NCBI RefSeq assembly: GCF_006345805.1
Contig: NC_043008.1
Coordinates: 14,942,001 to 15,006,000, forward strand
DNA from: Octopus sinensis
Lineage: Eukaryota
Direction of reading: 5' to 3'
Length of the DNA: 64,000 nucleotides
Positions within the stretch are counted from its first letter, which is position 1, and each line of letters starts with the position of its first letter. Below are positions 1 through 64,000 of the stretch, in pieces. A program made the translations under genes and the position numbers. The notes beneath the pieces were generated by a model, which was not told the DNA's origin, did no database searches, and was given only the letters and a program-made list of their open reading frames with translations.

Positions 1-256
1 CTCTCTGTATCTCTCCCCTCCTCCTCCCCACTTCTATACCTCTCCTCTGTATCTCTCCATCTCCCCCACTTCTATACCTCTCTCTGTATCTCTCCCCACT
101 TCTATACCTCTCTCTGTATCTCTCTCCCACTTCTATACCTCTCTCTGTATCTCTCTCCCACTTCTATACCTCTCTCTGTATCTCTCCCCACTTCTATACC
201 TCTCTCTATACCTCTCCCACTTCTATACCTCTCTCTGTATCTCCCCCCCACTTCTA
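1..256. repeat. 30-31 bp minisatellite (~8 copies), continues off the window
   Basis: Unit CTCTCTGTATCTCTCCCCACTTCTATACCT; CTTCTATACC recurs at 31, 69, 99, 130, 161, 191. Confidence 0.95.
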
Positions 257-910
257 TTATTATCATCTGATGAAAGCTGTGGTGGTGGTGGTGGTGGTAG
301 TGGTGATGGTGGTGGTGGTGAGGGGGCTTTACCAACCAGAATCTCAAACACGACACCTTCGACATGATAACATTATAACATCTACATCTTTTTACTCATT
401 TTTTTTCTTCTTTTTACAAGTCAAATGTTAAAGATTAAAAAAAAAACAAAAAACAAAAAAAAAAAACAAAAAAAAAACAAAATAAAAAAAATACTAATTA
501 CAAATGAAACAACAAGTGCGTAATTAATGAATAAAATACTGGTGTACTAATGAATAACTTAAAGTTGTCAAGACTGATATAGAACTAAAACTGCTGTAGA
601 CATGTTTTTGTGCTTTTTAATACAAAATCAAAAACGAAACAAAACGAGAATGAACGATTTTCTAGATTTTCAGATAAGGCGACTTGATTTTCGCAGATAA
701 AATCTAGATATGTGTTGTACGTTTGCTTGTAATTAGTTACTTGTAATAAGTTACGAGCGCAGGCTTGGCTCTTTGGTTAAGATGCTCACTTCACAAACAG
801 ACTTATTCGGGGTTCTTTTCCCCCCTGCGCGGTACGATGGGGGCCGGGCCAATGCTTTCTACCACAACATCGGAGTAACCAAAGCTTGATATATTTTGAC
901 GTTATATATA

Positions 911-1465
911 TTGAGTTGTCCGGAAAGTTCGTGCCGATTTTTAAAGGAAAGAAAAAGGTCAATAAATACTTGCCGTTACATTTTTAATCAACCAAATATG
1001 AACCATTTTGTTGCACAATGCATCTCCATCTTTTCTTTAACTTGAAAATACCCTCTTCCCAGAACTGAGGTGGCTTCATGGCAAAGAATTCATCAAGGTA
1101 TCTTTTTTTGTCAACCAAGGCAGTGATATTTTTACTATTAAGACTATTCAGCAGAGACCTGAATAAGTGAAAATCCGAAGGAGCAATATCTGGTGAATAA
1201 GGAGGGTGGGGTAACACACCCCAGTAATTTTTGTCTGGTTCCCAAAGCATCAAGTGCCGAAAATGAACATTATTATCTTCCATTTTAAAGGGTTACAGAA
1301 TTAACACAGGTTATAGGAATATAAACCTTCTTCCACGAAAAGATAGCTTAAACTGTGCTCTAAATGGAGGTGTAGTAAAATCCTATTTTCTGACCTCAAC
1401 CATGTTCTAAAATAAGTCGAAATGTAAGCTGCTATAAATCGGCACGAACTTTCCGGACAACTCAA
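911..1465 (-). mobile_element. Internally deleted mariner (Tc1/mariner) element, 555 bp
   Basis: Perfect 30-bp TIRs (911-940 and 1436-1465) and TA TSD (909-910, 1466-1467). Minus ORF 984-1283 has a mariner N-terminus (MEDNNVHFRHLML) fused to the C-terminal HPPYSPDIAPSDFHLF...WRCIVQQNGSYLVD. Confidence 0.95.
984..1283 (-). pseudogene. Truncated mariner transposase ORF (99 aa; HTH and most of the catalytic domain missing)
   Basis: YSPD(I/L)APSDF motif and typical mariner C-terminus. Confidence 0.9.
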
Positions 1466-1469
1466 TATT

Positions 1470-1730
1470 ACTCTTTTACACTTTTACTTGTTTCAGTCAT
1501 TTGACTGTGGCCATGCTGGAGTCTTTAGTCGAGCAAATCGACTCCAGGACTTATTCTTTGTAAGCCTAATACTTATTCTATCAGTCTCTTTTGTCGAACC
1601 ACTAAGCTACGAGGAGGTAAACACATCAGCATCGGTTGTCAAGCGATATTGGGGGGACAAACACAGACACACAAACATTCACACACACACACACTCACAC
1701 ACACACATACACAAACACACACGCACATAC
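1470..1730 (-). mobile_element. SINE family A, 3' half
   Basis: Reverse complement of the 3' part of the full copy at 1918-2322. Confidence 0.85.
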
Positions 1731-1917
1731 ACATGAGCTTGACTTCATGGACTATATCTTCTCTGAATTCATGGCCCCTCTCTATGACAGAAATCGTTAT
1801 ATTTCTTAATATATCGCGGGCGATGGTTTAGCAGGTTTGGTACAACGATGGACAAGAATCTTTGCAGCACTCAATTATAGTCACCACGTTTTGGGTTCAA
1901 ATCCTACTGAGACCTGA

Positions 1918-2322
1918 GGCGCAGGAGTGGCTGTGTGGTAAGTAGCTTGCTTACCAACCACATGGTTCCAGGTTCAGTCCCACTGCGTGACACTTTGGGC
2001 AAGTGTCTTCTACTATAGCCTCGGGCCGACCAAAACCTTGTGAGTGGATTTGGTAGACGGAAACTGAAAGAAGCCCATCGTATATATATATATATATGTG
2101 TGTGCGTGTACGTTTCTGTATCTGTGTTTCTCCCCCTAGCATTGCTTTACAACCGATGCTGGTGTGTTTATGTCCCCGTCACTTAGCGGTTCAGTAAAAG
2201 AGACCGATAGAATAAGTGCTGGGCTTACAAAGAATAAGTCCCGGAGTCGAGTTGCTCGATTAAAGGCGGTGCTCCAGCATGGCCGCAGTCAAATGACTGA
2301 AACAAGTAAAAGAGTAAAGAGA
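1918..2322 (+). mobile_element. SINE family A, full length (~400 bp, tRNA-derived head, internal TA/TG microsatellite)
   Basis: Head GGCGCAGGAGTGGCTGTGTGGTAAG with B-box-like GGTTCAGTCC and tail (GTAAAAGA)n. Near-identical copies at 19368, 44636 and 49982. Confidence 0.9.
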
Positions 2323-2399
2323 GACCGATTTTCTTCCTTTTTTTTTGTTAAAGGAGTATCGACCGAGCACTGAGCTTCGGTTAATTTCGAAACCTTATG

Positions 2400-2525
2400 C
2401 CAACTAGATCAACCTACCAGGGTTTTACCACCATTCGTCAGAGCAGCTGCGAGCTGGAAGAGGCCTCGTAGCAGGCCCCACAACCAGATGGTTGGACGTG
2501 ATAGGGAAAGATCTCCAGACGAGTA
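2400..2525 (+). mobile_element. RTE-clade LINE 3' coding remnant
   Basis: Translates, with one frameshift, to WKRPRSRP-TRWLDVIGKDLQ, resembling the RTE C-terminal KRPRGRPRTRWLD motif. Confidence 0.6.
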
Positions 2526-2589
2526 CCCCCGCCCCCCATCTCTTTCACTATTCTCACTGCCTCAACTACTGCAGCCATGATGTCGATGA

Positions 2590-3930
2590 CGTCGACTGGC
2601 GCCACTGCCACCACCGTTACCACCACCACCACCACCACCACCACCATTAGCACTACCATCACTAGCACTACAACCACCACCACCACCACCGCCACCACTA
2701 GCACTACCACCACCACTAGCACTACCACCACCACCACCACCACCGCCACCACTAGCACTACCACCACCACTAGCACTACCACCACCACTAGCACTACCAC
2801 CACCACCACACTAGCACTAACCACCACCACTAGCACTACCACCACCACCACCACCGCCACCACTAGCACTACCACCACCACTAGCACTACCACACCACCA
2901 CCACCACCGCCACCACTAGCACTACCACCACCACCACCAACAGCACTAGCACTACCACCACCACTACCACCACCACCACCACTAGCACTACGACGACGAC
3001 CACCACCACCACCACTACCACTACCACCACCACCACCACTAGCACTACCACCACCACCACCACTAGCACTACACCACCACCACCACCACCACCACTAGCA
3101 CTACCACCACCACCACCACCGCCACCACTAGCACTACCACCACCACCACCACCACCACTAGCACTACCACCACCACTACCACCACCACCATCACTAGCAC
3201 TACGACGACGACGACGACCACCACCACTACCACCACCACCACCACTAGCACTACCACCACTAGCACTACCACCACCACCACCACTAGCACTACCACCACC
3301 ACCACCACCACTAGCACTACCACCACCACCACCACCACCACTAGCACTACCACCACCACCACCACCACCACCACTAGCACACCACCACCACCACTACCAC
3401 CACCACCACCACTAGCACTACGACGACGACCACGACCACCACCACAAGCACTACCACCACCACCACCACTAGCACTACCACCACCACCACCACTAGCACT
3501 ACCACCACCACCACCACCACCACTAGCACTACCACCACCACCACCACCGCCACCACTAGCACTACCACCACCACCACCACCACCACTAGCACTACCACCA
3601 CCACTACCACCACCACCACCACCACTAGCACTACGACGACGACGACGACACCACCACCACCACTACCACCACCACCACCACCACCACTAGCACTACCACC
3701 ACTAGCACTACCACCACCGCTACCACCACCACTAGCACTACCACCACCACCACTAGCACTACCACCGCCACCACCACCACCACCACTAGCACTACCACCA
3801 CTAGCACTACCACTACGACTAGCACTACCACCACCACCACCACCACCACCACCAACCACCACCACTAGCACTAACACTAACAGCAGTAGCAGCAGTACCA
3901 CCCTTACCACCACCAGCACCAGCACCGACA
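2590..3930. repeat. Compound (ACC)n array punctuated by ACTAGCACT, ~1.3 kb
   Basis: Visible directly; source of the poly-T/P/V ORFs. Confidence 0.95.
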
Positions 3931-3989
3931 ACGAATGAAATCAATAAAGCTCGTGATCAATTGATGGATATTTGTATATTATCGATTTT

Positions 3990-4192
3990 TTTTGACATAA
4001 GCACACCGCCTCGAATTTTGAGGGAAAGGAGCTATCGATTATATCTATCTCAGTACTTGACCGGTAATTTATTTTATTGCATGAAAGGGAAAGTTGGGTC
4101 TTACGCGATTTGAACTCAGAACATAAGGAGCCGAAACAAATGCGACAAAGCATTTTGTTCGACACTACAACGATACTGTCAAATCGACCGCC
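3990..4192 (-). mobile_element. SINE family D, old diverged copy
   Basis: Reverse complement matches the D head (...TCTGAGTTCAAATCG...) and degraded core. Confidence 0.6.
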
Positions 4193-4197
4193 TTTAT

Positions 4198-4580
4198 CTT
4201 TTAAGTATTTTTGTTTCATTCATGAGACTGTGGCCATGCTGGGGCAACGCCTTGAAAATTTTAGTCGAAAGAATCAACCCCGGTATTTAGTATCTTTTAA
4301 AGCCTGGTAAATATTCCATTGGTCTCTTTTGTCGAACCGCTAAGTTACGGGGACGTAAACACACTAACATCGGTTGCCAAGTGGTGGAGGTGGACAAATA
4401 CAAATTCAAATACAAACACAAACACACAATTAAATTATACGATGGGCTTCATTTCAGTTTCCGTCTACCAAATCCTCTCGCAAAGCTTTGATCGGTCCGA
4501 GGCTGTAGCAGAAGTTACTTGCTCAAAGTGCCATGCAGTGGGACTGAACCTGGAACCATGTGGTTGCGAACAAAGTTTCT
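4198..4580 (-). mobile_element. SINE family A, diverged copy
   Basis: Reverse-complement similarity along its length to 1918-2322. Confidence 0.75.
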
Positions 4581-4883
4581 TTATTTCATGGAAATTGGCC
4601 ATAAAGGCTTTACATAGCAGGGACAGTAAATGGTGGGGACAAAAAAAAAAAAGACAAAACGAATGGAATTAATGAAATTGTACAAAGATGAAATGAAGCC
4701 GCTCGGCCCTACCTCCGAGCGACTTGATTGGACCCTTTGTAACACCATTTACATTAACCTTTTGCAACAACTAATTTATACAACACTTAAAAAAAATTTT
4801 TTAATTACATTAATTTAAGATACCAATAATCCCGCCTTTATAACAGCTAGTTTTATTTTTTAGACAATGTATATCTTATATTT

Positions 4884-5471
4884 GGCGCTTCTCTAGAAGC
4901 GCACCTCTCCAAGAAAATGACATTTACTTGTAAAAAAAAGTTAGGAAAATAAGAAATATATTAAAAACAATCAAGAATTTGGAAACGTTATTGTCAGGCC
5001 CCTCGTATCATTAATAATATCTGATACAAGTTATCACCCCTTGTATCGTCCGACATGTTTGTTTATATTCGTGAGTGCTCGTTTACCGTGTTTTATTTTT
5101 TTGTATAAAATATTTTGAAATGATAATAAATCTTAGAGCGAGTTATAACTCGAGTCAATACCCAGAAACTCGAGTCCGTGTGTATCATAAGTTGAAGACG
5201 GGAAGGATGGTTTCCATTTGCAAATACTGATAAGGCACAGAAAGTGTGTCTATAGCCAGCTGGAGGAGGTGTGCTCCTGGGGCTACAAACTACAGTAGCA
5301 TCCACCCTTAGGGGTTAGCCATATTTAAATGGCAAATATACGTCACGATATTTTAAAATAATTTTTTTGCATACTTCATTTATTTTGGATATATCTTCCA
5401 TTTTCCTAACTTTTTTTTTTTTTATAAGTAAGCGTCATTTTCTTGGAGGGGAGCGCTTCTGAAGAAGCGCC
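4884..5471. mobile_element. MITE-like element with ~90-bp imperfect TIRs
   Basis: GGCGCTTCTCTAGAAGCGC-CCTCTCCAAGAAAATGAC...AAGTTAGGAAAAT at 4884-4960 is mirrored at ~5395-5471; TA-rich flanks. Confidence 0.7.
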
Positions 5472-6659
5472 TTATATATTTTTAAAATATCAACAGGAGT
5501 GGCTGTGTGGTAAGTAGCTTTTTGTGGGACTTCCATTCAAGAGGCGGGGACGTGAAGGACACATCTGAAGACCTGTTTGAATAACGGTAAATCGATGCCT
5601 GGAGGAAAAGAGTGAATTCCAGGAGTTGACACTATAGAAAAGATTGGTTAAGTAAAAAGTTGATATATAAATATTGAGTTGTCAGATAAATTCGTTTGTT
5701 CCACCCCACTCCCCGCCACCATTTTTTAACAGAAAACATTTTAATCCTTTTCAATTTTATCTGAATTTAAGCAAAAAATAATTTTATTATGTTTTAATGC
5801 TTCATCGTTGTAGCTCTGATTTTCTCTACAATTTTTATTTATCGCCTTTGAAAATAATAAAAAAAGCACTCCTTTTGAGACATATGACCATGAAGTGCGA
5901 AGTAGAAAAAAACGAAGAAAAGTAACCCCACCCTCAAAAAAGAAAAAAAAAAACCCCAGTGAATTTAGGTATCTGACAAACCAATGTTTAACTGGTTTAA
6001 AAAAAAATCTCATATACAAATTTTTATTGAAGAATTTAGACAAGACGCAAAAAGATAAAGAATAAAGCACTAAAGGAAAGGATTCAACTACAATATAAAT
6101 AACCGATTCATGAGATGGATGAGGGTGGAGAAATGGGGTGGAGTGGGGGGACTCAGGGGAGGGGTTACATACGTGCGTTGGGCTGGGTTCCAAAAACCAC
6201 GTATTTTACTATAACTCGTGTGTCGAAAATATTGTATTTTCTCACCGTCAGTACCCTTCTGTTGCGACTAATTTTATACGGGTATGTTGCATCATAAACA
6301 CACGTCAAAAACACCCTCCAAACACACACATATAAATACACACGTTTATATACACAATACGCACCCGCGCATAAAATATTAAACACGAACAGGTGTATAC
6401 ATACACACATATACATAACTTCCGCTAATCCTTCGCATGCTTGTGTCTTTAAACTTCATGTGAATGACATATTCGCTGGATGTAAAAGCTATCTGCCATT
6501 TTGGCTTGTACAGAATTCATGATTTAGGCCAATAGAAAATGCTTGTTAATCATATATCATCGGGTTCTTGGCTAATTTCGAAAAATAAGGCAATTCCGAA
6601 GAATTCAGACTTATATTTTGTCCGCAATCAATATAATTCCAGCTTTCGACAATACTTTT

Positions 6660-6715
6660 TCTCTCTCTTTCTTTCTTTCTTTTTCTTTCTTCTTTTCTTT
6701 CTTTCTTTCTTCTTT

Positions 6716-6755
<40 letters not shown>

Positions 6756-7320
6756 TTTGTCTGTATATATATCTCTCTCTCGTTTTATCTCTCTCCCCCT
6801 CTTTCGTATTTCTTCTACCTCTGCTACCTCTGCTCTATTTAAATATGGTTGCAACGCCAAACAATCACCGCGAGCTACAACAACACCAGTGACAAGAACA
6901 ACAACAAAAACCAAAGCAACAGCAACAGCAAAAATAATAGTAGTAGTAGTAGTAATAGTAGTAGTAATAGTAGTAGTAGTGGTAATAGTAGTAGTAGTAG
7001 CAGCAACAGCAATAATAATGGCCGCCGCAGCAGCAATAACAGCAAAGAACCTACAACAACAACAACAACAAGGACAACAACAACAACAACCAACAGTGAT
7101 ATTGAAAGTGACAGCATCAACAGCTGAAATAACCACGAAGCCACGGCCACCACGACCACCACCACGACCACGACCACCACCAACAACAACAACGACACCT
7201 CAATCAGCTCAATAACAGTAACAAAATGAAAAAAGGAGAAAGATATAATAATAATAATAATAATGATAATAATAATAATAGTAATAATAATAATAATAAT
7301 AATGATAATAATAAATGTAA
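6660..7320. repeat. Cluster of simple repeats (TTTC)n, (CAA)n, (AGT)n, (AAT)n
   Basis: Direct reading. Confidence 0.9.
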
Positions 7321-7579
7321 AAAAATCAATGTTATGCAATTCTCGTTGCTCCGTTTCTAAAGCACAACTTGAAACAATAGGATATATAGCCTGTAACATA
7401 ATATTTTGATATATTATGCAGCGGCATGATTGAAAGTGTGAAGTCAAAGATTTTACATATATTGATGCTGACTTTTGGCACCGGAATTCAATGGCACAGA
7501 CGCAAATCTACATGGAAACGAAAACGAAAATATCGCAATAAAGAATAAGGAAGAACAAACAAAAAGAAAAAAAATGGAG

Positions 7580-7581
7580 AG

Positions 7582-7616
<35 letters not shown>

Positions 7617-7860
7617 TGAGAGAGGCAGAATTAAAGGAAGAAAGGAAGAGAAGGAAAATAAGGAGAATAAGAAGATGAAATAAATAGAGAGAAAAAGCCA
7701 GAACTAATAAATACACAATTTTCTTTGTCGTTTTTAACAACCGCGGCGGTGTGTTTGGAACGATGGCGGTGATGGTGACGATGGCGATGATGGTGGCGAT
7801 GGTGATGATGGAGGTGATGGTGATGGTGATGATGATGGTGATGATGGTGATGGCGACAAC
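7580..7860. repeat. (GA)n and (GAT/GGT)n simple repeats
   Basis: Direct reading. Confidence 0.9.
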
Positions 7861-8062
7861 AATAACAAAACTGAGACAAATAACATCGACAGCAACAACT
7901 GCAATAACACTGCCGCTACCGTTCCCCAGCGTCATCGCAACGACAACTGTACAATGAAAACATGCTATCGACGCAATAAAATGGGAATGAAATGGCGAGA
8001 ATACGAGATACAGTTGTGCGTGCGTGTGCGCATGCGCATACGAGTGTGCGTGTGTGTGCGTA

Positions 8063-8105
<43 letters not shown>

Positions 8106-8547
8106 GTGAATTAAATCGCTTAATTGTGTCGAAGGCAGCTCTTTAACTTTTTTCGCCAAGGGTTGGCGTAATAATCGTTTCACAAAAAGAGGCGCGACGA
8201 CCCACCATAAGTGCCTTGGATGCAGAGGTTGGGAAAAGAAAATGGCGTCGGAATCGCCGATTGAATGTCCCTCAATAGTTGACTGTTACTTTATTTTATC
8301 GACCCAGAGGCTATGCCGTCTTAATACACGGGAACACTGGCACTTCAAGGGTTTAGGGGCTCCAATTCTGATGTAAATATGGTGTGGCTTGCTGCCAATA
8401 AATAAATACTATAAGACGCTGTGCATTGATTATAGCAATATTATAGACCCCCGCTGTGCTAAGGTTGTTCTGCCCAGAAAGAAAAGAAAGCAAAGTTGAA
8501 TTCGGCAGAGCTCAGTGAATAAAGGACTGCAACTAAATGTTGGTCTC

Positions 8548-8757
8548 AAGTTTTGGCACAAGGCCAGCATTTTCGAGAGAGTGGGGTAAATGGATTACAT
8601 CGATTTCAGGACACAAATGATACTTATGTTATCGACTCCGAAAGGATGAAAGGCAAAATCGACCACGGCGGTATTTGAACTCAGAACCTGAAGACGGACG
8701 AAATTCTGCTAAGCATTTTGTCCGGCGTGCTAACGATTCTACCGGCTCGCCGCCTTA
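8548..8757 (-). mobile_element. SINE family D monomer with tail type iii
   Basis: Reverse complement reads GGCGGCGAGCCGGTAGAATCGTTAGCAC...CCTTTCATCCTTTCGGAGTCGATAAC...GCTGGCCTTGTGCCAAAACT. Confidence 0.85.
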
Positions 8758-8869
8758 TCTGCAACAAAAGGTTAAAAGACATTCTAAATACTAAAATTAT
8801 GTTCTTATTACTGAAAAAGCTCCCTTAATATATATAAAAAAACGCACTTGAAATTATATGTTAATTCCT

Positions 8870-9102
8870 TTGACTCCATATGGAGCATAGGGCGGTGACA
8901 AGGGATCTCCATCTTTCTTAAATTTTGGCAACGGATTGCAGTTGTCCCTAGGTGTAGCCGAACCTGCCAATTTTTCAGTTTCTGTGAACCTTCTCTATAT
9001 TCTTTTTCGTCTGCCACCCTTCTGCTCTCTTGGGTTGTCTTAAGGTTTGTCTTGTAATGTTGGCAACAGGTTGTCTTAGAATGTGTCCCAGTCAACTCCA
9101 TT
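8870..9102 (-). mobile_element. RTE-clade LINE 3' coding remnant
   Basis: A minus frame reads KWS*LGHILRQPVANITRQTL...GYT*GQLQSVAKI*ERWRSLVTALCSIW, matching the RTE C-terminus (WxGHxLR...ITRQAL...WRxLVxALC). Confidence 0.8.
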
Positions 9103-9284
9103 TCTTTTTTTTTTTTATCTAGGTTTCGATAAGTTGCTGGTTCACCGTTCTCCCATATTTTTTTCTCGAGCCCTATGACTTACAAGAACGGTTGTCTGGT
9201 TTCCACGACATACAAGCGACTGAAATCACAATATTGCTCCTGAACGGGACGCCGGTAACATGTAGGGTTCAAGACCAGTTATTT

Positions 9285-9460
9285 TGAAGGGAGAAGGCAA
9301 GTCAATTACCCCGATCTCCAGGATTTGACTTGTACTTTATTTTATCGACCCCGCAGGGATGTAAAGTAAAGTTGGCCTCCACACGATTTGAATGTAAAAG
9401 CCGGAAGAAATGCCGCTGTGCATTTTGGCCGACATGCTAACGATTTTACCAGCTCACTGT
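9285..9460 (-). mobile_element. SINE family D, diverged copy
   Basis: Reverse complement has the D head and GGGGTCGATAAAATAAAGTAC core. Confidence 0.65.
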
Positions 9461-9708
9461 ACTCTAACTTAATTATTGAAATAACACTAATTAATGAAAT
9501 AACATTTCAATTACTAAAATAATTTTCTAATTACTGAAGTAATTTTGTGTTCTGCATTCGAATTCAACCAAGGTGGACTTTGCTTTCATCCCTCCAGAAT
9601 CGAAGAAATAAAAATCAGTTAAGTTTAGAATTTACTCAATTTAGCTGACTGCTTCCGTTTCCCTCAAAGTATAGTCATATGATTTAGTTAGAAACCAATA
9701 TTAGAGTA

Positions 9709-10209
9709 CAGTAATTCCTCGACTATCACGGGTGTTACGTTTCAAGACCTCCCACAGAAATAATTAAAATCTAAAAAAAATATATCTATCGGCCGTAGAA
9801 ATCCGGATATACTGAGAAACCTGCGATATAAATTTACGTATATTAGCTAGAAAAATCTGCGATGTAACTGAGTGTGCGATAGGTGAACTGCGATGTACTG
9901 AGGGCGCGAGAGGTAAATCGCGATGTACTGAGTACGCGATAGGTGAATTGAATGTACTGAATGCGTCATAGGTAAGCCGCGATGTACTGAGGCGTGATAT
10001 GTGAACCGCGAAGTACTGAGAGTGTCATAGGTAAACCGCGATGTACTGAGGGCGCGAAAAGTGAACCGCGATGTACTGAGGGCGTGATAGATAAACCACA
10101 ATGTACTGAGGGCGTGATAGGTGAACCGTGAAGTTCTGAGGGTGTGATAAGTGAACCGTGAAGTACTGAGGGCGCGATAAGTGAACCGCGATATGGCGAG
10201 AGATTACTG
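9709..10209. mobile_element. Tigger/pogo-like MITE (501 bp) with an internal ~30-bp tandem repeat
   Basis: TIRs CAGTAATTCCTCG / CGAGAGATTACTG and TA TSD (9707-9708, 10210-10211); ~11 copies of GCGATGTACTGAGGGCGCGATAGGTGAACC at ~9859-10195. Confidence 0.8.
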
Positions 10210-10269
10210 TATTAAAATAGAATCAACTGAACCCCAAAATTTGTGGTACGCTCCACAAAGAAAGTTTCT

Positions 10270-10420
10270 CCGTATGTTTCGTTTACTCCAGTTTCCCTCA
10301 CAAAGCTTTGGTTGATCTGAGGCTATCGTAAAAAAAAATCCCCAAAAACAATTGTTCAAGGTGCCATGTTGCAGAGTAGAACCCGCTACCGCGTGACTGT
10401 GAAACAAACTTCTTAATCAC
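10270..10420 (-). mobile_element. SINE family A, diverged 5' fragment
   Basis: Reverse-complement similarity to the A head and core. Confidence 0.55.
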
Positions 10421-10424
10421 TCGT

Positions 10425-10591
10425 CCACACACACACACACACACACAGACACACACACACACACTTCTATGCATACAACCACACCCGCTTCCATGCATAG
10501 ACCTACATCCACACAAACGCACTCCCATACATACATCTATACACACGCGCGTGGACGCACATATACACACACACACGCATACGCACGCACG

Positions 10592-10625
<34 letters not shown>

Positions 10626-10685
10626 CACGCAGATATACATATACACTCACACTGTCACACACAAACACACACACACACACACACA
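10425..10685. repeat. (CA)n-rich microsatellite
   Basis: Direct reading. Confidence 0.9.
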
Positions 10686-10899
10686 TGGTACTTAACTAAT
10701 TGATTTTTAAATTCGGAACTAGGCAATAATTTTTTTTTTCCAGAAAAGGTGCGGTCGATTTAAACAATGCCATTACTTAATTAATTATTTGTGCTTTATG
10801 TTAATGGCCCTGAAAAGATGTTAATGTCAGCTCTGGCACGACCTAAAGCCAATTAATAAAGGGACATAACTCAATCCGACAAAGAACGGAAACAAACCA

Positions 10900-11130
10900 G
10901 CACCGGTTATCAAACGGTTTTGAGGGAACAAGCATGAACGCATCAAGCGGTAGTGGGGACAAACACAGACGCAAACACAAACACAGACACACACACACAT
11001 TCATATAAATATATACGACAGGCTTCTTTCAGTTTCCGGCAGTCAAATCCACTTGGGGATTTGGTCAACCCAGGGCTAATGTAGAAGACACCACGTGGTT
11101 GGGAAGTAAGCTTCTTACCACATAACCACG
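10900..11130 (-). mobile_element. SINE family A fragment
   Basis: GGGGACAAACACAGAC...GGCTTCTTTCAGTTTCCG...CTTCTTACCACATAACCAC matches A on the minus strand. Confidence 0.7.
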
Positions 11131-11139
11131 CATGCGCCA

Positions 11140-12525
11140 ATATAATGTATGTATGTATGTATGCATGGATGTGTATGTATGCAGCGTGCACGATTGTATG
11201 TATGTATGTATGTAGGTATGTGTGAGTGTGCGTGTATGTATGTATATATGCATGCTTGTACGTATGTATATACATATGTATGTATGCATGCATTGATGCA
11301 TGTGTGTATGTTTGCAGCGAACATGACTGTATATACGTATGTGTGTGCGCATGTATATATGTATTAAGGCATGCATGCATCCATGTATGTATACATTTAT
11401 ATAAGTATGCATGCATGCATATGTGTGTGTATGTATGCAAGTATGCGGCATACATGGTTGTATGTAGCTGCATTTATGTTTGTGTATGTATGCATACATG
11501 TATGTATGCATGCTTGTATATATTTATGTATATATGCATATATGCGTGGAGGAGCAATGGCCCAGTGGTTAGGGCAGCGGACTCGTGGTTGTAAAATCGC
11601 GGTTTCGATTCCCAGACCGGTCGTTGTGAGTGTTTATTGAGCGAAAACACCTAAAAGCTTCACGAGACTCCGGCAGGGGATGGTGGCTATCCCTGCTGTA
11701 CTCTTTCGCCACATCTTTCTCTCACTCTTTCTTCTGTTGGCCTGCTCGCTTAGCCAGCGGGATGGCCTCATTTGCAGGCTTAAACAATGCAAAGCGCATT
11801 GTGACTAGCGGTGTGTAGCAACATCTGATAGCCTGGTCGGTCACGGTGATCACGGTGATATGCATATATGCATGCCTGTATTTATGTATTCGTGTGTGTA
11901 TGTATGTATGTGTGTGTATGCATATATGCATGTATTTATATATGTATGCGTGTATGTATGTATGCATGTATGTATATATGCATATATGCATGCCTGTATT
12001 TATGTATTCATGTGTGTATGTATGTGTGTGCTTGTGTTCATGTATTGGTGACTGTCTGTCTATCTGTATGTATGTATGCATGTATGTATGTATGTATGTA
12101 TGTATGTATGCCTGTATGTATGTATTCGTATCTGTCTGTCTGTATTCATGTATGTATGCGTATATGTATGTATATATTTGGGTATGTATGCATGGATGTA
12201 GTTGTGTCTGTCTGTACGTATGTATGCGTATATGTATGCATGTATGCATTCGTGTATGTATGTATGTATGTATTATGTATGCATGTATGTATGTATGTAT
12301 GTATGTATGTATGCCTGTATGTATGTATTCGTATCTGTCTGTCTGTATTCATGTATGTATGCGTATATGTATGTATATATTTGGGTATGTATGCATGGAT
12401 GTAGTTGTGTCTGTCTGTACGTATGTATGCGTATATGTATGCATGTATGCATTCGTGTATGTATGTATGTATGTATTATGTATGCATGTATGTATGTATG
12501 TATGCATATATGTATGTATGTATGT
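11140..12525. repeat. (TATG)n-type compound microsatellite with a ~203-bp internal duplication, interrupted by a SINE
   Basis: The block starting GCCTGTATGTATGTATTCGTATCTG occurs at ~12110 and ~12313. Confidence 0.9.
11548..11859 (+). mobile_element. SINE family B (tRNA-Arg-like head; possibly octopus OR1), tail variant 1
   Basis: Head GGAGGAGCAATGGCCCAGTGGTTAGGGCAGCGGACTCG...GGTTTCGATTCC; body shared with 16457 and 58868. Confidence 0.85.
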
Positions 12526-12785
12526 AAAAGTCTCAATGTGAATTTGCATGAAAATCTATATGCACAACCCTATTTAACATGTAACGGATGTAGGCGTCTC
12601 TGCCTAAGTAACACAGGCCTTAGATATCACCAGGAAAATCACACAGACACATGCAACGTACTTGTTGACTATGCATTATACGCCATCACCAATTTCAAGG
12701 AGTGTGGAAAAGAATGAGCACCAGGGGGCGGACTGAAACTCCATATGAAGATTCACCAAATTAATATTGTAATACCTCTTGTAAA

Positions 12786-13335
12786 GGCGGCGAGCTGGCA
12801 GAAACGTTAGCACGCCGGATGAAAGGCTTTGCGGTATTTCGTCTGTCGTTACGTTGTGAGTTCAAATTCCGCCGAGGTTGACTTTGCCTTTCATCCTTTC
12901 GGGGTCGATAAATTAAGTACCAGTTCCGCACTGGGGGTCGATGTAATCGACTTAATACCTATGTCTGTCCTTGTTTGTCCCCTCTGTGTTTAGCCCCTTG
13001 TGGGTAATAAAGAAATAGGTATTTCGTCTGCCGCTACGTTCTGAGTTCAAATTCCGCCGAGGTGGACTTTGCCTTTCATCCTTTCGGGGTCGATAAATTA
13101 AGTACCAGCTACGCACTGGGGTCGATATAATCAACTTAATCCGTTTGTCTGTCCTTGTTTGTCCTTTCTGTGTTTAGCCCCTTGTGAGTAGTAAAGAAAT
13201 AGGTATTTCGTCTGCCGTTACGTTCTGAGTTCAAATTCCGCCGAGGTCGACTTTGCCTGTCATCCTTTCGGGGTCGATTAAATAAGTACCAGTTATGCAC
13301 TGGGGTCGATATAATCGACTTAATCCGTTTGTCTG
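12786..13335 (+). mobile_element. SINE family D trimer (Nin/Deu-domain-like)
   Basis: Full head followed by two more ~182-bp units starting at GGTATTTCGTCTG (13018, ~13201); core CTTTGCCTTTCATCCTTTCGGGGTCGATAAATTAAGTACCAG. Confidence 0.9.
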
Positions 13336-13516
13336 CCTGTATTTCAAAGGGCCAGCCTTGTCACACTCAGTGTCAGTAATGCTGAATCTCCCCGAGAACT
13401 ACGGGTACACGTGTCTGTGGAGTGCTCAGCCACTAGCACGTTAATTTCACGAGCAGGATGTTCTGTTGATCGGATCAACTGGAACCCTCGTCGTCGTAAC
13501 CGACGGAGTGCCAACA
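13336..13516 (+). mobile_element. 3' tail of another retroposon family fused to the D trimer
   Basis: AAGGGCCAGCCTTGTCACAC...CGTCGTCGTAACCGACGGAGTGCC; a degraded copy lies at ~19090-19220. Confidence 0.6.
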
Positions 13517-13848
13517 ATGTATGTATGTATGTATGTATGTATGTATGTATGTATGTATGTATGCATGTATGTATGCATGCATGTCCGTAAGTTATCTTCT
13601 ATTTTTAATCATTTAAATTCTTCTCGGAGGAAGAAGCTGGTCTTTAACAAAGACGCAAAGCATCATCCATGAAATAGGGATAACAAGAACAATTATCAGG
13701 TTTTAAACTTGAGAAAAGTCTTGAATATTTTTATCGTTCCACTTACAGATTGTAGGAAATTCAGTTTTCGAGAAAATTCGAAAGTGCGAACTCAGAGTTG
13801 CACTGGAGGGAAAGCGCAAATAGAAATAAATGAATAAAATATGTATTG

Positions 13849-13938
13849 AGACACTTGCCCAAGGTGCCACGCAGTGGGACTGAACCCGGAACCATGTGGT
13901 TGGTAAGCAAGCTACTTACCACACAGCCACTCCTGCGC
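13849..13938 (-). mobile_element. SINE family A head fragment
   Basis: Reverse complement of the A head. Confidence 0.85.
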
Positions 13939-14850
13939 TCATGTGCATATTATATAATTATATATGTATGTTCGTTGTTTTCGTAAACGTATGCATGTAT
14001 TGATGCATGTATGCCTGTATATAAGTATGTTTGTGTGTGTGTGTGTGTGCGTGTTCATGTCATAATATGAAATGTATAATATATTTTTATCATTTCTCAA
14101 TTCAAAGTCAAACGCATACCCGTACACGCGTATACATACGCACACACCTTTCGCACATACAGACATACACACACACATACACACGTACAAAAACCCAAAC
14201 ACACACATACACATACACACAAACACATAAACATAAAACATACACACACATACACATATATACACGTAACTGTACACAATCCAATAACTCAACATTTCTT
14301 GTGAAGAAAGCATTTTACATTAGACGCAATCACTGCTTCTTCTTCTTTGTACCGCCCACCGATGCAGCTAAAGAAGTATTTTAGCCGTGTTTTATATTTC
14401 ATTGTTAAAAAGCAAGCACATATCTTTGTTTGCAATAATTTGAGTGAAAGTCACTGAACCTTTCTATGCTTTATCTGTCTTGCTTAGAATAAGATTTAAT
14501 CAAATTTCAGATCTAAATGTTCCCATGGACAAGGTCTATTTTGTATCTACAATTTTATGCATTCTATTTGTATAGCGTCATTGATTTTCTTTTCCGCTGA
14601 AGCAATATATGCCAACAAGACATGAAACAAATCACAGAAAATAATGGTCATAATCTAAATGTGTTTCGCCAGCCGTTGAATAGGATGACCATAATGTGTT
14701 ATTTATCACAACGCCGTTACCAATGAAAATCTGAGCAAAAGCTTCTTAGCATGATTACAAGACAGCTTCAAAATGACGAATCTCCATTGATTGCCATTTA
14801 TTTACAATTGTCTCAATGCGGGTCATCGAGGGGAGCCTCGCAAAAGGATC

Positions 14851-16343
14851 GCTCGATCTGCTAGACATATCAGTCAAATCTCCCTCAAACTGCACTCCAC
14901 CGCATTTTAAAAATAAGCGCTCAATATGCTAAAAGTATCAGCTAAATCTCCCTCAAACCGCAGTCCCTCGCAATTCAACAATAAACGCCCGATATGCTAG
15001 AAATATCAGTCAAATCTCCCTCAAACTGCACTCCACTGTATTTCAAAAATAAGCGCTCGATCTGCTGGAAATATCAGCTAAATTTCCCTCAAACTGCATT
15101 CCACTGTATTTCAAAAATAAGCGCTTGATATGCTAAAAGTATCAGCTAAATCTCCCTCAAACTGCAGTCCCTCGCATTTCAACAATAAACACCCGATATG
15201 CTAGAAATGTCAGTCAAATCTCCCTCAAACTGCACTCCACTGTATTTCAAAAATAAGCGCTCGATCAGCTGAAAATATCAGCTAAATCTTCCTCAAACTG
15301 CAGTCCCTCACATTTCAACAATAAACACCCGATATGCTAGAAATGTCAGTCAAATCTCCCTCAAACTGCACTCCACCGCATTTTAAAAATAAGCGCTTGA
15401 TATGCTAAAAGTATCAGCTAAATCTCCCTCAAACTGCACTCCACTGTATTTCAAAAATAAGCGCTCGATCTGCTGAAAATATCAGCTAAATCTCCCTCAA
15501 ACTGCACTCCACCGCATTTTAAAATAAGCGCTCAATATGCTAAAAGTATCAGCTAAATCTCCCTCAAATTACAGTCCCTCGCATTTCAACAATAAACACC
15601 CGATATGCTAGAAATATCAGTCAAATCTCCCTCAAACTGCATTCCACTGTATTTCAAAAATAAGCGCTCGATATGCTAGAAATATCAGTCAAATCTCCCT
15701 CAAACCGCATTCCACTGTATTTCAAAAATAAGCGCTTGATATGCTAAAAGTATCAGCTAAATCTCCCTCAAACTGCAGTCCCTCGCATTTCAACAATAAA
15801 CACCCGATATGCTAGAAATATCAGTCAAATCTCCCTCAAACTGCACTCTACCGCATTTTAAAAATAAGCGCTCGATATGCTAAAAGTATCAGCTAAATCT
15901 CCCTCAAACTGCAGTCCCTCGCATTTCAACAATAAACACCCGGTATGCTAGAAATATCAGTCAAATCTCCCACAAACTGCGTTCCACTGTATTTCAAAAA
16001 TAAGCGCGCGATTTGCTGAAAATATCAGCTAAATCTCTCTCAAACTGCAGTCCCTCGCATTTCAACAATAAACACCCGATATGCTAGAAATGTCAGTCAA
16101 ATCTCCCTCAAACTGCATTCCACTGTATCTCAAAAATAAGCGCTCGATATGCTAAAAATATCAGCTAAATCTCCCCCAAGCCACAGTCCCTCGCAATTCA
16201 ACAATAAACACTCGACATGCTAGAAATATCAGTCAAATCTCCGCCAAAACGCATCTAACCACAACATTTTAAAAATAAGCGCTCGATCTGCTAGAAATAT
16301 TAGCTAAATGACCCTTAAACAGCACCCTATCGGATTTCAAAAT
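14851..16343. repeat. 68-bp satellite, ~21-22 monomers of two main types
   Basis: AAATCTCCCTCAAAC recurs at 14876, 14944, 15012 and onward. Confidence 0.95.
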
Positions 16344-16456
16344 TATGATGTAGTAAATAATGTAGTCCGGAGAACACAGTGTTTGAATAAAACAACAGGA
16401 CTGTCGAGATTAGAACGCCTTTCTTTCTGGCGATAAACAACAGTAGCAACAACAGT

Positions 16457-16835
16457 GGAGGCGCAATGGCCCAGTGGTTAGGGCAGCGGACTCGCGGTCG
16501 AAGGATAGCGGTTTCGATTCCCAGACCGGGCGTTGTGTGTGTTTATTGAGCGAAAACACCTAAAGCTCCACGAGGCTCCGGCAGGGGGTGTTGGCGACCC
16601 CTGTTGTACTCTTTCGCTCCAACTTTCTCTCACTCTTTCTTCCTGTTTCTTGTCCCCGACTTCCTACGCAACCGCTGAGCCTGGATGCGCATTCAGCCAT
16701 CCGTCGATGCTCTCGGTGTCGGGGGTTGACCTGCTTTCTCTTCTGCGGGTCTTACGAATAGCAAAGGACCACGTTTCGGACTTCCTCTCACTACAGAAGA
16801 CAGCTTCGCCTAACAGCAACAGCAACAGCAGCAAC
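16457..16835 (+). mobile_element. SINE family B, tail variant 2 ending in (CAG/CAA)n
   Basis: Same head and body as 11548; the long tail is shared with the minus copy at 53490-53740. Confidence 0.9.
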
Positions 16836-17627
16836 AATAGCGGCAAAACACAAGCAAGCTAAATACGAGATTCATTTATGTTCGGCCATTTTTACGAGGA
16901 GTTCATCTGTCTTTTTCTGTCTAAATAAATTACTGTTACAATGTTGTTTTGTTTTTGGAATGGTGTATCTCGAAGCACATACATAACCCTATGAAAATAT
17001 GCATTTAAATATTGGATTGCAGAACCCTTTTGGACAGAAAAAAGCCGATGTTGCTGGCAGAAATTATTCATAGTTTTATGGGTGTGTCTCTCGGATGTTT
17101 ATAAAATTCTGATGACGTCAACAATTACTGTTATTTAAGTTATTTAGCAAGATGGTCCGATAATTATAGAAGAGATGAATAATGTTATTGAATATCTTGT
17201 GTCGAAATCTCAGCTGTATTCGCATCTGATTGGTCACACTGAAATATGTCTTTCATTGGTTGAACCAACTCTTACGTTGTTGTTGATGTTGTTGGTTTAA
17301 GATCAGCTCTGATCGAGAAAAACTATTTAGAAGATCGAAATAATAGGCGTGGCTCACAGATATTGTTTTTCTAGTTCTACAATGCATCTTCCTAGCTAAA
17401 AACCAGACTTCACACTCCGAAATACATTCACGAATTATATAGGGTGGGGCAATGTGGTATGCGACTAGGTGTCAACGTCAAATTCATACTCCATTGATAC
17501 CAGATCTTTGCCAGATAGATCACCGCATGACTTATCCACATAATCCGTAGTTAATCGTTCATAGTACAGAGAGGAATTACAAAGATGTTGCGTCGTTCCT
17601 ACTGCTTTACGTCTGTTGAAGGTTTCC

Positions 17628-17820
17628 AAGACGGCGAGCTGGCAGAATTCTTAAAATTCGGGCAAAATGCAAAGCGGTATTTCCTCCAGTTCTTTACGTT
17701 CTGAGTTCAAGTCCTGCTGAGGTCAACTTTTTTCTATTTACAGTTAATCCCTTCAAGGTCGATAAATAAAGTGCCAATCAAGTATTGAGGTCAATGTAAT
17801 CACTACTATTTACTTTCCAA
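17628..17820 (+). mobile_element. SINE family D, diverged monomer
   Basis: GACGGCGAGCTGGCAGAATTC...TCTGAGTTCAAG...GGTCGATAAATAAAGTGCC. Confidence 0.7.
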
Positions 17821-18029
17821 GTCTTCTTTGAACAGTGAGAGATCAGTTTTCCGGGAAAGAAGCAATAGAATTATTAATAAGTACGGTTGAAATTAATGCG
17901 TGCAAGATTTCACAACTCTAGCGTCAGTCCTTCATAGCCAGCCTATGAACATTTCAGCCCACCCTCGCACAAACATGCAGAAATACATAGATACATACAT
18001 GAATATATAGATACTTAGATAATACATGT

Positions 18030-18328
18030 GGAGGCACATGGCCTAGTGGTTAGAGCAGCGGACTCGCGGTCGAGGGATCACGGGTTCGAATCTCAGACCA
18101 GGCGATGTGTGTGTTTATGAGCGAAACACCTAAGCTCCACGCGGCTCCGGCAGAAGGTAATGGCAGAATTTCTGCTGACTCTTTCGCCACAACTTTTTCT
18201 CACTCTTTCCTCCTGCATCTTGCAGCTCACTTGCGACGGACCGGCGCCCCGTCCAGGTGGGGAACCTATACGCTAAAGAAACCGGGAAACCGGCCCTAAT
18301 GAGCCAGGCGTGGCTCGAGAAGGAACAG
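18030..18328 (+). mobile_element. SINE family C (tRNA-Arg-like head; possibly octopus OR2)
   Basis: GGAGGCACATGGCCTAGTGGTTAGAGCAGCGGACTCGCGG...GGTTCGAATCTC; copies at 56669 and 60297. Confidence 0.9.
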
Positions 18329-18644
18329 GCATTGATAATACATACAGCAAATATACATAAATTCGTACATACCTACATACATAGATACATGCATACAGAC
18401 ATACACACATCTATCCACATACACATATACATGCAAACATATGTACTACATACATACACTCACCTACATACATAGAAACATACAATACACATACAGCATA
18501 TATGCATACACACAATATACAGATATACATATCTATTTACATACATACATGTTTTATTGAATACAGTCGCTGCAGTGGACTCAGCAAGACTGAATAGTTA
18601 AGAAATTCTCTTCACAATCGCAAGGCCTCGAATTCGATAAAAGG

Positions 18645-19005
18645 TGAGACGTTTTGGCACAGCCGTTTTGGCGTGGCCAGTTTGGCGTCTCCGATTCGAC
18701 GCTGACTTATTTGACATCAGACGTTTTAATGTTTCTCTCGTCCTCTCCTTTTCTCTCTTTTCCTGAGATCATTTTTCTCTTTATACGTACGAGTGCTTGT
18801 GTCAATCATGTTCAATTAGTAAATTGCATTATTTGTCTTTCTCCTCATTCTCTTTATCTGTATGTGCATATTTATATATTCCAATTGCGCGTGGACGTGT
18901 TTGCTTCCAGTGCCAAAAAGTACTGTCGCCAAGTCAGTTGAATACCAGCCGTGTCAAATAGTTAGTGTCTAAATAACTGCGTCCAATCATCTCATTCTGT
19001 TACTT
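18645..19005 (+). mobile_element. Dispersed ~350-bp repeat, possible MITE (copy 1 of 3)
   Basis: GAGACGTTTTGGC...GCTGACTTATTTGACATCAGAC-TTTTAATGTTTCTCTCGT is shared with 61945; a partial copy is at ~54030. Confidence 0.55.
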
Positions 19006-19367
19006 ATCATAGCACCACGTTGACTCATGCCTTAAAAAGAAAATTGTAATGACGAAAACTGTGTGGAAGATTTTCGGCTTTCCTTGTAATTCGAAGGATC
19101 AGCCTTGTCACACACAGTGTGAAGTTTACGTCAACAGTATAGGAGTCCGTGTATTACTCAGTCACTGAAATGAGCAGGTTGACTTAACTACTAAATACTC
19201 ATCGTCGACATCGACGGAAATCCATTTACTTTACTGTCGTTGCATCTGAATCTGTTTTAACCCTAGGCCGGTCATATACGAGTAGACACATGAACATAGG
19301 GACTACAATGCTAACATTCTCATTTTTGCACTTAAACTATTAATATATAAACCAGTATATCCTACAA

Positions 19368-19781
19368 TACTCTTTTACTCCTTTACTTGTTTCAGTCATT
19401 TGACTGCAGCCATGCTGGAGCACCACCTTTAGTCGAGCAAATCGACCCCAGGATTTAGTCTTTGTAAGCCTAGTACTTATTTTATCGGCCTCTTTTGCTG
19501 AACCGCTAAGTTACGGGGACGTAAACACACCAGCATCGGTTGTCAAGCGATGGTGGGGGACAAACACAGACACACAAACATATACACACATACATATATA
19601 TACACATATATACACATATATATATACATATATACGACGGGCTTCATTCAGTTTCCGTCTACCAAATCCACTCGCAAGGTTTTAGTCGGCCCGAGGCTAT
19701 AGTAGGTGCCACGCAGTGGGAATGAACCCGGAACCATGTGGTTAGTAAGCAAGCTACTTACCACACAGCCACTCCTACGCC
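19368..19781 (-). mobile_element. SINE family A, full length
   Basis: Reverse complement of the A consensus from head to (GTAAAAGA)n tail. Confidence 0.9.
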
Positions 19782-20545
19782 TATAAGATATGATTTTGGG
19801 GGAGATCTGGCTGCTATTTCTAGGATGTGGATGGCTACGTTGGAGACAACCCTTATTGGCTCGTTCTGCAACTGTTGCACGTACAGCAATCTCAACAGCG
19901 CTCCTGTAATTGTTGTTATTGCTGTAGCTAATACGGTTTCCACTGACATTTTTGTCCTTATTCTTACTGGACATGTTAAAGCGAGTCTAACGCAGCTGCT
20001 GTTGCTGACAGGCAATTAATACTTCTATTTTTACAGCTATTGCTCGCATTCACCGCAATGCTTTTGTGTCGAAATTGGCATCTTTCTCATGTTGCCGGAA
20101 GCTACCAATTTGCGAGGATCAGGACTCGAAGGAAGGAATAATTTCGGCATTAACCAAATGTATAAGACATCAGAATGGAAATTTTGAATTGCGCATTTTA
20201 TAAGTCTGTACGTCACAGCGCTATTGTTTTGCATTACTGAAATTAAATGATGGTTTTTATACGGCTAAATTCCTTTGAAAAGCATTTTCCTTCGCTTAAT
20301 TTGCCAATGCCCGAAAGTACGGTATTTAAAAATTGTAAAGTTCACCTCGAAGACAATTTAGCTTCCATATATTCTACTGCGTTTGTTCACAAATTCTTGT
20401 TTCTAGATGAATGAATACCGGTGTTGTAAAAGGCTAAAATACCTCCTTTTTTAAAAGATAAGCATATTCACAGTACCCAAGAACATCAACAGCAACAACA
20501 ACAACAACAACAACAACAATAATAATAATAATAATAATAATAATG

Positions 20546-20585
<40 letters not shown>

Positions 20586-20593
20586 TAATAATA

Positions 20594-21150
20594 AATGCCC
20601 TGATGCAGTACCAGGCAGTGGCTCTCATGGCTTCTTATCTTAACTGATTGGAAGTGTTATCATGTACATTGTTTTGTCTTGGTATAAAAGATGGGCTACA
20701 GCAAATATTCTGCTCAATACCACAGATTTGCTTGTCAGTTGTTTGACCTTAACCAGTTGAGCATGTCCCTTAGTGGCTGACGATATGTGCATCTCTGATC
20801 ACGAGCAGAAGTAGTGGGGGAGCATCATAGCCATGTGTTGAGAAGGATTCTTTGGGGTTTGAATAATTCACCTCTGGAAACATGGGTGTTTCGTTCAACG
20901 TCCTTAAATAACCCTTATTCAGGGACCTTTTGAGCGGGATGGGTTACTCGATCTGAAGAAAATTCTAACTGGGCTCCACCTGCAAGGTCATGTGCTGTTT
21001 ATCTTGATATGAGATCACCATGTCGCGCACATATGGTTGTGATGCATGTGCCAGGTGTACCCTTATCAGACGGGTAGTCATGATGGGTATACTGGGCTTC
21101 GTATATTTTACCCCAGTGTCACTTTGATGGCATGCTCTGCTCGCTCACTC
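20594..21150 (+). mobile_element. 5'-truncated non-LTR retrotransposon 3' region embedded in (AAT)n; possibly R4/Dong-like
   Basis: A non-repetitive 557-bp segment flanked by (AAT)n on both sides (20518-20593, 21151-21240). The clade assignment is inference. Confidence 0.45.
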
Positions 21151-21217
<67 letters not shown>

Positions 21218-21504
21218 TAATAATAATAATAATAATGATAATCCTTTCTACTATAGGTGCAAGGTCTGAAATTTGGGGGAAATTACATCGACCCCGTTGC
21301 TCAATTGGTACTTATTTTATCCATCCCGACAGAATGATAGCCAAAGCCCACCTCATCTGCTGTACGTAAATTGAAGACCAACAGTTAAAAATGCTTGAGA
21401 AATACGCGAAGTTTCAGTGTTTATAACCTACTAACGGGAGTGAAAATACACAAATGATGAGCATTTCAGGTATTCCATATAATCAACATGGCTCTCATAT
21501 TCTA

Positions 21505-21910
21505 GGCGCAGGTGCGGCTGTGTGGTAAGAAGTTTGCTTCCCAACTACATAGTTCCGAGTTCAGTCCCACTGCGTAGCACCTTGGGCAAGTGTCTTTTAC
21601 TATATATTCGGGCCGAGCTGGCAGAAACGTTAGCACGCCGGGCGAAATGCGTAGCCGTATTTCGTCTGCCGTTACGTTCTGAGTTCAAATTCCGCCGAGG
21701 TCGACTTTGCCTTTCATCCTTTAGGGGTCGATAAATTAAGTACCAGTTACGCACTGGGGTCGATGTAATCGACTTAATTCGTTTGTCTGTCCTTGTTTGT
21801 CCCCTCTGTGTTTAGCCCCTTGTGGGTAGTATAGAAATATATATATTCGGGCCGACCAAAGCCTTTTGAGTAGATTTGGAAGACGGAAACTGAAAGAAGC
21901 CTGTCGTCGG
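21505..21910 (+). mobile_element. SINE family A 5' part interrupted by a family D insertion
   Basis: A head at 21505-21616; A resumes CCAAAGCC...GGAAACTGAAAGAAGCC after 21855. Confidence 0.85.
21617..21839 (+). mobile_element. SINE family D monomer with 16-bp TSD
   Basis: TSD TATATATTCGGGCCGA at 21601-21616 and 21840-21855. Confidence 0.9.
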
Positions 21911-22264
21911 TATATGTGTGTATATTGCACTCTTCTTACAACCGCAAGAGTATTTTAACTCTTATTTCTAGTAATTTATTTGATTTGGCACCTTTAGGGG
22001 GTTGGCCAGGTCAGTGCTTAGTAGTAGAAAATATATGTAAAGATGTATACATATGTATATATTAGGCATGTATATATATATTTATACAGATGTTTATACA
22101 TATCAATATCTACATATACAATTCGTACTCATATGTATATGTACACATGCACACCTATATATACGTGCATTTGTATGTATTATCGCCCCTGTACACGCAG
22201 GTGTATATAGCTTGCATACATACATACATTCACAGATACACACATACATACATACACGCATACA

Positions 22265-22480
22265 TTTCTCTCCTTTTTTCTCTCCTTTTTTCTCTCCTTG
22301 TTTCTCTCCTTTTTTCTCTCCTTGTTTCTCTCCTTTTTTCTCTCCTTGTTTCTCTCCTTTTTTCTCTCCTTGTTTCTCTCCTTTTTTCTCTCCTTGTTTC
22401 TCTCCTTTTTTCTCTCCTTGTTTCTCTCCTTTTTTCTCTCCATTTTTTTCTCCTTGTTTCTCTCCTTTTTTTTCACTCCT
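22265..22480. repeat. 24-bp minisatellite built from two 12-bp subunits
   Basis: Gives the FFSPCFSP periodicity in the ORF track. Confidence 0.9.
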
Positions 22481-22497
22481 TGTTTCTTTCTGTGTTC

Positions 22498-22533
22498 CTT
22501 TCTGTGGAAGAGCGTAGGCTCGAAACGTAAAAG
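22498..22533 (+). ncRNA. Degenerate minimal hammerhead-ribozyme-like motif
   Basis: CTTT-CTGTGGA-A-GAGC(GTAG)GCTC-GAAAC-GTA-AAAG: stem I 4 bp, stem II 4 bp, palindromic ACGT stem III; the core has U at A6. Confidence 0.4.
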
Positions 22534-22783
22534 ACTTTTTCAATTCTCGAGCGTTATACTAATACATCTGTTTGTTTTCTACACCACCTGTCTTCGTCTT
22601 TTGTTTTTTTCGTGAATTCTGCCTATACATACATATATATATATATATATATATTATATATTATATATATATATATATAATTATATATCTTATATATATA
22701 TATATTACCGGAGCCGTAAAACACATAAATGTGAAACAAGGTGGAAAAAAGAGTACTCATACCAGCGTTAGAGTTTTAATATG

Positions 22784-22935
22784 CTTTATTTAAAGCAGCA
22801 GAAAATTCAACAAAACTGTTACTCTGAGTTTCCCGTTGCCGTTCATCGACAGTTTTGCCAGAAAAAACTGTCGATGAACGGCAACGGGAAACTCAGAGTA
22901 ACAGGTTGTTAAATTTTCTGCTGCTTTAAATAAAG
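22784..22935. repeat. Near-perfect inverted repeat (~73-bp arms, 7-nt loop), each arm containing a hammerhead-like motif
   Basis: Left arm 22784-22856 is the reverse complement of 22864-22935 with ~3 differences. Confidence 0.9.
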
Positions 22936-23479
22936 TATATATATATATATATATATATATCTATTATATATATATATATATATATATATAGTATATATAT
23001 AAGAAGGATGAACACTAAGTGGACATCCATTATGCTAGAAGTCGATCCAATAATTATATATATATATATATATATATATACAATATATATATATATATAC
23101 GTGTATGTCTATATCTTATAAACATATATACATATAGAGATACACACACACACACATTTATGCATATGTCTCTGCGTATGCAAGGATATATGCATTCATG
23201 GGAGAGCTAAGAGAGAGAGAGAGAGAGGGGGGAGGGGGGAGGGGGGAGGAGGAATAGAAAATGAATGCATAAGTACGAGAAGAAAGAATTAGAAAAAATA
23301 ATTAGAAAGAAGAGTTGAGAAAACACCAAAAACTACCGAAAAAAGAAACAAAGTAAAAAAAAAGAAGCAAATGATGGATGTGATGTGAAAGGAGATGAGA
23401 AGAGACGTGATGAATCGACAACGTATATTGGAAACAATCTTTCATAAGTAAGGATGGACAAAAGTGCAATGAATAATTA

Positions 23480-23579
23480 NNNNNNNNNNNNNNNNNNNNN
23501 NNNNNNNNNNNNNNNNNNNNNNNNNNNNNNNNNNNNNNNNNNNNNNNNNNNNNNNNNNNNNNNNNNNNNNNNNNNNNNN
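23480..23579. other. Assembly gap (100 N)
   Basis: Run of N. Confidence 1.
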
Positions 23580-23816
23580 GCTTTCTGTGCAAATGAATTA
23601 GTTATGTGTTATTAATTCGAGCTGGGTATGATATGCAGTGTGCAACATGTATGTCGTCCCACGCCGAATTCCCCAAACTCTGTTATCCGTCTTTAAATGC
23701 ATACGTTAGTTAATCTGCAACAACGGTGTCCACAACAAAGATGGGATTAACTAATCTGCCTTACGTTTAACGTAAAGTAATACTGAAGTGGATACGTCAC
23801 CAGAGATATCAACTGG

Positions 23817-24262
23817 GTCTCTTTTCGGTTTGAACGGCAGTTTTTTAAAAATAATTTCCACGTAACTTAAACACTTTTAAACTTCGTATACCGGTAGAAT
23901 GTGTTTATAAAACATCTTTTTCTCTTGGCTTTATTGAGAAAATTCTATAGTTTGTAAGATATTTGTTGTTTTTTTTTCTTCAATTTCTGCAATTTCAACC
24001 AATCAATGACGTCTATTGAGGTAAAACAAAACATTCTGTGCCGTATGAATATGTCCCTCGTTTAAGAAACAGATTGGGTTTATTTACATTTGTGAAGAAA
24101 AAAAAAGATACCCTTCCCCCACCCCTAACCCTAACCTTAACCTTAACTAACCCTAACCCTAAAAGAGATTGACATGCAATAGATCGATACTAGGGTCATC
24201 ATTATGGGTGACAATTTCATATGACACAGCAGAAAAAACTGCCGTTCAAACCGAAAAGATCA
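23817..24262. mobile_element. Non-autonomous DNA transposon (MITE) with (CCCTAA)n-like tract, copy 1
   Basis: TIR consensus GGATCTTTTCGGTTTGAACGGCAGTTTT; TSD TCAACTGG (23809-23816, 24263-24270). Confidence 0.9.
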
Positions 24263-26196
24263 TCAACTGGTAATATATAAGAACGAGTCCGAGTACGGCG
24301 ATTGTTATAATCACTGTAACCCTGCCCCAGATACATGTAGCTTTCTGCCTATTTTACAAACCGACCATGAAGTTGATAGAGGCATAGGAGCGAGCTGGGA
24401 TGACTAAGAAAGAGGGGAGGTAGGGGGGAAATGGTGTGACTCATTCCAGAGAGGAAATGAACAAAGGGAAAAAAAAGTATCAAAACAAAATTTCAACTAA
24501 TAGAGCTCTCCCTCACCAAAGAAAAAAAAAAAAAAAAGAACGGAACCAAAAAATCAAAAACATTAAATTAGAAAAATAAATTAAAATTTAAATAAACACC
24601 AGGAAACCATTATTTCAAAGAGATAGTGGCGTATGAAGAGAGGAAAGGGGACCGAAAAAAGCTATGGTTCGATATTGAGAACGAGTGATTTTAATTAGTT
24701 ATGTGTTGATAACAACTTTATGGCATCGATTGGAATGTTTTCCTTCACTTGTTTAACGCTTCTTTTGTTATTTTTATTGTGTCTTTACAGTCGTTTTTGC
24801 TTTAGCTGTGACATTAGAAACACTTTAGTTTTAGTATTGACGTATACATTAGCGAATATTCTTTGCAACTCGGTTTGATAAAACTTGACCGTTACTTCCG
24901 ACGTTTAGAGAATTAAGCTGCTACTTATAGACATCAGCAATTCCACTGTTTCGTTCTGCATTAAGTTTTTACTTTTATATTTTTCGTGGGGGGTGGGGGT
25001 GGAATCACGCACATTATTACATTGGCCGATACTGAACGTAATTTCAGATAAACAAATCGAATCGAATCGAGTAAATGACATCGCTTGCTTCAAGACAAAA
25101 AAAAAAAGAAAAAAAAAGAAAATAGAAAAAAAAAAAATGGAGAACGTCTTTCAAAAATCTATCAAAATGTCGAAGGAACTGAATTTTTTTTTTTTTTCGT
25201 TAGGTTCTTTTTGGATGTTGATCTTTAATATTATTGGAAATGTCTGTCACAATTTGCATACACATTCATACACACAGAAAAGAAAAAACATAAGTAGAAA
25301 TTTATAAAAAAAGGAAAAACGAAACAAAAAAAGGACACATTAATGCACATGTATATTCACAACTTGATAGACGTAGGCATATATAAATGCAATGCATTTA
25401 TACACAAAGAAAACTAAAATGGTGAATGAATAGGCTGGCATGTGCAAACTTTTTCGAGGAGCAGGCCGCATAAGACATGGATTATCAACAGGCGGATCGC
25501 ATTACTAAAACAAAAAAAAATAAAAACCTCAAAAATCTAATAAAAAATTCAAGGTAATTTTTCTTTTAAGGGGCCATTTAGAAAGTCCCGTACGCTGCAT
25601 GAGGCTGAAGCTTTACCACAAACGTCGGACAAATATCCCTTGGTATTAGTTCAAGGTCTCAACAGCCTTCAAGGGTTTATTTTTGCTTTTCATAAGTTTC
25701 CAGTCCCGTTCTGGGTCCACTTTCCCTGTCTCGTCCTGTTTACATTCTCTTTGGAAAAACAATCAGCTGTAGTCAGTCTTGGGGACGGATGGATCGCACT
25801 TGGTTTTGATGCTAAAGATATATCATAAGTAATAACAGTGTCTTCCTTAAGGATTGAGAGAGAAACTCTCTCTCTCTCTCCTCTCCTCTCTCTCTCTCTC
25901 TGGTCCTCCACTTTCTTTACACAGTCTGTTTTCAACTTTCGCTTTGACTTTCTATCTGTCCCTTTCTTGTGTCCAGTCCTACAAGACATTTTCATTTTCC
26001 TTTGTTTTACGGTGGATTAATTTAAGACTTTAGCTCTTATTTCTAGCAAATTTATAATTCATAGCTATTTAATGCTATTGTGCCTGCGGTCCACCTATGT
26101 CACTGCTGGTGATATCATCATTTAAAAATTTATCCACAGATGGCAATGAACAGTAGTGACATCCGATTTCAAATCTCAGTGTTTGAATGTTTTGCT

Positions 26197-26258
<62 letters not shown>

Positions 26259-26265
26259 TATATAT

Positions 26266-26311
<46 letters not shown>

Positions 26312-26314
<3 letters not shown>

Positions 26315-26608
26315 ATATATATATAATTATATATTGGTTCTTCATTCCGTAGAAGAAAAATTTCAAATCGCCCATGTTTAAGACCAAAAATTTTTTACAT
26401 CAAAAAGGTGCTTCTTTTTCTATGAAAATTCCTATTTTTTACGAACGATTTTTGACTGCTGTGTCGCCATTTTTAGGTGTATTTCAACCAGAAAAAGTTT
26501 CACTTAAAGAGATAACAGCTACATAATGCAAATTTTTTACTTTTCAAAAATTCCAATTCTAAAGGGTCGAAAAAAAAAAAACCCGAGCAACGCCGGACAT
26601 ACTGCTAG
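26312..26608 (+). mobile_element. Non-autonomous Helitron-like element, copy 1
   Basis: 5' A|TCTATATATA; 3' hairpin CCCGAGCAACGCCGG followed by CTAG|T. Confidence 0.75.
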
Positions 26609-26612
26609 TATA

Positions 26613-26647
<35 letters not shown>

Positions 26648-26652
26648 GATAC

Positions 26653-26685
<33 letters not shown>

Positions 26686-26707
26686 ATTATATATATATAT
26701 ATATATA

Positions 26708-26991
26708 TCTATATATAGATTGTTCTTCATTCCGTAGAAGAAAAATTTCAAATCGGACCATGTTAAGACCAAAAATTTTTTACATCAAAAAGGTGCTTCT
26801 TTTTCTATGAAAATTCCTATTTTTTACGAATTTTTGACTGCTGTGTCGCCATTTTTAGGTGTATTTCAACCAGAAAAAGTTTCACTTAAGAGAATAACAA
26901 GCTACATAATGCAAATTTTTTACTTTTCAAAAATTCCAATTCTAAAGGTTCGAAAAGAAAACACCCGAGCAACGCCGGACAATACTGCTAG
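26708..26991 (+). mobile_element. Non-autonomous Helitron-like element, copy 2
   Basis: Near-identical to copy 1 with the same TC...hairpin-CTAG|T ends. Confidence 0.75.
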
Positions 26992-27009
26992 TATATATAG
27001 TATATATAT

Positions 27010-27060
<51 letters not shown>

Positions 27061-27115
27061 ATTTATATCCAAAATACGGGAATGGAGCGGGTAACATCCA
27101 GGCTAAATATGTTAC

Positions 27116-27146
<31 letters not shown>

Positions 27147-27465
27147 TCGCCAACTGTGTATCGTATCTACATGTATGTACACTGTTTGAGGACATGCTGC
27201 ATTATCGAAGCAGCGACTCATAAGAACGATGGAGGCGTTTCGCTTTTCTTGAGGCTTGTGAATGCTATACGTCGGATTCTCACCTATTTATAGAAATCCG
27301 TGCCTCAATATAGAGGAAACAGCAAATTAAATATTCACTCGTATTGCGTAAGCTTGCTGGGCTGTAATAAAACTCTGTATACGCAATGGCGGAAGCTTGC
27401 CGGGCTGTAGTAAAACTCAGTATACGCAATGGAAACACCCCACCACACACATACACACACACATG

Positions 27466-27498
<33 letters not shown>

Positions 27499-27533
27499 TC
27501 ACACAAACACACATACACACACACAAACATATA

Positions 27534-27956
27534 TATTTCTTATTTCTTTATTGCCCACAAGGGGCTAAACATAGAGGGGACAAACAAGGACAGACAAAAG
27601 GATTAAGTCGATTATATCGACCCCAGTGCATAACTGGTACTTAATTTATCGACCCCGAAAGGATGAAAGGCAAAGTCGACCTCGGTGGAATTTGAACTCA
27701 GAACGTTAAGACATACGAAATACCTATTTCTTTACTACCCACAAGGGGCTAATCACAGAGAGGACAAACAAGGACAGACAAAAGGATTAAGTCGATTATA
27801 TCGACCCCAGTGCGTAACTGGTACTTAATTTATCGACCCCGAAAGGATGAAAGGCAAAGTCGACCTCGGCGGAATTTGAACTCAGAACGTAATGGCAGAC
27901 GAAATACCGCTAAACATTTCGCCCGGCCTGCTAACGTTTCTGTCCACCTCGCCGCC
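27534..27956 (-). mobile_element. SINE family D dimer
   Basis: One full and one head-truncated unit; the tail ends (AAGAAAT)2A. Confidence 0.9.
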
Positions 27957-27973
27957 GATCTTCTATCTTTCTG

Positions 27974-28052
<79 letters not shown>

Positions 28053-28744
28053 CTAACTCTTTCTCTTTTTATCCTCCTATTTGTGTATGTTTCTCTCCCC
28101 ACTCTTCTCTCTCCCTCTCTCTCTCTCACCTTCTATATCTCTCTTCTATAACCAGTACAAGTGATCTACAATTTATCATATTCAAGCACTACAAAATGAG
28201 CGAATGATGAACAAGTATATTCCATTTGAAAATTTGCCTTTATGGGACTTGTTCAAAGAGCTGGCGTTTTCTTTACTCACACTTGAGATATTCCTCATGT
28301 ACTTGGAGTAATTACCACCATTTCGATATCAAAGGAAAAGACCTCAGTTAAATTTGAAACCAGTACGAGTGAATATTGGAACGGTAAATGCAAAGTATAT
28401 GAAGACAGCATCAACTGGTCGTTAACACTTTTCTCTCTATTCTCTCTGTTTGTCTAAGATATTTTTGAAGATATGCCAGACAGAATCTAAATACTTCTAA
28501 ATTCAGTTAAACTTTTCACAGCTGTATCAATGCCAAGTACGACTTGTGCTTATTTCTTAGTGGAAGAGAGAATCAGAAAAATCAGAAAATCTCGTGGAAT
28601 CTATTTCTGTGTGATGAAGAAAGAAGAGGTTGCTCGTGTTTGGAGTGGGATTTGGCACTACGTAAAACTCCGGACAGGATTATAATTATAAATCAGTATA
28701 TAACATGGCTTGTTTCATACAAGTTTGGCCACCATTCCTTAACG

Positions 28745-28767
28745 TGTACACACACACACACACACAC

Positions 28768-28842
<75 letters not shown>

Positions 28843-28906
28843 TATTTACATACATATATATGTGTGTATATATATGTGTGTATATATATATATATTATAT
28901 ATATAT

Positions 28907-28941
<35 letters not shown>

Positions 28942-29005
28942 ATATATATATATATATATACATAGATATATACATATATGTATACATAGATATATACATA
29001 TATGT
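28745..29005. repeat. (CA)n/(TA)n compound microsatellite
   Basis: Direct reading. Confidence 0.9.
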
Positions 29006-29632
29006 GAACAAAATTTTTTTGTTGTTGTTGTAGCAATTTTTTTCACGCTTGTGATTATAGATAAAATTAATTTTGAATGTAATGTTACGATCTGAAACTT
29101 ATAAGATGTCGTTACATCTTTACAGTTGTTTTTAATCTCATCTTAAAAATTTTTTTTATCTCTTAATACATTTTCATATTAATTTCTATATATATTTTTC
29201 AAAATTTATTTTGTATTTTTGGGGGATTTTCATTTTCTATTTTTACGACTCGTTTTATATTTATTTTCACCTCTTCTTTATAAACTTCACCTCGTCTTTC
29301 GAATTTTTTGTTAGTCTTATCTTAGCAAACTCGTGACTCTTTTTATGTAATTTTCGTCTGAAATTTATATATTTGCATACCATTTCTTTAATATTTTTTT
29401 CACCTTTACGTAAATTTTATCGCTAATACTATATTTTGTTAATTTATTTAATCAGTTATGAAATACATCATAATATTTTTAAATGTATATTAAGTTTCGA
29501 ATTCCTTCTCATAAATCTTAAGATACAGTGATCTCAGAGTTATGAGGGAGTTGGTGAAACTAAGACATTTACGATCTCATATTCAAATTTTGGATACTAA
29601 CTTCTGCGTAAGAAACTTTGGTACATACTATA

Positions 29633-29732
<100 letters not shown>

Positions 29733-29859
29733 TTATCTATCGTGTGAAGGCAATATTTATAAATATGTATGTGTACATGTGTGTGTGTGTTTGTGCGTGT
29801 ACGTGTGTGTACGTATGTGTGTATTCTTACAAATGTGAATGTATATGTACATACGTAAT

Positions 29860-30360
29860 GAAGGCACATAGCTCAGTGGTTAGAGCGTCGGGCTCGCAGT
29901 CATGAGGTAGTGAGTTCGATTTCCGGACGAGGCTGTGTGTTGTGTTGTGTTCTTGAGCAAGGCACTTTATTTCACGTTGCTCCAGATCACTCAGCTGTAG
30001 AAATGAGTTGCGACGTCACAGGTGCCAAGCTGTATCGGCGTTTGCCTTTTTCTTCAGTGGTGTGAAGAGGCGAGGCTGGTATGCATGGGCGTCTGCTGGT
30101 CTTCCATAAAACAACCTTGTCCAGACTTGTGCCTCGGAGAGGAACTTTCTATGTGCAATCTCAATGTTTAGCAGTATTTCGTCTGCCGTTACGTTCTGAG
30201 TACAAGTTCCGCCGAGGTCGACTTTGCCTTTCATCCTTTCGGAGTCGATTAAATAAGAACCAGTTACGCACTGGGGTCGATATAATCGACTTAATCCGTT
30301 TGTCTGTCCTTGTTTGTCCTCTCTGTGGACAAATATGAATATGACCGAAGGGGGTCTTTA
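29860..30360 (+). mobile_element. SINE family F (tRNA head, V/CORE-like central block) interrupted by a D fragment at ~30163-30327
   Basis: GAAGGCACATAGCTCAGTGGTTAGAGCG...TTCTTGAGCAAGGCACTTTATTTCACG; the tail ATGACCGAAGGGGGTCT resumes at 30341 (compare 53742-53965). Confidence 0.8.
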
Positions 30361-30449
30361 AGTACGTATAAAAAATGGTTTCAAATATTGGCCCAAGGTC
30401 AGCAATTTCGGGAAAGTGGGTAAGTTGATTGCATCGTCCCCAGACAAAC

Positions 30450-30872
30450 GAAATACCTATTTTTTTACTACCCACAAGGGGCTAAACACAGAGAGGACAA
30501 ACAAGGACAGACGAACGGATTAAGTCGATTATATCGACCCCACTGCTTGACTGGTACTTATTTAATCGACTCCGAAAGGATGAAAGGCAAAGTCGACCTC
30601 GGCGGAATTTGAACTCAGAACGTAACGGCAGACGAAATACCTATTTTTTTACTACCCACAAGGGGTTAAATACAGAGAGGACAAACAAGGACAGACAAAC
30701 AGATTAAGTCGATTATATCTACCCTAGTGCGTAACTGGTACTTATTTAATCGACCCTGAAAGGATGAAAGTCGAAGTCGACCTCAGCGGAATTTGAACTC
30801 AGAACGTAACGGCAGACGAAATACCGCTAGGCATTTCGCCCGGTGTGCTAACGTTTCTGCCAGCTCGTCGTC
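30450..30872 (-). mobile_element. SINE family D dimer plus a remnant of a third junction
   Basis: GAAATACC-TATTT junctions at ~30457 and ~30642. Confidence 0.9.
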
Positions 30873-31549
30873 TTATATACCGAATTAAATATTATACACA
30901 CATTCAGCGAGAGATGGTGAGTAATACTACATATGGATTTATGGTTGTTCATTTTGATAGTTCAAGAACAAGATGCTAACAGACACATACGCAAAGCACG
31001 CGTAGGCAATTCACGTAGGCATATACGATTGTGTTTGCGTGTATGTTTTTGTATTGGTACCTGTTTGTATGTGTACGTAAGTGTTACCGTGTGTGTGTTG
31101 CCTAACTGTGTATCTACATTGTGTGAGTAGATTTTCTGAAGAATGTGAGTAGATTTGCACGAATAAATAATCATCATCCTTATGCTTAAAGTATTTCCCT
31201 GGAGCTATTTTACCTAGAATAGAACGTCTGCTAAGATGAATGCTAACTGGTCTGGCGAATTTTAGCCCTCGGCTTCGTCATTAGAATTTTACCTATGGAG
31301 ATAAAAATAATAAATTGTTAATGAAGGTAAAAGTTTTACGTTGGATTCTATGTTGCATTAATCGAAAGGAATATATTGTCGAAGAATCTAGCAGAATTGT
31401 AAAGAAACAATTTAGAAAAGTCTAGTTTCTAATTCTGTGCCAAAAAACAAAAAACAAAAAAACAAAACAAAAAAAAACCCCAAAAAAGAAATAAAAAAAG
31501 AAAATCAAGAACTATAATAACGTGATGTTGATATTAATATAATGATATG

Positions 31550-32506
31550 CATACACACACACACATACTTACATACATACTTATGTACGTACATACATAC
31601 ATACATACATACATACGTACGTACATACATACATGCATACATACATACCTTCATACATACATACGTACGTACATACATACATACATGCATACATGCATAC
31701 ATACATACATGCATGCATACATACATACATACATACTACATACGTACGTACGTACATACATACATACATACACACATACATACATACATACATACATACA
31801 TACGTACGTACATACATACATACATACATACATACATACATACATACGCACTCACATACATACATACATCATACATACATACGTACGTACATACATACAT
31901 ACATACATACGTACGTACGTACATACATACATACATACACACATACATACATACATACATACATACATACATACATACATACATACATACGCACTCACTA
32001 CATACATACATACATACATACATACGTACGTACATACATACATACATACATACATACATGCATACATACATACATACATACATACATACGTACGTACATA
32101 CATACATACATTCATACATACATAATACATACATACATACATACATACATACATACATACACACATACATGCATACATACATACATACGCACTCACATAC
32201 ATACATACATACATACATACATACATACATACATACATACATACATACAATACATTCATACATACATACATACATACATACATACATACGTACGTACATA
32301 CATACATACATACATACATACATACATACATAATACATACATACATACATACATACATACATACTACATACATACGTACGTACGTACATACATACATACC
32401 TATACTCAGATACACACACACACACACACACATATGTAGGTATGTATTGTGTGTGTGTGAGTATTTGTGTCTATAAGTATTAACAGGCCACATTGTTTTG
32501 CCGAAA

Positions 32507-32592
<86 letters not shown>

Positions 32593-32750
32593 GAGGGGGA
32601 ACAGAAAAGCAAGTACAAATGTTTTGTCTGGGAAAAAGTAGGTAAATCCCATACCTGATACACACATGCATACATACAAACATACATACGTACATACATA
32701 CATACATACATACATACGTATATTCATACATACGCACTCACGTACATGCA
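31550..32750. repeat. (CATA)n compound microsatellite with a (GA)n tract
   Basis: Direct reading. Confidence 0.95.
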
Positions 32751-32866
32751 CACATATCTCTTAATCATTCATTCATTCATGAATACCTCAGCCAGCTAAT
32801 CCGGGCATTACATATACAGTCTGGAAGCGGAACAATAAAAATCTGTAAGACATTTCTCAATTTCAG

Positions 32867-32966
32867 AATGCGATGCTATTTCTTTCATCAACAATCCAAC
32901 GATGTAGCTTTGTATTTTTGTCAGAAGCCAATTCCTCCTTTACTGGAAGAACTTAAAGAGTTAAAA
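32867..32966 (+). CDS. Candidate internal exon (unidentified protein)
   Basis: Acceptor TCAATTTCAG|, open frame MRCYFFHQQSNDVALYFCQKPIPPLLEELKELK, donor AA|GTAGAA. No recognisable family. Confidence 0.25.
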
Positions 32967-32999
32967 GTAGAAGAGAACTTAAGTTTTCGTTTATATCAC

Positions 33000-33345
33000 T
33001 GTGGCCATGCTGGGGTAGCGCATTGAATAGTTTAGTCGAAGAAATCGACCCCACTACCTATGTATTTTTCCTAAAGTCTGGTACTTATTCTGTCATTTTC
33101 TTTTTGTTGAGGCGCTAAGTTACGAGAACGTAAACAATTCAAAATTGGTTGCCAATGGGTGGTTTATGACAAATATAACCATAGGCACCCTCACCCCTCA
33201 CACCTACATACCTCCACCCTCATGTACGACAGGCTTCTTTCAGTTTCCGTCTATCAAATCCACTTACAAGGTTTTGGTCGGCTCGGGAATATAGTAGACG
33301 ACACTAACCGAATGCGTTACACAATGAGACTGAACTTGGAACTTG
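33000..33345 (-). mobile_element. SINE family A, old diverged copy
   Basis: TGTGGCCATGCTGGGG...GCTAAGTTACG...GGCTTCTTTCAGTTTCCGTCT. Confidence 0.7.
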
Positions 33346-33399
33346 AATGCTAAGAGACTACTGTTGTATATACCGAATTAAATATTTTTTGTACTCTAT

Positions 33400-33545
33400 G
33401 TACAAGGCCCGACATTTTTGAGGAGGGGGCCAGTCGATTAGATCAACCCCAGTACTTAACTGGCACTTAATTTATCGGCCATAAAAGGATGAATGGTAAA
33501 GTCGACCCCGGTGGAATTTGAACTCAGAACGTAGCGGTAGACGAA
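33400..33545 (-). mobile_element. SINE family D fragment (tail ii)
   Basis: Reverse complement of the D core and B-box. Confidence 0.7.
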
Positions 33546-34578
33546 ATAAAAGTGAATAATGAGGTACATAGATTAGATTACAGGTTCAAGCTATCTACGG
33601 AACTGTAAAAAATTTGTAAAACTTTCCAGTAGTTTAATATTTAAGCATATATGTGCAAATACCCTGTTGATATTGTTGGAACTGCAGTGAAGAAGCCTTA
33701 TGTCTAGGTTAGAAACCAGTTCTTTCTCTATTGGCAAGTAATCTTGAAATAATACCGAACTAAAGCATAAATATGTCGTCATAGTGAACCGTAAAGCTTC
33801 CTTATTAATGAGTCCCGTAAAGTCTTGTTATTAATCCTTCAACTACAGTAGTAGTTGAATAATATGCTTAAGGCCGCAATTTACTCACGTGCAGCATCTT
33901 TCAGGGCTTGTCGCTAATTCAGTTCGTAACCAAATCGAAAACTGTTAACATGTTTGAAGAGGAATGGTCCCTAGCTACATGTTGGCATAAAAATATTGAG
34001 ATTTTGCTCAGTAGAAAAAAGTTTACATCAAATTTTGTAGGAACGTTATAGGAAGGCAAGGAACGCTTCTAATCTAAATATCATTTCAATTTTAAAAGCA
34101 AAATATATTTGTCTTAGCTTCAATGATAGAAGAAAGCATGAAGAATTTTATAGTTTTGGTTCCTTGCAAGAGAAAATCGTATAAAAAAAGCTGTGAAGTA
34201 AAATAGCATGAAAAAATATAAGTAAGGCATAAAATTGGATTTAAGTACAATTAACCTTTTTATTCTAAAAACAAACTATATTTTAATTAAGCCTAAATGA
34301 TAGAGCTCACTTGGAAGAATTTCATGGTATCAATCTCATGCAATGGAGTTTTAAAAGAGAAATGTTTTAAGTGTTTGTTTCTCAAGTTTGAGGGTGATGA
34401 TATAGTTCTATACTTTTTTTTAATGAATATAGTTCTATAAGGGGACTGACATTTATGAATATAGTTCTATAAGGGGACTGACATTATTGAGGTAAGGAAA
34501 AATTATCAATTAGACTGCTAATTGACACATTTGACACGTTATTAATTAGCATAATAGCATAGCCTCGAAACGAGATGG

Positions 34579-34903
34579 ATTACATGGAAAAATGCGACCA
34601 ACAGAATAATATTCTTAGGATTATAAACCTGGAAAAGTTCAGGACAATTTATTACATCTGGTTAAGTACAGAACAAGAAAATTTTCACTTAAACTATTGC
34701 AGCTAAGGATAAAATTTCAAATAAAATATTTAGATTTAGAAAATATTAGCTTTTATTAAAATTAGAAATTTTATTACAAGTTATTACTTCTATTAAAAAT
34801 AAACTTGTCCTGAACTTTTCCAAGTGTAATAACTTGTCCTGTACTTTTTCAGATTTATAATCTTAAGAATATTATTTCTCTTGCTCGCATTTTTCCAGGT
34901 AAT
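34579..34903. mobile_element. MITE-like inverted repeat (~80-bp imperfect arms)
   Basis: ATTACATGGAAAAATGCGACC...CTGGAAAAGTTCAGGACAA is mirrored at 34803-34903. Confidence 0.6.
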
Positions 34904-34924
34904 ACAATCTTTGCAAACAACTAG

Positions 34925-35125
34925 ACTAAACTGACAATATTCTTCGGGTTTAATGCAAAGAAGCGCTTGCTTAGAGAACATTGTAGCAGTAAGCCAGTGG
35001 TAAAACGAGACTGGGTAAAATCACAAATTGCTTTTTCCTACATTCACAAGAGCAAAGCAGAAGCCCTGGAGTGGGTTATCGAAGATCGTGGAGTTATGAA
35101 GAGAAATGACACTGAAACCCTACCA
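34925..35125 (+). CDS. Candidate internal exon (67 codons, unidentified protein)
   Basis: AG|ACT...CCA|GTATGA; stop-free TKLTIFFGFNAKKRLLREHC...KAEALEWVIEDRGVMKRNDTETLP. Missed by the ORF track because it lacks an early start codon. Confidence 0.35.
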
Positions 35126-35179
35126 GTATGAGTATGGGCCATTTGTCGACTTTCTGTGGTGAAAAAGGTATTAGGACTT

Positions 35180-35181
35180 AT

Positions 35182-35265
<84 letters not shown>

Positions 35266-35481
35266 TCCTGTCTGTCTGTCTATCTATCCGTCTATGTATG
35301 TATGTATGTATTTGTTTGTCTGTCTATCTATCTATCTATCTATCTATGTATGTATCTATATCTATCTGTCTGTATGTCTGTCTGTATATGTATCTCTATG
35401 TATGCATGCATACATTCAAGCACAACAGAAACATAATACATATATGCATACATAATACAGACATACAAACATACATACACA

Positions 35482-35513
<32 letters not shown>

Positions 35514-36750
35514 CATATTGACAAACATGTATATATGCGTGCATACACACATACATACATATACGCATACATGCATGCATATACATATATACACACATAA
35601 AAACCATACATACATACATATATATATATACACACATACAAAACATACATACATACAAGCATTTATGCATATATACATGCATATACATGTATACACACAT
35701 ACAAACAATACATACATATATACATACATACATATATAAAAGCATATATGCATACATACATGCATATACATGTATACACACATACAAACCATACATGCAT
35801 ACAAGCATATATGCATACATACATGCATATACATGTATACACACATACAAAACATACAAACATACAAGCATATATACATACATGCATATACATGTATACA
35901 CACATACAAAACATACATCCATCCATCCATACATACAAGCATATATGCATACATACATGCATATACATGTATACATACATGCATATGCATGTATACACAC
36001 ATACAAACCATACATACATACATACAAGCATATATGCATACATACATACAATACATATATACACAAATACAAAACATACATACATACAAGCATATATGCA
36101 TACATAGATGCATATACATGTATACACACATCCAAAACATACATACATACATACAAACATGTATTGCAAACATACATGCATATACATGTGTACACACATA
36201 CAAATCATACATACATACAATCATATATACATACATACATGCATATACATGTGTACACACATACGAACCATACATACATACGTACATACATACAATCATA
36301 TATGTTATACATACATGCATATACATATATACACACATACAAAACATACATACATACTAGCATATACATATATACACTCAAAATATACATACATACAACC
36401 ATATATGCATACATACATGCATATACATATATACACACATAAAACCATACAGACATATACATACAAGCATATATGCATACATACATGCATATACATATAT
36501 ACACACATACATGCATATATGCACACATACAAAACATACATACATAATACATACATACATACATACCTACAAGCATATACATATATACACACAAAATATA
36601 CATACATACAACAATATATGCATACATACATGCATATATATATATATACACACATACATATATGCACACATACAAAACACACATACATACATACATACAT
36701 GCATACATACAAGCATACATACATACATACATGCACACATACATACTCGC
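35180..36750. repeat. (TTTC)n followed by a 1.4-kb CATA/TATG-derived cryptic repeat
   Basis: Direct reading. Confidence 0.95.
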
Positions 36751-37239
36751 AAGCTATGTTCATGTCCTGGCCATTACGAATTTTATAACACTGCAAACAT
36801 TTGAGTGCTAACCTAATTAATTCAATAAAATGCTTGCCGAGCACTTTCGTTCCCTCTTCTGCCAGTTTAACCGTGAGACGATGTTTTCCAAGATAATACC
36901 GACATTTGTTCTGATTAATTATTCCTCAATTTTACAATTTGGAATCGAAGCAAATGAAGTCAATTCGAAAATTAGGCTCGCATCAAATTGCGTCGCCGTT
37001 GCTTTGAGAGGGCAAAGGGAGAGAATTGTTTTGGTTCGGAATACCGATCATAAATATTTTCAATACAAATTCGTCTACTCACCAAATGCAATTAGCACAC
37101 TCATTAGCGTCATGATTATAGATGTCAAGCAATGTTAACAAGTTAATTGGTCTGACCTTTCTGAGTGTCTCGACAATACTTTCATCCTTAATTTATTCTC
37201 ACGTACACAAATAGGAAGGATCACTTTGTCAATGAGCAA

Positions 37240-38522
37240 TCAGAGAGGGGGGAAAAAGAAGTAGGGGAGAGGGAGAGAGAGAGAGAGAGAGGAGGAGAGG
37301 GTGGAGAGGAAAATGAGGAGAGATGGTGTGCACATGACAAGGAGAGAAATAGGGAGAAAGGAGAGGAGGAAAGAAGTGTTTGTGTGTATGGGTGTTTCGT
37401 GCTTGTGCGTGTGTGTAAAGAGAAAAGAAGACAGAGTAAGAGGAAGAGAATGAGTGTGTGTGTGTGCTAGAGAGAGAGAGAGAGGGGCGGAGTGAGAGAG
37501 AGGAGGGTGAGAGAGTGAAAGAGAGAAGGAAAGATGGAGTGACGGAGAGAAAGGAGAGAGGAGAGAGAGAGTGAGAGAGTGAGAGAGAGGAAGAGTGAGA
37601 GAAATGAAGAGTGAGAGAGGGGAAGAGAAAAGAGACAGAGTAAGAGGAAGAGGCTGTGTGTGTGGGGGGGCTAGAGAGAGTGAGAATGAGAGGGAGGGGA
37701 CGAGAGAGTGAAAGAGAGAAGGAAAGATGGCGTGACGGAGAGAAGGGAGAGAGGAGAGAGAGAGGGAGAGTGAGAGAGGGGAAGAGTGAGAGAGAGAGTG
37801 AGATGGAAATAGACAGACGGACTGATAGGTAGGTAGAGAGAAAGAAAGAGAGAGAGAGACAGATAAAGAGAGATAGACAGACAGAAAGAGGGAGAGGCTG
37901 AGCGATGGAGAGTATTTGTTCTGATAAAAGGGAATGAGTGACGCATGCAGAGAACAGGAGTAGGAAGTGTGTGTGTGTGTGTGTGTATGTGTGTGTGTGT
38001 GTGCGAGAGAGAGAGAGAGGAGAGAGAGAGAAGAATAGAGAGGAGAGAAAGCAAGAGTTAGGAGATAGAGAGGAAGGGAGAGAGGGAAAAGAAGAGAAAG
38101 TGTGTTCGTTCTTCTCTCTTCCTTTTTCTCTCTATCTCTCTTTGATACCGCCATACACACACACACACACACATATTCTTCTTCTTCCTCTTTTGCATGC
38201 TCTCTCTACTTTTCTCTCTGTTTCTTATATGCATACACACACACACACACACACACACATAGTCACAGATACACAAACACACACAAACACACACACACAC
38301 ACACACGCACACACACACACACGCAAACACAAACACACACGCACACACAAACACACACACACACACAAACACACGCGCGCGCACACACACACACAAACAC
38401 AAAACCAACACACACACAAACACACACGCACACACACACGCACAAACACACACACACATACACACACGCACACACACCACACACACACACACACACAAAC
38501 ACACACAAACACACACACAAAC

Positions 38523-38555
<33 letters not shown>

Positions 38556-38560
38556 TACAC

Positions 38561-38606
<46 letters not shown>

Positions 38607-38630
38607 ACAAACACACACGCACACACATCC
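37240..38630. repeat. GA-rich tract with a ~205-bp internal duplication, followed by a (CA)n-rich tract
   Basis: GACAGAGTAAGAGGAAGAG...GATGG(A/C)GTGACGGAGAGA occurs at ~37430 and ~37635. Confidence 0.9.
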
Positions 38631-38870
38631 GTTTCTGCTTGCTCCTTCTTCTTCCGCCATTCTTTCTCTTTCATACCCTCTTTTAAAAATCATGAAACCA
38701 ATAATATTTGCGTTGAGGCAGCGGTGAATGCAATGATTCCTCGAAGAGGAGCGGCTGTCGTCGCCGCTTCTTAACCACGCTTTCTCACATCTTATTTCTT
38801 CGAGGGAATTCTAACCCTAGGTCATTTACAGACCTATATTAGGTACTTGCCAATATTGTTTACTCACTAA

Positions 38871-39712
38871 GGTGACAAGCTGGCAGAATCGTTAAACACG
38901 CCGGGCGAAATGCTTAGCGGTATTTCGTCTGCCGCTGCGTTCTGAGTTCAAATTCCGCCGAGGTCGACTTTGCCTTTCATCCTTTCGGGGTCGATTAAAT
39001 AAGTACCAGTTATGCACTGTGGGTTGATATAATCGACTTAATCCGTCTGTCTGTCCTTGTTTGTCCCCTCTGTGTTTGACCCCTTGTGGGTAATAAAGAA
39101 ATAGGTATTTCGTCTGGCAGAAACGTTAGCATGCCGGACGAAATGCGTAGCCGTATTTCGTCTGCCGCTGCGTTCTGAGTTCAAATTCCGCCGAGGTTGA
39201 CTTTGCCTTTCAGCCTTTCGGGGTCGTTAAAAATAAGTACCAGTTACGCACTGGAGTCGATATAATCGACTTAATCCGTTTGTCTATCCTTGTTTGTCCT
39301 CTCTGTGTTTAGCCCCTTGTGGGTAATAAAGAAATAGGCATTTCGTCTGCCGCTACGTTCTGAGTTCAAATTCCGCCGGGGTCGACTTAGCCTTTCATCC
39401 TTTCGGAGTCAATAAATTAAGTACCAGTTACGCACTGGCGTCAATGTAATCGACTTAATCCGTTTGTCTGTCCTTGTTTGTCTCCTATATGTTTAGCCCC
39501 TTGTGGGCAATAAAGAAATAAGAATCGTTAGCACGCTTCGATAAATGCTTAGCGGCATTTCATCCATCTTTACGTTCTGAGTTCAAATTCTGTAGAGGCT
39601 GACTTTGCTTTTTATCGGGGTCGATAAAATAAGTACCAGCGGAATACTGGGGTCGATGTAATCGACTTACCTTTCCCTCAAAATTTCTGTTTTTGTGCCA
39701 AAATTTGAAACC
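38871..39712 (+). mobile_element. SINE family D tetramer; the last unit is diverged and has tail iii
   Basis: Junctions at ~39111, ~39337 and ~39519 (AAGAAATA|AGAATCGTTAGCAC). Confidence 0.9.
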
Positions 39713-39825
39713 GGTATAGGTGGTTCTCATAGCTTAATGGTACAGAGTGCTCAGCCGGAATTTGTGAGGTACACGGTTCAATCCTCCGTAGAAGCTTGCT
39801 GGCCACTTTACAAAAAGAAAAAAAA

Positions 39826-40030
39826 GCGGTGAGCTGGCAGAATCGTTAACATGCAAGCCAAAGGTATTTCGTCCCTCTTTACGTTCTGAGTTCAATTTCT
39901 GCCGAGGTCGACAATACCTTTCATCCTTTCGGGATCAATAAAATAAGTACCATATGTGCATTGGCGTCAGTATAATTGATTTGGTTCCTCCACCGAAATT
40001 ATTAGCGGCCTTGTGTCGAAATTAGAAACC
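39826..40030 (+). mobile_element. SINE family D, old monomer (tail iii)
   Basis: GCGGTGAGCTGGCAGAATCG...CCTTTCATCCTTTCGGGATC...GGCCTTGTGTCGAAATTAGAAACC. Confidence 0.75.
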
Positions 40031-40269
40031 AATGTTGTTAGTCACTCACACCACTCGACCTCTGATACGACTAGTTCTTTTTTGGTGGGTTCTCCAATCG
40101 TAATCAACAGATCAGGGTTTCACAATTTCTTGCTGAACAACCTGTACAGATGGCTTGTTTATAGTGATCTAATATTTTTTTCTGTACGTAAGCTGACTCC
40201 CTCTATAAAATCGATATTGCCTGTACACGTGCACGATGTGCCACATATTAGATGTCGAAGTGGTTGCGG

Positions 40270-40385
40270 AGTAATGTAAAGTGAAGTGTTTAGCTGAAGA
40301 GCACGATGCATCGCCGGGCTCGGGAATCGAAACCACAACCATGCGATCGTGAATGAAGAACCTTAATCACTAGGCCACGCGTCTT
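40270..40385 (-). mobile_element. tRNA-derived SINE head fragment (family F-like)
   Basis: Reverse complement reads GACGCGTGGCCTAGTGATTAAG...GGTTTCGATTCCCG. Confidence 0.7.
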
Positions 40386-40418
40386 TGCAATGCAATTGGC
40401 TACTGGGAATGTTTTCAG

Positions 40419-40513
40419 AAGGGCTCTAGTTTCAAGGAAAATCAACAGATTACTGTATTTCAACGGACTTCCAACCCTAGAAATTACGGACAACTTCCTG
40501 AATTCTTTGACCT
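40419..40513 (+). CDS. Candidate internal exon (unidentified protein)
   Basis: TGTTTTCAG|AAG...GACCT|GTAAGT; open KGSSFKENQQITVFQRTSNPRNYGQLPEFFD. The antisense frame is also open. Confidence 0.3.
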
Positions 40514-40920
40514 GTAAGTGCAACCCGGGAGGGGAGCAGTGACAGTTCGAACCCCACCTCCTCTGCTTTGGTGGAATAAAAGTGCCACCAATCAGGCCCG
40601 TCTAAGATGCGTACAAATCAACGAAACTGTTCTCTATACACTTGCGCAATACCGAGGATTACTATCTTGTAGAGTTATATCGAACAGCTGATCTGGTTAG
40701 ATGCTGGGTTCAATAATCACGAGGATTATCCCGTGGAATTTTCCAAACCTGGAAGGACAGTCATTCGTTTCTGCTTCGTGGTTAAAGTGAAAGCAATTGA
40801 GCTGAGAACAGAATTGATATGACTTCGGACAGGTATTTTCCTCTTCAGCCAAGCCTTCATCAACTTCCTCAGATTTAAATCGAACAAAATGAGGGTGGAG
40901 AGGAAGATGCTAACGATTCT

Positions 40921-41541
40921 TATTTCTTTATTGCCCATAAGGGGCTAAACATAGAGGGGACAAACAAAGACAGACAAACGGATTAAGTCGATTACATCGA
41001 TCCCAATGCGTAACTGGTACTTAATTTATCGACCCCGAAAGGATAAAATGCAAAGTCGACTTCGGCGGAATTTGAACCGAGAACGTAGACAGATGAAATA
41101 CCTATTTCTTTATTGCCCACAACGGGCTAAACACAGAGGGGACAAACAAGGACAGACAAACGGATTAAGTCGATTATATCAACTCCAGTGCGAAACTGGT
41201 ACTTATTTAATCGACCCCGAAAGGATGAAAGGCAAAGTCGACCTCGGTGGAATTTGAACCGAGAACGTAGCGGCAGACGAAATACCTATTTCTTTACTAC
41301 CCACAAAGGGCTAAACACAGAGGGGACAAACAAGGACAGGCAAACGGATTAAGTCGATTACATTGATCCCAGTGCGTAACTGCTACTTAATTTATCGTCC
41401 CCGAAAGGATGAAATGCAAAATCGACCTCGGCGGAATTTGAACCGAGAACGTAGACAGGCGAAATACCTATTTCTTTACTACCCACAAGGGGCTAAACAC
41501 AGAGGGGACAAACAAGGACAGACAAAGGGATTAAGTCGATT
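40921..41541 (-). mobile_element. SINE family D array (3 head-less units plus a partial unit)
   Basis: ~182-bp period; junctions at ~41103, ~41285 and ~41467. Confidence 0.9.
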
Positions 41542-43321
41542 CAATAAATCTGTTGAGGAACGAGACCAGCCCCGTCTGTAAGAGTTTATTCTCAACAAGC
41601 AACTGAAGACTGGAGGGCATTTACCGTAGAGTGCTGCGAACAAACGACTTTATCAGAGAAAGTAGCAGACATATTGAGTGGATGTTCGATGAGTAAATAG
41701 CCAACACTGAATGGTTTGCTTCACTAATTTTTTGTTAGATACCAAACACGTTCGCCATTGCCTTGTAAACTCTCTACTACAACAAAGTGCAAACTGAAAA
41801 AATTCCAAGGTATGCGATCCGAGAGTTCTACTGAAAAAGGTCATAATATACAACTTATGAAGCTATGTGGGAAGTGAGAGGAAAGAATCAATACCTGTCC
41901 CAAGCTATAGAGTGATTGATATTCATTAATAATCAATATTCCCGCCCTTTCACGATTTGCGATGAGAAATATTTATGAACGAGCGATTAAACCCATTCGC
42001 ATTGGGATGTATTTGAAAAACAGGGGTTTTACTGTTTATTGGTTTCTCAGCAGTATTAAAGATCTGAAATAAGTGAAGTCGAATGTTTGCACTCTTTTAC
42101 TGGTTCCATACTGGGACATTAATTCCAATCGAGAATCGGAAATTATTTGCGAAACTTATTGAATTGGCTGAAAGCTTCCGTGCTTCACTGTGGTGCTCGC
42201 CACAGCAAAGTCTGACAGATGCAATGAAAATCTAAGCTGGCACATTTAGCTTGGTGATAGTTTATATACAGAAGGGCTCAAAGTTTGTAATACATCCCTT
42301 CTGTGTCTCAGCTATTCGTGAAAATTCTTACAAATCACTTCATCTTAATTGTAAATGAGCTACAGTGAACAGGTATATGATTTGACTATTTTCACCAGCC
42401 CCACTGTTGTAGTACGTGGAAGAAGATTTATACCCGATTAAACAAATAACTAGAATATTAATTGTAAATCCGGTATACACAAATGAGGCAGTATTTAATT
42501 AAAATAGCTATGTGTGTGTCATACTTAATTTATACATCTTGTCAATAGGCCAGTTACTGCGGTATTTCTCCCGAAATAACATCTCTTGTGGACTCTCCGT
42601 GTTAAAAACACAATGAATATGGGAGGGGAGAGAGAGAGAGAAAGAGAGAGGGAGAGAGAGAGAGAAAGAAAGAAAAATTCGTCGCAGCAAAAGGCCGAAA
42701 GGCATCTGGTGCTCCAGCTGGCCGCTGCTGGGACAAACTTTTGTCTCACCCTTTAATATTTATTGTTTTTAATACAGCAAGTCAACAAGGGATGTTATCT
42801 CAGGAGAAATACAGCAGTAACTGGCCTATGGACAGTGTATATCCATTAAGTGTGAAACATAGGGGACAATTACTTGTAATCGATGTTGTTGATAGACGCG
42901 AAATTTGATCACAAAATCGAAAAAAGGAAAATGAAGTTCTTTCCTTAATCAGATGTTTACATTAGGTCAAATCCTTCCAGTTTGGAAGAAAATCAAGGCG
43001 CTATTACCCTTCCTTCTATAGTTATGACTTTGTTTTATGATTACAGCAAAGAGTCACACTTTCAAGGAAATAATGAATATTTAGATTTTGTATTTGGTTT
43101 GTATGATTCTTTATGTGGATTCGTGTGTTGAAACAATCTTTTTGTGTCTGGGAAGAGTCATATTGCCTTAATATATTTAACACACTCACCGATTCAATTT
43201 CCACTCATTTGTTATCTTTTTTTGTTTGTTCCAAAAAGCTTTTTCGTTGCTTTTGTAACCTTATCAATGGATAACGACCCTGTCCGTAAGCTATGTTCCT
43301 TTATCTGTTTGAGATTTTGTT

Positions 43322-43383
<62 letters not shown>

Positions 43384-44139
43384 CGATGTGCGTGTCTGAC
43401 TCACTTGCAAGGGAGCTATTTTAGCTGATTAGAACTAATAATTAGAACTACTCAGTCACTTCATCTGCAAGGAAAAATCAGTCAAATCAACCTTAAATCG
43501 CATTCTACTACTTTAAAAAAATGGCACATTAGAAAATAGTGTATTGTGCAATTTGTCGTAAAAATTGACAGAATCGATACAGAATGTCTTTGATCATAGG
43601 TATGCTAGATCATGGATGACCAAAGAATAAACAGTATCAACAAACTGATGACTTGACAGTTCTGAGTTCTGAGACAGTTCTGATGGCTTGACAGTTCTTA
43701 GCTATTAATTTCAGCTTCATGACACGAAACTGGTGAATCAAATGCTCTCTGGATAGAAGGAATTTGTGTTGCAGTAATAAGTTTAGAAGAATCTTGTGTG
43801 TTTCTTAGAGCCGGGTGCGACGAGGTAAAGTTAATTGATTGTTGACGTCAGATAACAATCGTGCTTTTTAAAGGTTTTTTTTTTGCCCTCTCTACTTAGC
43901 ATTCAATCATCGTATGTTTGAAAAGAGGTAAAATTTATTCAAATTTCAGAAACGATAAAAAAATAATTGCAAAGAATAACAGAGCTACACCAAAACAACA
44001 TAAAAAAAGGACAAAAAAAACCCTCCAAACAAACAAAACCAAAAATATTTTTTCGTGTTAATTCAACTTGGAAGGATTTAGAAAACAAGAAAAAAGAAGT
44101 AAAACCGAAAGAATTTATTTGACAATTCGATATAATATT

Positions 44140-44345
44140 ATAGATACAAGGCTTAACAATTTTGGTGAGGGACCAGTCGATTACATCGGCCTCGGTTGCA
44201 CAACTGGTACTTGTGTCACCGAACCCGAGAGGATGAAAGGTAAAGTCTATCGCGGATGATGTTTGAACTCAGAACGTAAAGTCGGACGAAATGCCGCTAA
44301 GCCATTTGTCCGGCCTGCTAACGATCCTGTCAGTTCTCCAACTTA
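44140..44345 (-). mobile_element. SINE family D, old monomer (tail ii)
   Basis: Reverse-complement match to the D head and core. Confidence 0.7.
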
Positions 44346-44399
44346 TAATCCAAGACAATAATAATGTTTACTGTTGAAATCATGAATCTGGTATTATTA

Positions 44400-44540
<141 letters not shown>

Positions 44541-44635
44541 GTTAACTTATGTTAGACCAAAATGAAAGGATGAAAAGCAAAGTGGACCTCGGCGGAATCT
44601 GAACTCAGAATGTGAAGACGGACGAAATCCCACTA

Positions 44636-45047
44636 GGCGTAGGAGTGGCTGTATGGTAAGTAGCTTGCTTACCAACCACATGGTTCTGGGTTCAGTCCCA
44701 CTGTGTGGCACCTTGGTCAAGTGTCTTCTACTATAGCCTCGGGCCGACCAAAGTCTTGTGAGTGGATTTGGTAGAAGGAAACTGAAAGATGCCCGTCGTA
44801 TATATGTATATATATATATGTATGCGTGTGTATATGTTTGTGTGTCTGTGTTTGTCCCCCCAATATCGCTTGACAACCGATGCTGGTGTGTTTACGTCCC
44901 CGTAACTTAGCGGTTCGGCAAAAGAGACCGATAAAATAAGTACTAGGCTTACAAAGAATTAGTCCTGGGGTCGATTTGGTCGACTAAAGACGGTGCTCCA
45001 GCATGGTCACAGTCAAATGACTAAAACAAGTAAAAGAGTAAAAAGTG
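44636..45047 (+). mobile_element. SINE family A, full length
   Basis: Matches 1918-2322. Confidence 0.9.
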
Positions 45048-46529
45048 AGTACTTGACTGGTTTATTTTGTCGATCCCCTAAGGAATGATAAAGTTGATTT
45101 CGAAACTTGTGAGGGTGGCCCGCGTCCATACTGAGGGAGTGCTCCTGTCTAGAGTCGAGGATAGTAGAGAAATGTCTTTGGAGGCCTATGTAAGCATTTC
45201 TTCCGGTGTGCTAACGATTCTGCCAGCTCGCCGCCTTGTATCTAATAATTCTGCCAATCCATTGCCTTCTCAGAAATTTCCCCGTTACACAGCCTTGAGG
45301 TAAGAATAAGCGATTATTTACTTAAATTGCAGTACTGGGTTCAAACTTCTTCATAAACAAAATCCCACAATAGACAGACGTTCCAACCCAAATGGTACAG
45401 AAAAGGTTTCTGAATTACTAACAATTATTAAAACAACGAAGCAAAAACAAAAAACACAAACAAAAGGAAAAGAGGATAGAATTATGATAAGCTCCAGCAA
45501 ACTGCAATATTTTCCAGTAATGGCGTCGGCAAAAAAGAAAGAGAGGGAAAAAGATTGGTAGCGGTTGGTGATGGGTGTTTGTAGTGGCGATGGTTGTTTT
45601 GGTAGAAGGAGGTGGGGGGGGGCAAAATATAAAATAATATAATAAGACTAAACGACCAGTAATTAACGAAATGATTGCATGATCACAACAAACCGTTCGA
45701 CCACTCCGGCTGAAAAGCTAAATAGCATCAGTGATTTGTATCTCTCTTATACATTATAGAACACAAGGGTAATTTCATCGTCTATTGGTTAATACTTTGT
45801 TCATTATGTAGTAGTATTGAGTCCAGTGCACAACAACGAGAATGATGAACCCGACGACGACGACGACTACTACGACTGCTACTACGACTACTACTACTCT
45901 ATCTAACAGCATCAACAAGAAAAACAACAATGGCCACGAAGACAAAACGAATAATTACAAATGTATCGATCTTTTGTTGTTGTTAGTTATGATCTTTTTT
46001 TTTATAATTGTTTAGCATTTCTTTTTTTGTTTTTGTACCACCAGAGACTTTTTTCCCCCCTCTCGAACTTAGGAGCGAACACGTATGCTATTTATTTTGT
46101 TAAAGTCATCTAACCGGATGTCTGCTTACACCCCATTGTGGTTGATTGATTACAAACATAAGAATCTTCTACCTTTTCTCTCCTTTCATTTCAACTATGT
46201 AAATTACTAACCGGACGTTAGTAATATTATAACTGATGTGTATTCTGAGTTCAAATACAACCAGGGTCCGTTGTGGCTTTCATCTCCGCGAAATCAATAA
46301 AATAAATATCGCTAGTAAATTCAGGATGAACAGATCGATTGTACACACACTTCCAATATACAAAAAAATCTGGTTCTTGTAACAACAAATCAGACAAACA
46401 AACGTCTACGGGTCGCTCGACCTGTTAGAAATGGCAACTTTCAATAATAACAAGAAATGTTTTCGCACAATTAGATAAAACTAAAAACTCCATCTAAATT
46501 AACCAACAAACTTACTACGGACTTTTCTC

Positions 46530-47413
46530 AAATCACATCACCGACACTTAAAAAAAAATACTTTATACGACACCAACGCTAAAGCTAAAAGACTACAAAC
46601 CATGTTTTTACAGACGATAGAGAAGAGTCTGTAGCTTTATGATGCTCTGTATTTCAAAGTATCACAGAATCACTGTTGCTACAAAACTTTCCCACCAGAC
46701 TTATTAACCTCACAAAAAACTGATAGAATCATCAGAAAATATAATCTTATCTCTTTATTGCCCACAAGGAGTTAAACATAGAGGAGACAAACAAGGACAG
46801 AAGACAAATAAGAAAAGGCAAAGGGAATACGTTGATTACATTGACCCCAGTGCGTAACGGGTACTTAATTTAACGATCCCAAAAGGATGAAAGGCAAACT
46901 CGACCTCGGCGGAATTTGAACTCAGAACGTAGCAGCAGACGAAATACCTATTTCTTTACTACTCAGAAGGGGCTAAACACAGAGAGAACAAACAAGGACA
47001 GACAAACGGATTAAGTCGATTATATCGACCCCAGTGCGTAACTGGTACTTATTTAATCGTCCCCCGAAAGGATGAAAGGCAAAGTCGACCTCGGCGGAAT
47101 TTGAACTCAGAACGTAGCGACAGACAATGTACCGCCCAGCGTTTCGCCCGGCGGGCTAACGTTTCTGCCAGCTCACCGCCTTTTCAGAAAATCATATCAA
47201 CCGACACTTAAAAAAACAAACAAACTTTGTACGACACCTACGCTAAAGCTAAAAGACTACAAACCATGTTTTTTATAGGCGATAAAGAAGAGTCTGTAGC
47301 TCTATGAAACTCTCTATTGCAAAGTATCACAGAATCACTGTTGCTACAAAACTTTTCCACCAGACTTATTAACCTCACAAAATGCTGATAGAATCATCAG
47401 AAAATATAATCTT
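46530..47413. repeat. ~220-bp direct repeats (46530-46748, 47188-47413) flanking a minus-strand family D dimer (46749-47183)
   Basis: CCGACACTTAAAAAA...CGCTAAAGCTAAAAGACTACAAACCATG...TCAGAAAATATAATCTT occurs twice. Confidence 0.9.
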
Positions 47414-47749
47414 GACAGCACAATCCCCTAAATTATCATCAGCTTCCTACTTGTCATGTTAGAATGACACTAATTTTCTGTCACCTTAAAGTAAAGACAC
47501 ATTGGACAACGATGTTGTCCTAGATACATAAAAAAGTCGAAATACTGATAGTTGAAACGCTATTGATCATGAATCTACGTGATCAGAGACGATCAGGTCC
47601 AGACAACTGCGACTATTTCAACTGGTTCTTGCAATCATTAACCAACAAGGAAATTACTTCATGGTTGCTCGATCTGTTAGAAATAGAAGGCATATCTCCC
47701 TCATATCTCAACTTAAACTAATTCAGTTCATTATTAGTTAGTGGAGCAA

Positions 47750-48360
47750 GGCGGCGAGCTGGCAGAAACGTTAGCACACCGGGGGAAATGCTCAGCGGAA
47801 TTTCGTCTGCCGTCACGTTCTGAGTTCAAATTCCGCCGAGGTCGACTTTGCCTTTCATCCTTTCGGGGTCGATTAAATAAGTACCAGTTACACACTGAGG
47901 TCGATATAATCGACTTAATCCGTTTGTCTGTCCTTGTTTGTCCCCTCTATGTTTAGCCCCTTGTGGGCAATAAAGAAATAGGTATTTCGTCTGACTTCAC
48001 CTTCTAAGTTCAAATGCCGCCGGTGTGGACTTTCGGGGTCAGTGAAATAAGTACCAGTTGCGTACTGGGGTCGATGTCATCGACTATCCCCCTCCTTCAA
48101 ATTTCAGGCTTTGAGCCTATAGTAGAAAGGATTGTTAGTTAACGGAGTAAGGCAGTGAGTGGGTAGAGTCATTAGTGCACCGGACAAAATGCTTAGTGGT
48201 ATTTCTTCCGGCTCTTCCCGTTCTGAGTTCAAATTCTACCGAGGTTTGTCTTTGCCTTTCATCATTTCGAGGACAATAAAATAAGTACAAGTTGAGTCTT
48301 GGAGTCGATGTACCCTCCCTCTTAAACTGAAGGTCTTATGCCAAAATTTGAAACCATCAT
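47750..48360 (+). mobile_element. Family D cluster: young unit + older tail-ii unit, then an adjacent old tail-iii copy
   Basis: Junction GAAATA|GGTATTTC at ~47981; diverged flanking duplication TTAGTTA..GGAG.AAGGC. Confidence 0.85.
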
Positions 48361-48414
48361 TAGTCAATGGAGTTTTTGCTATAATTCAAATACAGTATTG
48401 TATATATGTACAGT

Positions 48415-48470
<56 letters not shown>

Positions 48471-48786
48471 ATATAATATATATATTATATATATATATAT
48501 ATGTATATTTGGAGGGCAAGCCACTATGTGGTCGGCCGTATGCTAGAAGTGGATCACCTACGATCAAACTACAAAGAAAAGAATATTCTCTAGAGGAAAA
48601 TTCAGCGGACACCAGAACGAAAATGCGGGCAAGACAGACGAAAATTAAATAAAAATCAGAATTACTCACAGACCGGTGGTTTCGCCTATTTATCTCCGTC
48701 AATATTCAATTTATCATCTCCCTCATTATATATATATATATATTGTATATATGTACATATTGTACATATGTAATACGTACAATGAA

Positions 48787-49200
48787 GGTGGCGAGCTGGC
48801 AGAAACGTTAGTACGCCGGGCGAAATGCTTAGCGGTATTTCGTCTGCCGTTACGTTCTGAGTTCAAATTCCGCCTAGGTCGACTTTGCCTTTCATCCTTT
48901 CGAGGTCGATAAATTAAGTACCAGTTACGCACTGGGGTCGATATAATCGACTTAATCCCTTTGTCTGTCCTTGTTTGTCCCCTCTGTGTTTAGCCCCTTG
49001 TGGGTAGTAAAGAAATAGGTATTTCGTCTGCCGCTACGTTCTGAGTTCAAATTCCGCCGAGGTCGATTTTGCCTTTCATCCTTTCGGGGTCTATAAATTA
49101 AGTACCAGTTATGCACTGGGGTCGATATAATCGGTTTAATCCGTTTGTCTGTCCTTGTTTGTCCCCTCTATGTTTAGCCCCTTGTGGGCAGTAAAAGAAA
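48787..49200 (+). mobile_element. SINE family D dimer with a 15-bp TSD
   Basis: AATACGTACAATGAA at 48772-48786 and 49203-49217. Confidence 0.92.
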
Positions 49201-49399
49201 CAAATACGTACAATGAACAGCACTTCATTCAACTGATATTATCCACACGTTACTAAATGCCGCACTTAAAAGTATCACAAAATCAATTATTTTACTGTTT
49301 TCTCCCACTAGACTTGCTAACTTCAAGAAAACTGTGACATCAGTACAAGAAACAATGTAGAAAGGAACTATTAGGAAGCTCATTGAATATCATGTCTGC

Positions 49400-49593
49400 T
49401 AAGTTCACCGTTATCAATTCACCACAGGGGAAAGTTCACCAGGGTTTGTGTTATATGACGTCTGATAAGTTCACTGTCATCAATTCATCGTTTCGTTTCT
49501 CAATAAAATAGTTTTTAACTATTAATGGTGAGACACTATGGATATATTTTCTCGGTAAACTTTCCTCACGGTGAATTGATGGCAGTGAACTTA
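49400..49593. mobile_element. Small MITE-like inverted repeat
   Basis: TAAGTTCACCGTTATCAATTCACC...GGAAAGTTCACC is mirrored at ~49555-49593. Confidence 0.5.
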
Positions 49594-49981
49594 CCTATAA
49601 CCGTTGGATATATTCTACCTGAAATTCAAGCGCAGCATCTTGTCAAACTCTGTATTGCTCTGAATCTGCTTGAGGAGTATGCTAAAATACACAAATCAAG
49701 AGCGTTGTAGGTTAAAATATCGGATGGGCATAAGTCCGCTAGGGACGTTAACTTTTACATTTAATAAGCATTTTTTAATTATTTAAATGAAAGAAAAAAA
49801 ATTCCCCTTGGAAAAGGAATGAGTTATTCGATTTTCATTCCCCGGCCAGCTTTTTTGCAATGAGTGGATGACAACAAAATCATAGCGGTGGTGTGACACC
49901 CTGGAGGCTAAAATGATTACATAAAACATCAAAACATCACGACCGTATGGCAATTCTCATGACCAAAATATAAACAACATA

Positions 49982-50384
49982 GGCGCAGAAGTGGCTGTGT
50001 GGTAAGTAGCTTGTTAACCAACCACATGGTTCCGGGTTCAGTCCCACTGCGTGGCATCTTGGGTAGGTGTCTTCTGCTATTGCCCCGGGCCGACCAATGC
50101 CTTGTGAGTGGATTTGGTAGACGGAAACTGAAAGAAGCCTGTCGTATATATGTAAATATATATATATATATGTATGTGTGTGTGTTTGTGTGTCTGTGTT
50201 TGTTCCCCTAGCAGTGCTTGACAACCGTCACTTAGCGGTTCGGCAAAAAGAGACCGACAGAATAAGTACTGGGCTTACAAAAAGAATAAGTCCCGGGGTC
50301 GAGTTGCTCGACTAAAAAAGGCGGTGCTCCAGCATGGCCGCAGTCAAATGACTGAAACAAGTAAAAGAGTAAAAGAGTAAAAGA
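49982..50384 (+). mobile_element. SINE family A, full length (small internal deletion)
   Basis: Matches 1918-2322; tail (GTAAAAGA)3. Confidence 0.9.
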
Positions 50385-51189
50385 GGAAACTATACAGTGG
50401 GTCTGAAAGAAAATAAAGCTGAGACACGGCAGCTCCGTAACGTAGTTTATTTATGATAAATTTATGGTTTCATAGTTTTATTCCTATTTGCTGTCACAGT
50501 ATTGTGTTTACATGCACAAAATCACATGATTTCCCCGACAAAACCACTTAAAAAAATCTATCTTTCATGATGAAGCATGCTAAATCTGTTTTCCAACCAA
50601 AATGCATTTGTGAAATAGGAGTGTGTCTTATGAGAGAATGCGTTTTATACGTTGACAAATACGTTAATTACATTTGGTAACTGACAAGCTTGCATAGAAT
50701 GTCGCCAAGGGCTGAAAGCTTTCATGATTCGCTATTATTATTATTATTATACTCTTCGTCCCGTGTTCAAATTCCGCTGAGGTCGACTTTGCCTTTCATT
50801 CTTTCTGGATGGTTAAAATAAGTACCTGTTGAGTACTGGGGTCGTGTTAATCGACTGCCCCCCCCCGCCTACCTCGAACTCTGTGGCCTTGTGCTAAAAT
50901 TTGAAATCATTACTTCTTTTAGTCTTATATTCTTTAAAATTTTTCTGCGTTAAAAGAGGATTAGATGCTACATATGTGACAGCTTGGTCGCCTACTTTGG
51001 ATTCCGGCTTAGGATGAAGCTACCAGTCAGTGTGACATTTTAATATCCTTGATAACACACAACCACACAAATGTACATACACATACACGCCTACACACAA
51101 ACACACGCATGTCGCTCACGCACGCACACATGCACATATATTAAGTATATTTTTATGGTTATTCTTATGTTCATTTTTTTTATTTTGTG

Positions 51190-51202
51190 GTATGTATGTA
51201 TG

Positions 51203-51235
<33 letters not shown>

Positions 51236-51348
51236 TATATATATGTATATATATGTACATATACATATATGTATATCTGTATATATCTGTATATATATGT
51301 ATATATATGTATATATCTATATATGTATGTATATATATATATATATGT

Positions 51349-51383
<35 letters not shown>

Positions 51384-51401
51384 TATGCATATATATGTAT
51401 G

Positions 51402-51486
<85 letters not shown>

Positions 51487-52170
51487 TGCGCGCGTGTGTG
51501 TGTGTATGCAAGTGCACAACCACAAATATATAATATATAATATTCATAAATATCTTTGAAACTTCGTTCTTTCAGTCATTTCCTCTGTCTGTTTGTCGCT
51601 GTCTCTTCCTCTTTCATCCTTTCTTTCGCCCTCTCTTTCTCTTCATATAATTAGCCACACCTACCCACCCGTTCTCTCTCTCTCTCTCTTTCACAGAAAC
51701 AGGCACACACTCACAATCCCATAGATTCGAATATATGTATGTGAATATTTGTCTGGTCTCTCTCTTTGAGTATGTACATCGATAATATAAACATAACCAT
51801 CAAAGCACACACATACACACAAGTCTATAATAAGTGTATGCATTTATATATATGTATTCGAGTTGCCCACATATGTGTATATGTGTATTTGTGTGTAGTA
51901 GTCTGTAGTTGTATATTTGTGTGTGTATTTGTGTATTTGTGTGTAGTAGTCTGTAGTTGTATATTTGTGTATGTATTTGTGTATTTGTGTTTGTGTGTGG
52001 AAGTGTGTATTTGTGTATTTGTGTGTGGCAGTGTGTATTTGTGTATTTGTGTGTACTAGTGTGTATTTGTGTATTTGTGTGTGGAAGTGTGTATTTGTCT
52101 ATTTGTGTGTAATAGTGTGTATTTATCTATATGTGTGTGGCAGTGTGTATTTGTGTATTTGTGTGTAGAA
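51190..52170. repeat. (TA)n tract and GTGTATTT-based minisatellite
   Basis: Direct reading. Confidence 0.85.
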
Positions 52171-53489
52171 ATGCGTAGTTTTGTGGATTTTTGAGTTTGT
52201 GCATGCATTCAAATATGGCTGCGTATTTTTCCATGCCAAAACGGAAAGTTTTGTTTTTTCTTCTTTTGCTTCAAATCTTGCTTATTAATCTGACTAGCAA
52301 AGCTATTGATCCCGATACAGTCTGCTCTGCTTTTTTCCCACTGCCTTCACATTGATAAGACAAAGTCTTAATCGAATTTCATTGCAGTTGTTGTTATTAT
52401 TACTGTTTAGTTTTTGACACAACACCAACAGAATGAGTCATAATTTGTTTCTGGAGAATATCTATCTGCTCTCTTTCGGCACCCGACTTCCTCCCTCCAT
52501 ACTACCACCGACTGCCACCACAACTACCAGCATTACTAATACTACTACCCACTTGAAGCACCACCACCACCACCAACTCCGTCACCTCTATCCTAACGCT
52601 AACATTGCTACCATTTTCAGTAATTCGTGTATAGGTCATGGTTAACCACAACAAAATATTATTGGCTAGATTTGCGCATTCATAAACATACAAAACATTG
52701 ATTTATTATATACACGAATATACATACATGCATAAATGCATAAATGTGTATATATATATATGTGTGTGTTTATTATTTACATATATGTACATATAAAGCT
52801 ATCATTATCTATAGCTATCTAACTATATATGCTGTTTATTTATCCATACACATATACATGCATGTATATATATATATATGTCTCACTCTCTATATAGATG
52901 TATATATGGATGTATATATATATATATGTATATGTTTATATGCATGTGTGTATTGGTAAATAAACTGCAACTGCCAACTCAATAGTTTTATCTGTATCCC
53001 GGACACTTTAGCTCCAAACCGCCTCGTTCAGTAACCCTAAGCATAACTCTTAGAGGAAGAAGCAGGCGTTATCAGCCCCTCCACACACTCACACCCAAAC
53101 CACACAGGCATAAATCCATATACTTACCCTGTAACCGCATGACTCACCAATATCAGCCAGATACTAGGTCAATTCAATAAGGATTGTTTACTATAACACA
53201 AGGGAATATATTCCTAAAGTGGTAGAGTTGGAGATGATGATGGTGGTGTTGGGGGCTGCAAGCCATCTTTATCGACATGGTAAGGGGAGAAATGCAAATG
53301 GAACGTTCGAATTACGAGTGGATTGACATGAAAAAGTAGAAGAGTGAATTCTGAATAAACAATTAGTTTTATGATTTACTGTTTGTGATTCGTTCGAGTC
53401 AAGTCTTAAAACAATTTAATATATAAAAAGGCAAAGTGGATTATTTGGTTAATCCACAGATCAATGTAATTTTGCGGTTGTTGTTGCTG

Positions 53490-53740
53490 TTGCTGTTGAG
53501 CGAACGGTCTTCGTCCCAGAGCTCGCAAGATGGGAGAAGTCCTAAACGTGGTCCTTTGCTATTTGTAAGATCTGCAGAAGAGAAAGCAGGTCAACCCCCG
53601 ACACCGAGAGCATCGACGGATGGATGAATGCGCATCCAGGCTCAGCGGTTGTGTAGGAAGTCGGGGACAAGAAACAGGAAGAAAGAGTGAGAGAAAGTTG
53701 GAGCGAAAGAGTACAACAGGGGTCGCCACCATCCCCTGCC
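53490..53740 (-). mobile_element. SINE family B (tail 2), head missing
   Basis: Reverse complement matches ~16580-16830. Confidence 0.85.
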
Positions 53741-53741
53741 G

Positions 53742-53965
53742 TTGCTACAGTTAACTCAGCTGTAGAAATGAGTTGTGACGTCACAGGTGCCAAGCTGTAT
53801 CGGCCTTTGCCTTTCCCTTGGACAACAGTGGTGGCGTGGAGAAGGGAGGCCGGTATGCATGGGTGGCTGCTGATCTTCCATAAACAACCTTGCCCGGACT
53901 TGTGCCTGGGAGGGTAACTTTCTAGGTGCAATCCCACGGTCAGTCATGACCGAAGGGGGTCTCAG
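53742..53965 (+). mobile_element. SINE family F, head missing
   Basis: Matches ~29978-30160 plus the tail ATGACCGAAGGGGGTCT. Confidence 0.85.
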
Positions 53966-54486
53966 CATATGAGATGTTTTAGGACAACCACTTTGGCAAC
54001 CGCCGGTTTGTCTTTTGCGTTGCTGATTCGATGTTGACTAGTTTTACATTAGGACATTTTAATGTCTCGTTCTCTCGTTCTCTCTCTCACTGTATCTCTA
54101 CTTGTCAGCTTGCCTGTCTCTGTCTGGTCATGTGTGCGGGAATATTTCTCTTTGTGTACTGGGAGGACAGTGTTTATGTCAATCTTGTTCAGTTGATAAA
54201 TTGTAATATCTATCACTTTCTCTCTCTCACTTTTTCTCTCAGTATGTGTTTATTCCTGCGTGTGCACGCGTGTGCGTATACGTGCGTATGTGTGTTTTTG
54301 TCTGTGTGTGTGTTTGCCTCCATCTTCAAAAATTACTGTCGCCAAAACAGGCTGAATGTGCATTCAACCGTGTCAAATCATCAACGGCTAAACAGCTGCG
54401 CCCAATAACATCCTCAGCGAAGCATAGACTTCATTGTACCTACCGAAGCTGTGGCAAACGAATCGTTTCGTATATGCACACTATAT

Positions 54487-54899
54487 GGATATTTTCGGTT
54501 TGAACGGTAGTTTTTAACATAATTTCTAAGTAACTAAAAAATTTTAAACTTCGTATACTGGTAGAATGTGTTTATAAAACATCTTTTTCTCTTGGCTATA
54601 GTTTGTAAGATATTTGTTATTTTTTTTTTCAATTTCTGCAATTTCAACCAATCACTGACGTCCATTGAAGTAAACAACATTCTGTGTCGTATGAATATGT
54701 CCCTCGTTTAAGAAACAGATTGGGTTTATTTACATTTGTGAAGAAAAAAAGATAACCTTCCTCCCACCCCTAACCCTAACCCTAACCCTAACTCTAAAAC
54801 AGATTGAAATACAATAGATCGATACTAGGGTCATAATTATGGGTGACAATTTCATATGACACCGCTAGAAAAAAACTGCCGTTCAAACCGAAAAGATCC
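54487..54899. mobile_element. MITE with (CCCTAA)n tract, copy 2
   Basis: Same TIR as 23817; TSD CACTATAT (54479-54486, 54900-54907). Confidence 0.9.
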
Positions 54900-55924
54900 C
54901 ACTATATATATTAAATAAACATAGAAAATTAGCACAGTTTAGAAAAAAAATTACTCAGTGATGCCAACTACAAGAAAAACAACAGTTAAGTCTCTGTCAA
55001 AATATTTAATGGCGTGAACATTAAAAAGTTAATTATGTGCTGAAGAAAATACAATATTCGTTAATGACTTGATAATTAGTTGCTATACAATTCATGATTG
55101 AGGACATTGTGACTCTCTTGTGAATATTTAAAAAGAAGGATAGTTTATCATGCTATGATAACAAACTGTGTTAAAGAAGAAAAACTGTAACGAACGGGTT
55201 AAAGGAAAATGTATTTGAAATGTGTTGTGTTTTAAACATTGACAGATTCCGTTACGTACATACGAATAACACCACCGTTTATCGAAAATATTTGGTTGCG
55301 CGAAAGAAAATATAGACAACGTATAAAATAAAATTGTCTGTGATAGAGCCTGCCAAAGTTTACACCAGTAGTGCCAAGAACGGTAATCTTTACTTAGTGG
55401 AAAACTACTACATTTTGATACAAAATTGTAAGCTTCTTAACCAGAATCAAAGACTAATCTAAAAATGCAGACACAACAACAAAACCAAAACCAGATATCT
55501 TAAACCGTTACATTCAGACTGATAAAATTTCAGCAGTCGCCACAAGATAGTTACTGTCTGTGTCACAGCAATACCTAATCAAAGATGTGTGCTAATATCT
55601 TTATTCTACGTATTTTGGACAGAATGAAAGCTAAAGAGAAAATTTGCTAACGGAATCATTTTGTTCGACATTCAGTTTGCTTAATAAATAGTTTGTTAGT
55701 TCTTCTTATAACTGTTTCCATCAATAGTAAACCAAAATCAGAATGTCGGTCATCTCACTTGTGTGAGATTTACGTTATAACACGTATAAAAGCTACATAT
55801 CACAACTTCTTCATTTTACTTTGTAAATATACGAATATTGGTTTATTAGAAGGAAAAGAGACGGCCTTTCCGATAGGTCAGGAAGGATCTGTCTCAAGCA
55901 TTTTTATTACAGAAAATTTGCAGT

Positions 55925-56630
55925 TAATAATCCTTTTTACTACAGACACAACATATTTTTACTATAGGCACAAACGCTTATTTCTTTACTATAGGCACAA
56001 CGTTTTTTTACTAGAGGCACAAACGCTTTTTTCTTTACTATAAGCATCACGTTTTTTTTTACTATAGGCACACACGCTTTTTTCTTTACTATAAGCACCA
56101 CGTTTTTTTACTATAGGCACAACGTTTTTTCTTTACTATAGGCACAACGCTTTTTTCTTTACTATAGGCACACACGCTTTTTTCTTTACTATAAGCACCA
56201 CGTTTTTTTACTATAGGCACAACGTTTTTTCTTTACTATAGGCACAACGCTTTTTTCTTTACTATGGGCACCACGTTTTTTTCTTTACTATAGGCACAAG
56301 CACTTTTTTCTTTACTATAGGCACGACGCTTTTTTCTTTACTATAGGCACAACGTTTTTACTTTACTATAGACACAAACGCTTTTTTCTTTACTATAGGC
56401 TCCATGATATTTTTTATAGGCACAAGGTTTTTTCTTTACTATAGGCACAAACGCTTTTTTCTTTACTATAGACACAAAGCTTGAAACTTATGGGATGACT
56501 CCAGTCGTTTACATTGACTCCAGTGCTCGATTGGTACTTATTTGATCGACCTCGAAAGGATGAAAGGCAAAGTCGACCTCGGTCGTATTTGATCTCAGAA
56601 TGTAAAACTGGAAGAAATGCCGTTAAGGAG
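55925..56630 (-). mobile_element. Family D (tail ii) SINE whose tail expanded into a ~27-bp minisatellite
   Basis: Repeats of TTTTTCTTTACTATAGGCACAA(A)CGC at ~55950-56475 run into the D core and B-box at 56500-56630. Confidence 0.85.
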
Positions 56631-56668
56631 ACTCAGTGTGCATTCAACCGTGTCAAAACAGGCTGAAT

Positions 56669-56950
56669 GTTGTTGTTTGTTCCTTCTCGAGCCATGCATG
56701 GCTCATAAGGGCCGGTTTCCCGGTTTCCTTGGCGTATAGGTCCCCCACCTGGACGGGAAAACCGGTCCGTCGCAGGTGAGCTGCAAGATGCAGGAGGAAT
56801 GTGGCGGAGGAATCAGCAGAAGTTCGCCATTACCTTCTGCCGGAGCTGCATGGAGCTTAGGTGTTTCATTCATAAACACACACATGGCCCAGTCTGAGAT
56901 TCGAACCCGCGATCCCTCGACCGCGAGCTCGCTGCTCTAACCACTAGACG
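56669..56950 (-). mobile_element. SINE family C
   Basis: Reverse complement of 18030-18328. Confidence 0.9.
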
Positions 56951-56954
56951 CGAA

Positions 56955-57152
56955 AGCTCTCTTGGAAACTTTTCTTTTTGGTAATAAAGAACCTAAATTC
57001 TTCGAACAGGGGATTAAAGAGCTACCCAACAGGTGGCGAAAGGTTATAGAAGCAAGTGGCAACTATTGTATTGATTAAATACATTTTTCACAATTATTTA
57101 CGTTGTTTTGGTTTTCACCAAATAAAACGAACGGACTTTTTGGCCAACCCAA
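56955..57152 (+). mobile_element. Mariner 3' end fragment
   Basis: Encodes FFEQGIKELPNRWRKVIEASGNYCID*; ends in TIR ACGGACTTTTTGGCCAACCCAA followed by TA. Confidence 0.85.
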
Positions 57153-57349
57153 TATATCAAAATATACATCAAAATTCGAAATCACCGGTGATCTGGCTAT
57201 GTCCGCTAGGGAGATGTCTCCCTTGTCAGCTCATTAAGATAGTGCTTCTCTGGCAATTGAGTTACTTTAACTCTTATTTCTAGCTATGCTAGTACCACTT
57301 AGTACCCTTTGTTACTTTAGTAACGTCTATAAATTTGCCTTTAAGGTTG

Positions 57350-57402
<53 letters not shown>

Positions 57403-57562
57403 GCAAGATTTTTTATGTGAAGTCGTGTGTTGAAACAGATATTATTATATTTCGGAATGGTCATTTTGCCAGTTTAGCCAATAAAAACATATGCACTATA
57501 TATTTGGTGTTACTTTGCTTCAGTGTTATTTATTTTTTACATTAATCTTAATCTTATTTCAG

Positions 57563-57602
57563 CCAGAGTTCTTTCGTCACACTCCTGTGACCGCATCAGT
57601 GG
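57563..57602 (-). ncRNA. Minimal hammerhead-ribozyme-like motif in a Penelope-like 3' region
   Basis: Reverse complement CCA-CTGATGC-G-GTCAC(AGGAGT)GTGAC-GAAA-G-AA-C-TC-TGG; the core has C at A9. Confidence 0.55.
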
Positions 57603-57907
57603 TCCTTTGTTTTCTTCTTTCTTATTTGTGTCTCTCCTTACTAACCGTCAGCCATTTTGTATTTCTATTGTATGTCTTCTTTTGCGCATGCTTATATCTC
57701 TATGTGCGTCTATCTTTATTTAGTGTGTGTATGCTTGTATGTATGTGTGTATAACAACAATACTAGTAATAATAATAATAATAAATAAAAAACAAACTTA
57801 TATAGTTATTTATTTCTATTTGTTTATTTATCTGTGTATTTTATTTATTATGTTTTACGTTTTCGGTTTTGTTTATATAGTAACCAGTTTATTGGGATCC
57901 TCTACCG

Positions 57908-58195
57908 TCATGTGTTGTGGTGTGTGCTAGTGTTCCATTCTAGTTTCCTATTCAGGCTAGGTTTATTTTCTATTATGTGTGTAGCTTCTGTAATTTGTCT
58001 GATTGTTGCATCTGTTCTATGTGTGGACAATATTTTAATTTCTATGTTGTTGATTGATCTCCCGTATTCCTGTTCGGCGTGTTGGTACAGAATCGATGAG
58101 CTTTTACCTTCCTTGAGTTCTCTCCAATGTACATTTACCTGCTCTCCTATGCTTCTTGCCGTTTCCCCTACGTATGTCGTTGTCTTGTTACTGCA
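57908..58195 (-). pseudogene. GIY-YIG endonuclease C-terminal fragment of a Penelope-like retroelement
   Basis: C..YVGETARS...HW...SILYQH...IKILS.H...RQITEA..I...KPSLNRKLEW, the typical PLE GIY-YIG layout; the N-terminus is replaced by (GA)n. Confidence 0.85.
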
Positions 58196-58867
58196 TCGAG
58201 AGAAAGAAAGAAAGAGAGAGAAGAAATAACCGTGTATTAGTGTACTGGACCTAAGGCCATGTCCAAATGCAGTTCCTGTGACAATCTTTACAGTTTGCTT
58301 TCTTTCGCTGTCTCTCTCTTTCTCTCTCTCTCTCTCAGACACGCACTTTCTTTCAAACATATACACTCACTCTGATACATACACACAGATACATACACAC
58401 AGGCCCACACACACAGGCCCACACACACATACATACATATATATATATACATACCTCCACACACGTGTGTAAGTATATTAAATATAAGATTTAGTGCGAA
58501 ACAAATGAAGTTTTAATAAAGTTATATCGGAATATATGTAGATTCTACTTACCTGATTCTTAGAACATTACCATTTTCGCTTTCTTGATAAGGTTTTGAG
58601 GACAGGACAGAAATGTAATATATATCTGTATAATTCGTATTTTAGGAGGACATCGACACTAAAGTATTGTGAAGCAATTTGCTAAGAAGTCTTCACTTCT
58701 GTTTAATGTAATATTCAGAGAACAGCTGAGCAAGTAGGCAGAACTAAATGTCTGGTTTATGTTTAAATGCTCAAATTTTTATTTCCATTTACAGTATACT
58801 AAAAATACTTTGATTGCTGCCGTTTTCTTATTAGGGCCTTATTGTATCCAGGTAAATTTTCCTCTGT

Positions 58868-59186
58868 GGAGACGCAATGGCCCAGTGGTTAATGCAACGG
58901 ACTAGCGGTCGGAGGATCGCGGTTTCGATTTCCAGACAGGGTGCTTTGTGTGTTTATTGAGCGAAAACCCCTAAAAGCACCACGATGCTCTGGCAGGGGG
59001 TGGTGGCGACCCCTGTAGTACTCTTTCGTCACAACTTTCTCTCACTCTCTCTTCCTGTTTCTTCAATAACGCTGCGATGGACTGGCGTCCCGTCCAACTG
59101 GGGGGAACACATACGCCACAGAAACCGGGAAACCGGGCCCATGAGCCTGGCTAGGCTTCAAAAGGGCTGAGAAGAGAAGAAAGAAG
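58868..59186 (+). mobile_element. SINE family B, tail variant 3 (shared with family C)
   Basis: B head and body, then GGCGTCCCGTCC...GAAACCGGGAAACCGG; TSD AAATTTTCCT at 58854-58863 and 59187-59196. Confidence 0.85.
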
Positions 59187-59484
59187 AAATTTTCCTGTTA
59201 TGTTTATTTGATAAGACAAAGCTAAGATATTTCGTTTTAGTATTTGGTTTGTGAGATTCTTGCTGTGAACTCATGTGTTGAAATAAATTTTTGTATCTCG
59301 GGAGGGTCATTATACAAATCATAATCTCACGCACTGGTTAATTGTTTAATAATTCAACCAATCAACTGATCAGTTGTTTGATTAATTATCCCGTTAATTA
59401 ATTAATCCATCAGTTAGGTACTTATACTACAATGAACCTATAATTACAAGTTCATCTCTTTAACAATATTTTATTCCTATATTA

Positions 59485-59897
59485 GGACAGCGAGCTGGCA
59501 GAATCGTTAGCACGCTGAGCGTAATGCTTAGCAGTATTTCGTTTGCCGTTACGTTCTGAGTTCAAATTCCTGCCGAAGTCGGCATTTCCTTTCATCCTTT
59601 CGGGGTCGATTAAATAAGTACCAGTTACGCACTGGGGTCGATATTATCGACTTAATCCGTTTGTTTGTCCTTGTTTGTCCTCTCTGTGTTTAGCCCCTTG
59701 TGGGTAGTAAAGAAAAAGAAATAGGTATTTCGTCTGTCTTTACGTTCTGAGTTCAAATTCCGCCGAAGTCGGTATTGCCTTTCATCCTTTCAGGGTCGAT
59801 TAAATAAGTACCAGTTACGCACTGGGGTTGATGTAATCGACTTAATCCCTTTGTTTGTCCTCTCTCTGTTTAGCCCTCTGTTGGCAATAAAGAAATA
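59485..59897 (+). mobile_element. SINE family D dimer
   Basis: Junction GAAATA|GGTATTTC at ~59723. Confidence 0.9.
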
Positions 59898-60296
59898 ATT
59901 ATTTTATTCTTGTACAGACTCATGGGAGAGAAAACTTTTTCTTTTATGTTAATCCTTTTATCCGGAGAAATAGTGGCATAAATAATGTGGTATTTCTTTT
60001 ATAGAGTATCAAACTATCGAGTTTTCGGCCTGCATAAGTCTTTTCGAAAAAAAAATAAAAAACAAAAAACTACATTTCTCGCCTGGATATTTCCGATAGG
60101 CAGAATTGTTAGGGTGTCGGACAAAATACATTATGATGTTTTAATAAAATCTGTTACGTTCTAAGCTTAAAGTGTATCGGAGTCAAAATTTTCCGTCTCA
60201 CGAGGCCGATAAAATAAGATACGCTGTCCTTCCATACTTTGTAGTCTTGTTCTTGTGCCTCTGCAAGAAACCAATATATGTTTTATTTTTTTAATG

Positions 60297-60570
60297 TTCC
60301 TTCTCTAGTCATCCGTGGCTCATAAGGCGTATAGGTTCTCCACCTGGACGAGACGCCAGATCGTCGCAGGTGAGCTGCAAGATGCAGGAGGAAAGATTGA
60401 GAGAAAGTTGGGGCGAAAGAGTCAGCAGAAGTTCGCCATCATCTTCTGCTGGAGCCGCGTGGAGCTTAGGTGCTTCGCTCATAAACATACAAACCGCCCT
60501 GTCCGAGATTCGAACCCCGTTCCCTCGACCGCGAGTCCGCTGCTCTAACCTTTAGGCCATGTGCCTCCAC
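60297..60570 (-). mobile_element. SINE family C
   Basis: Reverse complement of the C consensus. Confidence 0.85.
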
Positions 60571-60577
60571 TTTATTT

Positions 60578-60900
60578 ATTGGGTTGTCAGATAAACTTGT
60601 TCGTTTTTTTTCTTACTATTTATTTTAATTCTTATTTTTCATCAACAATTTCAACAATTCAGTCATTAATTTAGTTTCCAATGTTCGCGATTTTTTGCCA
60701 ACGTCCCACAAACTTGCCAATGCATTAACGGTCGAAGTCGCCTCGTTATAACTCGAAGAATTCAGCGAGTCACATTTTCAGCTCAAATTCTTTGTTGAAC
60801 GAAACGTCTTGTAGACTGTTGGAGAGCGATCAAAAACTACATTAATCTGAAGATGCTTTATCAGGGAGAATATGGTGGGTTGGGTGGAGCGTATCAAGCA
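60578..60900 (-). mobile_element. Old mariner 3' fragment
   Basis: TIR-like TATTGGGTTGTCAGATAAACTTG; minus translation LHP...PDKASSD*CSF*SLSNSLQDVSFN...EFFE...GRWQKI matches a decayed mariner C-terminus. Confidence 0.75.
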
Positions 60901-61074
60901 AGTTTGTGAATAATATTTTTGGTCAAATTAGCGATGTAGGGGATTTAGTTAGAGATCGGAACGATTGTTAGGTGTTCATTTAACTTTTAATTTACGGGGA
61001 CCAGCACAGCCGACGGGGAAGCGGCGATATGGTCACTAAAAAACAGAATGATGCATTGGATAAAATGGCCTTAG

Positions 61075-61925
61075 ATTGACATAGAGCAAAAAGACAAGCT
61101 AGTTACGGCTGGAATGTGTTTCATCATAGATTTACCTGCTTCATTGAAAACAACAACAACAACAACAACATTGTTGACAATATCGACGACAACAACCGAC
61201 AACATCAACAACAGCAGCAGCCGTCCAAGAATTTGGACCTGGAGATCTCCATTTCCAGCGACTTCGAGGGACACCTCCCAGTGGTTTCGGGCGTCAACGA
61301 AGAGCCCTCGACTACAACAAAATGACCAAAGTTTTTCTTCCAAGGTCTGGGGTCTCCCGCCCCTAAGCCCTAGACCATCAACTAATCACCCTTACCCGTC
61401 TTGTTACTTAACATCATCAAGAAGAAGAAGAAGAAGAAGAAGAAGAAGAGAAGAAGAAGAAGAACAACAACAACAACAACAACATTGTTGACAATATCGA
61501 CGACAACAACCGACAACATCAACAACAGCAGCAGCCGTCCAAGAATTTGGACCTGGAGATCTCCATTTCCAGCGACTTCGAGGGACACCTCCCAGTGGTT
61601 TCGGGCGTCAACGAAGAGCCCTCGACTACAACAAAATGACCAAAGTTTTTCTTCCAAGGTCTGGGGTCTCCCGCCCCTAAGCCCTAGACCATCAACTAAT
61701 CACCCTTACCCGTCTTGTTACTTAACATCATCAAGAAGAAGAAGAAGAAGAACAACAACAACAACAACAACAACAACAGCAGCAGCAGCAGTATCGCCTT
61801 ATGACACGGATAAATCGGCCATAGGTACACTGTCTGGAAGAATAGGATGTTCACTGCTGGAAGACATTTGCTCTTTTATAGATAAACAACAATTGAACTT
61901 TGGTAAAGATGAAGAATGTAGGTAG
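61075..61925 (+). pseudogene. Coding-like segment containing a 314-bp tandem duplication (pseudo-exon or mis-assembled exon)
   Basis: IDIEQKDKLVTAGMCFIIDLP... and a GC3-rich frame DLEISISSDFEGHLPVVSGVNEEPSTTTK*; the block repeats at 61171 and 61485. Confidence 0.4.
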
Positions 61926-61944
61926 TCGTAGTACTTTTGACAGG

Positions 61945-62290
61945 TAAGAGACGTTTTGGCGCAACTGTTTTGACGCCGCTTATTTGGCGTCGTTGACTGC
62001 ACGCCGAAGGCTGACTTATTTGACATCAGACATTTTAATGTTTCTCTCGTTCCCTCTCTGTTTATGTGTACGGGCATCTCGTTATGTTTGTGTGTATGAG
62101 AAATATCTCTCTCTCCCTCTCTCTCTCACTCTCTATACTTATGTGCATATCTCTGTGCGAGAGAGAGAGAGAGAGAGAGTGTGTGTGTGTGTTTGCCTTC
62201 AGTGCTAAAAAATGCTGCCACCAAAAACAGAATGAATGTCCAGCCATGCCAAATCGTCAGCGTCCAATCAGCCACGCACAATCATTTCAT
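61945..62290 (+). mobile_element. Dispersed ~350-bp repeat (same family as 18645)
   Basis: Shared 5' block and shared GCGTCCAATCA 3' block. Confidence 0.55.
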
Positions 62291-62554
62291 CCTTACAACT
62301 GACTCAGTACTATTCAGATAGATCCGTTCGCAAACAAAGTTCAAATTTACTAAAGTTGACATTTTGACCGGCGCAACTCTTGGATCGATAAAATATTCAC
62401 ATCAATAAATATCAACAACTTGACTTCGATGGAGTTTGAATTCGGAGCGCAAAATTCTAGGTCAAATACTGCTAGGTCTGTTGTCCGACGCTCTAACGTT
62501 TCTGTCAATTTACCGTAAACACTAATTTAGTTTCAATTTATGGAATGAGAAGAA

Positions 62555-62718
62555 TTAGTCGATTACACCGACCCCAGCGTTCAACTGGTCTTATTAAATC
62601 GAGCCCGAATAGATGAAAGGTAAATTCGGTGGAATTTGAAATCAGGACGTTTAACCGGAAGAAATGCCGCTCAGCATTTTGCCTGGCACCCTAATGATTC
62701 TGCCATTTCGCCGCCTTA
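62555..62718 (-). mobile_element. SINE family D, diverged monomer
   Basis: Reverse complement begins AAGGCGGCGAAATGGCAGAATCATTAG. Confidence 0.7.
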
Positions 62719-62988
62719 AAGCACCAAATAATGTATTAAAAAACAAATAAATAACGGAGAATTCTGCAGACTGACCAATCATGACATTTGTGTGTGACTA
62801 GGATGGACCGATTAGAATTAATAATTGAATCCATTAATCCGTTGTCTATCTTGTGTATCACATATGATACATCGGAAATATTTATCGAGCCTCCATTCAT
62901 CATATATGATACACACTCCCGATTGTTTTTCGACGACCAGAGTAACTTGGGACTTATGAAAGGAGAGCTTGATATTACTCAGAACATA

Positions 62989-63753
62989 AAGGCAGCGAGT
63001 TGGCAGAAACGTTAGCACGCCGAGCGAAATGTTTAGCGATATTTCGTCTGTCTTTACGTTCTGAGTTCAAATTCCGCCGTAGTCAACATGCCTTTCATAC
63101 TTTCGGGGTCGATTAAATAAGTACCAGTTACGCACTGGGGTCGATATAATCGACTTAATCTGTTTGTCTGTCCTTGTTTGTCCTCTCTGTGTTTAGCCAC
63201 TTGTGGGTAGTAAGGAAATAGGTATTTCGTCTGTCTTTACATTCTGAGTTCAAATTTCGCCGTGGTCGACTTTGCATTTCATCCTTTCGGGGTCGATAAA
63301 TTAAGTACCAGTTACGCACTGGTGTTGATGCAATCGACATAATCTGTTTGTCTGTCCTTGTTTGTCCCCTCTATGTTTAGCCCCTTGTGGGTAATAAAGA
63401 AATAAGAAACGTTAGCACGCTGAGCGAAATGTTTAGCGATATTTCGTCTGTCTTTACATTCTGAGTTCAAATTCCGCCGTGGTCGACTTTGGCTTTATCC
63501 TTTCGGGATCAATAAATTAACTGCCAGTTGCATTCTGGAGTCGATCTAATCGACTGGGCCCCTCCCACCAAATTTCGGGCCTTGTACCTATAGTAGAAAA
63601 GAATCGTTTGCACGCCGTGCGAAATGCTTAGAGGTATTTAAATAGTCTGAGTTCAAATTCCAACTTTCCTTTCATCCTTTCGTGGTTAATAAAATAAGTA
63701 TCAGTTAATCACTCCCCTGAAATTGCTGGCCTTGTGCCAAAATTTGAAATCTA
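62989..63753 (+). mobile_element. SINE family D four-unit stack with three different tails inside one 16-bp TSD
   Basis: TSD TATTACTCAGAACATA at 62973-62988 and 63754-63769; units start at 62991, 63221, 63405 and ~63600. Confidence 0.92.
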
Positions 63754-64000
63754 TATTACTCAGAACATACAAAACTAAGATTAACAAAAAACCTCAAAAA
63801 ATAAAGCATGGACGTTTACGATAAACTTATGAAAGTGATTTAGACAGACAAAACATTTCTATCTCATCATTTAAAAGGCCAGAATCGACTTGAAGTTACG
63901 ATTGAACGAAGGGTAATTGTCCAGTGTACTGTGATGGAACTCGGCACATCGAGATCGAAAACCAAACTGCGTAGCCACTTAGCTGATGCGACCATATTAT

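What the first reader, a model, noticed from the sequence alone, without database searches (positions are those of the whole stretch)
62973..63769. Self-stacking SINE: four family-D units with three tail types inside one 16-bp TSD
Seen: one TSD (TATTACTCAGAACATA) encloses a head plus four units. Units 1-2 carry tail i (...CCCTTGTGGGTAATAAAGAAATA), unit 3 carries tail ii (...GGCCTTGTACCTATAGTAGAAA), and unit 4 is the most decayed with tail iii (...GGCCTTGTGCCAAAATTTGAAA). Units 3 and 4 restart at the same head position (AGAA[A/T]CGTT). The same young-5'/old-3' polarity appears at 38871-39712 and 47750-48130. Inference: younger subfamilies repeatedly inserted into the tRNA-derived head of older copies of their own family, leaving an age-ordered stack in which the outer TSD belongs to the oldest copy. 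The tail repeat (AAGAAAT)n, seen at 27534-27550, offers microhomology to the head AGAAA for priming. I do not know of such self-targeting being described for cephalopod SINEs.
Basis: partly seen in the sequence, partly recalled or inferred. Interest (0 to 1): 0.8.

Follow-up and report, generated by a model that had tools for sequence, protein, structure and literature searches.

The report
Composite octopus-type SINE stack, one TSD
A 764-bp chain of four related SINE units does sit inside one perfect 17-bp target-site duplication, but it is probably a standard two-unit SINE fused to two 5'-truncated relatives and inserted in one step, a known kind of retroposon chimera, not proof of a SINE that homes into its own family.

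Summary
A perfect 17-bp TSD (62972-62988 and 63753-63769) encloses head + K1 + K2 (tail i) + K3 (tail ii) + K4 (tail iii). K3 and K4 both restart at head position 17.

- K1-K2 is the family's standard dimer. Ten of 11 arrays in the window have more than one unit, joined at the same point, and 5' and 3' units differ at fixed sites (p=1.3e-4).
- Tail-i units show no significant 5'-to-3' ageing (K1 = K2 = 5 private changes).
- K3's first 87 nt differ at only 2 positions from K's own head0 and K2.
- No internal junction has its own TSD.
- K's TSD is perfect like those of young arrays, whereas TSDs of old elements are about 16% decayed (likelihood ratio about 14).
- Array F carries the same tail-to-head junction with no old SINE beside it.
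- Array E chains five elements end to end, including an unrelated poly(A) SINE, inside one TSD.

Best reading (about 0.45): one integration of a composite template, made by reverse-transcriptase template switching or by read-through of an older stack. Iterative self-insertion remains possible (about 0.25). No other cephalopod DNA could be retrieved, so the genome-wide test was not run.

The parts
62972..62988 (.). 5' copy of the target-site duplication ATATTACTCAGAACATA (17 bp)
   Evidence: Only two occurrences in the window; flush with the first head base
62989..63039 (+). head0: full-length 51-nt head (AAGGCAGCGAGTTGGCAGAAACG...), with box-B-like motif downstream
   Evidence: Aligns from consensus position 1. 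No tRNA model hit
63040..63222 (+). K1: tail-i 184-bp unit, A-type (5'/internal type), ending ...GTAGTAAGGAAATA + GG linker
   Evidence: B-score 0/6; alignment of 25 units
63223..63404 (+). K2: tail-i unit, B-type (terminal type), ending ...GGGTAATAAAGAAATA
   Evidence: B-score 5/6. Same number of private changes as K1 (5 and 5)
63405..63599 (+). K3: unit restarting at head position 17 (AGAAACGTT), tail ii. Its first 87 nt are nearly identical to head0/K2; the rest is about 17-18% diverged from every copy
   Evidence: 1/35 mismatches to head0 (next best 4); 1/52 to K2 (next best 4/52); 11/63 in the remainder
63600..63752 (+). K4: unit restarting at head position 17 (AGAATCGTT), tail iii. It has three internal deletions, but its 3' tail looked by eye close to the tail-iii majority of the few copies in the window
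   Evidence: Alignment with other tail-ii/iii copies
63753..63769 (.). 3' copy of the TSD
   Evidence: 17/17 identical to 62972-62988
38869..39712 (+). Comparator array E: head-E1, then 13 nt of a next unit (39104-39116), restart at head position 14, E2, E3, then a position-17 restart (39521) into tail-iii unit E4
   Evidence: The E3-to-E4 junction sequence is identical to that in F
39713..40028 (+). Small poly(A) SINE-like element (39713-39825) and full-length tail-iii copy E5. Both are joined end to end to E4 without internal TSDs. The outer TSD-like pair 38850-38868 / 40029-40046 spans the whole chain
   Evidence: Boundary-anchored alignment 16/19, p=0.006; no TSD at the internal joints
40908..41541 (-). 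Comparator array F: 5'-truncated, 3.4 tail-i units, ending ...AAAGAAATA + AGAATCGTTAGCA (head positions 17-29, 40908-40920), then unrelated DNA
   Evidence: No old SINE on either side. All units share the private variant CTCGG
47748..48128 (+). Comparator array H: head + tail-i unit + tail-ii unit joined at the unit boundary, flanked by decayed TSD copies (47731-47747, 48131-48148). A third copy follows the adjacent tail-iii SINE H3 (48355-48372)
30380..30874 (-). Comparator array D: head + two A-type tail-i units + a unit whose 3' part is tail iii; no detectable TSD
48785..49202 (+). Canonical A-B dimer (array I) with its own perfect 15-bp TSD. Other canonical dimers: C 27534-27956(-), G 46744-47182(-), J 59484-59899(+). 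Monomer B 21611-21839(+). Array A 12784-13338(+)

Best explanation
The K array is a composite retroposon insertion made in one integration event. Its parts are:
- a full-length copy of the family's normal dimer (head + A-type unit + B-type unit, tail (AAGAAAT)n);
- a tail-ii unit, joined to the dimer at a 4-5-nt AGAA microhomology and 5'-truncated at head position 17;
- a deletion-bearing tail-iii unit, joined to the tail-ii unit at AGAA and 5'-truncated at the same position.

Proposed mechanism (inferred):
1. Target-primed reverse transcription started on the tail-iii 3' end.
2. When the nascent cDNA reached head position 17 its 3' end read ...CGTTTCT or ...CGATTCT. That mimics the DNA primer that normally anneals to an A/G-rich SINE tail, so it was captured by the tail of the next SINE RNA. 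This happened twice.
3. Synthesis ran to the 5' end of the dimer RNA.

Equivalently, a single Pol III read-through transcript of an older stack was copied. K contains no T4 terminator.

Shown: the architecture, the microhomologies, the single perfect TSD, the canonical dimer, and recurrence of the junction. Inferred: that the joints were made at the RNA/cDNA level and in one event.

The homotypic 184-bp tandem units of the family are best explained the same way. RT stops or runs off at the apex of a 13-bp head hairpin (positions 33-45/50-62) and resumes on a tail, after which the dimer is inherited.
For: 1. One TSD, 17/17, flush with a full-length 5' end and an intact tail-iii 3' end. TSDs of tail-i arrays are perfect or nearly so (B 16/16, I 15/15, J 10/10, G 12/13). 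TSDs of old tail-ii/iii elements are decayed (n8756 13/15; H 14/17, 15/18, 12/14; E 16/19). So P(17/17) is about 0.72 against about 0.05, a likelihood ratio of about 14 for a young TSD (own calculation).
2. The layout (upstream partner full length, downstream partners 5'-truncated, same orientation, no internal TSDs) matches the signature reported for Alu/LINE-1 and U6/LINE-1 template-switch chimeras (PMC13174262).
3. Array F ends with the identical junction ...AAAGAAATAAGAATCGTTAGCA, followed and preceded by non-SINE DNA. The junction was therefore inside the inserted sequence.
4. Array E chains E4, an unrelated poly(A) SINE and full-length E5 end to end with no internal TSDs, inside one boundary-anchored TSD (p=0.006). 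Head homology cannot explain this.
5. K1-K2 is the pre-formed A-B dimer: terminal B-score 4.9 against internal 1.6, permutation p=1.3e-4.
6. K0, K1, K2 and K3 share otherwise rare variants.
7. Four of about seven 5'-truncated stand-alone copies start at consensus positions 40-52, at the hairpin apex where the tandem junction (position 50) lies.
8. There is no T4 run in the 764 nt of K.
Against: - K4 looks much older than K1-K2 (three deletions, roughly 12% substitutions by eye). A one-step event needs an RNA from an already decayed source, or a pre-existing stack.
- In the window the younger type is always 5' of the older type, as successive additions would predict.
- At H the TSD (14/17) fits an old insertion about 3 times better than a young one.
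- The first 28 nt of array E look old (5 differences, against 0 in the next 24).
- No stand-alone copy in the window is truncated at position 17.
- Sharing of variants within arrays can also arise by in-situ gene conversion, so evidence item 6 is not specific.
- F has no detectable TSD, so its retroposed origin is not proven.
- All numbers come from 11 arrays in one 64-kb window.
Confidence: 0.45

Rival explanations
1. K4 inserted first and owns the TSD. Later a tail-ii element, and then a tail-i dimer, integrated into the head of the resident copy at position 16|17. A nicked head strand ending ...TTTCT primed on the AGAA-containing tail. The 5' end was resolved by annealing to the resident head, which hides the TSD and gives a seamless join.
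For: - Recurrent position-17 junction with AGAA microhomology (K twice, E, F).
- Strict young-5'/old-3' polarity in D, E, H and K.
- Decayed outer TSDs at H and E, and none detectable at D.
- The first 28 nt of E look old.
- A head-in-head remnant at 45100-45290 shows that heads can be hit.
- K0 positions 17-32 are identical to K3 positions 17-32, the length of a typical TSD.
Against: - The perfect 17-bp TSD is unlikely for an element as old as K4 (about 0.05).
- K1-K2 is a pre-formed dimer, not two insertions.
- Identity between K0/K2 and K3 runs on to position 103, far beyond any TSD.
- F has the junction but no host SINE.
- The E chain includes an unrelated SINE joined end to end.
- The ordinary nested insertion in the window (B, inside repeat family X) shows a normal visible 16-bp TSD.
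- Nick sites inferred from TSD starts are |TAT/|AAT-like, unlike GGC|AGAA (sequence reading).
Confidence: 0.25
2. DNA-level repair or recombination. A break in a resident old SINE was repaired by synthesis-dependent strand annealing, or by ectopic gene conversion, using a dispersed tail-i array (or its cDNA) as donor. This added young units 5' of the old tail, which has no homology and so stays old. Later gene conversion within the array homogenised the 5' modules.
For: - Units of one array share private variants far more often than chance: 8 of 23 doubleton variants fall within one array, against 5.6% expected (p=2e-5).
- K3 is a mosaic with a fairly sharp boundary.
- At H, D and E1-to-E2 the upstream array runs 11-13 nt into the next unit before the sequence type changes.
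- The distribution of homology explains the polarity.
Against: - It does not explain the perfect TSD any better than the nested-insertion model does.
- The position-17 joins rest on only 4-5 nt of homology.
- It does not explain array F or the poly(A) SINE in the E chain.
Confidence: 0.15
3. Assembly artefact: a mis-joined or collapsed assembly of similar SINE copies.
For: The region is highly repetitive. No reads were available to check it.
Against: - The perfect TSD sits exactly at both ends.
- The four units are clearly distinct in sequence.
- Similar architectures occur at several other loci in the window.
Confidence: 0.03

Closest known systems
Template-switch chimeric retrocopies (U6/LINE-1 and Alu/LINE-1 chimeras; PMC13174262); end-to-end template jumping by the R2 reverse transcriptase (own knowledge)
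   Same: Several RNAs are copied into one cDNA bounded by one TSD. All parts have the same orientation. The upstream partner is full length and the downstream partners are 5'-truncated. There are no TSDs at the internal joints.
   Different: All partners here are SINEs of one superfamily. The switch point is fixed (head position 17) and falls on AGAA microhomology with the acceptor tail. The apparent frequency is very high: 4-5 of the 11 arrays in this window are fused. One partner looks old.
Dimeric and multimeric SINEs (Alu; Twin SINE of Culex; dimers/trimers of tRNA units as listed in PMC4758252)
   Same: A multi-unit element is propagated as a unit, with unit-specific diagnostic differences. 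This holds for the tail-i A-B dimer.
   Different: The repeated unit is not a whole tRNA-like monomer. It is a 184-bp segment starting inside the head (position 50-52, the hairpin apex). Copy number varies from 1 to more than 3.4 between loci.
Nested TE insertions as used for relative dating (transposition-in-transposition; own knowledge)
   Same: A younger element lies inside or against an older one. Polarity carries age information.
   Different: The insert has no TSD of its own, no split host is visible, and the junction lies at one fixed homologous position.
Octopus CORE-SINEs OR1/OR2 (Ohshima and Okada 1994, cited in PMC4824008 and PMC4758252)
   Same: Host group, an abundant SINE, and a body that by eye resembles the CORE domain (...TTTCATCCTTTCGGGGTCGATAAATTAAGTACC...).
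   Different: No reference sequence was available, so identity with OR1/OR2 was not tested. No tandem or composite architecture turned up in the papers I could search.

Membership tests
SINE (non-autonomous, LINE-mobilised retroposon) | Short, non-coding, dispersed copies flanked by TSDs of variable sequence | tested here: met
   At least 11 tail-i arrays and about 15 older copies in 64 kb. TSDs at B, G, I, J, K, n8756, H and E. No ORF with a Pfam domain
SINE (non-autonomous, LINE-mobilised retroposon) | tRNA-, 5S- or 7SL-derived head with an internal Pol III promoter | tested here: inconclusive
   ARAGORN found none. Rfam found none at gathering score or at E<=1. Only a box-B-like GAGTTCAAATTCC and a weak box-A-like motif were seen by eye
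SINE (non-autonomous, LINE-mobilised retroposon) | 3' tail shared with a partner LINE | not testable with these tools
   No LINE ORF in the window. No cephalopod DNA in the searchable collections
CORE-SINE superfamily / octopus OR1-OR2 | Conserved roughly 65-bp CORE domain alignable to reference members | not testable with these tools
   Resemblance recalled from memory only. No reference sequence is held; the literature only states that OR1/OR2 are CORE-SINEs
Pre-formed multimeric SINE (master carries several units) | Same multi-unit architecture at independent loci, each with its own TSD | tested here: met
   Met for the tail-i A-B dimer: C, G, I, J and K, plus the cores of E and F
Pre-formed multimeric SINE (master carries several units) | Position-specific diagnostic substitutions between units | tested here: met
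   Six sites. Terminal B-score 4.9 against internal 1.6, permutation p=1.3e-4
Pre-formed multimeric SINE (master carries several units) | The whole four-unit K architecture (i-i-ii-iii) recurs elsewhere | tested here: not met
   No second i-i-ii-iii array in the window. E is i-i-i-iii and its downstream unit shares no deletions with K4. This cannot be tested genome-wide
Template-switch chimeric retrocopy | One TSD around the chimera; partners collinear; upstream partner full length; downstream partners 5'-truncated | tested here: met
Template-switch chimeric retrocopy | Partners transcriptionally active at the same time | tested here: inconclusive
   K4 looks old. K3's 5' module looks contemporary with K1/K2. 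The TSD belongs to the young class
Nested (self-targeted) insertion | The insert is bounded by its own TSD made of host-element sequence, and the host is split into two flanking parts | tested here: not met
   No duplicated host sequence at K2|K3 or K3|K4. The 16-nt identity between K0 17-32 and K3 17-32 continues to position 103, so it is not a TSD. Control: B inside family X shows a clear 16-bp TSD
Nested (self-targeted) insertion | Divergence increases from the inserted element to the host (5' to 3') | tested here: inconclusive
   K4 is older-looking. K1 = K2 (5 and 5 private changes). Across arrays, 22 private changes in the unit preceding the terminal one against 34 in terminal units, p=0.14. 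K3 is a mosaic

The most novel reading that the evidence does not exclude
The SINE family homes into itself. Its (AAGAAAT)n tail primes reverse transcription on a nicked AGAA at position 17 of resident family heads, and the 5' end is resolved by head homology. New copies therefore stack preferentially on old ones inside the old TSD, giving age-ordered arrays. This would be a sequence-homology-guided target choice not described for SINEs.
Probability: 0.22. Interest if true: 0.65.

Novelty: new variant of a known kind. Interest (0 to 1): 0.38.

Why it matters
SINEs make up roughly a tenth of octopus genomes (11.6% in O. vulgaris, PMC13282606), and how they diversify there is poorly described.

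If 4-5 of 11 insertions are multi-RNA chimeras joined at fixed points, the partner reverse transcriptase switches templates far more often than mammalian L1 is thought to. That would give a direct route by which new composite SINE families, and new tail-to-partner-LINE combinations, arise.

It also matters in practice:
- Repeat annotators will split or mis-date such arrays.
- "Age by divergence" landscapes will mix units of different apparent ages that arrived together.
- Presence/absence markers based on these loci need the composite structure to be understood.

If the self-homing reading were right instead, it would be a new kind of target-site choice for a non-autonomous retroposon.

Tried and rejected
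1. Getting more copies or orthologous loci. Exact-pattern scans of viral, metagenome and prokaryote-genome collections with 30-mer and 21-mer SINE cores found nothing. Exact look-ups of two flank ORFs found nothing. A homology search with a 71-aa ORF read through the SINE antisense strand found nothing. The genome-wide and orthologous-site tests could therefore not be run.
2. tRNA origin of the head. ARAGORN and Rfam (gathering score and E<=1) gave no hit.
3. Partner LINE. No long ORF outside microsatellites. Pfam gave only a low-complexity "Protocadherin" hit at 61401-61925, which I discard as spurious.
4. Idea that the RNA tail GAAAUA pairs with UAUUUC at position 52 and brings the unit ends together. 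Rejected: pairing probability 0.000. The fold instead shows a 13-bp hairpin at 33-45/50-62.
5. Idea that the 16-nt identity between K0 17-32 and K3 17-32 is a hidden TSD. Rejected because near-identity continues to position 103.
6. 5'-to-3' ageing among tail-i units. Not significant.
7. A TSD for arrays D, A, F and C. None found above chance.
8. An "old 5' remnant" in the first 16 nt of fused arrays. 7/64 mismatches against 7/80 in unfused arrays, so no difference (counted by eye).
9. Literature searches for a described tandem or composite octopus SINE found none. Albertin 2015 is not held.

Full report
**What is there.** The window looks like cephalopod (octopus-type) DNA, rich in microsatellites and SINEs. 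I could not confirm the source organism.

At 62972-62988 and 63753-63769 the 17-mer ATATTACTCAGAACATA occurs, and nowhere else in the window. Between the two copies lie 764 nt:
- a 51-nt head (62989-63039);
- two 182-183-nt units with the tail ...GGGTA[G/A]TAA[G/A]GAAATA (K1 63040-63222, K2 63223-63404);
- a unit that restarts at head position 17 (AGAAACGTT, 63405) and ends in ...GGCCTTGTACCTATAGTAGAAA (K3, to 63599);
- a further unit restarting at the same position (AGAATCGTT, 63600), with three internal deletions, ending ...GGCCTTGTGCCAAAATTTGAAATCT (K4, to 63752).

The TSD is one base longer than stated.

**The family in the window.** BLAST of the K monomers against the window finds 11 tail-i arrays and about 15 copies of older relatives with tail ii or tail iii.
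- Ten of the 11 tail-i arrays contain more than one 184-bp unit (C, G, I, J and K have two; A and D about three; E three; F at least 3.4; H has one tail-i unit plus a tail-ii unit). B is a monomer.
- Successive tail-i units always meet at the same junction, ...AAGAAATA-GG-TATTTCG..., which is tail joined to head position 50-52.
- TRF reports the same 184-bp periodicity independently.

**K1-K2 is a pre-formed dimer.** In an alignment of 25 units, six sites separate the last tail-i unit of an array from the units before it. Terminal units carry GATAAATTAAG, TGTAATC, CCCCTCTATG and GGGCAAT. Internal units carry GATTAAATAAG, TATAATC, CCTCTCTGTG and GGGTAGT.
- The mean "terminal-type" score is 4.9 for terminal units and 1.6 for internal units (permutation p=1.3e-4). 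Single sites reach p=0.002-0.008.
- K1 scores 0 and K2 scores 5.
- Dimers with this A-B order sit at independent loci with their own TSDs (I 15/15, J 10/10, G 12/13).

Units 1-2 of the stack are therefore one element, not two insertions.

**Age order.**
- Among tail-i units, private (singleton) substitutions do not increase significantly from the unit preceding the terminal one to the terminal unit (22 against 34 over seven arrays, p=0.14). K1 and K2 have five each.
- K3 is a mosaic. Its head segment (positions 17-51) differs from head0 at 1 of 35 positions, while the next closest head in the window differs at 4. Its first 52 unit bases differ from K2 at 1 of 52, next best 4 of 52. The following 63 bases are 17-18% different from every copy.
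- K3's 5' module also carries tail-i-type states (AGAAACG, GCGAAATG, TCGTCTG) and the K-specific variants.
- Only K4 looks clearly older.
- Units of a single array share private variants far more often than chance: 8 of 23 doubleton variants against 5.6% expected (p=2e-5; F has CTCGG in all three full units; J, D, C and E also show this). Concerted change within arrays or within their sources is therefore common, and it blurs age signals.

**Junctions.**
- The tail-to-position-17 join occurs four times: K2|K3, K3|K4, E3|E4 (39520|39521) and the end of F (40921|40920).
- It always falls where the tail's AAGAA(A/T) overlaps the head's CAGAA(A/T)CG.
- Four of seven junctions where the next unit is not an ordinary in-register tail-i unit hit one base of a roughly 230-nt element. 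Uniform nesting gives about 3e-6.
- None of these joins has a duplicated host segment.
- As a control, monomer B sits inside an unrelated repeat family (about eight other copies in the window) with a plain 16-bp TSD.

**Evidence that the junction can be part of one cDNA.**
- Array F is 5'-truncated. It ends ...GGGCAATAAAGAAATAAGAATCGTTAGCA, identical to the E3|E4 junction, and is followed and preceded by non-SINE DNA. No host SINE is present.
- Array E is bounded by a boundary-anchored TSD-like pair, CCAATATTGTTTACTCACT and CCAATGTTGTTAGTCACT (p=0.006).
- That pair encloses E1-E4, an unrelated small poly(A) SINE-like element (39713-39825) and the full-length tail-iii copy E5. These are joined end to end with no internal TSDs.
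- This is what end-to-end template jumping gives. Head homology cannot explain it.

**TSD age.**
- TSDs of tail-i arrays are perfect or nearly so: 1 difference in 54 positions, excluding K.
- Detectable TSDs of old elements carry about 16% differences: n8756 13/15, the three H copies 14/17, 15/18 and 12/14, and E 16/19.
- K's 17/17 has probability about 0.72 under the young rate and about 0.05 under the old rate.
- The old rate is probably an underestimate, because more decayed TSDs go undetected (D, n44323 and n62717 have none).
- This argues that the TSD was made around the time tail-i was active, with K4 already inside the inserted sequence.
- At H the opposite holds weakly: 14/17 fits an old TSD about three times better, and the tail-i unit inside is only 2-3% diverged. 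The window may therefore contain products of more than one process.

**Where reverse transcription stops.**
- RNAfold of a young monomer predicts a 13-bp hairpin, positions 33-45 paired with 50-62.
- The tandem-unit boundary (position 50) is the first base of its 3' arm.
- Four of about seven 5'-truncated stand-alone copies begin at consensus positions 40, 43, 44 and 52.
- This suggests a stop or RNA end at the hairpin apex. From there the enzyme either terminates, giving truncated copies, or resumes on another tail, giving a tandem unit. This step is inferred.
- No stand-alone copy starts at position 17.
- K has no T4 run in its 764 nt, so a Pol III transcript could span it.

**Mechanism I consider most likely (about 0.45).** K entered as one cDNA. 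Either the enzyme copied a tail-iii RNA, then a tail-ii RNA, then a dimer RNA, switching each time when the nascent cDNA end (...TTTCT/...ATTCT at head position 17) could anneal to the next A/G-rich tail. Or it copied a read-through transcript of an older stack.

The closest documented parallel is the set of Alu/LINE-1 and U6/LINE-1 chimeras: one TSD, same orientation, upstream partner full length and downstream partner 5'-truncated, attributed to template switching or RNA ligation (PMC13174262). Template switching is also the usual explanation for module exchange among mollusc SINEs (PMC4758252).

**Rivals.**
- Break repair or gene conversion with dispersed arrays as donors (about 0.15) explains the mosaics, and why the sequence type changes 11-13 nt into a unit at H, D and E1|E2. 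It does not explain F or the poly(A) SINE in the E chain.
- An assembly artefact is unlikely (about 0.03).

**Limits.** All statistics rest on one 64-kb window. The subfamily consensuses for tails ii and iii come from six or seven decayed copies each. No cephalopod sequence could be retrieved from any collection. The tRNA origin of the head, CORE-SINE membership and the partner LINE could not be verified.

**Novelty.** Dimeric SINEs, RT-made chimeras and nested insertions are all known. What may be new is the combination in one family: a heritable dimer whose repeat starts inside the head, a fixed microhomology switch point at head position 17, and a high apparent frequency of fused arrays. 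I found no description of this for octopus SINEs in the searchable literature. I rate it a new variant of a known kind, of moderate interest.

Noticed in passing
30874-30893 and 33367-33386: A perfect 20-mer direct repeat (TATATACCGAATTAAATATT) brackets 2,473 bp. It lies between the 3' end of a tail-ii SINE copy that starts exactly at unit position 52 (33548-33388, minus) and the head of array D. It looks like the TSD of a later 2.5-kb insertion. Before that insertion the two SINEs were separated by exactly a TSD-length spacer.
   Followed up: partly
47731-47747, 48131-48148, 48355-48372: Three diverged copies of one target sequence: [TSD] array H [TSD] tail-iii SINE H3 [TSD]. Two elements used the same target site in succession.
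   Followed up: partly
39713-39825: A single-copy, roughly 113-bp element with box-A/B-like motifs (TAGCTTAATGG, GGTTCAATCC) and an A-rich tail, wedged end to end between two tail-iii SINEs. ARAGORN and Rfam do not call it a tRNA.
   Followed up: partly
45100-45290 (minus strand): A decayed SINE head fragment (positions 1-28) is followed after 3 nt by a second, better-preserved head (positions 1-47) that then breaks off into unrelated sequence. This is a head-in-head arrangement.
   Followed up: no
1917-2075, 4439-4581, 11015-11138, 13849-13938, 19618-19783, 21500-22000, 33226-33343, 44633-44815, 49980-50145: A second abundant repeat family containing ...CCTTGGGCAAGTGTC..., which from memory resembles the 5' half of the CORE domain. 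Monomer B is inserted in one copy with a clear 16-bp TSD.
   Followed up: partly
13336-13520: Array A's third unit breaks off at unit nt about 135. It continues into ...TATTTCAAAGGGCCAGCCTTGTCACAC..., a sequence resembling the tail-ii/iii 3' modules, possibly a fourth tail type. A 36-nt relative lies at 19085-19120.
   Followed up: partly
30163-30327: A fragment of a tail-i unit, truncated at both ends (consensus positions 40 to about 205), lies in inverted orientation about 50 bp from the 3' end of array D.
   Followed up: no
14850-16342; 2608-3865; 24123-24162: A 68-bp satellite with about 22 copies and a 204-bp higher-order period; a 1.26-kb degenerate (CCA)n tract; and a short telomere-like (CCCTAA)n run inside the window.
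   Followed up: no
61071-61343 and 61382-61657: Two spurious ORFs that start with the same roughly 65 residues point to a roughly 310-bp tandem duplication. The weak Pfam 'Protocadherin' hit at 61401-61925 falls on low-complexity T/R-rich translation and is not credible.
   Followed up: partly
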